A stretch of DNA of 64,000 bases from Basidiobolus meristosporus CBS 931.73 (Eukaryota > Fungi > Basidiobolomycota), in the NCBI GenBank assembly GCA_002104905.1, contig MCFE01000147.1, forward strand, positions 62,001-126,000. The letters run 5' to 3'. The position numbers and the translations under genes are program-made. The notes under the pieces are model-generated. The model searched no databases. It had not been told where the DNA came from and was given only the letters and a program-made list of their open reading frames with translations. Of this stretch, positions 1-64,000 are shown one piece after another (position 1 is the first letter of the stretch; every line of letters starts with the position of its first letter).

Positions 1-176
1 AATGAGTCATCAGCCACAACCTACATTTGGAAATACAATTAGTCAGCAATTGATCTGGCAAAATGTATATAAGGAGCTGCTGGAACCTCAATAAAAATCA
101 GTTCAAGTTTTAGTGAATACAATACTAGCTAAACTCCCTATTCCTCTACAACTCTTATACCAAGACTGGTAACAGG
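1..176 (+). repeat. 3' part of an LTR-like repeat (family F); related copies at ~5150-5340 (-), ~5600-5690 (+), ~9200-9480 (+)
   Basis: Shared block TAGCTAAACTCCC(C)TATTCCTCTACAACTCTTATACCAAGACT..AACA recurs at these sites and ends in CA; the copies at 5690 and 9480 are followed by mutually similar leader sequence. Confidence 0.6.
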
Positions 177-533
177 CTTACAAGCTCATCTGGAAATACA
201 TCTGAATATTCCTTCAAAAGAGTCTGGGTCTTGTGGTGTACTGAAGTATAGGAATCCCCCTCTAATACTGATTTTGGCAGGTACTCCATTGATTACTCCA
301 TTCAAGTATAATAGATTTCCTGAGTTTGAGGTCATCTGGCATTGGTATTCTTCTGTCATATGGAAGGTGAGTTCCAAGTCTTCTTCAAGTTCATCCTCCA
401 TGTTACTCTGCTCCAGGGCCTCAGTATGGTTAAAGGTAAAGTTCCACAATTTTAGCCAAGTCTTATATGCTTATTACACTTTGCACACTCTCAATATGAA
501 TTTATTACTCATGAATATTTTGTTCAGTGGGAG

Positions 534-880
534 TGTTGTAATCATTAAGTTATCACCAAAATATTCATGCCAACTGAGTTACATAGATCTTATTCTTTGA
601 TTAGCATTTTGTCCTGACCAAATTTGTTGTTGGGATTTACTTAGAATATTTTCACCAAATTGTCAGGTACCCAGAATATTATTTTTCTCAAAGTTGTCCA
701 AAGGACCCCAAACTTTGCACACATATTCTTGGGACCTTCCTTAGCAAACTCTACACAATTGTTTGCTCTACTTTATCAAAGTATAAATACTATATATTAA
801 TCAATAAATCTACAAGTGAATAACATGTGAGTCATCTAGTTCTCTAAATCACTTTCAATACTCCTGAGAATATTGCAACA
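534..880 (+). mobile_element. Ty1/copia family-1 LTR (3' LTR preceded by PPT)
   Basis: TGTTG...CAACA ends; polypurine AGTGGGAG at 526-533; reverse-complement similarity to the LTR at 43694-44032. Confidence 0.75.
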
Positions 881-884
881 TAAT

Positions 885-1284
885 CAAGCTGCCACTGCAA
901 TACCTGGATGTTTAGATACTATCACATATGTCAGAATTGCAATTATTGACTGATAGGGAAAGTTTTGGTCCATTTGAACCTTTTTCCCTTAGAACTGGCT
1001 GAGATATGCTCAATATCAGGTTATTGTCCATAGGGGTAGCTGCAGGTTTGCAGGGGCTGCAGGCTTGCAATTTTCTATTTTAAAGCATCTAAAAATGTCC
1101 CTGATGTACTTGGACTAGTTCAGCCCAATTTGCTGCTTGATTATGTGACATTTGACTCATATTCTAGAAAGTAGCTGAATTTTGCAAGATCTTCCATCTC
1201 TATTTTACTGAAGAGTTCTGATTTTGTTGGCTTAAGTGCCTTCTGGCCACTTATAGCTATTCTTTGGTACTTCACACAAGGAGC
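885..1284 (-). pseudogene. Ty1/copia reverse transcriptase fragment
   Basis: Aligns by eye to the RT segment at ~2260-2640; interrupted at 1285 by the LTR of another copia. Confidence 0.7.
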
Positions 1285-4200
1285 TGTTGCAATTCAAGAA
1301 GTGATTTAGATATATGAAACTCATTAAGAAATAATGATAATAGTTCAACTGCGGTTTGCTGATAAAGAAGCTCAGTCTTTATACCTTTGTAGAAGTAATA
1401 TGGTTGTAACACTAAGTAAGGAGGGTTTCTCAAAATTCAGGAGCATTCTCTAACAGTTTCAGGGTTGGTACATAATGTTTAGTAATACTGCTACATTGAT
1501 CATGACTAAAGGGAATAACCATAAGATCATATATCTGAAGAAAGTGGCAAAGTTAGAACTGTAAATTAGTCCCACAGTGACCAAGACTAGTCCAGAATTT
1601 TTAAGCAAGTTTTTAGCTGATGAAAGATACTAAATGGTCCAATATCTCAACTCTCCCCCTCCACTGAATAATTTCTTAATGCTAATTCCTGCCTGAGATT
1701 CTCAAGTTGTGGCATAGCTAGTGGTTTTGTCAATATATCTGCCACCATTTTGTTAGTTGGGAAGGATGATAACTCTGATAAGTTAAATTCTACAGTTTCC
1801 CTCACAAATTATTGCTGTATATCAATGTGCTTAGTTCTGCCATGATTAGTTGGATTTCTAGATAATGAAATACAACTTTGATTATCCTTGTAAATACATG
1901 CTGGTTTATCTGAGTTGAAACCTAAGTCTCTGAGTAATTCTTGTAGCCATATAGCATCCTTGATTGCTTGACATACAGCCATATATTCAGCATCAGTTGT
2001 AGATAGGGCCACAGTTGGTTGTTTCTTGCAATTCTAAGAAATAGCTGCACCAGCATAGAGAAATTCATATCCTGTTGTAAAGCGTCTATGCATCAGATCC
2101 CTACCCCAATCTGAATCACTATAACCATAACATTTGTGCCTATAAGCTGCTCCAGAGTATCCCAGTACCATATTTAAGGTACCTTGTAGAAATCTGAAAA
2201 TCCGCTTAACTGCTGCAAATTGATCTGAACCGTAATTCTGCATGAATTTGACTGACTATTCCGGCTGCCACTGCAATATCTGAACATGTAGACACCAGCA
2301 AGTACATTTGGCTACCAACCATTGATTAATAGGAAAAGTTTTGGTCCTTATTTGAGCCGTTTTCATCTATAACAGGCTGAGATATGCTTAATTTCAGGTT
2401 ATTGTCTGTAGGGGTAGCTGCAGGTTTGCAACTTCAATTTCAAAGCATATAAGAATGTCCCTGATGTACTTAGACTGCTTCAGTACAATTTTCTGCCTAG
2501 GTATGTCAAATTTGACTTCAATTTGAAGAAAATAGCTGAATTTTCCAAGATCTTTCATCTCAAACTTGCTGAGGAGATCTGATCTTGTCTGTTTAAGTGC
2601 CTCTTGGTCACTGGTAGCAATAATTAGGTCATCCATATAAAGAACTAGGATGATCACACCCTTTTTGAGCTGTTTCACATATTTATATATTATGATCTGC
2701 AGTGCTACAAGAATACGCATTTTTCTCTAGGTATGTGTCAATCTTGTTATACCAAGCTCTAGGTGCCTGCCTAAGCCCATACAATGATTTTCTAAGTTTA
2801 CACACCTTATAGGGTCTTTTGGACCGGTAAAACCCTCTGGTTGCTCTATATACATAGTTTCTTGCAAGTCCCTATTTAAAAACGCTCTTTTGATGTCCAA
2901 TTGGTGTAAATCTTGACTGTGTACAGCTGCCGGGGCTAGGACTTTCCGGATGTAGTAAAACTTGGCAACCGGAGCAAATGTTTCCTTAAAGTTTAGTCCC
3001 TGGAGCTGGGAATAGCCATTAGCCACCAATCTAGCCTTGTACTTATCAACAGCACCATTTGATTTTATCTTGATGTTGTAGACCTATCTAAATACTATAG
3101 TCTTTTTCCCATTTGGTAAATCTACCAGTTCCCACATTTTTGCTTTAATCAGTGATTGGTACTCCCCCTGCATGGCTTGTTGCCATTTAGTAGCATCTGG
3201 ACTTTTCATTGCCTGTTCCAGATTCTGAGATTTGGCACATAAGGCAAGATAAGCTTCTACATGATCATTGGATATCTGCCGCCATGATACAGGGGCATTT
3301 CTTGTTTGGGTAGATCTCCTAACTGGGATAATCTGCTCTGTTCTGGAACTTGTAGAATTATCATCCGTATCTGGCTGAATTAAGTATATTTTGTCTTCAT
3401 TAGTGTTGATTGCATCATCAGGTAGCTGGCCAATGATTTCAGTGGCTTTGTGATCTGAATTTTGCTATCATGCACTCTATACTCTTTAGTATCTTTGCAA
3501 TTCCCAACAAAGATACCATTCCTACTCTTTGGCTCCAACTTTGAGTGTTTTTTTGTCAGGGATGTAATAAAAAACATCACTGCCAAAGATCTTGAGGTAT
3601 TCAAGAACTGGTTTCTTGCCTTTATATACTCCAAAGGGTGTAGAATCATGTAGTGCTGTTGTTGGGCATCTGGTCTTGATGTAAACTGCGGTAGCAAGAG
3701 ATTCAGCCCACACTGGTAGTCCATTCCCTTATCATGCAATATACATCTTCCCATCTCTACATTTATTCTATTTGCACATTCTGCTACTCCATTCTACTGT
3801 GGAGTATGAGAAGCTGTGGTCTGTTGAAGTATACCAGTAGATGAGCAGTACTTTGCAAACTCCTTTGAACAGTTTTCTGCTCCATTGTCATTTTATAGTA
3901 ACTTCAATTTACACACAGTTTGCATTTCTGCCATGTTTTTCAAGTGCTTAAATGTCTCTAACGCCTTATCCTTTGTTTTGAGGAAGTATATCCATGTATA
4001 TCTTGTTTTGTCATCAATAAACATCATAAAGTATCTCTTGGCCCCAAAAGGCATTGTTCTAATGGGGCACATATGTCTGAGTGTACAATAGCCAGTATTC
4101 TGGTGGTATTAATGCTTTCTGAGCTCTTGAAACATTGCCTAGCTTGTTTGTCATATGAACATCCCTTACAAATATTCAATTTGATTGGTATTAAGTATTT

Positions 4201-4990
4201 CAAGCCCAAAACAACCTGCTTTTTTGCCAATTGGCTCATTTTCTGTTCCCCAATGTGACCTAGCCTCCTATGCCATGTCTTCCAGTTGATTTCATAAGTT
4301 TCAGCAGTGTTGACATACTCAGGTACAATGATCTTGCATTGTAACTTGTATAAATTGTGATCTCTGATTCCCAAAGCTAATTTTTGTATATTTTGACACA
4401 GTAACAAGCAAATCATCTTGGTAAAAGCAAATTTCAGTCTCTGAGCAGCTGGTTTACTGACTGAGAGTAGGTTCTTTGCTATTCCAGGTACATAAAGTAC
4501 ATTTGTCAGTCTTGCTATGGTTGCCCCTGAGCCATTGCTCATATTTAGTTGTATAGACCCACTGGCAGTAGCTTCCAGAGCAGAGTTATCTCCAGGATAA
4601 GCCTTTCTTACAGGTATAGTCTTCAAGTTGCTGATTCACTCCTTTATACTACAAATATTCTGTGATGCTCCTGAGTCAGTCTACCATTCATTACTGTGAT
4701 TACTTGCACGCTCTTGTAAGGTTACAAATAACGGTTCATCAGTAGTTATATGGTTTGCCTGCTCTAGTTTCTGTTTTTTGTCTGCTTGTTTCTTCCTGCA
4801 TTCTCTTGCCCAGGGTCCTGGCTTTTTACAGTGGTTACAGCAACCAGGTTTTCTTTGGCTTTGTTGCTTTCCCTTCTTCTCTGAGTGCCTTTCTGAGCTG
4901 AATAAAGCATTGTCCTCAATTTTTTCTACTTGATCATTATGTCTGAGTACTTCATGGGGAAGTCTTCCTTTGACATAGTCTAAAGTGAGA
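1285..4990 (-). mobile_element. Ty1/copia family-2 element, 5'-truncated and decayed (gag zinc knuckle, protease, integrase, RT, RNase H, PPT, 368-bp 3' LTR)
   Basis: ORF pieces: RNase H (ALSTTDAEYMA..HGRTKHIDI), RT (ETFAPVAK, LYMDDLII), integrase (WAESLATAVYIK), GAG-pre-integrase (WHRRLGHIG); PPT 1653-1665; LTR 1285-1652. Confidence 0.9.
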
Positions 4991-5789
4991 TCAAGTAATA
5001 CCTAAATATCTTGATAGGTTCCCTAGATTCATAGCACTTCTTAAGTTACAACAGGTTGTGCACCCAAATTGCCTTAGTCTATTCTAACAACAATTATACC
5101 AGTAAACCAAGCAAAACAAACATATTTGCTGAAATGGTAAGGTTTGAACTGTAGCAAGTCTTGCTATAGGAGTTGTAGAGGTATAGGGAGTTTAGCTAGT
5201 CTTATATTTACTAAAACTTAAACTGATTTTTATTGAGATTCCAGTAGGTCCCTATATATATTAAGCCAGATTGGTTGCTGACAAGTTGTATTTCCCATAC
5301 AGGTTGTTGCTGATGTCTCAATCAATTGCATCATCATCACCCAAGAAGATCCTACCTAATATATATATATATCTGTCTGATAGGGATCTACTGATTCAGC
5401 TACTGGCCAATACTACTAATTTGAGAGATAACACTGTTAAACTGAAAGGCTATACATAAGGCTAATCAATTTAACTAAAAACTATTCTAATGGTACAACC
5501 TGCTACTTGAGTGTTTAAGTCACATCAGTTTGCAGTCAAATCAATTAGTTTTATGGTTAACCTATCAGTATATAAGTGTTATCTATCAAACTAGTAGCAT
5601 TGGTATTAATAATCAGTTCAGCATTTAGTGAATATAAGACTAGCTAAACTCCCTATTCCTCTACAACTGTTGTATCAAGACTTATAACATTGGTAGTAGC
5701 AATAACTGGAAACCTTCCCCTTGTAGAGTAAAGAAGCCCCCTTCTACTCCTCTACAACTTGTTTATCAAGACTGATAACACCAACTTAA

Positions 5790-8700
5790 ACATTCAAGTG
5801 GTAGATCATAACAGAACAAAAGAACTGCAGACTTTTAAAGAATCAAGTTGCAAATCCACCCAGAGGAAAAGCACTTTAAGTTTGATAACCACTAAGAAAT
5901 TTGAGCCCAAAGGAACTGCAGAAAAAGTCAGAATTCTTCAAGGGCAGGAGAAAACTGCCTTTTATGTGACATTTATCAATGGGCAAGATTCCTTCATGGG
6001 ACAAATTTGTGCTTCTAATACTGCAAAGTACCATGGAGGCTCTTAGAGAAGATCTTCTGGGAAAAGTGTGTAAGCAAGCTTTATTCAAAAAGAAAATTTT
6101 TGAACATGAGGAAGTGGCTAGATAGTGGCATGCCCCCACTCATTATTTGAATGGGGTCACTTGCAGAAGTTTGCTTCAGAATCAATGCTGTTGTAAATAC
6201 TGGGGAAATGACAATCAGTTTGCTTGGCAGCTAGACTGACAAGTATGAGCTACTTAATCTGTCTCTTGAAAGCAGAGAAGAAAACCTGCCCTAAAGCTGA
6301 AGGTAAGCATTTCCAAGAACAACTCAGATATATAACTAAGCACAGAAAGTTGAAGTTGATGCTTTATTCAGCTCCAAAGGTCACACAGATAAGAAGAGAG
6401 AGTAACAGTTCCAAAAAAAATCTGTAACTGCAATAACTGTGAGAAGCAATGATGCTGGGCCAGATAATGCAAGTAGAAACAAGCAAATCAAAACAGAAAC
6501 TCCAACATGAAAACCTACAACCACAGACAGTGAGTTGTTTGAAACTGGTCAAGAGTGTGCAAGTAACCATTGTGATTAATGGTATATTGACTCTGGAGCT
6601 TCACAGCATATCTGTGGTATAAAGAAGTGGTTTATCAAATTGAAGACTATTGCTAAATAACAGATGCATCTTGGATACAACTCTGCATTGAAAGCAACCT
6701 CAAGTGAGTCTATACATCAAAACATTAGTGATATAGTAGGGGCAACATCAACAAAACAGATTCACATACTCTATGTGTCTTAAATTGCTGTAAACCTACT
6801 CCCAGTGAGAAAAGTAACACACAGGGATTTGAATTTCCTTTGACTAAGCTGAGCTTCTCAGTATTGAGCGGAGATAGATGGACATTAGTTTTATGATATA
6901 TAGATAAAAATGTAGATTTAAGCTGCAATGAAAGATCATGGTACCTGTGTATGTGGACATTGCTGAAATTGAAAAGACTTCCTGGAAGGTATAATGCGAT
7001 AGGCTTGGATACATTAGGGAACTGAAAATGGGCCAATTGGTGAAAAATCAACTTGTTTGCAAATTTAACTACTACATTGGCATCAAGTTAAATATCTTTA
7101 AGGGTTGCAAATATGCAAAAAAGCTAGACAATATTTAAGGAGCTCAGGAGGTATTAATACCACCATACTATTGGCTATTGTACACTCAGTCTTATGGGGG
7201 CCCATGAGAACCTGGTTCTTTGAGGCCAAGAGATTCTTTATGACTTTTGTTGATGAAATGATAAGATTTCCATTTGTGTACTTCCTTATGTTAATGGGGC
7301 TTTAGAGACTTTCAAGAACTTGAGGTACGTAGCAGAAACACAAACTGGGTATATACTGAAGGTACTTGAAGGCGGCAATTAATAAGATTACTGTCCTGGG
7401 AGGCTTACAAAGTACAACTCAAATACTGGCATACTTTGAGAAACCACTGTTCCACATACTCCACAGCAAAATTGAGTAGCAGAACACATACATGGGCCTG
7501 CATTAGAGATGGGGAATGTATGTTATATGAAGGCAAATGGACCACAAGGTTTTGGCTGAATCTGTGAAAGCCAACAGGGTGTAGATGGAATTACAAAATC
7601 ATTATCAACTCAAATGGTACCATTTGTAAATACAGAGCTGTATTGGAGGCTAAAGGCCTTTCCCAGATCCAGGGACCAGACTTTGAGGAATGTGTTTACT
7701 CTGATAGCCAAACTGAAGCGGACTAGTACAGTCCTAGCAATGACAGCTATGCACTGTCTATAACTGTACCATACAGCCATCAAAGCAGTCATTCTAGCTA
7801 GGGATCTGCAGAAACTACACATATAGAGCTATCAGAAGGTTTTGCCAACCCAAGTACCCCTATAATGTGAGCAGAATTAAAATTGTTATTAGGGCTTAGA
7901 CACTCATCATGAGGATGATATAGCAAGATTGCCACATATACAGTGGTGATAGGGTTTGCATGCAGTACTGTCAAGTATACTTTATGTGTGAAACAGCTCA
8001 AAAAGGGAATGACAATTTTTTATACATATACATTAAGCAGACAGTATCAGGAATTGAAGTCATATTTGACATTTATACATAGAAAATTGTACTGACTCAG
8101 TCTGGCTACATTGGAGACCTTATTGGATGCTTTAGAATGAAAAATTGCTAGCCTGCAGCAACCCCCATTGAATATAACCCAATATTGAGCAAATCTCCCC
8201 CAATTTTAGGTGAAAACTGTCTTAATATGGACCATGACTCTGCCTATAAGTCAATGGTCAGCAGTCTGATGTTCCTAATGATCTCCACCCATCTAGATAC
8301 TACTGTAGCAGTAAGAGTAGTCTGTCAAGATACACAGAATTATGAACCTGATCAAGTCATAGCAATGAAACAGATTTTTAGATATCCACAAGGTACCATA
8401 AACATGGTACTGGAATACTCTGAAGCAACTAATTGGCTAGAACTTGATGATTATTGTGACTCAGGTTGGTGAAGGGATCATAATGAAAGATGCTCCAGGG
8501 CTGGGTTAGCATGACTTTAAGCCAGTGCAGTTGCAACTAGTGATTATAATCAACAGCCAACTGTGGCCCTTTATAAAATGGAGGCATGGTATATGACTAC
8601 ATGTCAACCAGCTAAGGAGGCTGTATAGTTACAGAAACTATGCCAGGACTCAGATTTTATTTGAGATGAGCCAGCATGTATTTTCCCAGAAAACCAAAAG

Positions 8701-8965
8701 CTGTATTTCATTTGCAAGGGATCCTGCTGATAATGCCAGAAATAAACACATATATGTACAGCGCCACTTTGTGAGCAAAGCTGCTGAAAAACACTTAGTA
8801 GAGCTAGTTTACTGCCAAACTGACAGAATGGCGTTTGTATATTGACCAAACCATTAGCCAGGCCACAGTTTGAGATTCTCAGAGATAAATTGGGATTAAG
8901 AAGTTATGTGGCTCCAGGAGAGTGCTGAAACATTGGACTATTAGATCTCATTCAGCATCAAATCT
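5790..8965 (+). mobile_element. Decayed Ty1/copia family-2 element (gag to RNase H plus start of 3' LTR), with internal deletions
   Basis: Protease motif NWYIDSGASQH near 6580, integrase (IVHSVLWGPM) ~7170, RT/RNase H remnants 7830-8900, purine tract then LTR start at ~8920. Confidence 0.8.
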
Positions 8966-10249
8966 TACGGTATTAATGGAGAAACCTGATGGTGGTGTAA
9001 CTGATACCAGGTCCAAATAACCATCCAACCTGGATAGCTACCTATACCTGTTATTTATTGACTATTTATGTTACAGAGCAGGATACCAGTTAGTAACTTT
9101 CATGGCAAAGTGTTTTCAGATCTGATGCTCAGATGGTCAAGTTAAATCAGTTTTTAGTCAAATTATTTATTGTTTTGTTGAGCCTATGAGTATATCACTA
9201 TTATCCATCAAAATAGTAGTATTTGTTATCAGACAAATCAGCAGATTTTCATTACACAGATATAGATATAATATGTAAGATTTAATTGAATTCTGATGAT
9301 ACAGATATATGAGTCATCAGCCACAGCCTGAATTTTTAACTCCAATTAGTTAGCAATTGATCTGACAAACTGTTTATAAGGAACTGCTGTCACATTTATG
9401 AAGATTTGTTCAAATTTTAGTGATTACAGTACTTGCTAAACTCCACATTCCTCTGCAACTCTTATATCAAGATTGTAATATTGTGAGCAGCCATAACCAG
9501 AAACCTTCCTGCTGGAGAAAGAAGCAGCCTCCCTCAGGATATCAAAATATCTGGAATGGAAGAATGCTACGCTGCAAGTCATGGTCCAACATCAATAGGA
9601 ACTCTGGATGCGCAGCTAGCAGTAACAAGATATAGCTACCATGACCCAGAGCCTGCAAAGCCCTGTCAAGAGCAACTTCAGTGTGATGGACAACAAGTTT
9701 TGATGTGTAGAGGTCCCCGTGGCAGAAGTTGTTGCAATATGGGATTAATTAATATTGTTCAGCAGCCAAATATTTACTTAACAATTCTAAACAAGTCTTA
9801 GTCACTGTGGGACAAACCAACTGCCCTAACTTAAACACTGTCATTGGATCTATAATCCTATTATTATTCCTCTTTAGGCAAAAGCAAATTAGTACTTTTA
9901 CCAATTATTTTGTATCCTAAAAAAATCAAGAAAATGCCCGCAAAATACCATCATAATATCAGGTGATTTCCAAGTTTCTCACAATTGACAACCTTCAATA
10001 TCTCTGTTGTTAGCTGATGGGCAGGCAAGCAAGCATATTCCCCAGGTGGAGACTAGGCCAACTAGCATCCATACAAACTTTAACAATTAGCTGCTCATTA
10101 CTCCCGTCAAAAATTGCACTTGATATTTTGAACTAAAAACACCAGCTGAATCCTTGAAAAATATCATTAGAATACCAGCAGAATATTAGCCAAAACTCAG
10201 AGAGTTCTATGTTTGAGATTTATTATTGTGGTACTAACCCATAAATTGT

Positions 10250-13200
10250 TATAAAATGCTCCTGAGTGTTGAGAAGCCCTCCTTACTCAGTGTTACAGCT
10301 GTACTACTTCTACAAAGGTATAAATACTAAGGTACTTTATGAATAAACAACTGTTCAGTTAGCACTACTATTTCCCAATAGGCTCCTTATATCCAATTGA
10401 CTTGTTATATTGCAACAGGTTGCCAGCCCTAAATGCATAGATTTATACTAAAAATGACTTCTACCAGCAAACAGAACAGTACATGTATTTTCCCTGTAAA
10501 GGAGAGGTCTGATAGGAAGAACAGCAGACTTTGGAGAATCAAGGTGCAATCCACCTTTAGAAAAGAGAGCTCTGGAATATACTAGCAGGAAAAAAAGTTG
10601 AGCCTAAAGGAACAGCATAAGAAATGGAGAAGATTCAAGAGAAGGAGAGAAAGATCTTTAATGGCACAAGAATCAATGTACAGGATTCCTTCATTGGAGA
10701 ATATATGCTTCTAATACTGCTAAAGCAGGATAAGAATCCCTGGAGAAGATCTTTAGAGCAAAGTCAGAATTAAGCAAGCTTTCTTTAAAACAAAATTTCT
10801 TCATCATGAAGAAGAAGCCAGATGAAGATATGCTACCACTCATTACCAGAATGGAGACACTTGCAGAAGAACTTGACAGTATCAAAGCTGGCCTAGAGGA
10901 AGAAGAAAAGACACTCTGTCTGCATTGCAACTTACCAGGAAAGTATGAGCCACTTACACTTTCTTCCAAAAGAAAAGTAGGCACTATGACTTTATACTTT
11001 GTCAAGGGAAGACTTCTCCTTGTAGTGCTCAAATGTAATGCACAAGCAGAGTAAACTTGAAGATAATAGACTTGCTCCATTGTATAGTGCCACATTGAGC
11101 CAAGAGTGCAAAATGACACCATAATGTGCCAGAAAGGACAAGTGAACCTATACTTGGCCTCAGAGTGTGAAGCAGAGCTCAGCATCTTCATGCAAAGCAG
11201 CCCTTGTGTGCCACCCATTGTGCAGGAGAAAATCCATTTTTTGACCTTTTTTTGCGGATCAATGTAGTTGAAGATGTGTAAGTGCACAGGAAAACTGAAG
11301 ACATGCATCTGGTACTCAATACCCATGACACTCTGGATCTAGCTCCTGTGGCTTGTAACATGTCTAAAAAGTGCAAGGCACTATCTTGGTCCACTGTTAC
11401 TATTGGGTACTATATTTAATTATCAGCCCTAAAGTAAGGCCTACACAAAGCACTTATAGTGCTAGATAGTACCAGTGGACCAAGATAAGGCCAAGCATTT
11501 TTATGACATTTTACAAGTCACAGGAGCTGGATTTAGAGTGCCATGCGTATTGAGTACCAGTTGCATATCTTCAATCTGTTTGTGCTCTGACACATCCTAC
11601 ACAACATTGATAAAACAAATGGTAAAAATGGATTTTCTTGAGAACAATGGGTGAGACACAGGGGCTGCTTTGCATGAGGATGCAGAGCTCTATTTCACAC
11701 TCTGTGGCCAAGCATAGGCCCACTTGGCCTCCCTGGCACACTATGGCATTATTTGGTGCTCATTGCTCAATGTGGCACTATCCAGCAGAACAAGTCTAAT
11801 GCTTTATTCAGCTCAGAGAGGCTCCCAGGAAAGTAAGGTTAGCAACAAAATAAAAAAAACCTGGTTGCTGTTACTACTGTAAGAAGCCTGAACACTGGGC
11901 CAGCAAATGCAAGAAGAAACAAGCAGACAAAATACAGAAACTAGAGCAAGCAAACCAGATAACTACAGATGAACAGTTATTTGTAACTGTACAAGAAAGT
12001 GCAAGCAACTGAAGTAATGAATGGTATATTGACTGGAGCATCAAAGCATATTTGCAATATAGCAGAGCGGTTCAGACACTCAAAGACTATCCCTGTAAGA
12101 AAGGTTTATCTGGGAGACAACTCCTCACTGGAAGCATCTATCAGTGGGTCTGTACAGCTAAATATGAATGATATATCAGTGGCAATAACAGCAAAACTGA
12201 CTGATGCACTACATTTGCCTGTAATATCCAAGAACCTACTCTCAGTCAGTGAGGTAACTACTCTGGGACTGAAACTTGTGTTTACTTTGCTGAGTTGCTC
12301 CACATTAGGTGAAAATAGACAAAAAATAGCTTTGGGGATCAGAGATCACTTCATATACAAGTTACAACTCAAGATTACTGTACCTGAGTAGGTCAACATT
12401 GCTAAAGCAGATGAAACTAACTGGCTGACATGGCATAGGAGGCTAGGACATAATAGGGAACAGAAAATGAGACAATTGGTGAAAACAACTTGTTTTGGGC
12501 CTGAATTACTCAACTTGGATCCAATTGAATGTCTGTAAGGGTTGCTATATGGCAAACAAGCTAGGCAGTGTTTTAGGAGCTCAGAAGGCATCAACACAAC
12601 TAAAACATTGGCAATTGTGCACTTGACATATCTGGGCCCAAGAGTGTCATTAGGAGCCCAGAGATACTTAATGACTTTTATTGGTGACAATACAAGATAT
12701 GGATGGGCGTACTTTTTCAAGACAACGGGGTAGGCATTGGAAATGTTTAAGAACTTCAAGAATATAGTAGAAACACAAACCAGGTGTAAATCAAGGAACT
12801 TTATGGTGACAATGGGGGGAAATACTGCTCAAAGAAATTTGCAAAATACAGCTAATCTACTGGTATACTTCAACAGACTACTGTTCCACACACTACACAG
12901 CAAAATGGAGTACCAGAACATGCAAATAGAGCAGTAGTAGAGATGGGAAGATCTATGCTATATGATAAGGGTAAGGACCACAGGTTATGGGCTGAATCTG
13001 CGTCTACTGCACTGTACATCAAGAATAGATGCCCAACAACAGCACTACATGTCTCTACACTCTTTGAAGCATATTCAGGCAAACAGCACCTGCTTATGTG
13101 CCAAACCTCAGAATCTGGAACAGGCAATGCAGAGTCCACATGCTGCTCTGTTGCAACAAGCCATGCTGGTGGGGTGCTTATCACTGATCAGGGAAAAATG

Positions 13201-13689
13201 TGGGAACCGGCATATTTACCCAATGGGAGAAAGCCAGTAGTATGTTGATGGGCCCACAAGATCAAAATAACCACAAATGGTCATGTTGATTGGTAAAAGG
13301 CTAGATTTGTGGCCAAAGACTATTTCCAAATTCAGGTACTAGAGTTTAAGGAAACATTTGCTCCAGTTGCTAAGTCTAACTCCATTAGGACAGTCTAGCC
13401 CTGGCAGCTGTACACAGTCTAGATCAACACCAAATGGATATTAAAAGTGCCATTCCATATGGGAATCTGCAAGTCACTATATTCATGGAGGTACCAGAAG
13501 GTTTTACCAAGCCAAAAGGCCCCCATAAGGTGTGCAGACTTAGAAATTGTTGTATGAGCTTAGGCATGCTCCCACAGCAAGGTATTACAAGATTGATGTG
13601 TATATAGGGGAGATTGGGCTCATTTGAAGTACTGCAAGCTTCAGAATATCTGTGAAACAGCATAAAATGGATGTGATCATCCTAGCTTT
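10250..13689 (+). mobile_element. Decayed Ty1/copia family-2 element (partial 5' LTR, PBS 10418-10429, gag, protease, integrase, part of RT); carries foldback insertion at 11068-11797
   Basis: LTR end TTGCAACA followed by GGTTGCCAGCCC; gag, protease, integrase and RT pieces collinear with the copy at 1285-4990. Confidence 0.85.
11068..11797. mobile_element. Palindromic foldback element, copy 1 (730 bp, TSD AAT)
   Basis: Ends AGACTTG...CAAGTCT, long inverted arms, AAT on both flanks; interrupts copia gag GAAGAT-AAT-GCTTTATTC, whose uninterrupted homologues lie at ~4900 (-) and ~6355. Confidence 0.9.
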
Positions 13690-14610
13690 TGTTGAAATAT
13701 TGGACTATTTGGTACCATTCAGCAGCTAAAACTTTGCTTAACAATTCTGGACTAGTTGATGTAACTGTGGGACTAATTTACAGCTCTAACTTTGATACTT
13801 TCTTCAGATCTATGATCTTATGATTATTCCCTTTAGTCATGGTCACAGTAGCACTATTACTAAATATTTTGTATCTACCCTGAAGCTGCTACAGAATGCT
13901 CCTGAATATTGAGATACCCTCCTTACTTAGTGTTACCGCTATAATATTTCTACAAAGGTGTAAATACTTTGCTTCTTTTATAATACACAACAGTTCAACT
14001 ATTATAACTATTTCTTGAATAGTTCTTTAAATCCAAATCACTTCTTAAATTGCAACAGGTTATGATCCCCCATTGTCTTAGTCTTTTCTAAAGATGATTT
14101 TACAAGCAAACATAATAACACAAACATCTTCCCTGTAAAGGAGAGGCTTGATGGGAAGAACTACAGACTTTGAAGAATCAAGATGCAGATATGCCTTGAG
14201 GAAAGGAAGCATTGGAATATAGTAAGAGGAAAAGAAGCTGAATCCAAAGGCACAGCAGAAGAAGTGAAGTTTCAAGTGAAGGAGAGAAAGGCCTTTAATG
14301 CCATACATATCAATGTTCAAGATTCCTTCATTGGACAAATCCATGCCTCAAATACTGCCAAAGCAGCATGGTAATACTTAGAAAAGATCTTTAGAGCAAA
14401 GTCAGTATCAAACAAGCTTTGTTTAAAACAAAAGTTCTTCAACATGAGGAAGTAGCTAGATGATGACATGCTTCAACTCATTACCAGAATGGAGACACTT
14501 GTAGAAGAACTCTACAGTATCAATGCTGGTGTATATGATGAAGAAAAGATACTCTGTCCGCTTTGCAGCCTATCAGACAAGTATGAACAACTCATACTTT
14601 CTTTTGAAAG
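13690..14610 (+). mobile_element. Nested copia family-2 5' LTR (13690-14057, 368 bp), PBS GGTTATGATCCC and truncated gag
   Basis: TGTTG...CAACA LTR of the same length as 1285-1652; gag start RLDGKNYRL.RIKMQICLEERKHWNIV; inserted in the RT of the previous copy. Confidence 0.85.
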
Positions 14611-14685
14611 CTTTACCTCCTCTGAGCACAATGGCACCATTTAGCACTTACGGCCCATTATACCGCTATCTAACAGAAAAAGTTT
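14611..14685. repeat. Terminal ~75 bp relic of the foldback element (fifth, older, truncated copy)
   Basis: CACAATGGCACCATTTAGCACTTACGGCCCATTATACCGCTATCTAACAGAAAAAGTTT aligns to the arm end CACTATGGCATCATTTGGCACTCACGGCTCAATGTGGCACTATCCAACGGAACAAGTCT. Confidence 0.65.
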
Positions 14686-16935
14686 GTTATATTCCACTGT
14701 AGAATCACCCCTCTTTATTTGCTTACCCACTACTACCTTGGGTATTCCACATATAGTTCAAATAAAAAAAACTATAGCCTCCTGCTTACTAACCTCTACA
14801 AATGTGCACACCTGCCACAATTGGCATACTTCTATTACCTCATCTTTAAAGCTTTTAGTGTGATCCATGCAGATTTGCCATATACCTTGTGCTGCTGGTA
14901 ACATATACATCTTGCAAACATATGCTTGGTTGTTGCCACCTCTGTCATGAATACCTCCTGAATATCTGCAAAGAACTTCTTGGTATTGTGCCAATATATT
15001 CCTTTTCCCTGCTGGATTCTAGTCCTCCCTTTTGGTGTGCTCTGGCTTTTGTTTGTGCAAATTCTGTGTTGAATGGCGTAGAAGTTGGCTTGTGTCCATG
15101 AGAAATCCAGCATACATTGGTAGAGCTTTCCTGATAAAAGTTAGTTGCTTGATGCACCCAACCCAACATGGCATTACATAACTGATTACCCATGTATTGG
15201 GGCTGCTTAGCTTCTTAATGCCATAGGCATAGATGTCTCCATGTGCACATTTGTCTTCAGTATTTTCTAACTCTTCCTGGCTGTCCTCCATGTGTCATCT
15301 CATCACATCTATGATGAACTGAAAGGTAATATTCTTGATGAGATTAGGATATGGTAGTACCTGCAGCTTGACTTGTCTTCCTATCTCCCCACACATCTGC
15401 CGCAGAAGAAACTCCCAAACGATGAAGCAAGGCCCAATATTCTCCTTACACTGTGAAAGATGGAGTAGAATGGATACAGTAGTGGCAGAGATCTACACAC
15501 CCAGCTTTATGTTTGTAGTATAGCTGCTCAAGTCCTGTCACAAACTCCTTGCACAATGGCTGTAGATGTTTCAAGTTGGCATTGGTGATCCACTTCTGGA
15601 AAAACATTCCTACAGTGTTGAAATATGACTTCCAATGCTTTCAATGCACTCTTGAAAGGAATGACTTCAGAGCACCACTTGAATAAATACATATCCAGCT
15701 CATCCAGTCTTTGCATTTGTATTGTTGCATATTCATATGAATATTAATTGGAGCCCATGAGAAATACTCAGGATAGTGGATACTCTGCAATATCTTGGCA
15801 ATTCTTTCAAATTTCTACAGTATCTCAAAGGGCGTATTTAGCTTGAAATGCCCTAAGCACAACTGGGCCATCAGTGCAGGGATATTGTAGAAAAGCAAAT
15901 GCATTGCACCCAGTGGAAAGCTTTTGCTACAGCAGATACCCTCAATCTTAAGTATCTCTGGTTTCCAATCAATTCCACATTCTAACCAATGGCATATATA
16001 TTGCCAACTCTACTGCAATTGCATGCTGACTTCTGTGTGTTCTCTCTGTGGAAAGATGATGTCCTTAGTGCTGCTGTTTGGGTAATAATGACGTGTGTGA
16101 GTTTTAGCGTAAATCCCCTGGATCTCACACATTCAACAGCAATTGGGTCCATTGTGCCCAGAAAAACCTGCTATCTTGCTGATGGCTGGAGCATCTCCAA
16201 TGCAGGTAATAATATGTGCTTTTACATGATGGCCATTTACTGTTATCCCACTGGAAAGCATACAAAGTTCATCCAGCAATGTATACAGGTAGCTTTCCAG
16301 GTTGGACGGTGATTTAGGTCCAGATACCAGTGAGACTACCATCAGATTACTGCTTTGTTTCCATATGATGGGTGGCAGATTCAGATTGATGAGAATCAGT
16401 GGCCAGCCGGATTTGCTAGTAGAGTGCTTTTTTATTGAGAAGCCAGCAAGTTCTTAAGCAATGGCATGGTCATAAATACCTTCAAAGTAGCCCTTACTTC
16501 TTAGCTGTTTGTAATGTTTGCCTTCAAATATATTGGATATGTAGGGATTTGACTGGGCTCATACATGGTACTGTTGTTAGGGGAGATAGGCTAAAAATCC
16601 ATCAGTTAACTTTCTTGTCAGAGCTATCACTCTGCATGCCATATTCACAAGGCTGAGGTGAGCCTAAAGGCATCACAAACTCACCTGAGCCAGTTTGGGC
16701 AAGGTGACAAAGATGGCCAGGTGCCAATATACAGGTATCAACTGGCCAGCAAGATAATGTTGGTAGAGTAGTGACAAATGAATGATCAAATATGACTTGG
16801 GTGGCAAAGCACTTGCTGTGATCCTTGTAATACTTCCTATACTGTCTGTGTGCTTCATGGCCCAAGAGGCTTGCCACAATAGCCACATGGTCTTTTTTCT
16901 CTTTTCTTACAGCATTGAGTCAAAGTAGTCTTGTC
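14686..16935 (-). pseudogene. CACTA/CMC-EnSpm-like transposase (Transposase_21/Tnp2 family), decayed
   Basis: Motif GPKSPSNLESYLYTLLDELCML...IITCIGDAPAISKIAGFSGHNGPNCC at 16133-16342; Cys-containing N-terminus at ~16900; many stops. Confidence 0.75.
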
Positions 16936-17020
16936 CATGGGGCAAACAGTTTGACCTTCAACATTGTAATACTTTTATATCACTTTTTGGTCAATACTCA
17001 TGAGAGGTTAAGACAGTATT

Positions 17021-17754
17021 AGACTTGTTGCGTTGTATAGTGCCACATTGAGCCATGAGTGCCAAATGATGCCATAGTGTGCCAGATAGGCCAAGTGAGC
17101 CTTTACCTGGCCACAGAGTGTGAAACATAGATCTGCATCTTCATGCAAAGCAGCCCCTGTGTCTCACCAATGATGCAGGAGAAAATCCATTTTTTGACGT
17201 TTTTTTGAGGATTAATATTGTGGAGGATGTGTAAGAGCACTAAATGATTGAAGATATACATCTGGTACTCAATACCCATGGCACTCTGAATCTAGCACAT
17301 GTGGCTTGTAACATGTCACAAAAATGCATGGCACTATCTTGGTCCACTGGTACTATCCAACACTATATTTAAATATTAGCCCTATAGTAAGATCAATACA
17401 AAGCACTTATAGTACTGGATAGTACCAGTGGACCAAGATAGTGCCATGCATTTTTGTGATATGTTACAAGCGACAGGTGCTAGATTCAGAGTGCCATGGG
17501 TATTGAGTACCAGATGCATATCTTCAATCATTTAGTGCTCTTACACATCCTCCACAATATTAATCCTCAAAAAAACGTCAAAAAATGGATTTTCTCCATT
17601 ACAATGAGTGAAGTACAGGGGCTGCTTTGCATGAAGATGCAGAGCTGTGCTGCACACTCTGTGGCCAAGTGTAGGCTCACTTGGCCTCCCTGGCACACTA
17701 TGGCAGCTTTAGGCACTCATGGCTCAATGTGGCATTATCCAATGGAACAAGTCT
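17021..17754. mobile_element. Palindromic foldback element, copy 2 (734 bp, TSD ATT)
   Basis: Inverted arms, AGACTTG/CAAGTCT ends, ATT on both flanks; empty homologous site in the reversed CACTA-like copy at ~35565-35600. Confidence 0.9.
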
Positions 17755-17897
17755 ATTGTACTAGAGACATTTCATCAACATGAATGTAGGATTTAATGAT
17801 GACCTGCCATAGTAAGCATTTTAATTAAAGCTGTGGCACCATGTACACATGCATATGTAGCACTATTTCCCCTTTGGCTTGACTCACTTCTATATAT

Positions 17898-20775
17898 ATG
17901 CCCCCAAAAAATAAAGGAAAGTTGTCTGGTTCCCAACCAAACCCCATCACTGACAGCAACAGAAGAACAATTAGACAACAGCTTGCTTTGATATTCAGTG
18001 CAACAAGCAGGGCTATATCCAAAAAAGATCCTGTGGACAGTGCACCCATTGAAAGTAATAATGCAGTCTCCTCAAGCTCTCAGTCAAGTAGGCAATTGAA
18101 AACCTCTGCAGAGCCACAAGCTGACTATTAGGCTCAGGCAGATAGGAATGTAGCAAATGCAGTAACCTCAGTTGAATATCAGCAAGTGGCCATGACAACA
18201 TCACCACCACCCATATTAGCAAGTATGCTGTTGGCTCATACCAAAGCATTAATGAAGCAATTAGGTGCAGTGGCTGATAGGATAGATGCAATAGCCCAGA
18301 GAAATCAGGAAATAGTCCAGAAACAGGATGAGTGGATAATATGTGTAGAGCAATTAATATCTCAGGTAGAGAAAGCAGTATCTTTGCTGCAAAGAAGGAA
18401 CTCAAGTAGTTCAATGTCACAGCTAAGAATTGAGCCATTTCCCAGTGTAAAAGCAGAGGTACACTGTACAGTCTTTAAAGCAAAGCTACAGTGTTCAATG
18501 ATAAAGCCCACAGAAAAACCTATCACCATGTGGGAGGGCATTAATATGGTGTTTATACCAAAGTCTAAAAATCAAAAAAACATTGAAGATCTTTGAAGCT
18601 GTTGAGTGCAATAATGCGGAGTGTGCTAATATAGAAGAGGTCATCAGAAGTCTAGCAAGTCATCATCTTATGGCCGGCATACCTTGTGACCATCAGGAAC
18701 TCAAGGCCAAGCATAATGCACTTGACTAGTTCCATGAGCATTGTCTGGGATTCAAACAGGCAAAAGGATTCCAGGCAGTTGAACTACACTCCAGGAAGGT
18801 AGATGAGTTTGCTGAAAAAGGTCATTTGTCTACCACAGCCTCCACATCCTTCATTGTTGACAGAGTGAAGATCTGTGGTAATGGAAAGTATCTTAATACT
18901 ACAATATCTCAAAACTAATATTGCACTCATTTCTTTACTCAGCTTTTTTTGCTATTGTAACACACAAGTGAAAGATCAAGAAATTCTAACTTTAGAGAAC
19001 AAAAGCTCCAGAACCTGACAGCAATCCACCCAAAAATATTATGTCATAAAGAACACACAGTAGCTAACACATGTTTCAAATTTCAGCTCATTTGAAGCAG
19101 TGCTTAAGGAGTTATGACCAAAAGAGTCCAACTATTGTATACTAGGCTACTATTGCTAGGATTTCTCTGGTGACTTTGATTGCATGTAAATTTTAAACCA
19201 GACAATAATGTCATGTGAGATTTCCACAGGTGCTGCACCTATGTCCATTCTGCTCCACTGCAAGATTTTAGCTTTGTATCATGTGTCTTGCTGGTGCAAC
19301 TGCCCAAAAGCTTTGATCCTTCAGAAGTCTCAATTTATGACTTCCCCAGCTGAACAATAAGGGGGCCTCTCTTTCCAGAATCTCCACACTACAATTACAA
19401 TTTTAAAGCTTATAGGACTTCCCCTGCATTACTTTCACTGTTGAGTATTTGGACTTTGATTGGTACCACATCAATAAAGAGACTGCAAAGCTCACAAGAA
19501 TGCAGTCTAAGTTCTACAAGAAAACAACCGCTTTTCAGTTAGAAAAGTCCCCTCCAAGAAGCCTTTTTACTCTAAAGACACCCTTTAGTCTAAAGAACCC
19601 TTTAGAGACTCTTTCAAGAAACTGCTTACTCTAAAGAAGCCCCTTTGGGTACCCCTTCAGCGTAAAGTCTACTTTAGAGACCACTACAAGAAGCCCCTTT
19701 ACTCTAAAGACACACATTTAGACACCCCTTTAGGTTGAGAGACCCCTTTGGAGACTTCTACAACATACCCCTTTAGGTTAAAGGGGAGTACAGAGCTTCC
19801 ATACTAGATATATTTTCTCAGGAAGGAAAGTGACTTCCAAATAAAGAAAAGTTGCTTCAAAAGTAAATAAGCTTAATAGTCAACAGAAGGTCAGAACACT
19901 GCTGCAGAAGTGAGAATCACTGTCTACAGTATATTTTGAGCCTAAGATTGAGAATATTAATGAAAGTTACATCTTCTATTGATATATCAAGCTCCCAATA
20001 AGCTATTTTAGTATTAACATACTGGAAGTTATTTTATATTGTCAATTAGCCTCTACCATTATAGAATATGCCCCAACTAATAGTAACACAACACAACAGA
20101 TCACACTGACAGACAAGGCTACCACATCAAGAGCTCAAAAGACTATCACAATGCCTTCAGTGGAGTTTTGGAACATTAATTGGCACACCAAGAGGTTGCA
20201 GCACTTCTCCAAGAGCAGTGCTCAAGAAAAGCAATCAGTGAATGAACAGTGGCATAGAGCCATTTGGTTCCTGCCAAAGTTGTAGCACCAGTGCATTACT
20301 GCAGAAATACTTATTGAGTGGTGGATTTTAATGGAGTTACTTGTCAAGTGTGGGGTTGGGCCTAATGTTAGTGAATGGTATAGGGACTTGTATAGGCCAA
20401 TACAATTGGCAATTGAGGTACAACTCAAGCTTCAACAGAGATAATCCAATTTGTACACATGAAAAGTAAGAGAAATGGTTGAGTAAGGATGTAAGGAGTT
20501 GAGAAAAGAGGCAATAGCCAATTGATGAACACAAATGTAGGTGGCAACAGAGTTTCCTGGATCAGAAAGTGTGTAAACTTATAGGGAACCAATCAAAAGC
20601 CACTTATACATTATTGTGATGAAAAGTTTTGACTCAGTTTTTTATGACATCTGGGGTGGAGTCATTTTCAATGGTTTCTGGATGGTGTCCTAACAGAATC
20701 AGTACCTCTCAGTCACGGGACTTTAGCTTTATGATGGCCTTTTGATGGAATAATCTCTATAATTTTTCATAGGGG
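17898..20775 (+). pseudogene. Decayed second ORF of the CACTA-like element (divergent from the transposase) plus downstream conserved block; interrupted by solo LTR 18874-20098
   Basis: ORF pieces 17898-18131 and 18186-18596 (coiled-coil-like); homologues at ~23000-24960, ~26950-28250 and reversed ~32700-35450. Confidence 0.55.
18874..20098. mobile_element. Solo LTR family B, copy 1 (1225 bp, TSD GATC)
   Basis: TGTGG...CAACA ends, GATC on both flanks, empty site GAGATCCCACTG at ~27487; same length as 35644-36868. Confidence 0.85.
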
Positions 20776-21330
20776 ATGGGTACCTCTATCAGCTTCTACA
20801 TGAGTCTTGAATGCTATGCATTGGAATACTGGTAAATGGCTATCAGCTCAAAGTACATATAACTACTTATATTGGAGATACCAAAGCAATCAGCAAGATA
20901 AACAGTTTTGCAAGGGATAATGGACAGCATTGTTCCTAAATGTGCAAGACACAGGGGAGTTACTTCTTGACTTTTACAAGTTATCTTCATTCATACAACA
21001 ATGACAACACAAATCATCTTCCCATGGAGAGAATGTACCAATGTTGGCATGCAACTGCAGCAAAGCTAGCAAGCTATTTGTCATTAGCCAGATTCTCAAA
21101 TTCATCAAATACTAGAGAGATGTAAAACAAAGGCAATGCTTTGGAGTAAAAGCTTTATACAATGTGAAATAAAGTGGCTGATGAACAATATCCTGATAGT
21201 AATGACCAGGTTGTACTGGGAGAATCTGAAGCTATATGGGCCCTCTGAGATATTGGAGATATTACAAAAAACTTGCAAGAAATTAAAGAGCATTGACCTT
21301 CCTAAACTCCTCTCTTAAGTGTTGCACAAA
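20775..21330 (+). pseudogene. CACTA-like transposase fragment
   Basis: Translates to YLYQLLHE..ML.IGILVNGYQLKVHITTYIGDTKAISKINSF, matching 16133-16342. Confidence 0.65.
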
Positions 21331-22960
21331 ATTTAGAAACGTACACAACAATACAAATACAATGATGTGATGAACTGGTTGTGTAATTATTCAAGTGTGC
21401 TTCTAAAGTAATGGCTGCCACAGGTACTGTTGAGATTCAGCCAAATTTCTCTGGTATTTGAAGGGCTTATTAAGGCTTAAATGCCCCATGTAAAACCTGG
21501 TCATCAGTATTGGGGTATTTCTGAAAAGCAAATGCATTGCTCCCAGTGAAAAGCATTTGCTCTAACAGATATCCCCATCTTAAGTATCTTCAGTTTCCAG
21601 TTAATTTCAGATAATGACCATTGGCTTATGGTTTGAGAACTTTGCTGCATTAGCATGCTGACATTGGGACAGTCTCACTGTTGGATAATGATGCTCTTGG
21701 TGCTGGTGTGTGTATAATAATAACACATGTGATTTATGGAGTAAATCCACTGGATTTCATACAATTGACAGCAATACCATCTATTGTGCCAAGAAAGGCA
21801 AGCTATCCTGCTGGTGGATGAAGTAGACTTGTTCTGTTGGATAGTGCCACATTGAGCCATGAGTGCCAAATGATGCCATAGTGTGCCAGAGAGGCCAAGT
21901 GAGCCTATACTTGGCCACAGAGTGTGAAACAAAGCTCATCATCTTCATGCAAAGCAGCTGCTGTGTTTCACTCATTGTGTTGGAGAAAATCCATTTTTTG
22001 ACCTTTTTTTTGGATCAATGTTGTGCATGATATGTAAGCCCACAGAAGAATTGAAGACATGCACCTGGTACTCAATACCCATGGCACTCTGAATTTTAGC
22101 TCCTGTATCTTGTACCATGTCACAAAAATGATTGGCACTATCTTGGTCCACTGGTACTATCTGGCACTATAAGTGCTTTATACAGGTTTTACTTTAGGGC
22201 TAATAATTAAATATAGTACCCAATAGTAACAGTGGACACTATATTAAATTATTAGCCCTAAAGTAAAACCTGTATAAAGCACTTATAGTGCCAGATAGTA
22301 CCAGTGGACCAAGATAGTGCCAATCATTTTTGTGACATGGTACAAGCTACAGGAGCTGGATTCAGAGTGCCATGGGTATTGAGTACCGGATGCATTTCTT
22401 CAGTCCTTCTGTCCTCTTACACATCCCGCACAACACTGATCCAAAAAAAAGGGTCAAAAAATGGATTTTCTCCAACACAATGGGTGAAACACAGGGGCTG
22501 CTTTGCATGAAGATGCAGAGCTATGTTTCACACTCTGTGGCCAAGTATAGGCTCACTTGGCCTCTCTGGCACACTATGGCATCATTTGGCACTCATGGCT
22601 CAATGTGGCACTATCCAACGGAACAAGTCTAGTATCTTCAATGTAGATATCCATATTTGCTTTGACATGGCAGCCATCTACTAGTATCCTTCTGGAAAGA
22701 TTACCATTCCCTCTGGCAAAAGATATAGGTATCTAGGTTGAATGGTGATTAAGGCCAAATTTCCAGTGATACTATCATCAGATTTCTGCTCTGAAAGCAT
22801 AAGATAGGTAGCAGATTCAAGTTGATGCAAATCAGTAGCTAGCAGGATTTGCTGTCAGAGTACCTGTTTGAGGAGAATTCATCAAGTGCCAAAATAAAGG
22901 CATGGTCATATGTAACTTCAAAGTTGCCTGTTCTTCTTGGTTGTTTGTAGGGTCAGCCAC
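21330..22960 (-). pseudogene. CACTA-like transposase fragment, interrupted by foldback copy 3
   Basis: Collinear by eye with ~15720-16510. Confidence 0.65.
21825..22630. mobile_element. Palindromic foldback element, copy 3 (806 bp, TSD AGT, inward-extended palindrome)
   Basis: 347-bp arms (21825-22171, 22284-22630), AGT on both flanks; empty homologue at ~16190; the centre contains the 40-bp loop in both orientations. Confidence 0.9.
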
Positions 22961-22999
22961 CAAATATACTAGAAATATTTGCTCTTGAGCTGCATTGCG

Positions 23000-24960
23000 G
23001 TTGTCCATTTGTACTCTGTGAATCACTGCAGAGCTGCAAGCTGACCTTAATGCTGAGGTGTATGAGAGTGTAGCAATGGCAGTACCTTCAGGTGAAGACC
23101 AGCAAGTGGCTGTCATAACATTACCACCACCCATATTACCAGGTATGTTGGATATCATAGGAAGTCTAGTACATCATCAACTTCAAACTGGCATAATATG
23201 GAGCTATCAGAAGTTCAAGCCCATTCAGAATGTGCTTGACCTGTTTCATAAGGAGTATCCTGGATTCAAATAAGCAAATAGACTTTGTGCCAGCATTGTA
23301 ATGCTCAGAAAGTTTCTCAAGAATAGCAGAGCCTATCAAAGTCAGAAGACCAGGGCTACATGGCTAAGACCAGTGTCTTCCTTAAGAGCCTTTTGCAAGC
23401 AGAACCAAAAGCTCCTGACAAGCATCAAAGAAATGATAGATAGCTGGGAGAGTCCCAATGAGGGACAAGCAGGAAGTCACTGATGCACCATTGCAACAAT
23501 TATCAAGTAGACAGGGTACTTTGACTCATGAGACACTCAGTTAAAGTGGCGGTGAAGAACCAGGCAATGATTGAGGCCAGTGGCTTCATCAGGAGCCCAT
23601 CTTAATTAGAGCTGAAAGCTCAATACAAGCAGCAAATAAACATCAGGTAGCAAGAAGGGTGCTGGTAAGGTATAAGAAGGCAGAAAGAGATTCACCAGTG
23701 CAGCATTTATCACAAAGAAAACATAGTTCAATGCAAAAAGTACTTGGACATTGTAGCAGTAAAAGACCTAGCAGTGATAAAGGAGAAAGCAGCTAGAAAG
23801 AAGTCCACCTATGCCAGAGAAAGAAAGCAAGAAAAAAAGCTGCAGCTCTTGCCCTTCAGTTCTTTGACCATGAACCCAGAGCTGTCTGTGTCCCAAAATA
23901 TCCAAGAAGATTTACCAGCAAGAAAACAGCTGTTTCTCAAGAGTTGGAGGTGCAGCTAGTCAAGCTCATTAACTTTTCTTATATACTTCCTGACTGCCAA
24001 GTGATTACTAATGACAAGGCTTGGGAAGATTCCATGCATCTGCAGAATTCTCAATGACATCAATACAAACTAAGAATACTCAAACAAAGTCCTGGAAGGT
24101 TCAAAAAATACAGCATATTGAACAAGTCAGGGTTTGGTAGTTTGAAACTTCTGTAATACCAAGAAAATATATTGTATTGAAGTGATAGGGAGGGTAACAC
24201 TGACCTGGGTCATGTGTCAGGGATACTGACATGGGTGCTAGCCTAATGCACATATATACAAGTGATCACAAAGCTAAATAACATATGGGTTAGCTACTGC
24301 TGATAACTAAACAGGGTAAAAGTTATATGGGAGTAATACTATAGATTTGGGGAAAGGAAACTAGGATAATACTGACAGGAAAAGAAATGAGTACATGCCT
24401 CATAATAGTCATATGAATAAATTTGTTTGCTAGAGGTATATTACCCTTTCACACCTAAGTCATGGAAAAAGGGTATTTGGTTCAGATACTTATTGAATGG
24501 TAAATTTCAATGGAGTTACTGATTGAGGTGTGGTAGGGTGTATTGTTAGTGTTGGGTACAAGGATATGTATAGGTAAGTATAGTTAGAAATTGAGTTACA
24601 AATGATGACTCAAAGAAAATATACCAATTTGTATGCATGAAAGTAATCACATTGTTTGAGTCAGGAAGTAAGGAGTGTAAGAAATGGGCAATAGCCAATC
24701 AATGTATAACAATGTAGCAGTCAGATTGGTGTCTGGGACTAGAAAGCTCAAGAATTGTCAGAAAACCAATCAAAAGCAAGATGTAAACTGTTGTGATGAA
24801 AATTATCACCAAGTTTTATGTGAAATCTGAGGTGCAATTTTTTCTAAACCATCTTTGCATTTTATTCTGATGGCATCAATATCTCTTAGTAATGGTATTT
24901 AAGCATTGTGATGGCCTTTCAATGGGATCTTCAAAGTTAGTTTTCATAAAATAAAGAATC
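23000..24960 (+). pseudogene. Further copy of CACTA-like ORF2 and downstream block, with an LTR family C relic at ~23970-24450
   Basis: DLFHKEYPGFK / MLRKFLKNSRAY matches 26936-27271; 23970-24450 aligns to ~28850-29300. Confidence 0.55.
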
Positions 24961-25055
24961 CTACTGAGTTTCTTTAAAATATCAGTCTTGTCTTAGCTGC
25001 ACACCAGTTAGTCCCAAATGCCAATTTTGCTAGACTTCTACTTCTCTGTCTCACA

Positions 25056-26340
25056 ATGCAAGATACTAACTGGGCTGAGGTGAGCATTCCCCCCAATATT
25101 GTGTTGAAAATTGCACAAAACCTCTTTTTCAGCCTTTTTGAAGATCCACCTAAGAAAACACATCTGAACAGTGGCTTATGGAAGACTCATGATCTAGCTA
25201 CAAATAGAAAGGAAGCTAACTATATAACCAAGAAGAAGCCAACTACTACCAAGCAGTATGAGTTTTTCAGAAGATACTATTACTCCATTAGTGAGTGGAA
25301 AGGTATCGCAAAGCAGTCCAGCAAATTAGAAGCTACCTCAGAGATGCAACAAATTGCCACAGCTAATAATTTATATGCTGATGGCAAATGCTTTATAGGT
25401 GAAAAGATGGGACATAGATCAACTGCCCATGCTAGAATAGGCTCTACACCATTGGCTAAGATTACTCAGATTCTAAATGATAGTTCAACTAATGTTATGA
25501 CAGGGTATGAGGAAGTATATGAAGAGCTTACAGCTCATGATTATTGCAAGCTCACAGAATTTCTAGCCAGAATTGCAGCATATCATAATAAGAAACTGCC
25601 AGCCATAGTACTAAAAGCCATTAAGTTGCACACCCTGAATAGCCAATCATGTGTAGCACTACTTTATAGTGTAACATCCAACTGTTTTTTATCCCACAAT
25701 GTAGTCAAAGTACTCAACTTGGAAATGGAAAAACAACCAGGAAAAACTGTGCTTACAACAAAGACCCTCTCACATGAGTAGACTACCAGTTTCCTATCCA
25801 GGAGTTGCTGATTCTTAGCCACCTATAATTGATTGGATTCCAGTGATTATTTCCACCAGCTGAATGTAGAAGAGCGACCCCTGCTTTCCAAGTATATTTT
25901 AAATCAATCTAATTGGATACTCATTCAGCCATTGAGGGAAACCAAGCTACTTGAAGGAATAGTTTATGCATTGTTCCAGATTAGCTGCTACACTATACAC
26001 TTCTTCAAGATGACTAATTTCTAATCTAATAGTCCAAGATATCAGCTACTTACCATAACGAACAAAAGTATTCATCAAGTTAGACATAAAGAATGCATCT
26101 TGGTAATTCTAGGTCCATTTGGATCATCAGCATAAGACTGCATTTATTTTGAACACTATGCAATGGATTTTTCAGCAAGCTCCGTTTGTCTTAATAACAT
26201 TGCCAGCATACTCCAGAGAGTCAGGAAAATAAAACTTAGGAATGTACTATATGCCTTGATATTTAATGATGATGTTATCCTATCTTCACCAACTGTTAGA
26301 ATCATGCTAATTATTTAACTGATCTATTTCACAGACTGGC
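25056..26340 (+). pseudogene. Ty3/gypsy gag-protease-RT relic
   Basis: ALLYSVTSNCFLSHNVVKVLNL resembles the retroviral protease ALLDSGA motif (Asp lost); 26065-26340 reads KVFIKLDIKNASW..HKTAF..PF..DDVILSS..HANYLTDLFHRL, the Ty3 RT core. Confidence 0.7.
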
Positions 26341-26349
26341 AACTGTTAC

Positions 26350-28250
26350 CCTGGATGTATATGCTACTAGCAATACAAGGTATATGAAAGCTTTACAAGT
26401 GTCACACTGAAAAGCTGTGAAGCTAAGAGGATAAAAGTATAGCAATTGCAGCTGGTGTACACATATGTACAGGCTAGTAAGCAAGAGGCATAGGTCTTGT
26501 GGTTTGAGCTATATGTGAACAACCTAAGGTAGTAGTAAGCAAGCTGATCAAGAGGGGTGATTCTACAGTGGAAAACACAAATTTTGCAAGGGGAGGTAGA
26601 AAAAAGAAACACCATTTGGTCAATTGATAGAGTGATTATACAGACCAGGCTATAGACCCCTCTACTGTTGATAGAATGCCAGCAAAGATTTACAATGAGG
26701 CTGTCAGAACACCAGCAAGTTTCTGGTTCTTTGAAGCAATTGGATGTATTAGCCAATTAGGTTGGCTTGATTAACTGTAGCAATATTCAGACTGTCAGAA
26801 TGCCATGTATTCTTGTCAAAGACCATCAAAGCACTGTCAAGTCCTTAGTTTTATTTGGCAGTAAATTCAGCAAATACTAGTACAATCCTATCATAAGATT
26901 ATGTTGAGGCCTAATAATTTGAAGCTGCCAGCATTGTGACACCCTCATCTAAGGATGACTTGTTCCATGAGCATTTTCCTGGATTCAGACAGGTAGAGAG
27001 ATTTTGTGATGGCATTGGTATGCTAAGAAAGTATCTTAAGAATAGCATAAACTATCAATGGCAGATGAACAAGGGTGCATTGGCTAAAAACCGGTGGCTT
27101 CCTCAAGAACCCATTACAAGCAGCACCAAAAGCTCCAGACAAGCATCAAAGAGACATCAGGTTGCTGGAAGAGTGCCAATTAGGGACAAGCAGGCAGATA
27201 CAGAGGCACCAGCACAGCATTTATCAAGGAAAAAGTGTAGTGTTACTCAAGAAGCACCTAGTGAAAGTTAGCAGTGAAGGGCCAGGCAGCAAAAAAATTG
27301 GCTGCTTTTACAGGAGCCCATCACAACTACAGTTGAGAGCTCAAAACAAGTAAAAAAGAAATATCAGGTTGTCAGAAGAGTGCCAGCAAGGGGCAAGTAG
27401 GCCAAAACAGATGCATCAGAGCAATATTTTGCTGAAAAGGCAATTTGTCTACCACAGCCTCCACATCCTAAATTGCTGACAGAGTGGAGATCCCACTGAC
27501 AGACAAGGCTACAATGTCAAGAGCTCAAAACACTATCCCAATGCCATCAGTAAAGTGTTGGAATATTAATAGGCACACCAAGAGGTTGCAGCACTTCTTC
27601 AACAGCAGTGCTCAAGAAAATGCACTGGTATATTGCAAGGATTTATTGCAAAGACTGGCAGTTGAGGTGCTAGACCTTGCAGTGCTGGCTGAAGACCAGG
27701 ATGTGTGGGATCCAGTGAATGAACAGTGGCATAAAGCTGCTGGGTTCCCACCAAGGTTGTGGAAGCAGAGTGTTACAGCAGAAATACTTATTTAGTGGTA
27801 GATTTTAATGCAGCTACTTGTTGAGTGTAAGGTTGCACTTAATGTTGGTGTAGGGTATAGGGACTTGTATAGGTCAATACAATTGGCAACTGAGGTATAA
27901 ATGAAGTTTCAACTGAAATAAATCAATTTGTACGCATGAAAAGTAAGATAAATGGATGAGTCAGGAAGTAATGACTGTGAAAAAGAGGCAATAGCCAATC
28001 AATGCACACAAATATAGGAGGCACCAGAGTGTCTGGGATCAGAAAGTGAGCAAATTGTCAGGAACCAATCAAAAGCCACTTATGCATTGTTGTGACAAAA
28101 GATTTTGACCAAGTCTTTTGTGAAATCTGAGGTGCAATTATTTTTCAATGGTCTCTGGATGGTGCCCCAACAGAATCAGTACCTCTTAGTCATGAGACTT
28201 TAACTTTGTGATGGCCTTTGATTGGATCATCTCAATAATTTCTTATAGGG
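26350..28250 (+). mobile_element. CACTA-like fragments: transposase 3' region (~26350-26950) fused to ORF2 and downstream block (~26950-28250)
   Basis: Homology to 14686-14900 (reversed), 30380-30990, and 18600-20770. Confidence 0.55.
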
Positions 28251-28255
28251 GACGT

Positions 28256-29327
28256 TGTGGTGGTGTATAAGTCCAAGGGAGAGATACGTCCAACACTTCT
28301 CCAGTGTTTTGTGTGTGGGGTGTTCACTGGGTGCAATAACCTCTGGTAAAAGCTTGCTAGGAATACTTGGGTTCTTTCTCTAATCTAATGTGAAGGGGAA
28401 TAAAGCCACAAGCTTGTCAAGGGAAAACTATTGAGCTACAATCCCCAACTTAGTTGGCGTCTTAACAAAAGTATGTGCTGGGTTCAGCGTCCTTTGATAT
28501 GACAATGTACTAAAGCTTCCAAAGTCAAAACAACTGTAAACTCCACCAGCAGGGACTGGATAAGAATTCAGCTGTGGTCAATAGTTACAAAGACAGAAAA
28601 GTATTGTTGCCTGTACAAGAACAAACTTGGGAAAGAATCAAATATAATAAAAGATACCAACTCTGAGTATTCCTCACAAGTAGTGCCTCCAAGGTCAGTT
28701 GGCTGTCAGTGCGGTTTCCTGGGAGTGTCCTGTGGTCTAGGGTTGGAAGTTCAGGTAGCAGCAGGTAGCAGTGATCACACTAATCAACAAGTTGGAATAT
28801 TGATAAAAGGGATGATGATTTATTGTTGAGGGATAGCCTCCCTTATATACTTTTCTTACTGGCTAAGTGATTACTAATCATGGTGTTCCAGAAGGTTCCG
28901 GATATCAATAGAAATCTTAAGGACATCAGAATGACCTAAGAATGCTCTAAGTAGGTGCCAGAAGGTTCTAAGAGGCACAGCATATCCAACCAATCAGGGA
29001 TCAGTATTCTAAAACCTGTGTTACATTGGGATACCATATATGGTATGGAAATGCTAGGGATGGTGACACGGTTTGATCATGTGTCATCGGTACTGGCGGA
29101 GGTACTTGCCTAATATAGAAGCACTTATAGCCAGTAATCTTACATAAAGTGAGGGGTAACTTATGCAATAAGGTAAGCAGGTGTGATAGTCAACCGGCTT
29201 ATGGGATAGTACTGATTGGGTAAGACAAATGGGAAAAAAACTAAAATAAGTGTAGTAGAGATGTAGGGAAGTAGAAAATAAGGGAATGAGCACATCTGTC
29301 AGTGGGTGTCACTGTCACCCCACTACA
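28256..29327. mobile_element. Solo LTR family C (1072 bp)
   Basis: TGTGGTGG...CCACTACA ends; flanks ACGT/ATGT; partial second copy at ~23970-24450. Confidence 0.65.
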
Positions 29328-29330
29328 ATG

Positions 29331-29647
29331 TGATTGGGAGAGCAGGTAGATTTTGTGTTTAGACTCAATGCTTTATTTCATACAAAAGTAGTGCCTATAC
29401 TTATAAATGATCTTGGCATAAAACCCACATAACATAGGCTTCAGAAGGTCCCAAGTGCATGTGTGCAAAGTTTGGGGCTGTTTATACAACCTTGAGACTT
29501 TTCATATTCTGGGTGCCTGAGATTGTGGTGAAAATATTATATGTAAGTCCCAACAAGAAATCTGGTCAGTATTCTCCAAAATATGTAGGAAATGCTCTAA
29601 TTACAAGTTAGGTGAATGTTTAGGTGGAATTACAAATTCTTACAACA
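29331..29647 (-). mobile_element. Copia family-1 LTR relic
   Basis: Aligns to 43720-44032; ends TTACAACA. Confidence 0.7.
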
Positions 29648-30379
29648 TAATACAGGTCTGGTATTTGACTGGGCTTGGCTATAAGAGCAATGAAGCTGGT
29701 TTGCTATGCTGGTTAGGCTTAGTGTACTTGAGAGTGCTAAATATCCAAGGTCTGGGTTGAAACTAGTACAGAACTATAGTATTTTGAATCTCTAGGACAT
29801 AATCTTGATTTTCTTGAGACACCTGCTAAGCCTAAAGATTTAGTAGGCGTTATACTTTTTTGATCAAGTTGTATCAGGAAGCGTCAATAGACTGTATTTA
29901 TTGAAGTCAATTTATGTGCTGATAGGTGCATATGACAAATGACTGCAGATATATTCAGATGTAGGGTAACATAAACCATAACTGGGATGAGTTATGCATG
30001 GGTTAAGGAAAATCAATAAGGGTACTAGATTTTATAATATAGTAACAACAGCAAAGTTTTAAATGTAGAAGCCTATGACTAAACAACTCAGTGAGTAGGC
30101 ATTCAATTAAGTAATGTAAGCTGAGTGGCATATGATTAGCAACTAGTTGTTATTTGGAAAACATTGCTTAAATATGATGGGTTGCTCCTGCTTACAAGTC
30201 AATATCTATACATTACAATGTGGATTTCACACAAACAAGAATCAGAGTGCATCTATAAGTGGAACTAGAATCCAGCAGGGAGAAGCATATATTTGCTAAA
30301 CACAAAAATATATTTTGCAGATATTCTGGAGGTATTCATGGCAAAAATGGTTGCAACCAAGCATATACTTGCAAGATAT

Positions 30380-30990
30380 ATATATTTTCAGCAATGTAAG
30401 ATATATGGTAGCCTTCAAAGTATCATACCAAAAGCTATAAAGCTGAGAAAATGGTAGTGTGTCTATTGCAGTGGGTGTACATGTATATGTGGGCTAGTGA
30501 GCAGGAGACCATACTTTTGTTAACTCATACTATATGAGGAATGCCCATGGTAGTAGTGGGTAAGCAAATATGTAGGGGTGATTCCTAAGTGCCACATATA
30601 AATGGTGCAAGGGGAGGTAGAAAATGGAAGTCCCATTTGGTAAATCAGCACAGTGGCATTATACACATCTAGCATCAGGTTACTATGCTGCTGTTGTAAT
30701 ACCAATAGAGGTCTGCAACTTGGCCATTAAACACTGACAAGTTACTTGCCTTATAAATTATTTGCATTTATTGGCTGGTTAGGTCCATTCAAATAGATAT
30801 AGATTGTATTGAGATCATTAAAATACCATGCAAGTCTTGTCAACAGCTCAAATGAGCGCATTCAAGTCACTTACCCTATTTGGAAGTGGAACCAGAAAAT
30901 CACTTCCACAAACCTGCTATAAGATTGTGTAAAGGGTCAACAGTTTCATGTTGCTGGCATTGTGGCTGCCTCATTGCTGGATCCTTATGA
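30380..30990 (+). pseudogene. CACTA-like transposase 3' fragment
   Basis: Collinear with ~26400-26950. Confidence 0.55.
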
Positions 30991-31479
30991 TCAATATGTT
31001 GTAAGAAATTTGTAATTCCACCTAGTATTCACTTGACTTGGCCACCTACACCATTAGATACAAATTTGAGAGATTACTAACCTAATTCCTTGCTGGAATT
31101 ATCTGAATTATTTTTGCCAACATGTCTGGTATCCAGAACATGGAAATTCTTGAAGTAGTCTAAATGGGCCCAATTTTACAAACATGCTTTAACAATCCTC
31201 CTAAGGCTCTTCTACATGCTTGATATGCCAAGACTATGTAGAAGTACAAACACCACTTTACATTCAACATATCATCAAGTGAAGCCACATAATCTACATG
31301 TTCTCCCCATCAATATTAATATCTACAAGATTCTTAAAACCAGCAGTAGGCCCCAAGCTGTTACTTCCTGCAATATCTACTACTACTCCAACTGTAACTT
31401 TTCCCTCTGCTAAAAAGTTGGATGGATCCAACACCAAGTGTGGAAGGTGTAGATAAAGATGCTGCTACAAGTACAAGGC

Positions 31480-32710
31480 CTTTGGGATTTTGTCATGGGA
31501 GACAAATGCCCTAATAAAAGCATGAGAGAGGGAGCCTCAATGTAACTGGAAAAAGAACTAGGTGCCTCCTACTGTAGTTGCCTTAATGTTAAAGGCAAAT
31601 TGCTGATTCAATGCTGTAGAGCAAAAGTGGTAAAGAGTCCCTGGATGGCACTAGTAGACACATTTTAGTCATGTTCTGCAGCTAAAATAATATATCTTTG
31701 ATGAAAACTCCTTATCACAACTATGTTACCAACAGAAGAAATGAAAAATCAGATTAACAGAAATACCCTGCAGGTAGCTGAGATGGAATCTGTGGGTGTA
31801 TCCACTACTGATGGGGATGCAACATTTATTATCCTGAATATCGGTACAGGCAAGTGTTAGTGCCTTGTGTTGACCCTAAAGTCCTGAAGTGAAGATCTAA
31901 CCTTGGATTTCATATATGTGAGGCTCCTGGATGAAAAATCAAGAGAATTAAGTGCTAATAAGAAGGAAGAACAAAATGCTTAAATAATATACTAATAATT
32001 AACAGAAAAGGTACTCAAGCCTCCTGAAAGGATATAGTAGCCTGCATGGAAACTACTACAGAAGGAAAGGACACACATCAGACCAGTGCCTCAGAAAGAG
32101 AGGCAATCAGCAGTAAAAGGCGGAATATGGAAGTGCTGCACAGCTGAGCATAGACTATTCATATCTACACTGAGTATGATCACAAATAGGGATTCTTTGA
32201 TGATATATGTTGACCCTGGAGCTGCTCAATACTTTACACACCAAAAAAACTTCTTACCCAATGTTAAAAAATTCCAGTTGAAAAGGTTTTCATGGGTGAC
32301 AACAGGACACTTGATGAAGCTGGAGACAAATTATCCTTGTAAGCCTCAGGGGTAGTGAAGGAAGCAACACACTTATATTCATTAAAAGTATAAGAAATTT
32401 AGATCTAATTCACTCAAGTCTCTCTGGACCTATGCAAAACTCATCCTTTTGCAGGATGAAGTAAATACTCACAGTTATTGATAATTATGTAAGATACTCA
32501 TGAGCCTACCACATGCAAGAATAAGTAGTCTGGTCAAAGCTCAGGGAGCTTAAGCCCCTAGTGGAACAAGACATAAGTGAAAAATCAAGAAAATATGCTC
32601 TGACATTGATTGAGAATATACCTCATGACTTTCCATCCACTTGCACAAAATTCATGGGAAAAAGCAGGAAACTACTGTACCCTACTCCCCACATTAAAAA
32701 CAAGTGGCAA
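31480..32710 (+). pseudogene. Copia family-1 gag-protease-integrase relic
   Basis: Reverse-complement similarity to 46240-47830 (gag EMESVGV.TTD.D, zinc knuckle, protease YVDPGAAQ). Confidence 0.7.
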
Positions 32711-33890
32711 AATATGCTCACTTTCTGATCCCAGATGCTTGGTCATCTTCTACATTTGTGCACATTGACTGGCTGTTGCTTCTTATTCACACTCCTCACT
32801 TCCTGACCCAACTGTTTCTCTGACTTTTATGCATACCAATTGATATTATTCTGTGGAAACTTTGCTTGTACCTCACTTGCAAATTGTAATGACCAAAAGA
32901 AGTCCCTACACCCTACACTAAGAGTGAGCTCAACCCCACACTCAAGAAGTAACTTCATTAAAATCCACCACCCAATATGTATTTCTGTTCTAATGCTTGA
33001 TTTCCATGATTTTGGCAGGAGTCCAATGGCTTAATGCCATTGTTCATTCACTGGTTCCCACATGTGCTGGTCTTCAGCCAGCACTGCAAGGTTTAGCACC
33101 TCATCTTCCAGTAATTTCAATATTCAAGTGCATTTTCTTGAGCACTGCTCTTGAAGAAGTGCTGCAACCTCTTAGTGTGCCTATTAATGTTATAAAATTC
33201 CACTGAAGGCATTGTGACAGTCTGTCAAGTTCTTGGCATTGTAGATTTGTCTGTTGGTGGGATCTCCATTCTGTGGACAATGGAGGATCTGGAAGCTGTG
33301 GTAGATGAATGCCATTCTATGCAAGTTTATCTATCTTGCTGGAGTATAGCTCAACTCTCTGAGCTTCCAACTCTTGTGAAAACAGCTGCTCACTTGTTGG
33401 TAATTCTTCTTAGCTATGATGAGACTAAGTCTGTTCCAGGCATGCAGCATCAATTGGCAAGAACTGCAGTTTTTTTGCATGCTTCCCTGTGTCAGGCTTG
33501 TGTTGACATTTTTCCCTTTATCTTTTCCTTTATCACTGCCAGGTCTTTCACTTCTACTTTGTCTGAGTGCTTCTTATAATGAACTACCTTTTCTTTATGA
33601 TATATTCTGCTCCAATGCATCTGTTTTGGCCTGCTTGCACCTTGCTGGCACTATTCTGGCAACCTGATGTTTCTTTTATGCTTGTTTTGAGCTCTCAGCC
33701 ATAGTTGTGATAGGCTCCTGACAAAGCCACTGGCTTTTATCACTGCCAGGTCCTCCACTGCTACTTTGACTGGGTGCCTCTTGAGAGCCACTACACCTTT
33801 TTCTCAACAAATGCTATGCTGGTGCATCTGTGTCTGCTTGCTTGTCTCTTGTTGGTACTCTTCCAGATACCTTATGTTTCTTTGACAATT

Positions 33891-34585
33891 TGTTGTGCAT
33901 CAGTGTTGAAACCTAGCCTATTTTACTCCATTAGAAGATCTAGTACCTTAACTGATTTTCCATAACCCAAAAATAACTAATCCCAGTTATGATTTATTTT
34001 ATCACTTCTCAGAATCTAGTTTTAGCTGCTACACTGGATCATTTTTCATGTAGTCATTACGTCCTTAACTGATCTGCTAAGCCTTTCCCAGTGATTATTA
34101 TCTAAGATCTATACAACCAATTATCAGCTGCCAAGATATCAGCTGATTAATGATGCAATTTCTCATTTATCTTATTCACCTATGAACACCCCAACAGATT
34201 TCAGTTTGTCTAGTCTCTTAGTGCTTAGCAATTCAGCTTGATTAGAAGAATATATATAAAGTTTACTGAATCTCTTGGTATAGTATATTTCTCAACAAAA
34301 CTAAATTTGTGCCACAGTAAAATTAAGAATTCAACAATTCTGTTCTAGTTTCTACCCAGGCCTAGTATATCTAGCACTCCCCAGAACACCAAACCTAGCC
34401 TGCATAGCAAATCAACTCTGTTGCCTTCTTAGCCCAACTCAGCTATGTACAAGACCAATATTAGACCAGAACTTCTCTGTCAATATTTCTGTCGCTCTTA
34501 ACATTCTAAGATTCCGCACTTGTTTTTCACTTAGGTTCTGTTAACTTATTCAAGAGCTTATTACACTTCTCTCTTGGATACAACA
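33891..34585. mobile_element. Solo LTR family G (695 bp)
   Basis: TGTTG...CAACA ends; interrupts ORF2 at a site that is contiguous in ~27130-27160; related sequence reversed at ~29650-29900. Confidence 0.65.
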
Positions 34586-35643
34586 TGTTTGTTTGGAGCT
34601 TTTAGCCCTGCTTGTCATGGGCTCTTGAGGAAGCTGCTGGCTCTACCATAGCACCCTTATTCTTCTGCCTTTTATAGTTTCTGCTATTCTTAAGATACTT
34701 TCTTGGCAAATTAATGCTGGCCCAAAAGCTGTTTGCCCATTTGAGTCCAGGATAATGCTCATGGAACAAGTCAAGCTCATTCTGCTTGGCCTTGAGTTCA
34801 TGATGGTCCCATGGTATATTGGCCTTAAGGTGATGATGTGCTAGACTTCTTATGGTCTCCTGAATATTGGCCCACTCTTCATTACTTCACTCAATGGCTT
34901 CACAGATCTACAGTGCGTTTTGATTTTTTTGTATTGGTATAAATACCACATTGTCTCCCTCCCATGCTCTACCTGGGGTATATATTGCTCTACACATATT
35001 ATCTACTCATCTGGTTTCTGGACTATTTTCTGATTTCTCTGGGCCATTGCATCTATCCTATCTGCCACAGCACCTAATTGCTTCATTAATGCTTTGGTAT
35101 GAGCTGACAACATACTTACTAATATGGGTGGTGGTGATTTTACAATGACCACTAGCTGGTCTTCAACTGAAGGTATGCTCTTACTACATTCCCATTGGCT
35201 TGAGCATAATAGTCAGCTTGTGTCTCAACAGAGATCCTCTTTTGCCTACTTGACTGAGAGCCTGAGGAGTCTACAGTATTACCTTCAGTGGGCACACTGT
35301 CAACATGGCCTTTTTGGATGAAGCCCCACTTGTTGCACTGAATGTCAAAGTAAGCTGTTGTTGAACCATTCTTCTGCTGCTATCAGCAGTGGGGCTTGGT
35401 TAGGAATCAGACAATTTTGCTTTATTTCTTGGCAGCCTATATATGCAGGTGAGTCAAACCAAAGGGGAAATGGTGTTATATATACATGTGTATGTTGTGC
35501 CACCACTTTATTTATAATGCTTACTATAGCCAGCCATCATATAGTCTTACATTTATGTAGGTGCAATGTCTCAAATTCAAGACTGTCTTAAGTTCACATG
35601 AGTATTGACCAAAAAGTGATATAATTGCATTATGTTGTTGAAG

Positions 35644-36868
35644 TGTGGTAATGGAAAGTATTCCATTACTACAATATATCTAAACCAATATTGCACTCAT
35701 TTCTTTATTTTGCTTTTTGCTATCGTAACACACAAGAGAAAGATCAAGAATTCCCAACTTTGAAGAGCAAATGCTCCAGACCCTGACAAGCAATCCACCC
35801 AAGAATATTATGTCATACAGAACACGTAGTAGCCAACACATGTTTCAAATTACAGCTCATTTGAAGCAGTACTTAAGGAGTTATGACCAAAAGAGTCCAA
35901 CTATTATATATACTATGCCTTATTGCTAGGATTACTATGGTGACTTTGATCGCGTGTAACTTTTGAACCAGCCAATCAAATCACGTGAAATTTTCACAGG
36001 TGGTGCGCCTATGTCCGATCTGCGCCACTGCAAAATTTTAGCTTCGTATCACGTGTATTGCTTGCGCAATTGCCCAAAAACTTTGATCCTTCAAAATTTT
36101 CATATATATGACTTCCCCAGCTGAAAAATAAAGGGAGAGCCTCTCTTTCCAGAATCTCCACACTACGATTACAAGTTTAAAGGTTATAAGACTTCCCCTG
36201 CATCACTTGCACTGTTGAGTATTCTGACTTTGATTGGTACTACATCAGTAAAGAGACTGCAAAGCTCACAAGAATCCAATCTAAGTTCTACAAGAAACTA
36301 CCACTTATCTGTCGGAAAAGTCCCCTCTAAGAAACCCCTTTACTCTAAAGACACCCCTTTAGACACCCCTTTAGTCTAAAGACCCCTTTAGAGACCCCTT
36401 TAGGAAACCCCTTTACTCTAAAGAAGCCCCTTTAGGCACCCCTTTAGTGTAAAGTCCACTTTAGAGACCACTACAAGAAGCCCCTTTACTCTAAAGACAC
36501 CCCTATAGACACCCCTTTAGAGACTTCTACAACACACCCCTTTAGGTTAAAGGGGAGTTCAGAATTTCCATATTAGGAAATATTTTCTCAGAAAGGAAAG
36601 TGACTTCCAAACAAGGAAAAGTTACTATAAAAGTAAATAAGCCTATTAGTTGACAGAAGGCCAGAACACTGCTGTAGAAGTGATAAACACTGCCTACAGT
36701 ATATTTTGAGCCCAAGATTGAGGAAATTAGTGAAAGTTATATCTTCTATTGGTATATCAAACTCCCAATAAACTATTTCAGTATTAGCATACTGGAAGTT
36801 GTTGTATATTGTTGATTAGCCTCTACATTGTAGAACAAGCCCCAAACTAATCATAATACAACACAACA
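35644..36868. mobile_element. Solo LTR family B, copy 2 (1225 bp, TSD GAAG)
   Basis: TGTGG...CAACA ends, GAAG on both flanks, empty site GTTGAAGGTC (reverse of ~16955-16965). Confidence 0.85.
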
Positions 36869-37439
36869 GAAGGTCAAACTGCTTGCCCATGGACAAGACT
36901 ACTTTGACTCAATGTTGTAAGAGAAGAGAAAAAAGACCATGTGGCTATTGTGGCAAGCCTCTCAGCCATGAAGCATGCAGACAGTATAGGAAGTATTACA
37001 AGATTACAGCCAATGTTTTGCTACCCAAGTTATATTTGACCATTTATTGGTCACTACTGTGCTAACATTATCTTGCTGGCCAGTTGATACCTCTATATTG
37101 GCACCTGGCTGTCTTTGTCACCTTGCACAAACTGAGTCAGGTGAGTTTGTGATGTCTTTAGGCTCACCTCAGCCTTTTGAATATGGCACTCAGAGTGATA
37201 GCTCTGACAAAGAAGGTTCACTGATGGATATTGAGCCTATCACCCCTAACAACAGCTCCATGTATGAGCCTGGTCAAATCCCTATATACAATATGACAAC
37301 ACCTGTTGGAACAAATGCAAAGGATACTTTATGGAACCAAGTCAGCCCAGTAATCCATCTACTGGTGAGTGATGTAATGTTGTGCTACAAGAACCAGTCT
37401 GATGGGCTTGCTGACTAGGAAAACCTCCATTGGTCTGCA

Positions 37440-38330
37440 AGTTTAAAAAATGTTTATATTGTCTTAAACAATCACCAAGAGCCTGGAATTGTCAGATAGA
37501 TTTTGATTGGAATCTTTGAGTTTCTAAAAAAGTACTGCTTGCTATAGTGTATACCATAAGCCAGAAAGGGCAAATCCAGTTCCATTAGCTCTGTTTGTGG
37601 ATGAGCTTATTGTAGCCACCAGTAACCAAGGGATGTTGAGGAGACTAAATTAAGCTTATCAAAGGTGTTCAAGATGTCTAATCCAGGAGAACTTGGCTAC
37701 TAGTTAGGGATATGGCTCTGTATAGACAGTAGTACCAAGATTAGCACCCTAAGCCAGTCTAAGTATATTCATGGTAAACTCAAGAAGTACCAAATGGGAA
37801 ACTGTAAACCAGCAGCTACACTAATGAAGACAAACCTTTACTTGATCAAAGCTCAGCCAAATTAAGAAAGCTTGGGACCATCTTATAGCCCTGACTTTCC
37901 TTATCTATCTATAGTCAGCAGTCTGATATATATCATGCTTGTAGCATGTCCAGGTATTTAATATTCAGGGGGAGTTGTCAGCCAGCAAAATCTGAACTAT
38001 GGATCTGATTACATTGTAGCAGTTCAGTGGATTTTTTTATATCTAAGAGGAACTGCAGATATCTGTTCACAGTAAACTTGTGAGAATTCAGGACTAGATC
38101 TTGTGGAATCCTCTGGTGCTGAATGGGGGTAAAATCTTGAAGTCTGAAGATTTACCACAGGATACACCTTCCTTTACTGTAAAGGCATAATTTTCTGTAA
38201 CTCAGCAATGCAACCAACCATGGCTCTTTCCACTACAAAGGAAGAGTATATGGCAGCCTGTGAAGCTATTAAAGATGTGATGTAGTTAAGAAAGCTCTTT
38301 GTAGATTTAGTCCTATGTCAATATCACCCC
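37440..38330 (+). pseudogene. Copia family-1 RT/RNase H relic
   Basis: Reverse-complement similarity to ~44300-45100. Confidence 0.7.
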
Positions 38331-38399
38331 TCATCTGTTTAATCTCCTGGGACATATGTTGCAATACCTCATGATGGAAGGTTGTCCTCTATTCCAGAA

Positions 38400-39400
38400 G
38401 TTGTTGTCAAACCTTTGACAATGCTTAGTAAACATGTCTGACAGGCCACCTGGTAGTGATTGCAGCAACTTGCTCAGCATCACTTTTGTTTGTTACAACA
38501 CCTCCTTCATGCTCCTCTTGTATTTGGTCACTTCCTTGCCCTCTTCCTCTTCTGCATCCTATTCAACATCCTAGTCCCCTTCTTCATTCTCTTTGCTCTC
38601 TACCTTCACTCCTGGCATATACTCAGATACTGCCTGCTTCCATACTTCTTGTTTTATGAGGGATTACATTCATTTTCTCTACTTTTATACATATTCTGAC
38701 TAAGCTGATGGCCCATTCTTGTTATCTTTCCCTTTAAGGTTACTGAGCTTCTTGCTCCTATGCCACATCCATCTAGCCAGTAGTGAATCACTTCATCTAC
38801 ATATTATACCATATTTTTATTTTGTTAATATCAATACTCTGTTACTTTATTAAAGCTCAAAACTGCATTTGCAAAATTATTTGTCTTTAGTAACCATGGA
38901 TTTTTGTTCCATCACTTGGCTGTTCAATTGTTTCTCTACTTGATCAAGAAGTGATTGATTTTACTATCAGTTAACTTATCAGTCTAGGCCCAACTCTCCT
39001 TTGTATGCTATAATCTAAATATACCACTTGGAGTACTCTATAATGAGGCAACATCAATCTAAGCTGAAGTTTGTTTTGAAACTGCTCAATTGAAAGGGCT
39101 TGCATTCTTCTCAGCACAACTGAATCACCTGCTATTTTGTCGCAGTTCTCTTCAGATATTTAGAACTTCCAAGGGTACTACTACCAGAATTGGTAACTGT
39201 ACTGCTCTTCTTGCTGTTATCTTTCTCTATAGTAGACTCTTGGTCCTCCTTTGGGGCACAAGAGCTGCTATGGCAGTGGTAACTTCCTCTTTTAGTATTG
39301 GTCCCTCAGTAACAGGCCTGAAGCTTTGCCCACATGGGTGGCTTATTAACTGTGTTGGTGCTGTACCTGATGCAGTGTCTCTGAGTGCTGTGTAACTATT
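38400..39400 (-). pseudogene. Decayed ORF with possible Myb/SANT-like N-terminal part, acidic tract and coiled-coil-like end
   Basis: Stop-riddled translation contains SWA*TDKLTDSKINHFLIK*RNN..FANAVLSFNK and an E-rich tract; weak resemblance only. Confidence 0.25.
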
Positions 39401-39658
39401 TGTTCTCTCCTGTCCTGTAGACTTATTTTACTTTTATATACACCAACCTCATTATATTATACTTTAGCCTCTCTTGTGACTATACCATGGTTCCATTCTG
39501 TGATGGCTAGACAAACCAAGGCCACTACACATTGGGTGCTGTGGCTTATTGATCAAAGAGCAAGCTATTGATGCTGATATTGATTTTGAGGATAATATCT
39601 GGGTATACTTTGGAGTCAACTAGGGTAGACAGCTACTAAATTGCTCACATAGTACAAT

Positions 39659-40392
39659 AGACTTGTTCTGTTGGATAGTGCCACATTGAGCCATGAGTGC
39701 CAAATGATGCCATAGTGTGCCAGGGAGGCTAAGTGAGCCTATACTTGGCCACAGTGTATGAAACATAGATCTGCATCTTCATGCAAAGCAGCCCCTGTGT
39801 TTCACCCATTGTGTTGGAGAAAATCCATTTTTTGGCCTTTTTTTTTAGGTCAATGTTGTGCAGGATATGTAAGAGCACAAAAGGATTGAAAATATGCATT
39901 TGGTACTCAATACCCATGGCACTCTGAATCTAGCTCCTGTGGCTTGTAACAAGTCACAACAATGCATGGCACTATCTTAGTCCACTAATACTATCTGGCA
40001 CTATAAGTGCTTTGTATAGATCTTACTTTAGGGCTAATAATTAAATATAGTGCCAGATAGTATTAGTGGACTAAGATAGTGCCATGCATTGTTGTGACTT
40101 GTTACAAGCCACAGGAGCTAGATTCAAAGTGCCATGGGTATTGGGTACCTGATGCATGTCTTCAGTTCTTCTATGCTCTTACACATCCTGCATAACATTG
40201 ATCCACAAAAAAATGTCAAAAAATGGATTTTCTCCTGCATCACAGGTGAAACACAGGGGCTGCTTTGCATGAAGATGCAGATACATGTTTCACACTCTGT
40301 GGCCAAGTATAGGCTCACTTAGCCTCCCTGGCACACTATGGCATCATTTGGCACTCACGGCTCAATGTGGCACTATCCAACGGAACAAGTCT
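39659..40392. mobile_element. Palindromic foldback element, copy 4 (734 bp = 347 + 40 + 347, TSD AAT)
   Basis: Arms 39659-40005 and 40046-40392, loop 40006-40045, AAT on both flanks. Confidence 0.92.
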
Positions 40393-40624
40393 AATTATTT
40401 GCACATCAGAGCTTGCCAATAACAAAGCCAAGCTGTTCTATGAAATTCCATTCCCATGTGGCTGTTTATTGATAGTCCCTACAATACACAAGTGGGTCTG
40501 TAAAGTGAGCATTCACAGTACTTTCTGGGGGTGTGGTTGCCTTTGATGAGTAAAGGGCTTTCTGAGTCCAGGTCAAGCAATTGTGATAAAATCAAAGAAA
40601 CTTATTAGTGTGCTGCTGATGATT

Positions 40625-41015
40625 GATGACTCCCAATGGACACATGGTAATGTAGCAAGTGAGCATCCATAACACCTGTTGAGGTATGGTTACTGCACAC
40701 TGTAATATGCATTAAGGACTCTTGTAAAGCTAGCATGATGAGCAATAAACGCACTTTACTACCACTCAGCTAATGGTTGATGACTCCTGCTAGGCATAAG
40801 TAAAAGTAGCAAGAAGGTATCCTTAAAACCTGTTAGGGTATGGTCACTGTGCACCATAAAAGTGCATTAAGAATTCTGTAAAACTAGCATCCATACTATA
40901 ATAGCATTTTAGTATCACATGGCTGACTCCTGCTATTCACAAGCAAATGAAGCAGGTGGGTATCCATAAGTCCTGTTGGGGTATGGTTACTATGCACCAT
41001 AACAATGTGTAGGAG
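40625..41015. repeat. Imperfect tandem repeat, about 2.6 units of ~145-155 bp
   Basis: GATGACTCC...AGCA(A/G)G..G.ATCC.TAA..CCTGTT.(A/G)GGTATGGT.ACT..C(A)C recurs at 40625, 40779 and 40922. Confidence 0.7.
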
Positions 41016-41229
41016 GAACAGTACCCTTAAGGACCAGAGCCAAATATGAAAGGAAAGTGAACTACAGAGCTTCTTAAGAGCATGGGAGCAGTATGGGTAA
41101 CTGCATTCCATAAACCCCCCCCATTTCTCTACCCTTTTCCCAGCCCTTTTATAATATCTACACCCTATGTACCCTATACTTTTGACTAAGCTTCATTGCA
41201 TTTGTATTTCTAGAACAAAGAATACCTCA

Positions 41230-42960
41230 TCTATCAGCTTTATCTCTTCTATTATCAATACTCCTTGGCCCTGTGTTCCACTTGATTCCCCCTACTGTGC
41301 TGCTCTCTAGTTGCCAACTATCAAACTGTACTGTGCTATCCACCTCCAAGACTCCCCTTTCAGGAAGTGCAAGTTGTATGTCAGAAAGCTTGGCAATACC
41401 AGCAGTCTGTATCAATACCATTTATCTTGCTTAGAGAGCTCAACATTCCCCATCCTAAGAACAAGACTACTATGACTGCAAGAATGAAGCCATAGTCTAC
41501 ATTCCTACTGCCCTCCAGAGAGAAAGCTATCTGCCAGTGCTGAGTACTCAATCTGAGAAAAGATGTGTTGATTGGATATACCCATCTGCTGCTGTGTTCT
41601 ACTTTGTGAATGAAATTAAGCCCTTCTATGGAGCTGAAATAGGATCCTTTAGAGTATCTGCCCCCCCATCATGGTCCCTTTTATGCAATCAATTGTGAAG
41701 AAAAAGCTGGCAAAACTCACTGTTTTTACCCACAAAGCTACCAAGAATGACAAGAAGTACCTTAGGAGCTACTTGAAGCTTGCCAGCTCTCTATTCTCTC
41801 TGCCATATGATCTTCTTTATGCCTGGCTCTTTGTGCAGCATCTGATCCTGGTCTCTGCCTCCTACTCATGGCCATGGAAGACTATTGTGGTAGTATTAAG
41901 AAAATGGGAAGCAATTGCTTCTGCCCTACAACAAAGCAACCTCTGTTGCACTAACCCAGAACAGAGAAACTTCTCCTGACAGCTGTACACCCCTCTCAGG
42001 CAATTCACTATACTCTGTATACTCAGCTCTGGTACCAGGTTATGAACTTTGTGCCTCTGCAATCTTGCAACTCCATTACAAGAACAAGGTAAAGACTCTA
42101 TAGGGCAATGAGGTCCTCTTCCAGGAAGCTACCCTCAACAGAACAGCTGGCTAACATGTTCTTCTCTACAAAGCAGTACTAAATTGCTGCTATTGATTTG
42201 GACTTGAAGACTCTGCCAACCCAACTTACACTTGATCAAGAGACTATCCGTAATATGCTCCATAGGCTTCCCAACTCTACTGCCCCAGGTGAGGACACAA
42301 TCTCTGTTGAGCTTCTCAGACTAGTACAAAGGTCATGTCTGCTCTTCTGCTTCTACTGTGCTGTCAATGCTCAGCTCAGCTTTCTACTCCTGAGGATTGG
42401 TCTTTGGCTGGCACTATGCCATTGCGCAAGGGTAAAGGAGAGTATCCAGATTCCAGCTCCAGCAGGCCAATATCTTTGATATCCATCAGCAGAGAGGAGC
42501 TTGAGCTTCTGATTGTTCAAGAGATTTACTCTGACTCTCTTAAGCTTTGCCCTGCACAAATTGTCTTTGTTCCTTGCCTCTCCTTAAAATGTGCAGATAT
42601 ACTGAGTCAAAATCACTCTCTCCAGTCCATGTAACCCTCCATTTTGTTTGATATTACCAAGGCCTTTGATGCAGCTGACAGAAATCTGCTTTGGTTCAAG
42701 CTGCAATGCTTCTCCAGTACATCCCTCACCCTCCATGTTAGGTCTCTGCTTCTAAACCTGCAAGCAAGAATTTGCCACCCAAGTGAACAATCAGCAGTGT
42801 TTTCAGTTCCTAATTGAGTAGTTGAAGGCTCTGAGCTTATTCCTATACTCTCTACCATCTAGCTAAGTAATCTCCCCACAATCTCAGCTAACTATCTGGT
42901 TATGCTCATTGCTGATGACATCAGAATATTCTCCTCCAATGTGTGGCATGACCTCCAAGC
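41230..42960 (+). pseudogene. Non-LTR retrotransposon (LINE) endonuclease-RT relic
   Basis: LPNSTAPGEDTIS, PEDWSLAGTMPLRKGKG..SRPISLIS, FDITKAFDAADR and IADDI (YADD-like) in order. Confidence 0.75.
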
Positions 42961-43039
42961 CATCATCCAGTATCTACATAAGAATAATCACCAGCTTTTC
43001 ATTGAAAAGAGAGTACCTTTGGGTAGTATATCTATTGTA

Positions 43040-43385
43040 ATTGTTTAGTTGCCACCTAAAGATGCATGCTAATGTTGTCATACATATCTTATTCTGTGAT
43101 TAGCATTCTGTCCTGACCAAATCCGGTGTTGGATTTATTTAAAATATTTTCACCAAGTTTTTAGGTGCCCATACTGTGATCTTTCTCAGCAGTTGTACAA
43201 AGCACCCAAATTTTGTGCACATATTCTTGGAGCCTTCCTCAGCATACTCTACTTGATAGTTTGTACAACTTTACCAAAAGTCTAGATACCATACTTTTGA
43301 TTAATATATCTCTAAGTGAATAACATACAAATCTTCCACTTCTCCACACTACTTCCAATACTCCTCAGAATATCATTTGTAAATG
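43040..43385 (+). mobile_element. Copia family-1 LTR relic
   Basis: Collinear with 534-880. Confidence 0.65.
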
Positions 43386-43693
43386 GCAAAACCTTGACTT
43401 GGCCCTATAAACTTCAAATACCATCTATACAATGGAAGTAACTGTCCCTGAACCTGGTATAGGTACACAGTAAAGTTGTTTAAATGAATTTGACTGTTGC
43501 CTGAAAATAAGGAAACTCCAGATCTGCTGTAAATGACAAGACCCTAACATAACTAAAAGTGGGTAAATTTTGCTCAAATAAGAAGCATTAAATTGTCTTA
43601 AGGCTATATAACTATTGCAGTCTGGCAATCAGACTCAGCACACTATTCAAGCCTGTCCAGGTGATCAGACATGATGATTAGTATTGTGATCTG

Positions 43694-46600
43694 TGTTGTA
43701 AGAGTCTTGGGGATATTGGAAGTGATTGGGAGGACAAGTAGATTATGTGGTTTTCACTTAATGATTTATTGAATGTAAAAGTAGTATTTATATTTTTGCC
43801 TGGTCTTGGCATTACAAACACATAGAATAGGTTAAGAAAGATCCCAAGAACATGTGTGCAAAGTTTGGGGCTGTTTGGACAACTTTGAGAATTTTCATGT
43901 TGTGGATACCTGGTATTTTGGTGAAAATATTCTAAGTAAATCCCAACAAGGAATTTGGTCAGGATTTGAGGGTAATGATCTAAGTGACTTTGTCAGGTGA
44001 TTATTTAGGTGGAAATACAAATTTTTACAACATTCCCACTCAGCTAAATGCTCATACTAACTAGTCCTAATTTTGACCTAAGATATTCAAACTTGTCTCT
44101 AGCTAATGGTTTGGTAAGCATGTCTGCAATCATTTCATCTGTAGGACAGTAAACTAAGGTAACTAAGTTATTCTCTATAGCTTCACGTATGAAATGATGT
44201 CTAATATCTATGTGCATGGTTCTAGCATGAAAAGTTGGATTTCTACCTAATTGTATACATCCTTGATTATCTTGAAATAAAGTAATAGGCATTTTTTGAC
44301 ATATGCCTAAATCTGTGAAAAGCTTTCTTAACCACATTGCTTCTTTTGTAGGTTCACAGGCTGTCATGTACTCTGCCTCTGTGGTAGAAAGTGCCACAGT
44401 TGGTTGCTTTCTTGAGTTCCATGAAATTGCTCCTTTACAGTAAAGAAGGGTGTTTCCTGTGGTGGATCTTCTGTCTTCCAAATTTTGTCCCCAATCAGCA
44501 TCAGAGTATCCCACAAGATCCTGTTCTGAATCCTTATAAGTGTATCTTAAGCAGATATCAGCAGTTTCTTTTAGGTATTTAAAAATCTGCTTAACTGCTG
44601 CAATATGATCAGATCCATAGTTCTGATTATGTTGGCTGACAACTGCCACTGAATATGAGATATCTGGACATGTTCCAAGCACAATATACACCAGGCTGCC
44701 TACCATAGACTGATAAGGAAAATCAGGGCTTTCAGATGGAACCAATTTGGTGCTTCTTTAGTATATCTTGAATATACTTGGATTGGCTTATGGTAATAGT
44801 CTGGGTACTGCTGTCTATGGAGAACTTAATCCCAAAGTAGTAACTAAGTTCTCCTAGATTGGACATCTTGAACTCCTTAGATAGGCTGAATTTAGTCTCT
44901 TCCAATGTTTCTAGGTTATTGGTGGCTATAATAAGATCATCCACATATAGAGCTAATAGAACTGGATTTGCTCTATCTGGCTTATAGTATATACTATAGT
45001 CAGCATTACTCCTTTTGAAACTCAAAGATTCCAAGTAAAAATCTATCTTGCATTTCCAGGCTCTTGGTAATTGTTTGAGACCATAAAGTGACTTTTTAAG
45101 CTTGCAGACCAAATGGGGTTTATCTTGGTCAACAAACCCATTAGGCCAGTCCATATACACATCCTGATCATCCCATCAGGCTGGTCCATATACACATCCT
45201 CATCAAGTTCACCATTCAAAAATGCAGCTTTTACATCCATTTGATGAATAAAAAACTTATATTTGGCTGCAATTACCAATATTGATCTGATAGAATTAAA
45301 CTTGGCTACCAGTGCAAAGGTCTCAGTAGAGTCAAGTTCTTTTGTTTGAGAGTACCCTTTGGCCACAAGTCTTGCTTTGTATCTTTCACTTGTACCATCA
45401 ACCTTGAATTTTGTCTTGAAGACCCACCTGCATCCAATTGATTTTTGGTTGATTGGTAATTTGACTAAGTCCCAAGTTTGATTTTCCAACAGGGTCTAAT
45501 ATTCCTCAGTGATTGCAGATCTCCAAAACTTTGTCTGAGGGCTATTTAGGGCCTCTTTTACAGTATGGGGCTCATCAATATGGACTGAATCAGCATAGGC
45601 TAAGTTTGTACCCTCATTGATATAGTAATTTAGGCTATTTCTTGTCTGATTTGATCTCCAGGCATTTGATACTGAAATGATCACTTCTGGAATATTCCTG
45701 GGCACTGATTCAGGCTGAACTGCGGTTGTAGAGTTCTCTGGAGTGAAAAAAAAACTTCATTGTTTTGCTCTGATTCAATCCTGACAATTGTAGGACTTTG
45801 GATCAAATTTTTGTCATCATCTGATGTCATTTTTTGTGAAAATTGTGAATTTTCATCAAACAACACATCCCTGGACTTGATTAGCTTCTTTGCTTTGGTA
45901 TTGTAGAGTCTTTATGCTTTACTCTCATTGCAGTAGCCCAAGAATATTCATTTTACACTTTTTTGCTCAAATTTTGACTGATTTCCAGGCTGTTTCTTGG
46001 CATATGCTGTACATCCAAATATTCTTAGATGTTCTGTGCTTGATTTATATCCATACCATGCTTCAAATGAAGTAGAATCACAAAGTATTCTGTTAAAACT
46101 CCTATTTTTAAGGTATACAGCTGTGGCAACTGATTCCACCCACAAATCATAGGATAATTTTTGAGCATGGATCATAGGTCTTGCCATATCAATTATTGAT
46201 CTGTTTGCACATTCTGCTACTCCATTTTGCTGTGGGGAGTATGGTACAGTAGTCTCTTGCTGTATCCCATGAATGTTGCAGAAGTGGATGAAGAGTTTTG
46301 AGGTATATTCTCCACCATTGTCAGAGTGTATTTTCTTGATTTTTTCACCAGTTTCTCTCTCCACCATGGCTTTAAACTCCCTGAGCTTAGACAGAGCTTC
46401 TTCCTTTCTCTCCATGAAGTAGACCCATGTGTATCTTGTATAATCATCAATAAAAGTGATTAAATACTTCATCCCGCCTAAGGATAAATTTTGCATAGGT
46501 CCACACAGATCTGAGTGAATTAGATCTAATTTTTTCTTAGTTTTGATTAATCCAGAGCTCTTGAACAGTTGTCTGGCTTGTTTCCCATATATGCAGGCTT

Positions 46601-48215
46601 CACAGTGCTCCAAATTAGCTGGGGGATCAATTTTTACTCCGGAAATTAGCTGATCTTTGATCATTTTACGCAAATAATCAAGATTGATATGTCCAAATCT
46701 CCTGCGCCAAAGCATTGGTGTTTCTTCAATTAATTTACTTATATTGGCTACCAGATATGATGGAATATAAGTCAACTTGTATAGATTCTGATCTCTGATG
46801 CCCAAAGCAATATGGGCACCATTTTGATCAGTGATCCTGCATCCAGAATTGTCAAAACTGAAACTGAGTCCTTCTGCTGTGGCCTTACTTACAGAGAGTA
46901 GGTTCTTGGCTATTTTTGGTACATAGAGTACTTCTTTAAAGGTCAGTATATGGCTTCCTTCACTGCTTCTAAGGTTTGCTTGGATAGTTCCTTCTCCCAC
47001 TGCATCAAGCATTCTATTGTCTAACATGAAAACCTTCTTAATTGGAGTTTCTTGATATTGGGTAAAAAGTTTTTTTGGTGTGTAAAGTGTTGGGAAGCTC
47101 CAGAGTCAATATACCACGTCTGAGAATCCTTGTTTGTGGTCATATTTAGTGCAGATATGAATAGTCTATCTTCAGTTTTGCAGCATTTCCATACTCAGGC
47201 TTCTTTTGCTGGTTATCTTTCTTTTTGAGACACCAGTCTGATGTGTGTCCTTTCCTTTTGCAGTAGTTGCAAAATAGGCTGCTGTTGCCTTTGTAGGGTC
47301 TTGGGTACCTCCTTTGTTGGTTATCATTGCTTATTAAAGCATTTTCTTCTTCCTTCTTATTGGCACTTGATTTTCTTAATTCTTCATCCAGGAGCCTTCC
47401 ATATACATAATTTAAGGTCAAACCTTCAGTTCTGGACTCTAGAGCTGATACAAGGCCCTGAAACTTGTCTGTCAGGCTATTCAGGATGGTAACTATCACA
47501 TCCTCATCAGTAGTCGGTACGCCCACAGATTCCATCTCATCTACCAGCAGGGTAATTCTGTTAATTAGATTTTTCATTTCTTCTCCTGGCAGCATCTTTG
47601 TAGTAAAGAATTTTTGTCTCAGATACATTTTCTTGGCAGCTGAGCATGACTGGTAGGTGTCTTCTAATGCCTTCCAGGCATTCTTTGCTGTTTTTGCTCT
47701 TGAGCATTGAATTAGCAATTTGTCCTTGACATTAAGGCAGTGCAGTTAAAGGCACTTTGTTCTTTCTTCTGGTACTTCAAGGCTTCCTCTCCCATGTTTT
47801 TAGGAGGGCATTCTTCTCCCATGACAATATCCCAAAGGCCTCTTTCTTGTAGTAGCATCTTCATCTTCACCTTCCACACTTGGTAGTTAGATTCATCCAA
47901 CTTTTCAGCAGAGGGAAAAATTCCAGTAATAGCAGTAGTAGACATTGCAGAGAGTGACAGCTTGGGGCTCATAACCTGTTGTAAGAGTCTTGGAGATATT
48001 GGAAGGGATTGGGAGCACAAGTAGATTATGTGGTTTTCACTTAATGATTTATTGAATGTAAAAGTAGTATTTATACTTTTGCCTGGTCTTGGCATAACAA
48101 ACACACAGAATAGGTTAAGGAAGGTCCCATGAACATGTGTGCAAAGTTTGGGGCTGTTTGGACAACTTTGAGAATTTTCATGTTCTGGGTACCTGGTATT
48201 TTGGTGAAAATATTC
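43694..48215 (-). mobile_element. Near-complete Ty1/copia family-1 retrotransposon (3' LTR 43694-44032, PPT ~44033-44040, PBS 47965-47976, 5' LTR 47977-48215 truncated)
   Basis: Two highly similar LTRs, PBS GGTTATGAGCCC, PPT AGTGGGAA, and all copia domains in gag-PR-IN-RT-RH order. Confidence 0.95.
44044..47945 (-). pseudogene. Copia gag-pol polyprotein with a few frameshifts and stops
   Basis: KLDESNYQVWKVKMKMLL gag, CNYCKRKGHTSDWC knuckle, DLIHSDLCGPM integrase, LYVDDLII RT, GYSDADW/HARTMHIDIRHH RNase H. Confidence 0.92.
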
Positions 48216-48216
48216 C

Positions 48217-48737
48217 AGAGAGCACTCTTCTCCCATGACTACTTCCTAAAGGCCTCTTTCTTATGGCTTTATTGTTGACCTCAACCTAGGGACTTGATAG
48301 TTTGATCCATGCAGCTTTTTGGCAGAGGCAGACTTGCAGTAAAAGAAGCTGAGAGTATTCTTGAGAGTGACTGCTAGAAGCTCATATCCAGATGCAGTGG
48401 TGTTGGAGATATTGTAAGTGAATGGGAGAAGTAATATATTTGTTGGTTCTCATGTAATGATTTATTGAATGTAAAAGTAGTGATGAAGCTTTTGCATGGT
48501 CTTAGCACAACAAACAAGCAAGATGTTCCCAGGAAGGTCTCATGAGCATGTTTGGCAAGTTTGGGGTTGTCCGGACAACATTGAGAAATCACATGTTCTG
48601 GGAACCTAATATTTTGATGAAACTATTTCAAGTAAATCCCAACAAGAAATTTGGTCAGAATTCTCCATGATTTGGAGACTGTGATCCAAGTGGCCAAGTC
48701 AGGTGAAGGTATAGGTGTAATCACACAAGTTATAACA
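48217..48737 (-). mobile_element. Older copia family-1 LTR plus gag start abutting the young element
   Basis: 48217-48390 resembles 47800-47970; 48400-48737 resembles the LTR and ends TTATAACA. Confidence 0.65.
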
Positions 48738-49089
48738 TAGCAAACTTGGGGCTTGAAATCTGTTGCAAGATCCATGGGAGTACCGGAAGTTATCTGGAGA
48801 GCCAGAAAAATTGCATGCTGTTCACTTGCAGTTTTATTGAGTTCAAATAGAATATTGATACTTGTAGTGGAGCTATGTAAGACCAATGAGAGGAATGCAT
48901 TGAGGAAGGTCTCGGCATGCTGTTGGCAAAGCTCGGGGGCTTCTTGACAAGTTTGGGAGATTTGATCATTTTCAGGCCGTCACTGATTCTAGGAATTCGC
49001 TGATATCAGACAGAATACATCTTGGATTAGTAGCACGTGATGTAGCAATAAGCTAAGCAGAACCTTATGCTATACGAGTGGTTTAGGTG

Positions 49090-49320
49090 TAAACCAAATA
49101 TCAACAACCACACCTTGCTTTACTCCAAAAGAGCAACCTAATGGACTTCCAGGAAGTTAACAACCATAGCTCTTTCAAGGTGGCTCAGAAAGCTATATTC
49201 CAACATAATCAAGGAAGTATACAATTAGAGAGAGAGATCGAACTTTTCATGCTAGAACTAAGCACATAGATGTTAGACATCGTTTCATCCAGGAAGCTGT
49301 AGATCGTAATTAGGCCTAGT
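49090..49320 (+). pseudogene. Copia RNase H relic at the edge of the TE domain
   Basis: Translates to FHARTKHIDVRHRFIQEAVDRN. Confidence 0.7.
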
Positions 49321-50560
49321 TAATATGAACATTTAGAGAAACAGCCAGTGGAGCTCGGTTCGACCAACCCCACAACCAACTGAAGCTCCTCCAATTCATG
49401 GATGCTTTATCGATGGACCGTTTCACGTGATGAGGTACGCCCGACACATAAACTACCCTGAGGTGGATGCACCGCGATGCAGGTGTAGTTCCCTCAGTTG
49501 GCCGTACCAACTGGAAGCCTTGGCTGGACCGAAACCCATCGTGTGACGGGGTTTGGACGACTCCGCTGGGGGCTGGGCGGGCATTAACCTTGCTCGACGA
49601 TCCGGAGAAGTTATCACGGGGTTCGGAGCACTTGCACCACCTCAAGACATCATTGCCCTACTGGGTTTCGGATCCACCCAGTGGTGAGCGAGGCCGAGAC
49701 TCCACGTCCCATCGGTATGGAACCAATGCGGTAGATCGATAATATGGCATTGGTTGGGTGATGGACTTGACCTGTCCAAGGATCACCACATTAGAGCTTA
49801 GAAGATGGGAGGGATAAGTGGATACAAATGGGAGGACAAAGGTTTCGATGGTAGGCGGGCCAATCTATCCCAACATATCACCAGCATCTTGATCCAACAA
49901 CAAACACCTCTCGACCCTGGCCATGGTGACCTCGATGATGATCAACATCAAATCTGGCTCACCTAACGAGCCATGGCGAAGGAATCTGCTTAGGTTCGCA
50001 ACCGACCCTCCAATAGAACCCAGTCCAACCAATGAGCCTCCTCCCAAACCAACCAACTTCGTCGCACCATTCCGGGTGGGCCAATCAGCCGGGGGCAGCG
50101 GAAGAGGGACCTGGATGATCATCTGGGACCAATGGGACGGCCAGATCGGACTGCTCGTTTCGAGATGGATTCTCACTGATGGCGATTATCAGTGGCCAGG
50201 TGGATGTCCATGTTGATTGATAATCTTGGCACTGCTCATTGGAGGAGCCCATTTGTGGGGAGGTGGGAGGGCCTTTAAGCACACGAGGATCTGGCGAGAA
50301 TTCAGTTTCGGTCTCTCCTCCTTTCGCCTGTTGGGATTCATGGGTTCAAGCTTGACACTGACGTTGAGACACTGATCGACTTTCCCCTGCACCCTAGCAA
50401 CCCACTCACGTACGTATCCCTCCACACACATACACGCACACCCACACCCACACCCACACGCGCGCGCGCGCACGTCCAGCGGATTTTCTTTCGTTCACCT
50501 AGACGATTCCCAGCGACTCGCCCAAAGTGGCGTCCAATACGTTATTGTCCTCTTTCGTAG

Positions 50561-51592
50561 AGGCGATGTCGAACTCCAGAGCTGGACCGCCCCCCACCAC
50601 ACCGGACACCAGCTCGCTTCACCAGCATTCCCACACCCACGCCACGCCCACGCCCAACCCCACCCGCACCCGCACCACCACCCTCTGAACGAGATCGCCA
50701 CCACGTCCAGCCCCGGAGGCAGCAATTCCCAACGAAACAAGCGGCAGAAGTTCTCCACGGACGAGACGTATTTTCTGCTGACTGCGCTGAAGGATGTGCT
50801 CAGTCTGTACCCTACCACCACCCGGAACAAGGAGCAAGTTGGTTGGAAGGTGATCCACGAGATGTTCACCCAGAAATTCCCCGACAAACCGGCCACCGTG
50901 GACCAGCTATACTACAAGTAAGTGACCATTCTACCCCCTCTCCCCCAAAGGTCGACACTCCGGCGGGAACCCGCCGGAGACCCGGACGCGCGGGCTGATC
51001 CCCGGCCAGTCGCCACCCCATCCCGCGAGCCCACCTTTGCGTAGGATTGATTGTCAACGAGCAGTGGGCTAATCGAGCGTTTAGATTCAAGAACCTGCGA
51101 TCCGCGGTCAACGCATACCGACGATCCAGGCCGGCCCACATACAATACGACCTACCGATCGAGAAGCCGAAGTACTGCGACCTGGTGCTGTCGATCATCG
51201 AGAACGAGACCCCGGAAAGATCCAGCACGGAGGACTCCCTGGACCCCGCGATGGTGGACAAACTGGTGGACCAGCGGATACGGTTTCGGGAGGAGGCGGA
51301 GAAGCAGCTGGCGGAGCTGCAGGCGGCCAAACGTAAGGTCTCCGACGACGGGGCCCACCTCGACTCCCCCGCCGCCAAACAGCTCAAGAAGGACTGGCAG
51401 GGAAGGCTGATGGACCTGCTCGAGGAAAGCCACCATCTGCAACACGAGAGCCTCGCCCTCCAGAAACAGTACCTGAAGGTGACCCAGGAGAGTCTGCGGC
51501 TTCAGCAGGAATGCGTGGCCGAGCTGAAGAAGGAGAACTCCCGCGGGAATGAGTTGCTCGAGAGGTTGATCGATGCTTTTCTCAAGAAGTGA
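50561..51592 (+). CDS. Myb/SANT (trihelix)-like DNA-binding protein with His-Pro tract and C-terminal coiled coil; 5' exon(s) unresolved
   Basis: Exon 50561-50917 (KFSTDETYFLLTALKD..WKVIHEMF..TVDQLYYK), intron 50918-51084 (GTAAGT..CTAAT..TTAG), exon 51085-51592 (FKNLRSAVNAY..coiled coil); acceptor at 50560, probable donor at 50410. Confidence 0.7.
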
Positions 51593-52220
51593 TCTTCGCC
51601 TCTTCATCGCATACACGCCGGTCCCTCCCCTCTCTTCCCCGCATTCTGGCTGCCGATATTTACCCACCGCGCCCCCCCCTCCTTCCGACCTTATCACCTA
51701 GGCTCATACCCATCTCCCACTCCACTCCCTCACCGTTCACACCACCTCCCACTGCCTTATTTAATCGATGAGTTTCTTCTGCCCATTTAAATGTCAGGTG
51801 TACATAGACTAATGCTTACTAGAGATGTAGTGTAGTGACGGATCCCTTACCACCACCTCCCCTCCCGCCCCAACCGAATAAACCCGTTCCCCAATGTCCA
51901 GTTCGGCAAGGATTCGATCAACGTTCTGGCAAATGATTCTATTCACTTCGGTTTGTTACATATGGTGTGTTGAGGGGGTGGCGTGTCCACGGGGGGAAAC
52001 GATGGAGAGGAGTGAAAGGGGGCAAGGCAAGGATATATGTATAGAATATTCGTAAGGAAAGTATATACCATGGTGAATGCTGATCGGCAAAAAAGAATAA
52101 TGAAACAAAAATGGTGGTTCTCTCCTTTCCGCTAGGAAATTACATAGATGGTGGGAGTAGGAGTGGGTGGTGGGTGGTGGGGGGTTGCAAGCGGCTGACG
52201 GCGACCCATGGGCCTGGGGC

Positions 52221-53408
52221 TTAGAGGGAGATTGCGGTGGGTCTCGCGTCGCCATGTCGGCTGGTATCTGCGGTGATGGTGCCACGGTTGGGTGAGCAGC
52301 ACAACAAGGCTAGAGCTTCCAGAGCTATTTTCTTGTCGTTGGGCATCTGCTCCTCCACGTTTCCAATGTCCTCCAGGGCCTTCTTCATCGGCGTGTGAGA
52401 CTCGAGGGAGGAGTTGGCGGGCTTACGTTTCGGCGTCAGGTCCATCTGAGCCCAGTTTTCGTCGTCCGTATCTTCGTCGTCATCCGGTGGCGCGGCTTTC
52501 GGCGTGGTATTGGGTAGGATGTCCACTGGCCTGTTCCACGTCCGTGGTGTGGAGGGGGTCACCGGCGTGGGTGGAAGGGAGAAGTTGGAAGAGTCCGTCC
52601 CTGCATTCACCCGTTTCGACGGGGTCAGCGGGACTAGTTGTTCTAACGGGAACCGAGGGATTTTCTTCTTCAGAGAGAGTCTGTTCGGACCAAGTGATTT
52701 CCAATCCTCATCCTCAGTATCCGAGTCGTGGCGGTCGTTCATGAACACGTCAGTGATCCCAGATTGTGAGCGGATGGGGCTGAATCCAGATGATGCCACA
52801 GATGGAAGGATCTTGATTGTATGCTCCCTTAGCTTGCGTGGTGTTCGTCGAGCGTTCTGGGGGGACGGTGTAGGGGAGGAAGGAAGTAGAGGGGCAAGCT
52901 TTGGTGGACCAAAAGGATCCCCAGCAGGCAAAATCTGACGATTGCTTGGCATCAAAGGTCTTGCGTTTGGTGTTGTCTCTCTGATGGGAGAGAAAGGATA
53001 GGCGGTAGGCATCTTGAATGTGTGCTGGTCCAGGTCCATTCCGGGCTGACTTGGTTTAGGTATTCCGCCCTGCGGAGAGGTATCTTCCGAGGTCTCCTCC
53101 AAAGTCCAACTATCGTTGTCGCCCAGGGACTTGAAGCAGTCACTGTTTCTCAAAGCTTCGCTAATGTTTTGAAGAACACTCTCCGGGTTTTCGGTTCTAA
53201 AATAGGGAAAACTCTCGATGACTCTGCCATAGATCTCTCGTACGTGAAAGGTCAAGGTAGCTTTGGGGCGAAGGGTGACGGCCTTCCGGATGATCTGTTC
53301 CCAAGACTCTTTGGGTTTTTTTAGCTTGAACTTGGGTGGGGTTCCCAGCTCTTTTTGGAAGAGGTTAGAGGGGAAGTCGGGATTTCTTACTGGAGTGCTT
53401 GAAGACAT
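52221..53408 (-). CDS. Forkhead/winged-helix-like protein with long Ser/Pro/Thr-rich C-terminus
   Basis: KPKESWEQIIRKAV..LTFHVREIYGRVIESFPYFR..CFKSL..W matches the forkhead pattern; 407-codon ORF, ATG at 53408. Confidence 0.7.
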   Translation of the reverse strand: MSSSTPVRNPDFPSNLFQKELGTPPKFKLKKPKESWEQIIRKAVTLRPKATLTFHVREIYGRVIESFPYFRTENPESVLQNISEALRNSDCFKSLGDNDSWTLEETSEDTSPQGGIPKPSQPGMDLDQHTFKMPTAYPFSPIRETTPNARPLMPSNRQILPAGDPFGPPKLAPLLPSSPTPSPQNARRTPRKLREHTIKILPSVASSGFSPIRSQSGITDVFMNDRHDSDTEDEDWKSLGPNRLSLKKKIPRFPLEQLVPLTPSKRVNAGTDSSNFSLPPTPVTPSTPRTWNRPVDILPNTTPKAAPPDDDEDTDDENWAQMDLTPKRKPANSSLESHTPMKKALEDIGNVEEQMPNDKKIALEALALLCCSPNRGTITADTSRHGDARPTAISL

Positions 53409-54057
53409 GGCCACTGACAAGTAAGGAAGTTTGAGTTGACACAAAGATCCCGAAGAGGTGACAAATTCAAGGAATATGAGAGGTCAAGAGGGATGGATTG
53501 ACTTGTTCGATGGACAAAAGTAAGTTCAAAATGGAAATGGAAATAGGAAGCAACAATAGAGAAGTATTTTCAATCGGTTAGGGGAAATAATTGACGGGGG
53601 TTCAAGTCATCTATTGAGTACTCGCTGGTAAACAAAGCACGCTGTCCAATCAGATCGACTGCGCTGGTAAAAAAAACCAAATAGAATTATAGATGAGAGT
53701 CAGTATTGGGGAGAGATCCTATTATAATAGTCACTTGGTGTTTACACTTGATCATTCGCCCATACGGTGACTTTCCTCATGGTCGCACGTGACGCGGGAT
53801 GTTTTTAATTGGACTGTGTCTGATGTTCATTCTCGTCAACCACCCCTGCCATCTGGAAATACTCCACTAACATAAGCATAGGTTGTGTAATAAATATTGC
53901 CTATGGAATGTTTGTACATCAAGCATACATTCCACACATCTTCACATTGTATTGTAGTTAGACACACATTATGCACTGCATTGGGTGGAAATTCGAGTTT
54001 CAGAGGCAGTGGCGTTGTCGCCCAAAATATGCGAATTGGGGGGGGGGTTAGAAGTTA

Positions 54058-54127
54058 CTTAAATTTAGCCGGATTTGTCCTAGTTGAACTAGCTTAAATT
54101 TAGCTGGATTTGTCTAAGTTAAACTAG
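54058..54127. repeat. 35-bp direct tandem duplication upstream of Sec61-beta
   Basis: CTTAAATTTAGC(C/T)GGATTTGTC..AGTT(G/A)AACTAG twice. Confidence 0.75.
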
Positions 54128-54269
54128 CTGGGGCCTCCCAATCAGGATGGGCCACATCCAAGTGTTGGTCAGTTCGAGTTCATAAAATATACCCCGAGTA
54201 GCATAACGCTATTGTGGTTAAATATTCCTCGAGAGCATTAACGCACACTTGCTAAATATCACAACCAAC

Positions 54270-54688
54270 ATGGTCGGTAGCAAGTTTCTGCTTCCTTTTA
54301 TTCCATCATACTAATCATGGTTTCCCTCACTATGTCCGCCACACCCACAGTCCGGTTCATCCTCTCCTGGTCGTAACCTCAGGTACAGATATGGTTGTCT
54401 CTATTCGTTTGTATGTCTACTAAATATAAGCAAACCGAACAGAAGTCGCGCTGGTGCCTCCAAGGCCGGTGGCTCACGTGGTGGAGCAGGCGCCGCCAAC
54501 ATGACCCGTTTATATAGCAGCGAAGCACCTGGGCTAAGAGTGTAAGTTGCACCCTCCTTCGGTGGTATGTCAGCCATGCCTAACCTCCATCTTTGTTTAG
54601 CGACCCAGTTGTCGTTCTCGTACTTTCGCTCGTATTCATTGCTTCCGTGTTTGCTCTTCACATTTACGGCAAGCTTACCCGTGGTTAA
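54270..54688 (+). CDS. SBH1: Sec61 translocon beta subunit (4 exons: 54270-54272, 54351-54382, 54443-54541, 54601-54688)
   Basis: Spliced product [73 protein letters not shown]; all introns GT-AG. Confidence 0.92.
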
Positions 54689-55012
54689 GCAATACACCCC
54701 CTTTCCTACTTCACACCCAAGCGACGCTCCCGTCCCGAATATTCTGTTCATGACCTCAGGCGTGTATTCACCCCCTTGACGCCACATGCACTTCAAATCC
54801 CTTTAAATGAAATACTGTTTATAAAGCATGCTTGTAGCAGATGCAGAAGTGGTTATAGATTGCAGGGAGAAGTGTGTGAGCCAACGTACACAAATGGAGA
54901 GGGAGGTTAGCCAAAGCCATGCAGTATTGTTAATACATAGATAGCTATTCAAAAGCGAAAGGGGGTATAAATCCAGAGGAAGAGATAGTTATGGTACAGA
55001 CGCAACAGGCGG

Positions 55013-56442
55013 CTACAACAATACCACCACTAAAGACAGGAACAACAACGCGATGGCGTCGAATTGCCAAGGAGTAAGCCCTGGGCCAGAGTTGTCAGAC
55101 TCGGCAAATAGTTTCAAAGGTTGAAGGAGACGAGTGAGGTTGTGGTTAGTGTGGTAAGTACCAAGGAGCTCCTTGGAGGTCTTCAGGTAATCCGGGTTTT
55201 GGTACACGAGGAATGCGGATTGCAATATCCGAGCGTACAGTACGGTGGAGTTAAATCCGTCAAGATTCGCGTACGGCCAAGACTGGGGATTGCGTGCGTA
55301 CGGAAGGAGGTAATCCACCGCTTTTCGGATACTTCTTCCATCGGGGGTTTGGAAATGGTAGAGATCCACTCCCACGCGGGCCGACAGTGCTGAGAGTAGG
55401 AAGAGCCCGTTTAGGTTGAAGATGGAATAGAACCAGGACGCTGCTCTGGCGGTTTCATGTGGTTGTGAGCCGTCCAATGCGATTTGGGCCGCGATACGCG
55501 CACTCGAGGCGTTCTGAGCTACTTTCAACGCCAGGTCGGTGCGTTTTAAAAACAGAGCGATCCCCATGTATTGGACATCGAAGTAGGTTCCTATTGGATC
55601 AGAGTTAGCGCTAGTCTAGTGGATTAACAGCTCAGAGGGCACCAACCGTGGTTGTTGATGGAGTTTCTCTCATCTATACTGTGCTGACTCGTATCAAGCC
55701 ACTCGAGGTATTTGGTGAACCAGTCCTGCAATCCCTCGGTGTCACTCTGAAGCCAGTATCTCGACCTCTGGAGGAATGGGAGCACGTCAAACAGGTCGTT
55801 CACGACGCTGAAATCGATGAGACCTTGCCTACGCCCTTCACTTGCCCCTTTGATAAACGAGGCAAAGTGGAGATGAGGATTCATTCGAGTTGAGTCGTCC
55901 AGAAACCATGTTCGTATGCGAGAGATTGCTTTGAGTGCATAGGTTTCGTTCTCGAAGAAGTAATATCCAAGGCCCAGGATCTGTACCTCACGAACCTAAG
56001 GAATGTCTAAGTCTTGGGAGAGAGGGGTGATAGATCCGCGAATACTGACCAGTGAGCGGAATACTTTGTAGTCAGGAACAGTAGTAATCTCAGGGTTGAC
56101 ATGGCCATCGCGACGAATGTAGGGTAGCCCATTTGCGGTGCTATTGTTTGGCCAGAAGTATCTTGCCAAAGAGAGGTAGTCATGAGGGTTACTGCTAGGA
56201 GCCAGCTGTGCTTTGCTTGTTACGGTGTAGGGGGTGGCATTACGGGTGGCTTTTTCCGAAAGTCTCTTGAGGGTGTAGAAGGAATCCTGTAGGCCTCTGT
56301 CATAATTTAACATATGCTGTTTATTCTCAGCAAGGATCTGCGCATTGAGGGTCATGAAATCAAAAGTGTCGACACTGGCGGCTGTTCCGAGAGACAGCAG
56401 GGAGTAAATCACGTATACTCCATAGTAGATGATGGATCGCAT
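55013..56442 (-). CDS. Alginate lyase family protein (PF05426-like), secreted, hydrophobic C-terminus; 3 exons
   Basis: HDYLSLARYFWP..GLPYIRRDG..NPE, WF...TRMNPHL, NNHG-TYFD, QPHE..R..SWFYS.FNL motifs; signal-peptide-like N-terminus; two GT-AG introns. Confidence 0.85.
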
Positions 56443-57202
56443 GGCTAAAGCTAGGTTTCGCCTAATCCCGCTCACGTTCGGTGGTTTATATGGGATTGAG
56501 AGCTGCGTAAGGTCGAGCTTGCCAAACAAAGCGACCCATAGTCAGGAAACAGAATGCTCGCAAGATCAGTAGTAAACAAGACGCAAACTCTAGTCAACTA
56601 TGCCAACTATCCTAACAACCACTATTATGCAATGCACTCCTTATGATGAGTATGGAGAGCAGTAACAAACCAACTACTGCACTTCCAAATAGAATTCAAG
56701 GGATCGGTGGTTTGACAGCTACCTTGCTCACCTACGCAGCCTTCTCTAATAGGCGGTGTTATCCAAGCTACGGATTGTCAACTTCACAGCCTTATCCTTG
56801 CCAACTACACAGCCTTATCCAAGCTACAGATAGTCAGCCACATAGCCTTATCCAAGCTACTGCTACATAGAGATCAACCCTAGTGGAGAATATTGCCAGG
56901 TTGCTGACCGGAGATTTAATATGGCTTCAGTCATATGATTCGTGTCGATTGGGTTACCCAACAATCATTAAGCTTCATTCTGTGCGATACAAATAATCCA
57001 TTGCCTGACCTTTGGAGTACACAAAGAGACGCTGCACCTCCAAATAGACCACACATCCGGTTTCGATTCGATGCCAGGATGTCAGGGAAATTGGTGGCCA
57101 CGTGGGGATGCATGCTCCCTCCGCCACGGTGGACTTCATAAAATCACTCCCGCTGCCCCCACGGAGACCTCACCACACTGATCATCCGACCCACTACACA
57201 TC

Positions 57203-58203
<1,001 letters not shown>

Positions 58204-58763
58204 CCGCCTCTACGGCTCAGATTCCCAATGGTGAAGGGATGTTGATAATGTAATTTTACTTCTAAATATCTACGTATGAATCATATCTATATCCAAACCC
58301 TATCCCCCTTGGCGGAGTTATTTTGTATAAAGTTGGATTAAAGCCCCGATTGGTGATTTACTCGTCGCAACATCTGACTGCTTTTAGTACAAATGATAAA
58401 ATTTTCACAAACGGGGGAAACCAGTCAGGTCACCTGATTTATTGGTCGAGAGGTAGTGGCGGCGGCGAGGTGCGGGTGAGAAGGGTAAGAAAACGGGAAA
58501 AATGGGGAAAATGGGGAAAATGACCGGCAACGGGAAAACCAGGAAAACTCATTCAATAGACAAATGGACACTCGAGTCAGTGGGGGGGGGGAATGGTTCA
58601 CAACCAGGGTGAATCATCATATGTACATGGACATCACCGTACAAAATCGTTCGTCACCGCAACTACCTATCACACATGTGGAGAAGCGTTTCTGGGGAGC
58701 AGGGCAATGGATACGGTATATAGCTCGCTACGGGTCAAGAAAAAGAGGTGGGCCAGCGGGGGT

Positions 58764-60507
58764 TTAGGGGATCCGGGAAACTATAAACATTCTTAGACAA
58801 TCATTAAATATATGGGACCAGTCCGCTTTGTAAGTGTTGTAATAAACGCTGCTTGCGCCCCCGTGGGATAATGTTGCAAGCATGGTGAATTCGAAGTGAG
58901 CTAACATGTTGCCGACGACGGTTAGCTGGGGGTTACGGGCTAATTTAGAATACACCAACTTACATCTCTGCTCACTTTCACCGTCTTCGTGTTGTCGGCT
59001 GCGTTTCGTCTGATTTCCTTGCTCTTCACCGTACATACGATCGTTCACTACACCAAGAGCAACCCAGACTATCGCTGCACTTGGTACACAGCACTTTGGT
59101 GATACGGGTGGCTGCGTACTCACCACAATGTGAGCAGCTTCCAGCAGTAAATGAATCAAAGGAGGGCGATCCAGTAAACGGAGAAGAAACATTCGAGTAT
59201 GAAGTCAAGGAGGAACTATTGGTAGAGGGTGTGTTTGGTGTGTTTGAGGAGGTTTGGATGGAGGCGTTCCAATGCTTCGTAATTTTCATAGCACTCACGG
59301 AGCCACTTTTGGATTTACTGGGTTTGGGATTCTTCGGGGTGGAAATCGGTGACCTGCTCTAAATGACAAAAGAGATGCAATGAGGGTTTGATGAGACTCA
59401 TGCGGGCAAAAAAACAGGCGATTGGTGGTTACTTTTTTTCGTGGGGTGGGTTTTTCTTTCTTGTCTCGATGGTGGTCTGTTGGAACAGGCTCCCTAGTAG
59501 GTTTCGGCACAGGTTTCTCCAAGGTTACCTCGCTTGGTAGAAAACTTAACGAGCTTTCAAAGGCTTCCTCCTTGATTTCAAAACTCTTCGTAGAAATGGT
59601 GCCCGTAAGATTACTCTGTAGAGTCAAGAGCTGCTCAGGGGTGGTCCCAAGTTCAGTCAAGGGCAGAACAGAGGCATTTGTATATCGTTCCTCATCACGC
59701 ACCCATGTGAAGGTAGGGGGAACGATGCCAGTCTCCCAGTAGAGCGTAGCCAACATAACCGCCTTGTCTTTCAGAAAGGCGTCGGCATTAGCGCCTCGAA
59801 GGTAATCCGTATAGGGAGGTAGTACTGGGGAAAAAGAAACAGCTTCGGTTTCGGGCACGATCGAGCTAGAAGAAAGGTGGATTAGCGGGGAGGTCACGTG
59901 GCAGGACAGGAAACCAACCAAAGGAAAAGGAGACAACATACAAAGACCCATCTTCAAAATAACAAACGAGATGTTCCCCTTTCTTGGGCTCCTGTATATC
60001 ATTCTCCATGGTTTGTTTGAACGCTTCGATTTCACGTTCGGGTACAATCTACGATCAGGATCGCAAAATGAGCGGGAATTTAGTTAGACGCCAGGCGAAG
60101 TACCTGAACAAGCACATGAAAGCGTACCATCGCAGGCCACCAATAAGGAGCAGTTGGCTCGTCAGGATCTACAAACACAACCTTACGCTTTGGGAAAGCG
60201 CGCTTTCGACTGTGAACCAAGCCAGCATCGAACTCGTAGCCAGAATTCTTCTTGGGGCCGTTGTGGGTGGAGCTGAAACTGGATTTTCTTGAGCGAGACA
60301 CGGACGTCATGTTTTCATTGACTACTTTCTCAGTGAAAATAAGAGGGAAAGTGGTCTCTCTAGACAGGGAGGTTATTTTGAAGCGACAAAAAAGACTGGA
60401 TTCTATTTTTACCAGCGGTACTGGCTTATCCCTATCACGATGTCTGGATTCCCTCCAAATGTATTGGATCCGTGGCTCAATTTGGGCGAATTTTCGAAAT
60501 TTCTCAT
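58764..60507 (-). CDS. PWWP/Tudor-like domain protein with Cys-rich C-terminal segment (multi-exon, boundaries approximate)
   Basis: KVVFVDPDEPTAPYWWPAM followed by an intron, then helical F..D.AV..A..Y..TG.VP..F.W; CxxxA..CxxC..CxxC near 59050-59110. Confidence 0.5.
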
Positions 60508-60629
60508 GTTAGTTGACGCTGCGTGACTTGGTATCTGGTGGGGTTGGAATGGAGAAAAGAATTCCGCTGAATACCATTGGTGCAAGGTCAAGTGAGTTTT
60601 AGATCTTTATGTATATATGTGTACTATGG

Positions 60630-60657
60630 CTAGGGCTAGGTTAGGCTAGGGTTAGGG
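60630..60657. repeat. Short degenerate telomere-like (TTAGGG/CTAGGG) tract
   Basis: CTAGGG CTAGG TTAGG CTAGGG TTAGGG. Confidence 0.6.
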
Positions 60658-60735
60658 CTGAGCGTGCCTTGTTAAAGAACATACTGTTGAATGCAACACG
60701 CGCATTATCAAATACATGGACAACATCTCTAATTT

Positions 60736-62685
60736 CTATCTCATACTCTGCGGGATTTTTCTTGGGTCGATGAGCAGACCAAAGTCCAGCGTGACTTCCT
60801 CTAACGCTTGCTGTCCTTCGACGATATACTCATCGTCCGACTCGGGCTGCAGCTCGAACTTCCTGGCCGAAATCCCGTCCCATTCCCCTTGGTTGACCTG
60901 TAGTGCGTCGGGGGTCAGCTTCAGGGTGATTGAGTTTGACGAATGGTCAAATGACAAAACAGTGGCTTCTTTGTAGTCGGATATCTCGGGAGTATAAGAC
61001 GCTGTCATCTCCAGGATTTTGTACGCGATCAGATCACCGGCTCTTGGGCTAAGTAGAGGCTCCATGATGCTATAGTTGCGAGGTCCATTGTCCGGCAGAA
61101 CAGCCACTACTGGCTGATCGTTGGAGATTTGATACACTGGCGCAAGGAGGGGTTTCTTGAGAAGAAGGTTCTTTTTTTAGTGGTGATTCCTGGGAAGAGG
61201 GCTCTCTCTGTAGAGGTGTTCTTGGTGTCTTCTTTCGGTTCTTGCGACTCGATTGATTCCCGTTGAATCCTAGCTCCACAGTGCTATGATACACCCGAGG
61301 GGGGGAAAGCACGACAGGCTGAGAGGAATCATTTTGAGGAGTGGCGGTGACACCTGAATCCACGTATTGTGCGATATCACCACTCTCCGCACCCGCCCCG
61401 GCCTCCATCTCCACCTCCACCGGTTGCTCGAATCTGAAATGTTGACGTGAAGTATTGAGCATTTCCTTTAAGAAACCTTTCTTTTTGTTCTTGACCAAGG
61501 ATGCTGATGGGTTTGCATAGAACTCGGGTGGTTCATCTAGGGGTGCCGTCTCGCTCGCTCTGTTTGGGTCTTGTTTCATCATATTGCGCTCCAAACTCCG
61601 CATCTGTCTCTTCTTTCTTTTACGAGCATTTCGAGATTGAGTCAAGGTCATACCGTCCGATAAGACACTATCCGACACTGGTGCACTCAAGATATTCAAT
61701 GTGGAGCTTAGGTCGCATATAGGTGTATCATTGATGACATGGGTGATTGAATCCATCTTCTCACAGGAGGTTCGAGGATACCAATCTCAGGTTTGAAGGG
61801 GAAGTCAGCAGATGCGATGGGCTTTTCCACTGCTTTAGATCTAAGCAAAGAGAAAAGGTGGCTCAGTGAAAACGCAAGGCAAACATGTCGATTCTCCCGC
61901 TCCTTACTCGGTTCCCTTCGGCTTGTCGTCTTTGCTGTTGGACTTCACCTTCTTGATCTTGTCTTTGACCTTTTCGAGCACCTTCTTGATTTTCTTCTCT
62001 TTCTTCTTGGGGCTCTTCGGAAGCTCCTCAACCTTGCGTCGTTTACGAGACTCAGACTTGCTCGACTTCTCGGATTTCACGGTGTCCTCACTCTTTCGCT
62101 TTGCCTTAGCATCTATCAGGTTGGATTGATTTAGCCTTCTGTACTAAACACTCGTTGAGATAAGAATGGGTTACCTTTGCAGCTGGGGGACGTGGTGGAG
62201 GTCTTGGATTTAGGGGATTTTTTGCCTACTGGGCTCGCCAGCTTGTCTACTGAATAACACAAACTGTTAAGATCGAGAAAGAAGAAAGTACTGAAAGTGT
62301 CGGCTTAGGCCACTCAATATACCTGGTGCAAGGTCTCTTTTTAGAGGCACTACTGACGAATTTAGATCCCGGGAACGAACACTGCAGTAGTGAAGAAAGA
62401 GTAAGTAAGACAGTGGTGTATGTGATAACGCTATTGACGCTTCAACCATAATAGATCGTTCTCCTTGATCAAGCCATTGACGCTCCCGCTTGGCAACAAC
62501 TCGTAACCATCTATCTCCAGTAAAAGGCTTTGCGGCTCGTGTTGGAGCTCAAAATCAGTGACCAGAAGGGACAGGAGCTCCTGTATACGAGCAGGGCGGA
62601 AAGGGTTTTGAGAGTTCTCGGCTGGGATCTCGTACCAACACCTCAGTGCCAGAAGGGAGGGATCGAAACTCAGACGAACTCGCAT
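60736..62685 (-). CDS. Coilin-like protein (Coilin_N domain, Lys/Arg-rich middle, C-terminal Tudor-like domain); multi-exon
   Basis: N-terminus MRVRLSF..W..IQELL..F.L..L.LEIDGYELLP..LIKEND; C-terminus P.AGDLIAYKILEM..SYTPEISDYKEATVLSFD. Confidence 0.7.
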
Positions 62686-63085
62686 CTTGCTGTTTACCTG
62701 GTACAAAGGTACATGATAATGATCGTAAAAATCATTCTAAAATGATCGAGGTTGAACATCAAGATGAAAACCCTCGATCACGTGACTGCCGTGACCGATA
62801 ACCTTATACGGATGCGGAGTTGACCATCGCTTGCAGAGTCCATGTGTGGTTTCGAAGAGACATTTAGAAGTCCTATCACATCTGCCCTAGTGGTTCCAGA
62901 GTTTTATTAGAGTAAAATTAGGGGCTTAGTGAGGAGGGGATGATAAAGTGGGTTCGCCACGGATTTTACCAAGCTGTAGCCCCCTGTTGCCTAAGGTGGA
63001 AATATTGAGTAGACACCCAGCAGCTCCCATAACCCTTTCTTCCTTCCCTTTGTTTCCCAGAGGAGCTCAACTAACCTTTCACCAG

Positions 63086-63783
63086 ATGTCAGTGATTATC
63101 ATACAGAAGCCCTCCAACCACGCGCAGTATTCCGACACCTCATGTCAAACCAACCTAAACTCCTCTTGGGTGAACTACAAAGGTACTTTCCCCTCCGCCC
63201 AGGTTGAGCACGTGGTACGCACTAACACCGACCCGGCCTTGACATCAAGGCATATGGGTATTTAACTTCATTCTCATTGTTGCGCTTAAGATTCTGTTTG
63301 GCATCATTCCTGGGATATCTTCCGAAGCCAGCTGGACGCTGACCAACCTCTCCTACAATCTGGTTCGCTAACTCCCTCAACGAGTAGTGCGTGTGTGGCA
63401 AAGGTTAAGTTTCTTTTCTCTTTATAGACGAGCTTTGTTGTGTTTCACTGGATCACTGGGATCCCCTTTGAATTCAACCAAGGAGTGTGCGACGAGCTAA
63501 CGTTGTGGGAACAGATGGACAACGGACTCCAATTCTCTCCCTCCAAAAAATACTTCACCGCGGCCCCGATTTTACTGTAAGTCCAGCTGTGCTCAGTCTA
63601 GAGCCAACCACAACTGAACCCAGCTTCCCCATTCCAAGGTTTCTCCTCAGCACGCATTATACACATTATGCTGGTTCGACCTTCTTGATCAATGTAGCCG
63701 CCCTTATTGTGAATCTCATCGGGAAGCTTCCGGCGATGCATCGAGTTCGATTGTTCGGTGTCAACATGGTGCACATCGACTGA
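63086..63783 (+). CDS. ORM1: ORM/ORMDL sphingolipid-synthesis regulator (multi-exon)
   Basis: NLNSSWV, SWTLTNLSY, FHWITGIPFEFNQG..LTLWEQMD..KKYFT, LSTHYTHY, KLPAMHRVRLFG. Confidence 0.92.
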
Positions 63784-64000
63784 TGCAGCCAACTAGATAG
63801 CTCTTCACCCCCAGCCCACTCCCACCCCTTCCAACGTAGCACTCACCCGTCTATTCATCGTCAGTGTAATCCGGAGCCGGTATTCACAGCAGAACCAAAG
63901 TTGGTATTTATTTGGAAGAAAATATACAAAAGACATCAACATGATTGTGTGCCGTGTGACTATACATCTAGTATTTATATTTCAAGATATCTACACTCCT

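Follow-up and report, generated by a model that had tools for sequence, protein, structure and literature searches.

The fungus Basidiobolus meristosporus carries a mobile DNA element of 730–806 bp that is almost wholly one long inverted repeat. Four full copies (c1 to c4) and one relic lie in the window, by which is meant the whole 64-kb stretch of DNA that was analyzed. The family is real, and it is a foldback variant of an already known type of transposon, probably Pangu-like. It probably consists of non-autonomous foldback transposons that are moved in trans by a Pangu-type DDE transposase and whose palindrome is maintained from the centre. Each element would be a cut-and-paste unit made of two inverted arms of ~350–400 nt and a centre of 10–40 nt, mobilized by an enzyme of the PHIS superfamily and, within it, of the Pangu group, to which the target and the ends of the element point. 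In a comparison that covered the searchable literature, with Repbase and Dfam outside it, no description of the family was found.

Structure, insertion sites and abundance

A BLASTN search of the window with one arm gave eight full-length arm matches and no others at E < 1e-3, which make up four complete elements, and an nhmmer profile built from all eight arms recovered the relic (Table 1). This is the tally of four full copies and one relic that the initial annotation, made from the sequence alone, had proposed. The ends that it described, AGACTTG...CAAGTCT, are likewise confirmed: AGACTTG is present at 8/8 ends, and the 25-nt terminus occurs eight times in the window against zero expected occurrences. 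In c4, the arms (347–348 nt, 40 nt apart) are 91.6% alike (~92% complementary). All 29 mismatches between them fall at arm positions 11–266, and the inner 81 bp are perfectly paired. Arm complementarity is 80% (79.6%) in c1, 91% in c2, 93% in c3 and 92% in c4, so that the earlier description of the copies as near-perfect palindromes was overstated. The plan of ~347-bp arms around a 40-bp loop, which had been ascribed to every copy, holds for all of them except c3. That copy is a palindrome with 398-nt arms and a 10-nt spacer (22223–22232), from which the 40-nt loop is absent, and its inner arms (22098–22222 and 22233–22357) are 97% complementary. The centre of c2 lies in the opposite orientation to that of c4.

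Each arm holds six copies of the motif GTGCCA, already noticed as a repeated feature of the arms; three or four are in direct orientation at arm positions 20–60, and three are inverted at 259–343. Its density is 8–16 per kb in the arms versus 0.5 per kb in the remainder of the window. The sole repetitive portion picked out by Tandem Repeats Finder is the subterminal array of ~45 bp, in which the spacing corresponds to about one or two helical turns. The 10-mer GATAGTGCCA at 39674–39683 pairs perfectly with 39967–39976, in the inner part of the same arm.

Table 1. Copies and parts of the foldback element and their paralogous empty sites, in window coordinates.
Feature	Position	Strand	Length	Details
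Copy 4 (c4)	39659–40392		734 bp	Left arm 39659–40005, centre 40006–40045, right arm 40046–40392
c4 target duplication, AAT	39656–39658 (left)			Partner 40393–40395
Copy 3 (c3)	21825–22630		806 bp	Fuller palindrome; AGT duplications 21822–21824 and 22631–22633
Copy 2 (c2)	17021–17754		734 bp	ATT duplications 17018–17020 and 17755–17757
Copy 1 (c1)	11068–11797		730 bp	Most decayed; AAT duplications 11065–11067 and 11798–11800
Relic	14612–14685	-		~75 bp of one family terminus, internally truncated; nhmmer E = 1.4e-6 and alignment
Subterminal GTGCCA-repeat array	39677–39722	+		Period ~10 or 19 bp; mirror ~40329–40374; candidate transposase-binding sites
Inner inverted GTGCCA cluster, left arm	39917–40001	-		Starts 39917, 39967 and 39996; right-arm mirror 40050, 40079 and 40129
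Empty paralogous site for c1	4506–4986	-		
Second empty site for c1	5975–6760	+		More diverged
Empty paralogous site for c2	35181–35643	-		
Empty paralogous site for c3	15808–16540	+		

How did the palindromes reach their present sites? The 3-bp direct repeats AAT, ATT, AGT and AAT that flank copies 1–4, respectively, are borne out at all four copies. With the local base frequencies (A = 0.305, T = 0.304), the chance of four A-N-T triplets is ~7e-5, and when the boundary is moved by a single base the consistent duplication is lost. For each of c1, c2 and c3, the filled site minus the element is exactly three bases longer than a paralogous uninterrupted sequence in the window, and thus the empty sites that had been offered as verification of these three insertions do verify them.

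The wider genome was reached through assembled contigs from two DNA runs of the same sample, aligned to positions 39259–40795 at 80% likeness. The contig pieces stacked on this interval number 9,718 and 9,013 in the two runs, and the summed word depth on the element is 2.4e5–1.1e6 versus ~140 for single-copy-looking contigs, a ratio that does not equal the true copy number. Such figures imply a family on the order of 10^3 copies or more, and the density in the window (four copies in 48 kb of repeat-rich DNA) is in line with this. A run of a second organism bearing the same species label gave 28 pieces only. Loose contig ends mostly start at 39658 (T followed by the element) or at 39656 (AAT followed by the element), and the sequence that precedes the 39658 group has a consensus ending in AT, so that the triplet reads ATT. 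In the contigs genome-wide, T before and A after the element are favoured. About 18 contigs match only the terminal 35 bp (39659–39693) and then continue into different sequence with TAGTGCC and TGGCA motifs; these are other family members with the same terminus, possibly including the coding partner.

The contigs also supply an empty site for c4. In each DNA run, one contig joins 39656 to 40395 via a single G, leaving a single AGT triplet, and its flanks differ from the window at 8/508 positions (98.4% alike). This empty version represents an allele of the c4 locus, or else a paralogue of very recent origin. Filled and empty versions occur at similar depth in the read-derived contigs, reflecting either heterozygosity or a very recent duplication of the repeat-rich region, and a third, more diverged empty version of the locus has its joint between 39636 and 40394. 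Since the c4 arms differ at 8.4% of their positions and an empty site exists nonetheless, either the palindrome was already imperfect at insertion or the other copy of the locus lost the element by precise excision. For the PIF-type element mPing, excision sites are reported to be repaired precisely (PMC4561436), and repair of this kind could also account for the c4 empty site. Several of the c4 minority bases are common to only a small share of the summed depth, ~25 to 140 single-copy equivalents, and this favours inheritance from a source element.

Proposed affiliation with the Pangu group, and coding capacity

To which group of transposons does the family belong? PHIS (PIF/Harbinger-ISL2EU-Spy) is divided into groups according to which bases make up the target duplication, following Han et al. 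(2015, Mob DNA 6:12; PMC4482050), the source of the Pangu and PHIS definitions used here. The Pangu group is defined by 5'-ANT-3' duplications (often AWT), for which paralogous empty sites serve as confirmation. Inverted repeats in the group are 11–40 bp long and usually start with AG or GG; two open reading frames are usual, the second generally without a known domain; and some members are non-coding miniatures, among them the 199-bp Pangu_PStr (PMC4482050). Elsewhere in PHIS the duplications are TWA (PIF/Harbinger), AT (ISL2EU), none (Spy), CWG (NuwaI) and TNA flanked by C/G (NuwaII), and outside Pangu that paper gives ANT specificity for bacterial IS5 relatives alone (PMC4482050).

The present family has A-N-T duplications and ends that start with AG. 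Its duplications are not the strict TWA (TAA or TTA) of PIF/Harbinger, nor those of ISL2EU, Spy, NuwaI or NuwaII. Thus, its target and end features fit Pangu and no other described group, and an assignment to Pangu, made from these features, is the best available. The statement in the initial annotation that ANT duplications and AG-starting repeats characterize Pangu agrees with the published definition, and its view of a non-autonomous foldback derivative that is nearly all terminal repeat fits an element that is non-coding and ~95% arm. Its expectation of a Myb protein in the autonomous partner fared less well, since among the 34 families of Table S3, which have 4–1,485 copies each, a Myb domain is found in two (PMC4482050).

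With the Pangu families of PMC4482050 the elements share the ANT duplication with paralogous empty sites, the AG ends, a fungal host and the existence of non-coding miniatures. They differ in arm length, which at 347–398 nt is about 10 times the 11–40 bp that is the described range, although not a defining criterion, for Pangu. The functional end may still be short, since only the outer ~25–95 bp are strongly conserved. Abundance also appears higher than in the listed families, and zoopagomycete hosts and foldback forms, both found here, are absent from the listing, in which the only fungal hosts are Melampsora, Puccinia, Talaromyces, Tremella and Tuber. In Repbase, many Pangu families go under the label Harbinger or Harbinger2 (PMC4482050). 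More broadly, the size of 730–806 bp, the lack of coding sequence, the terminal inverted repeats with target duplications and the high abundance are those of miniature, non-autonomous inverted-repeat elements. The Pangu-type transposase would presumably recognize the conserved outer ~25–95 bp, that is, AGACTTG and, after it, GTGCCA repeats at intervals of about one helical turn, and would cut at ANT with a 3-nt stagger.

The family is without coding capacity. The longest open reading frame in an arm has 86 codons and ends exactly at the terminus, and no candidate that shares words with its product was found among 5.8 billion proteins. Two matches from an exhaustive HMMER search were rejected as homologues, being translated satellites without DNA similarity to the arms. 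In the right arm of c3 (22372–22632), an ATG-started frame of 86 codons reads outward, and its TAG stop combines the final base of the element with the first two bases of the AGT duplication; the frame is probably meaningless. No Rfam family matches the element.

In the window itself, a six-frame scan gave no DDE_Tnp_4/IS5 hallmark motifs, and there is no longer element with the family ends: terminus patterns give only the eight known ends, and a motif for a divergent relative, derived from the loose contig ends, is absent. Exact look-up of eight window open reading frames found none of them on record. In metagenome contigs, the terminus pattern gave eight matches, all of which were discarded as chance 24–29-mers without an inverted partner, and in viral contigs it gave none. 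The Basidiobolus loci reached via Forkhead relatives (MCFE01000149.1:18174-39283 and B. ranarum JASJQH010000080.1) hold no copy of the family.

Could the family instead derive from another superfamily with 3-bp duplications, such as CMC/EnSpm, Zator or Academ, or from an undescribed one? CMC elements make duplications of 2–4 bp (PMC4482050), and Basidiobolus genomes have undergone huge expansions of CMC-EnSpm as well as of PIF-Harbinger (Muszewska et al. 2017; PMC5751038); moreover, the link to Pangu is drawn from target and end features rather than from a transposase. However, with 4/4 duplications of the form ANT, with T before and A after the element genome-wide in the contigs, and with ANT given in the PHIS comparison only for Pangu and the IS5 relatives, such an origin appears unlikely. 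Its ends would also be of another kind, since CMC/EnSpm (CACTA) ends begin with CACTA or CAC, and those of the family begin with AGACTTG.

An origin from bacteria is similarly improbable. Here the mobilizing enzyme would be a horizontally acquired, bacterial-type IS5/ISL2 transposase, and the foldback elements would be miniatures of a domesticated insertion sequence. Bacterial IS5 insertion sequences do share the ANT target triplet (PMC4482050), and the window holds a gene with a Pfam Alginate_lyase domain that is putatively bacterial. IS5 elements are prokaryotic, single-gene and short-ended. The presence of Pangu in five other fungal genera makes a vertical or eukaryote-to-eukaryote origin of a Pangu-type enzyme the simpler explanation.

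Foldback architecture is known from other elements. In the FB elements of Drosophila, long inverted arms make up most of the element and the centre varies between copies, but the arms consist of tandem subrepeats and are highly variable in length; here, tandem repetition is limited to the ~45-bp array, and arm length is fixed. Tc4, the fold-back element of Caenorhabditis elegans, is short and non-coding, with two long inverted arms (~770 bp), a small loop and a 3-bp duplication at a specific triplet (TNA within CTNAG); it belongs to the Tc1/mariner-pogo lineage, has tens of copies and is mobilized by a longer coding variant. The present family differs from it in target (ANT versus TNA) and in number (roughly thousands of copies versus tens). 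Tc4 was reportedly described by Yuan et al. in 1991 (in PNAS, 88:3334). Tourist-type miniatures of PIF/Harbinger, such as mPing, resemble the family in being non-coding and dependent on a PHIS-type transposase, in duplicating 3 bp, in their high copy number and in their potential to make hairpin RNA. They differ in their TWA duplication and their usually short inverted repeats.

Arm evolution and predicted hairpins

Why have the arms remained alike? Their evolution was judged from a tree with a topology test and from region-by-region identities in the four copies. When the eight arms are placed in a maximum-likelihood tree, left and right arm pair as sisters within c2, c4 and c3 (bootstrap 94, 83 and 82, respectively), and a topology that sorts the arms by the side of the centre on which they lie is rejected (delta lnL = 21.4, AU p = 0.031). 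The degree of homogenization depends on position. The outer 95 bp are the most conserved part of the arm across copies, with 96–99% identity among the c3 and c4 arms. Over the inner ~80 bp, the two arms within a copy are 100% (c4), 96% (c3) and 93.5% (c2) identical versus 85–87% between copies. The middle ~175 bp are not homogenized, the left arm of c4 being less like its own right arm (84.6%) than like the right arm of c3 (90.3%).

Sites at which the arms are asymmetric tell something of inheritance. Between copies in opposite orientation (c1 or c2 against c4) there are 0 cis and 9 trans sites, and in the same-orientation pair c1–c2 there are 3 of each, a weak signal; there is thus a weak indication that some of the arm asymmetry is inherited. 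A "flip-flop" of the loop as a special process separating c1 and c2 from c4 was considered and rejected, since the orientation of the whole element suffices (0 cis, 9 trans): an element with symmetric arms can insert in either direction. A Poisson test of mirrored private changes was dropped because it is confounded by subfamily structure, cross-copy controls sharing equally many sites. Repeat-induced point mutation (RIP) or CpG decay was also rejected as the source of arm divergence, the arm consensus having one CpG and the transition/transversion ratio being 1.33.

The centre of c3 is of a special kind. This copy has its centre twice, once in each orientation; the two share their private substitutions, and a 26-nt direct repeat (22/26 identical) of the inner right arm lies between the two centre copies. 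It arose either as an inverted duplication of its own centre or as a product of the homogenizing process. Many other centre variants, with strand-switch joints and internal skips, occur in the contigs. Together with the identity of the inner arms, the c3 centre and these variants suggest repair that is templated by a folded-back strand and starts at the centre.

As far as four copies can tell, then, the palindrome would be maintained from the centre outwards by hairpin-templated repair or gene conversion. Such homogenization would keep the inner ~80 bp identical within a copy and could extend the palindrome inwards, as in c3, leaving the middle ~175 bp to drift freely. The outer ends, on the other hand, would stay alike because both must bind the transposase.

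Folding predictions agree with the anatomy. Copy 4 as RNA is predicted to form one nearly continuous hairpin (-600.9 kcal/mol, z = -73), and c3 as single-stranded DNA does likewise (-438 kcal/mol, z = -48). The earlier proposal that a read-through transcript would form a dsRNA hairpin of ~350 bp is therefore borne out as a fold prediction. Read-through transcripts that fold in this way would be likely substrates for RNA interference. Entomophthorales relatives of Basidiobolus retain RdRP, Dicer and Argonaute (PMC11105155), and hairpin-forming miniature elements give rise to small RNAs in plants (PMC4561436, PMC3086885, PMC10004981).

A bolder scenario, which we regard as speculative and rather doubtful, combines both processes: the palindrome would be actively kept symmetric by hairpin-templated repair, and thousands of hairpin loci would serve as a genome-wide source of dsRNA that silences the family's own Pangu-type transposase. 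Hairpin-templated repair would account for inner arms that are 100% identical, for the inward growth of c3 and for the many variant centres. If the scenario were true, an early-diverging fungus unusually tolerant of long palindromes would harbour a transposon system that limits itself.

The very stable predicted hairpin, and the stronger conservation of the outer and inner parts of the arm than of the middle, might also be taken to mean that the host selects the elements as hairpin-RNA genes, or that they are structural palindromes with a cellular role, their mobility in either case being only historical. This is very improbable: 4/4 copies lie inside decayed Copia relics in an unannotated, CpG-depleted region, c1 has decayed to 80% arm identity, Rfam has no match, and conserved ends are what transposase binding would lead one to expect. 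Palindromes can also come from assembly or replication errors, but a reading of the copies as local inverted duplications or artefacts is refuted by four dispersed copies that share their ends but not their flanks and have both 3-bp duplications and matching empty sites, as well as by thousands of pieces in independent contig sets from two runs.

Genomic setting and significance

The hosts of the foldback insertions are decayed Copia-type retrotransposons. Decayed Copia copies with gag, integrase and RVT_2 fragments lie at 4024–4626, 11999–12391 and 44044–48236, and such copies supply the paralogous empty sites. When a Copia open reading frame was used as bait for paralogous contigs rich in transposable elements, the one match was a 3.3-kb environmental contig. 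A Copia gag-pol fragment 83% identical to that of the window is present in contig k141_126514 of the environmental metagenome ENA ERZ27274739, and it follows that DNA of a Basidiobolus-like fungus is present in that sample.

The window falls into two parts. No annotated genes lie to the left of ~50.8 kb, the regions of transposable elements in GCA_002104905.1 being without annotated genes. The observed/expected ratio of CpG is 0.05–0.09 in positions 1–48000 (37–40% G+C) and 0.76–0.77 in 48001–64000 (48–50% G+C). GpC is not depleted in the window, and the arm consensus has its single CpG against 17.7 expected. These values are a sign that repeats are mutated intensely and specifically at CpG, whether through methylation-driven deamination or through something like it.

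In the gene-bearing part, a block of PWWP, alginate lyase and Forkhead genes is present twice in B. meristosporus (window 50800–63400 and MCFE01000149.1:18174-39283), and a block of Tudor_Coilin, Arf, alginate lyase, Sec61-beta and Forkhead genes is syntenic with B. ranarum JASJQH010000080.1. The Forkhead open reading frame of the window matches, at 100% identity, a protein encoded on contig MCFE01000147.1 of the B. meristosporus CBS 931.73 assembly GCA_002104905.1, in which 62,000 is subtracted from a contig position to obtain the window position. Two further counterparts of this protein are an ortholog (76%) in B. ranarum and a paralogue (47%) in the duplicated B. meristosporus segment. The fungal gene with the Pfam Alginate_lyase domain may be of bacterial origin.

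What does the family add to the biology of these genomes? It gives a name and a structure to a very abundant repeat, where the PIF/Harbinger expansion was previously only a count. As judged from target and ends, it would extend the Pangu group to Zoopagomycota and to a foldback architecture, with repeats 10 times longer than any listed for Pangu. Thousands of dispersed, dated palindromes with 350-nt arms would amount to a natural experiment on how palindromes are tolerated and reshaped in eukaryotes, and the dependence of arm identity on position offers a concrete, testable signature. From their predicted folds, the elements are candidate sources of hairpin-derived small RNAs. The interest of the family thus lies mainly in palindrome biology and in the possible production of hairpin RNA.
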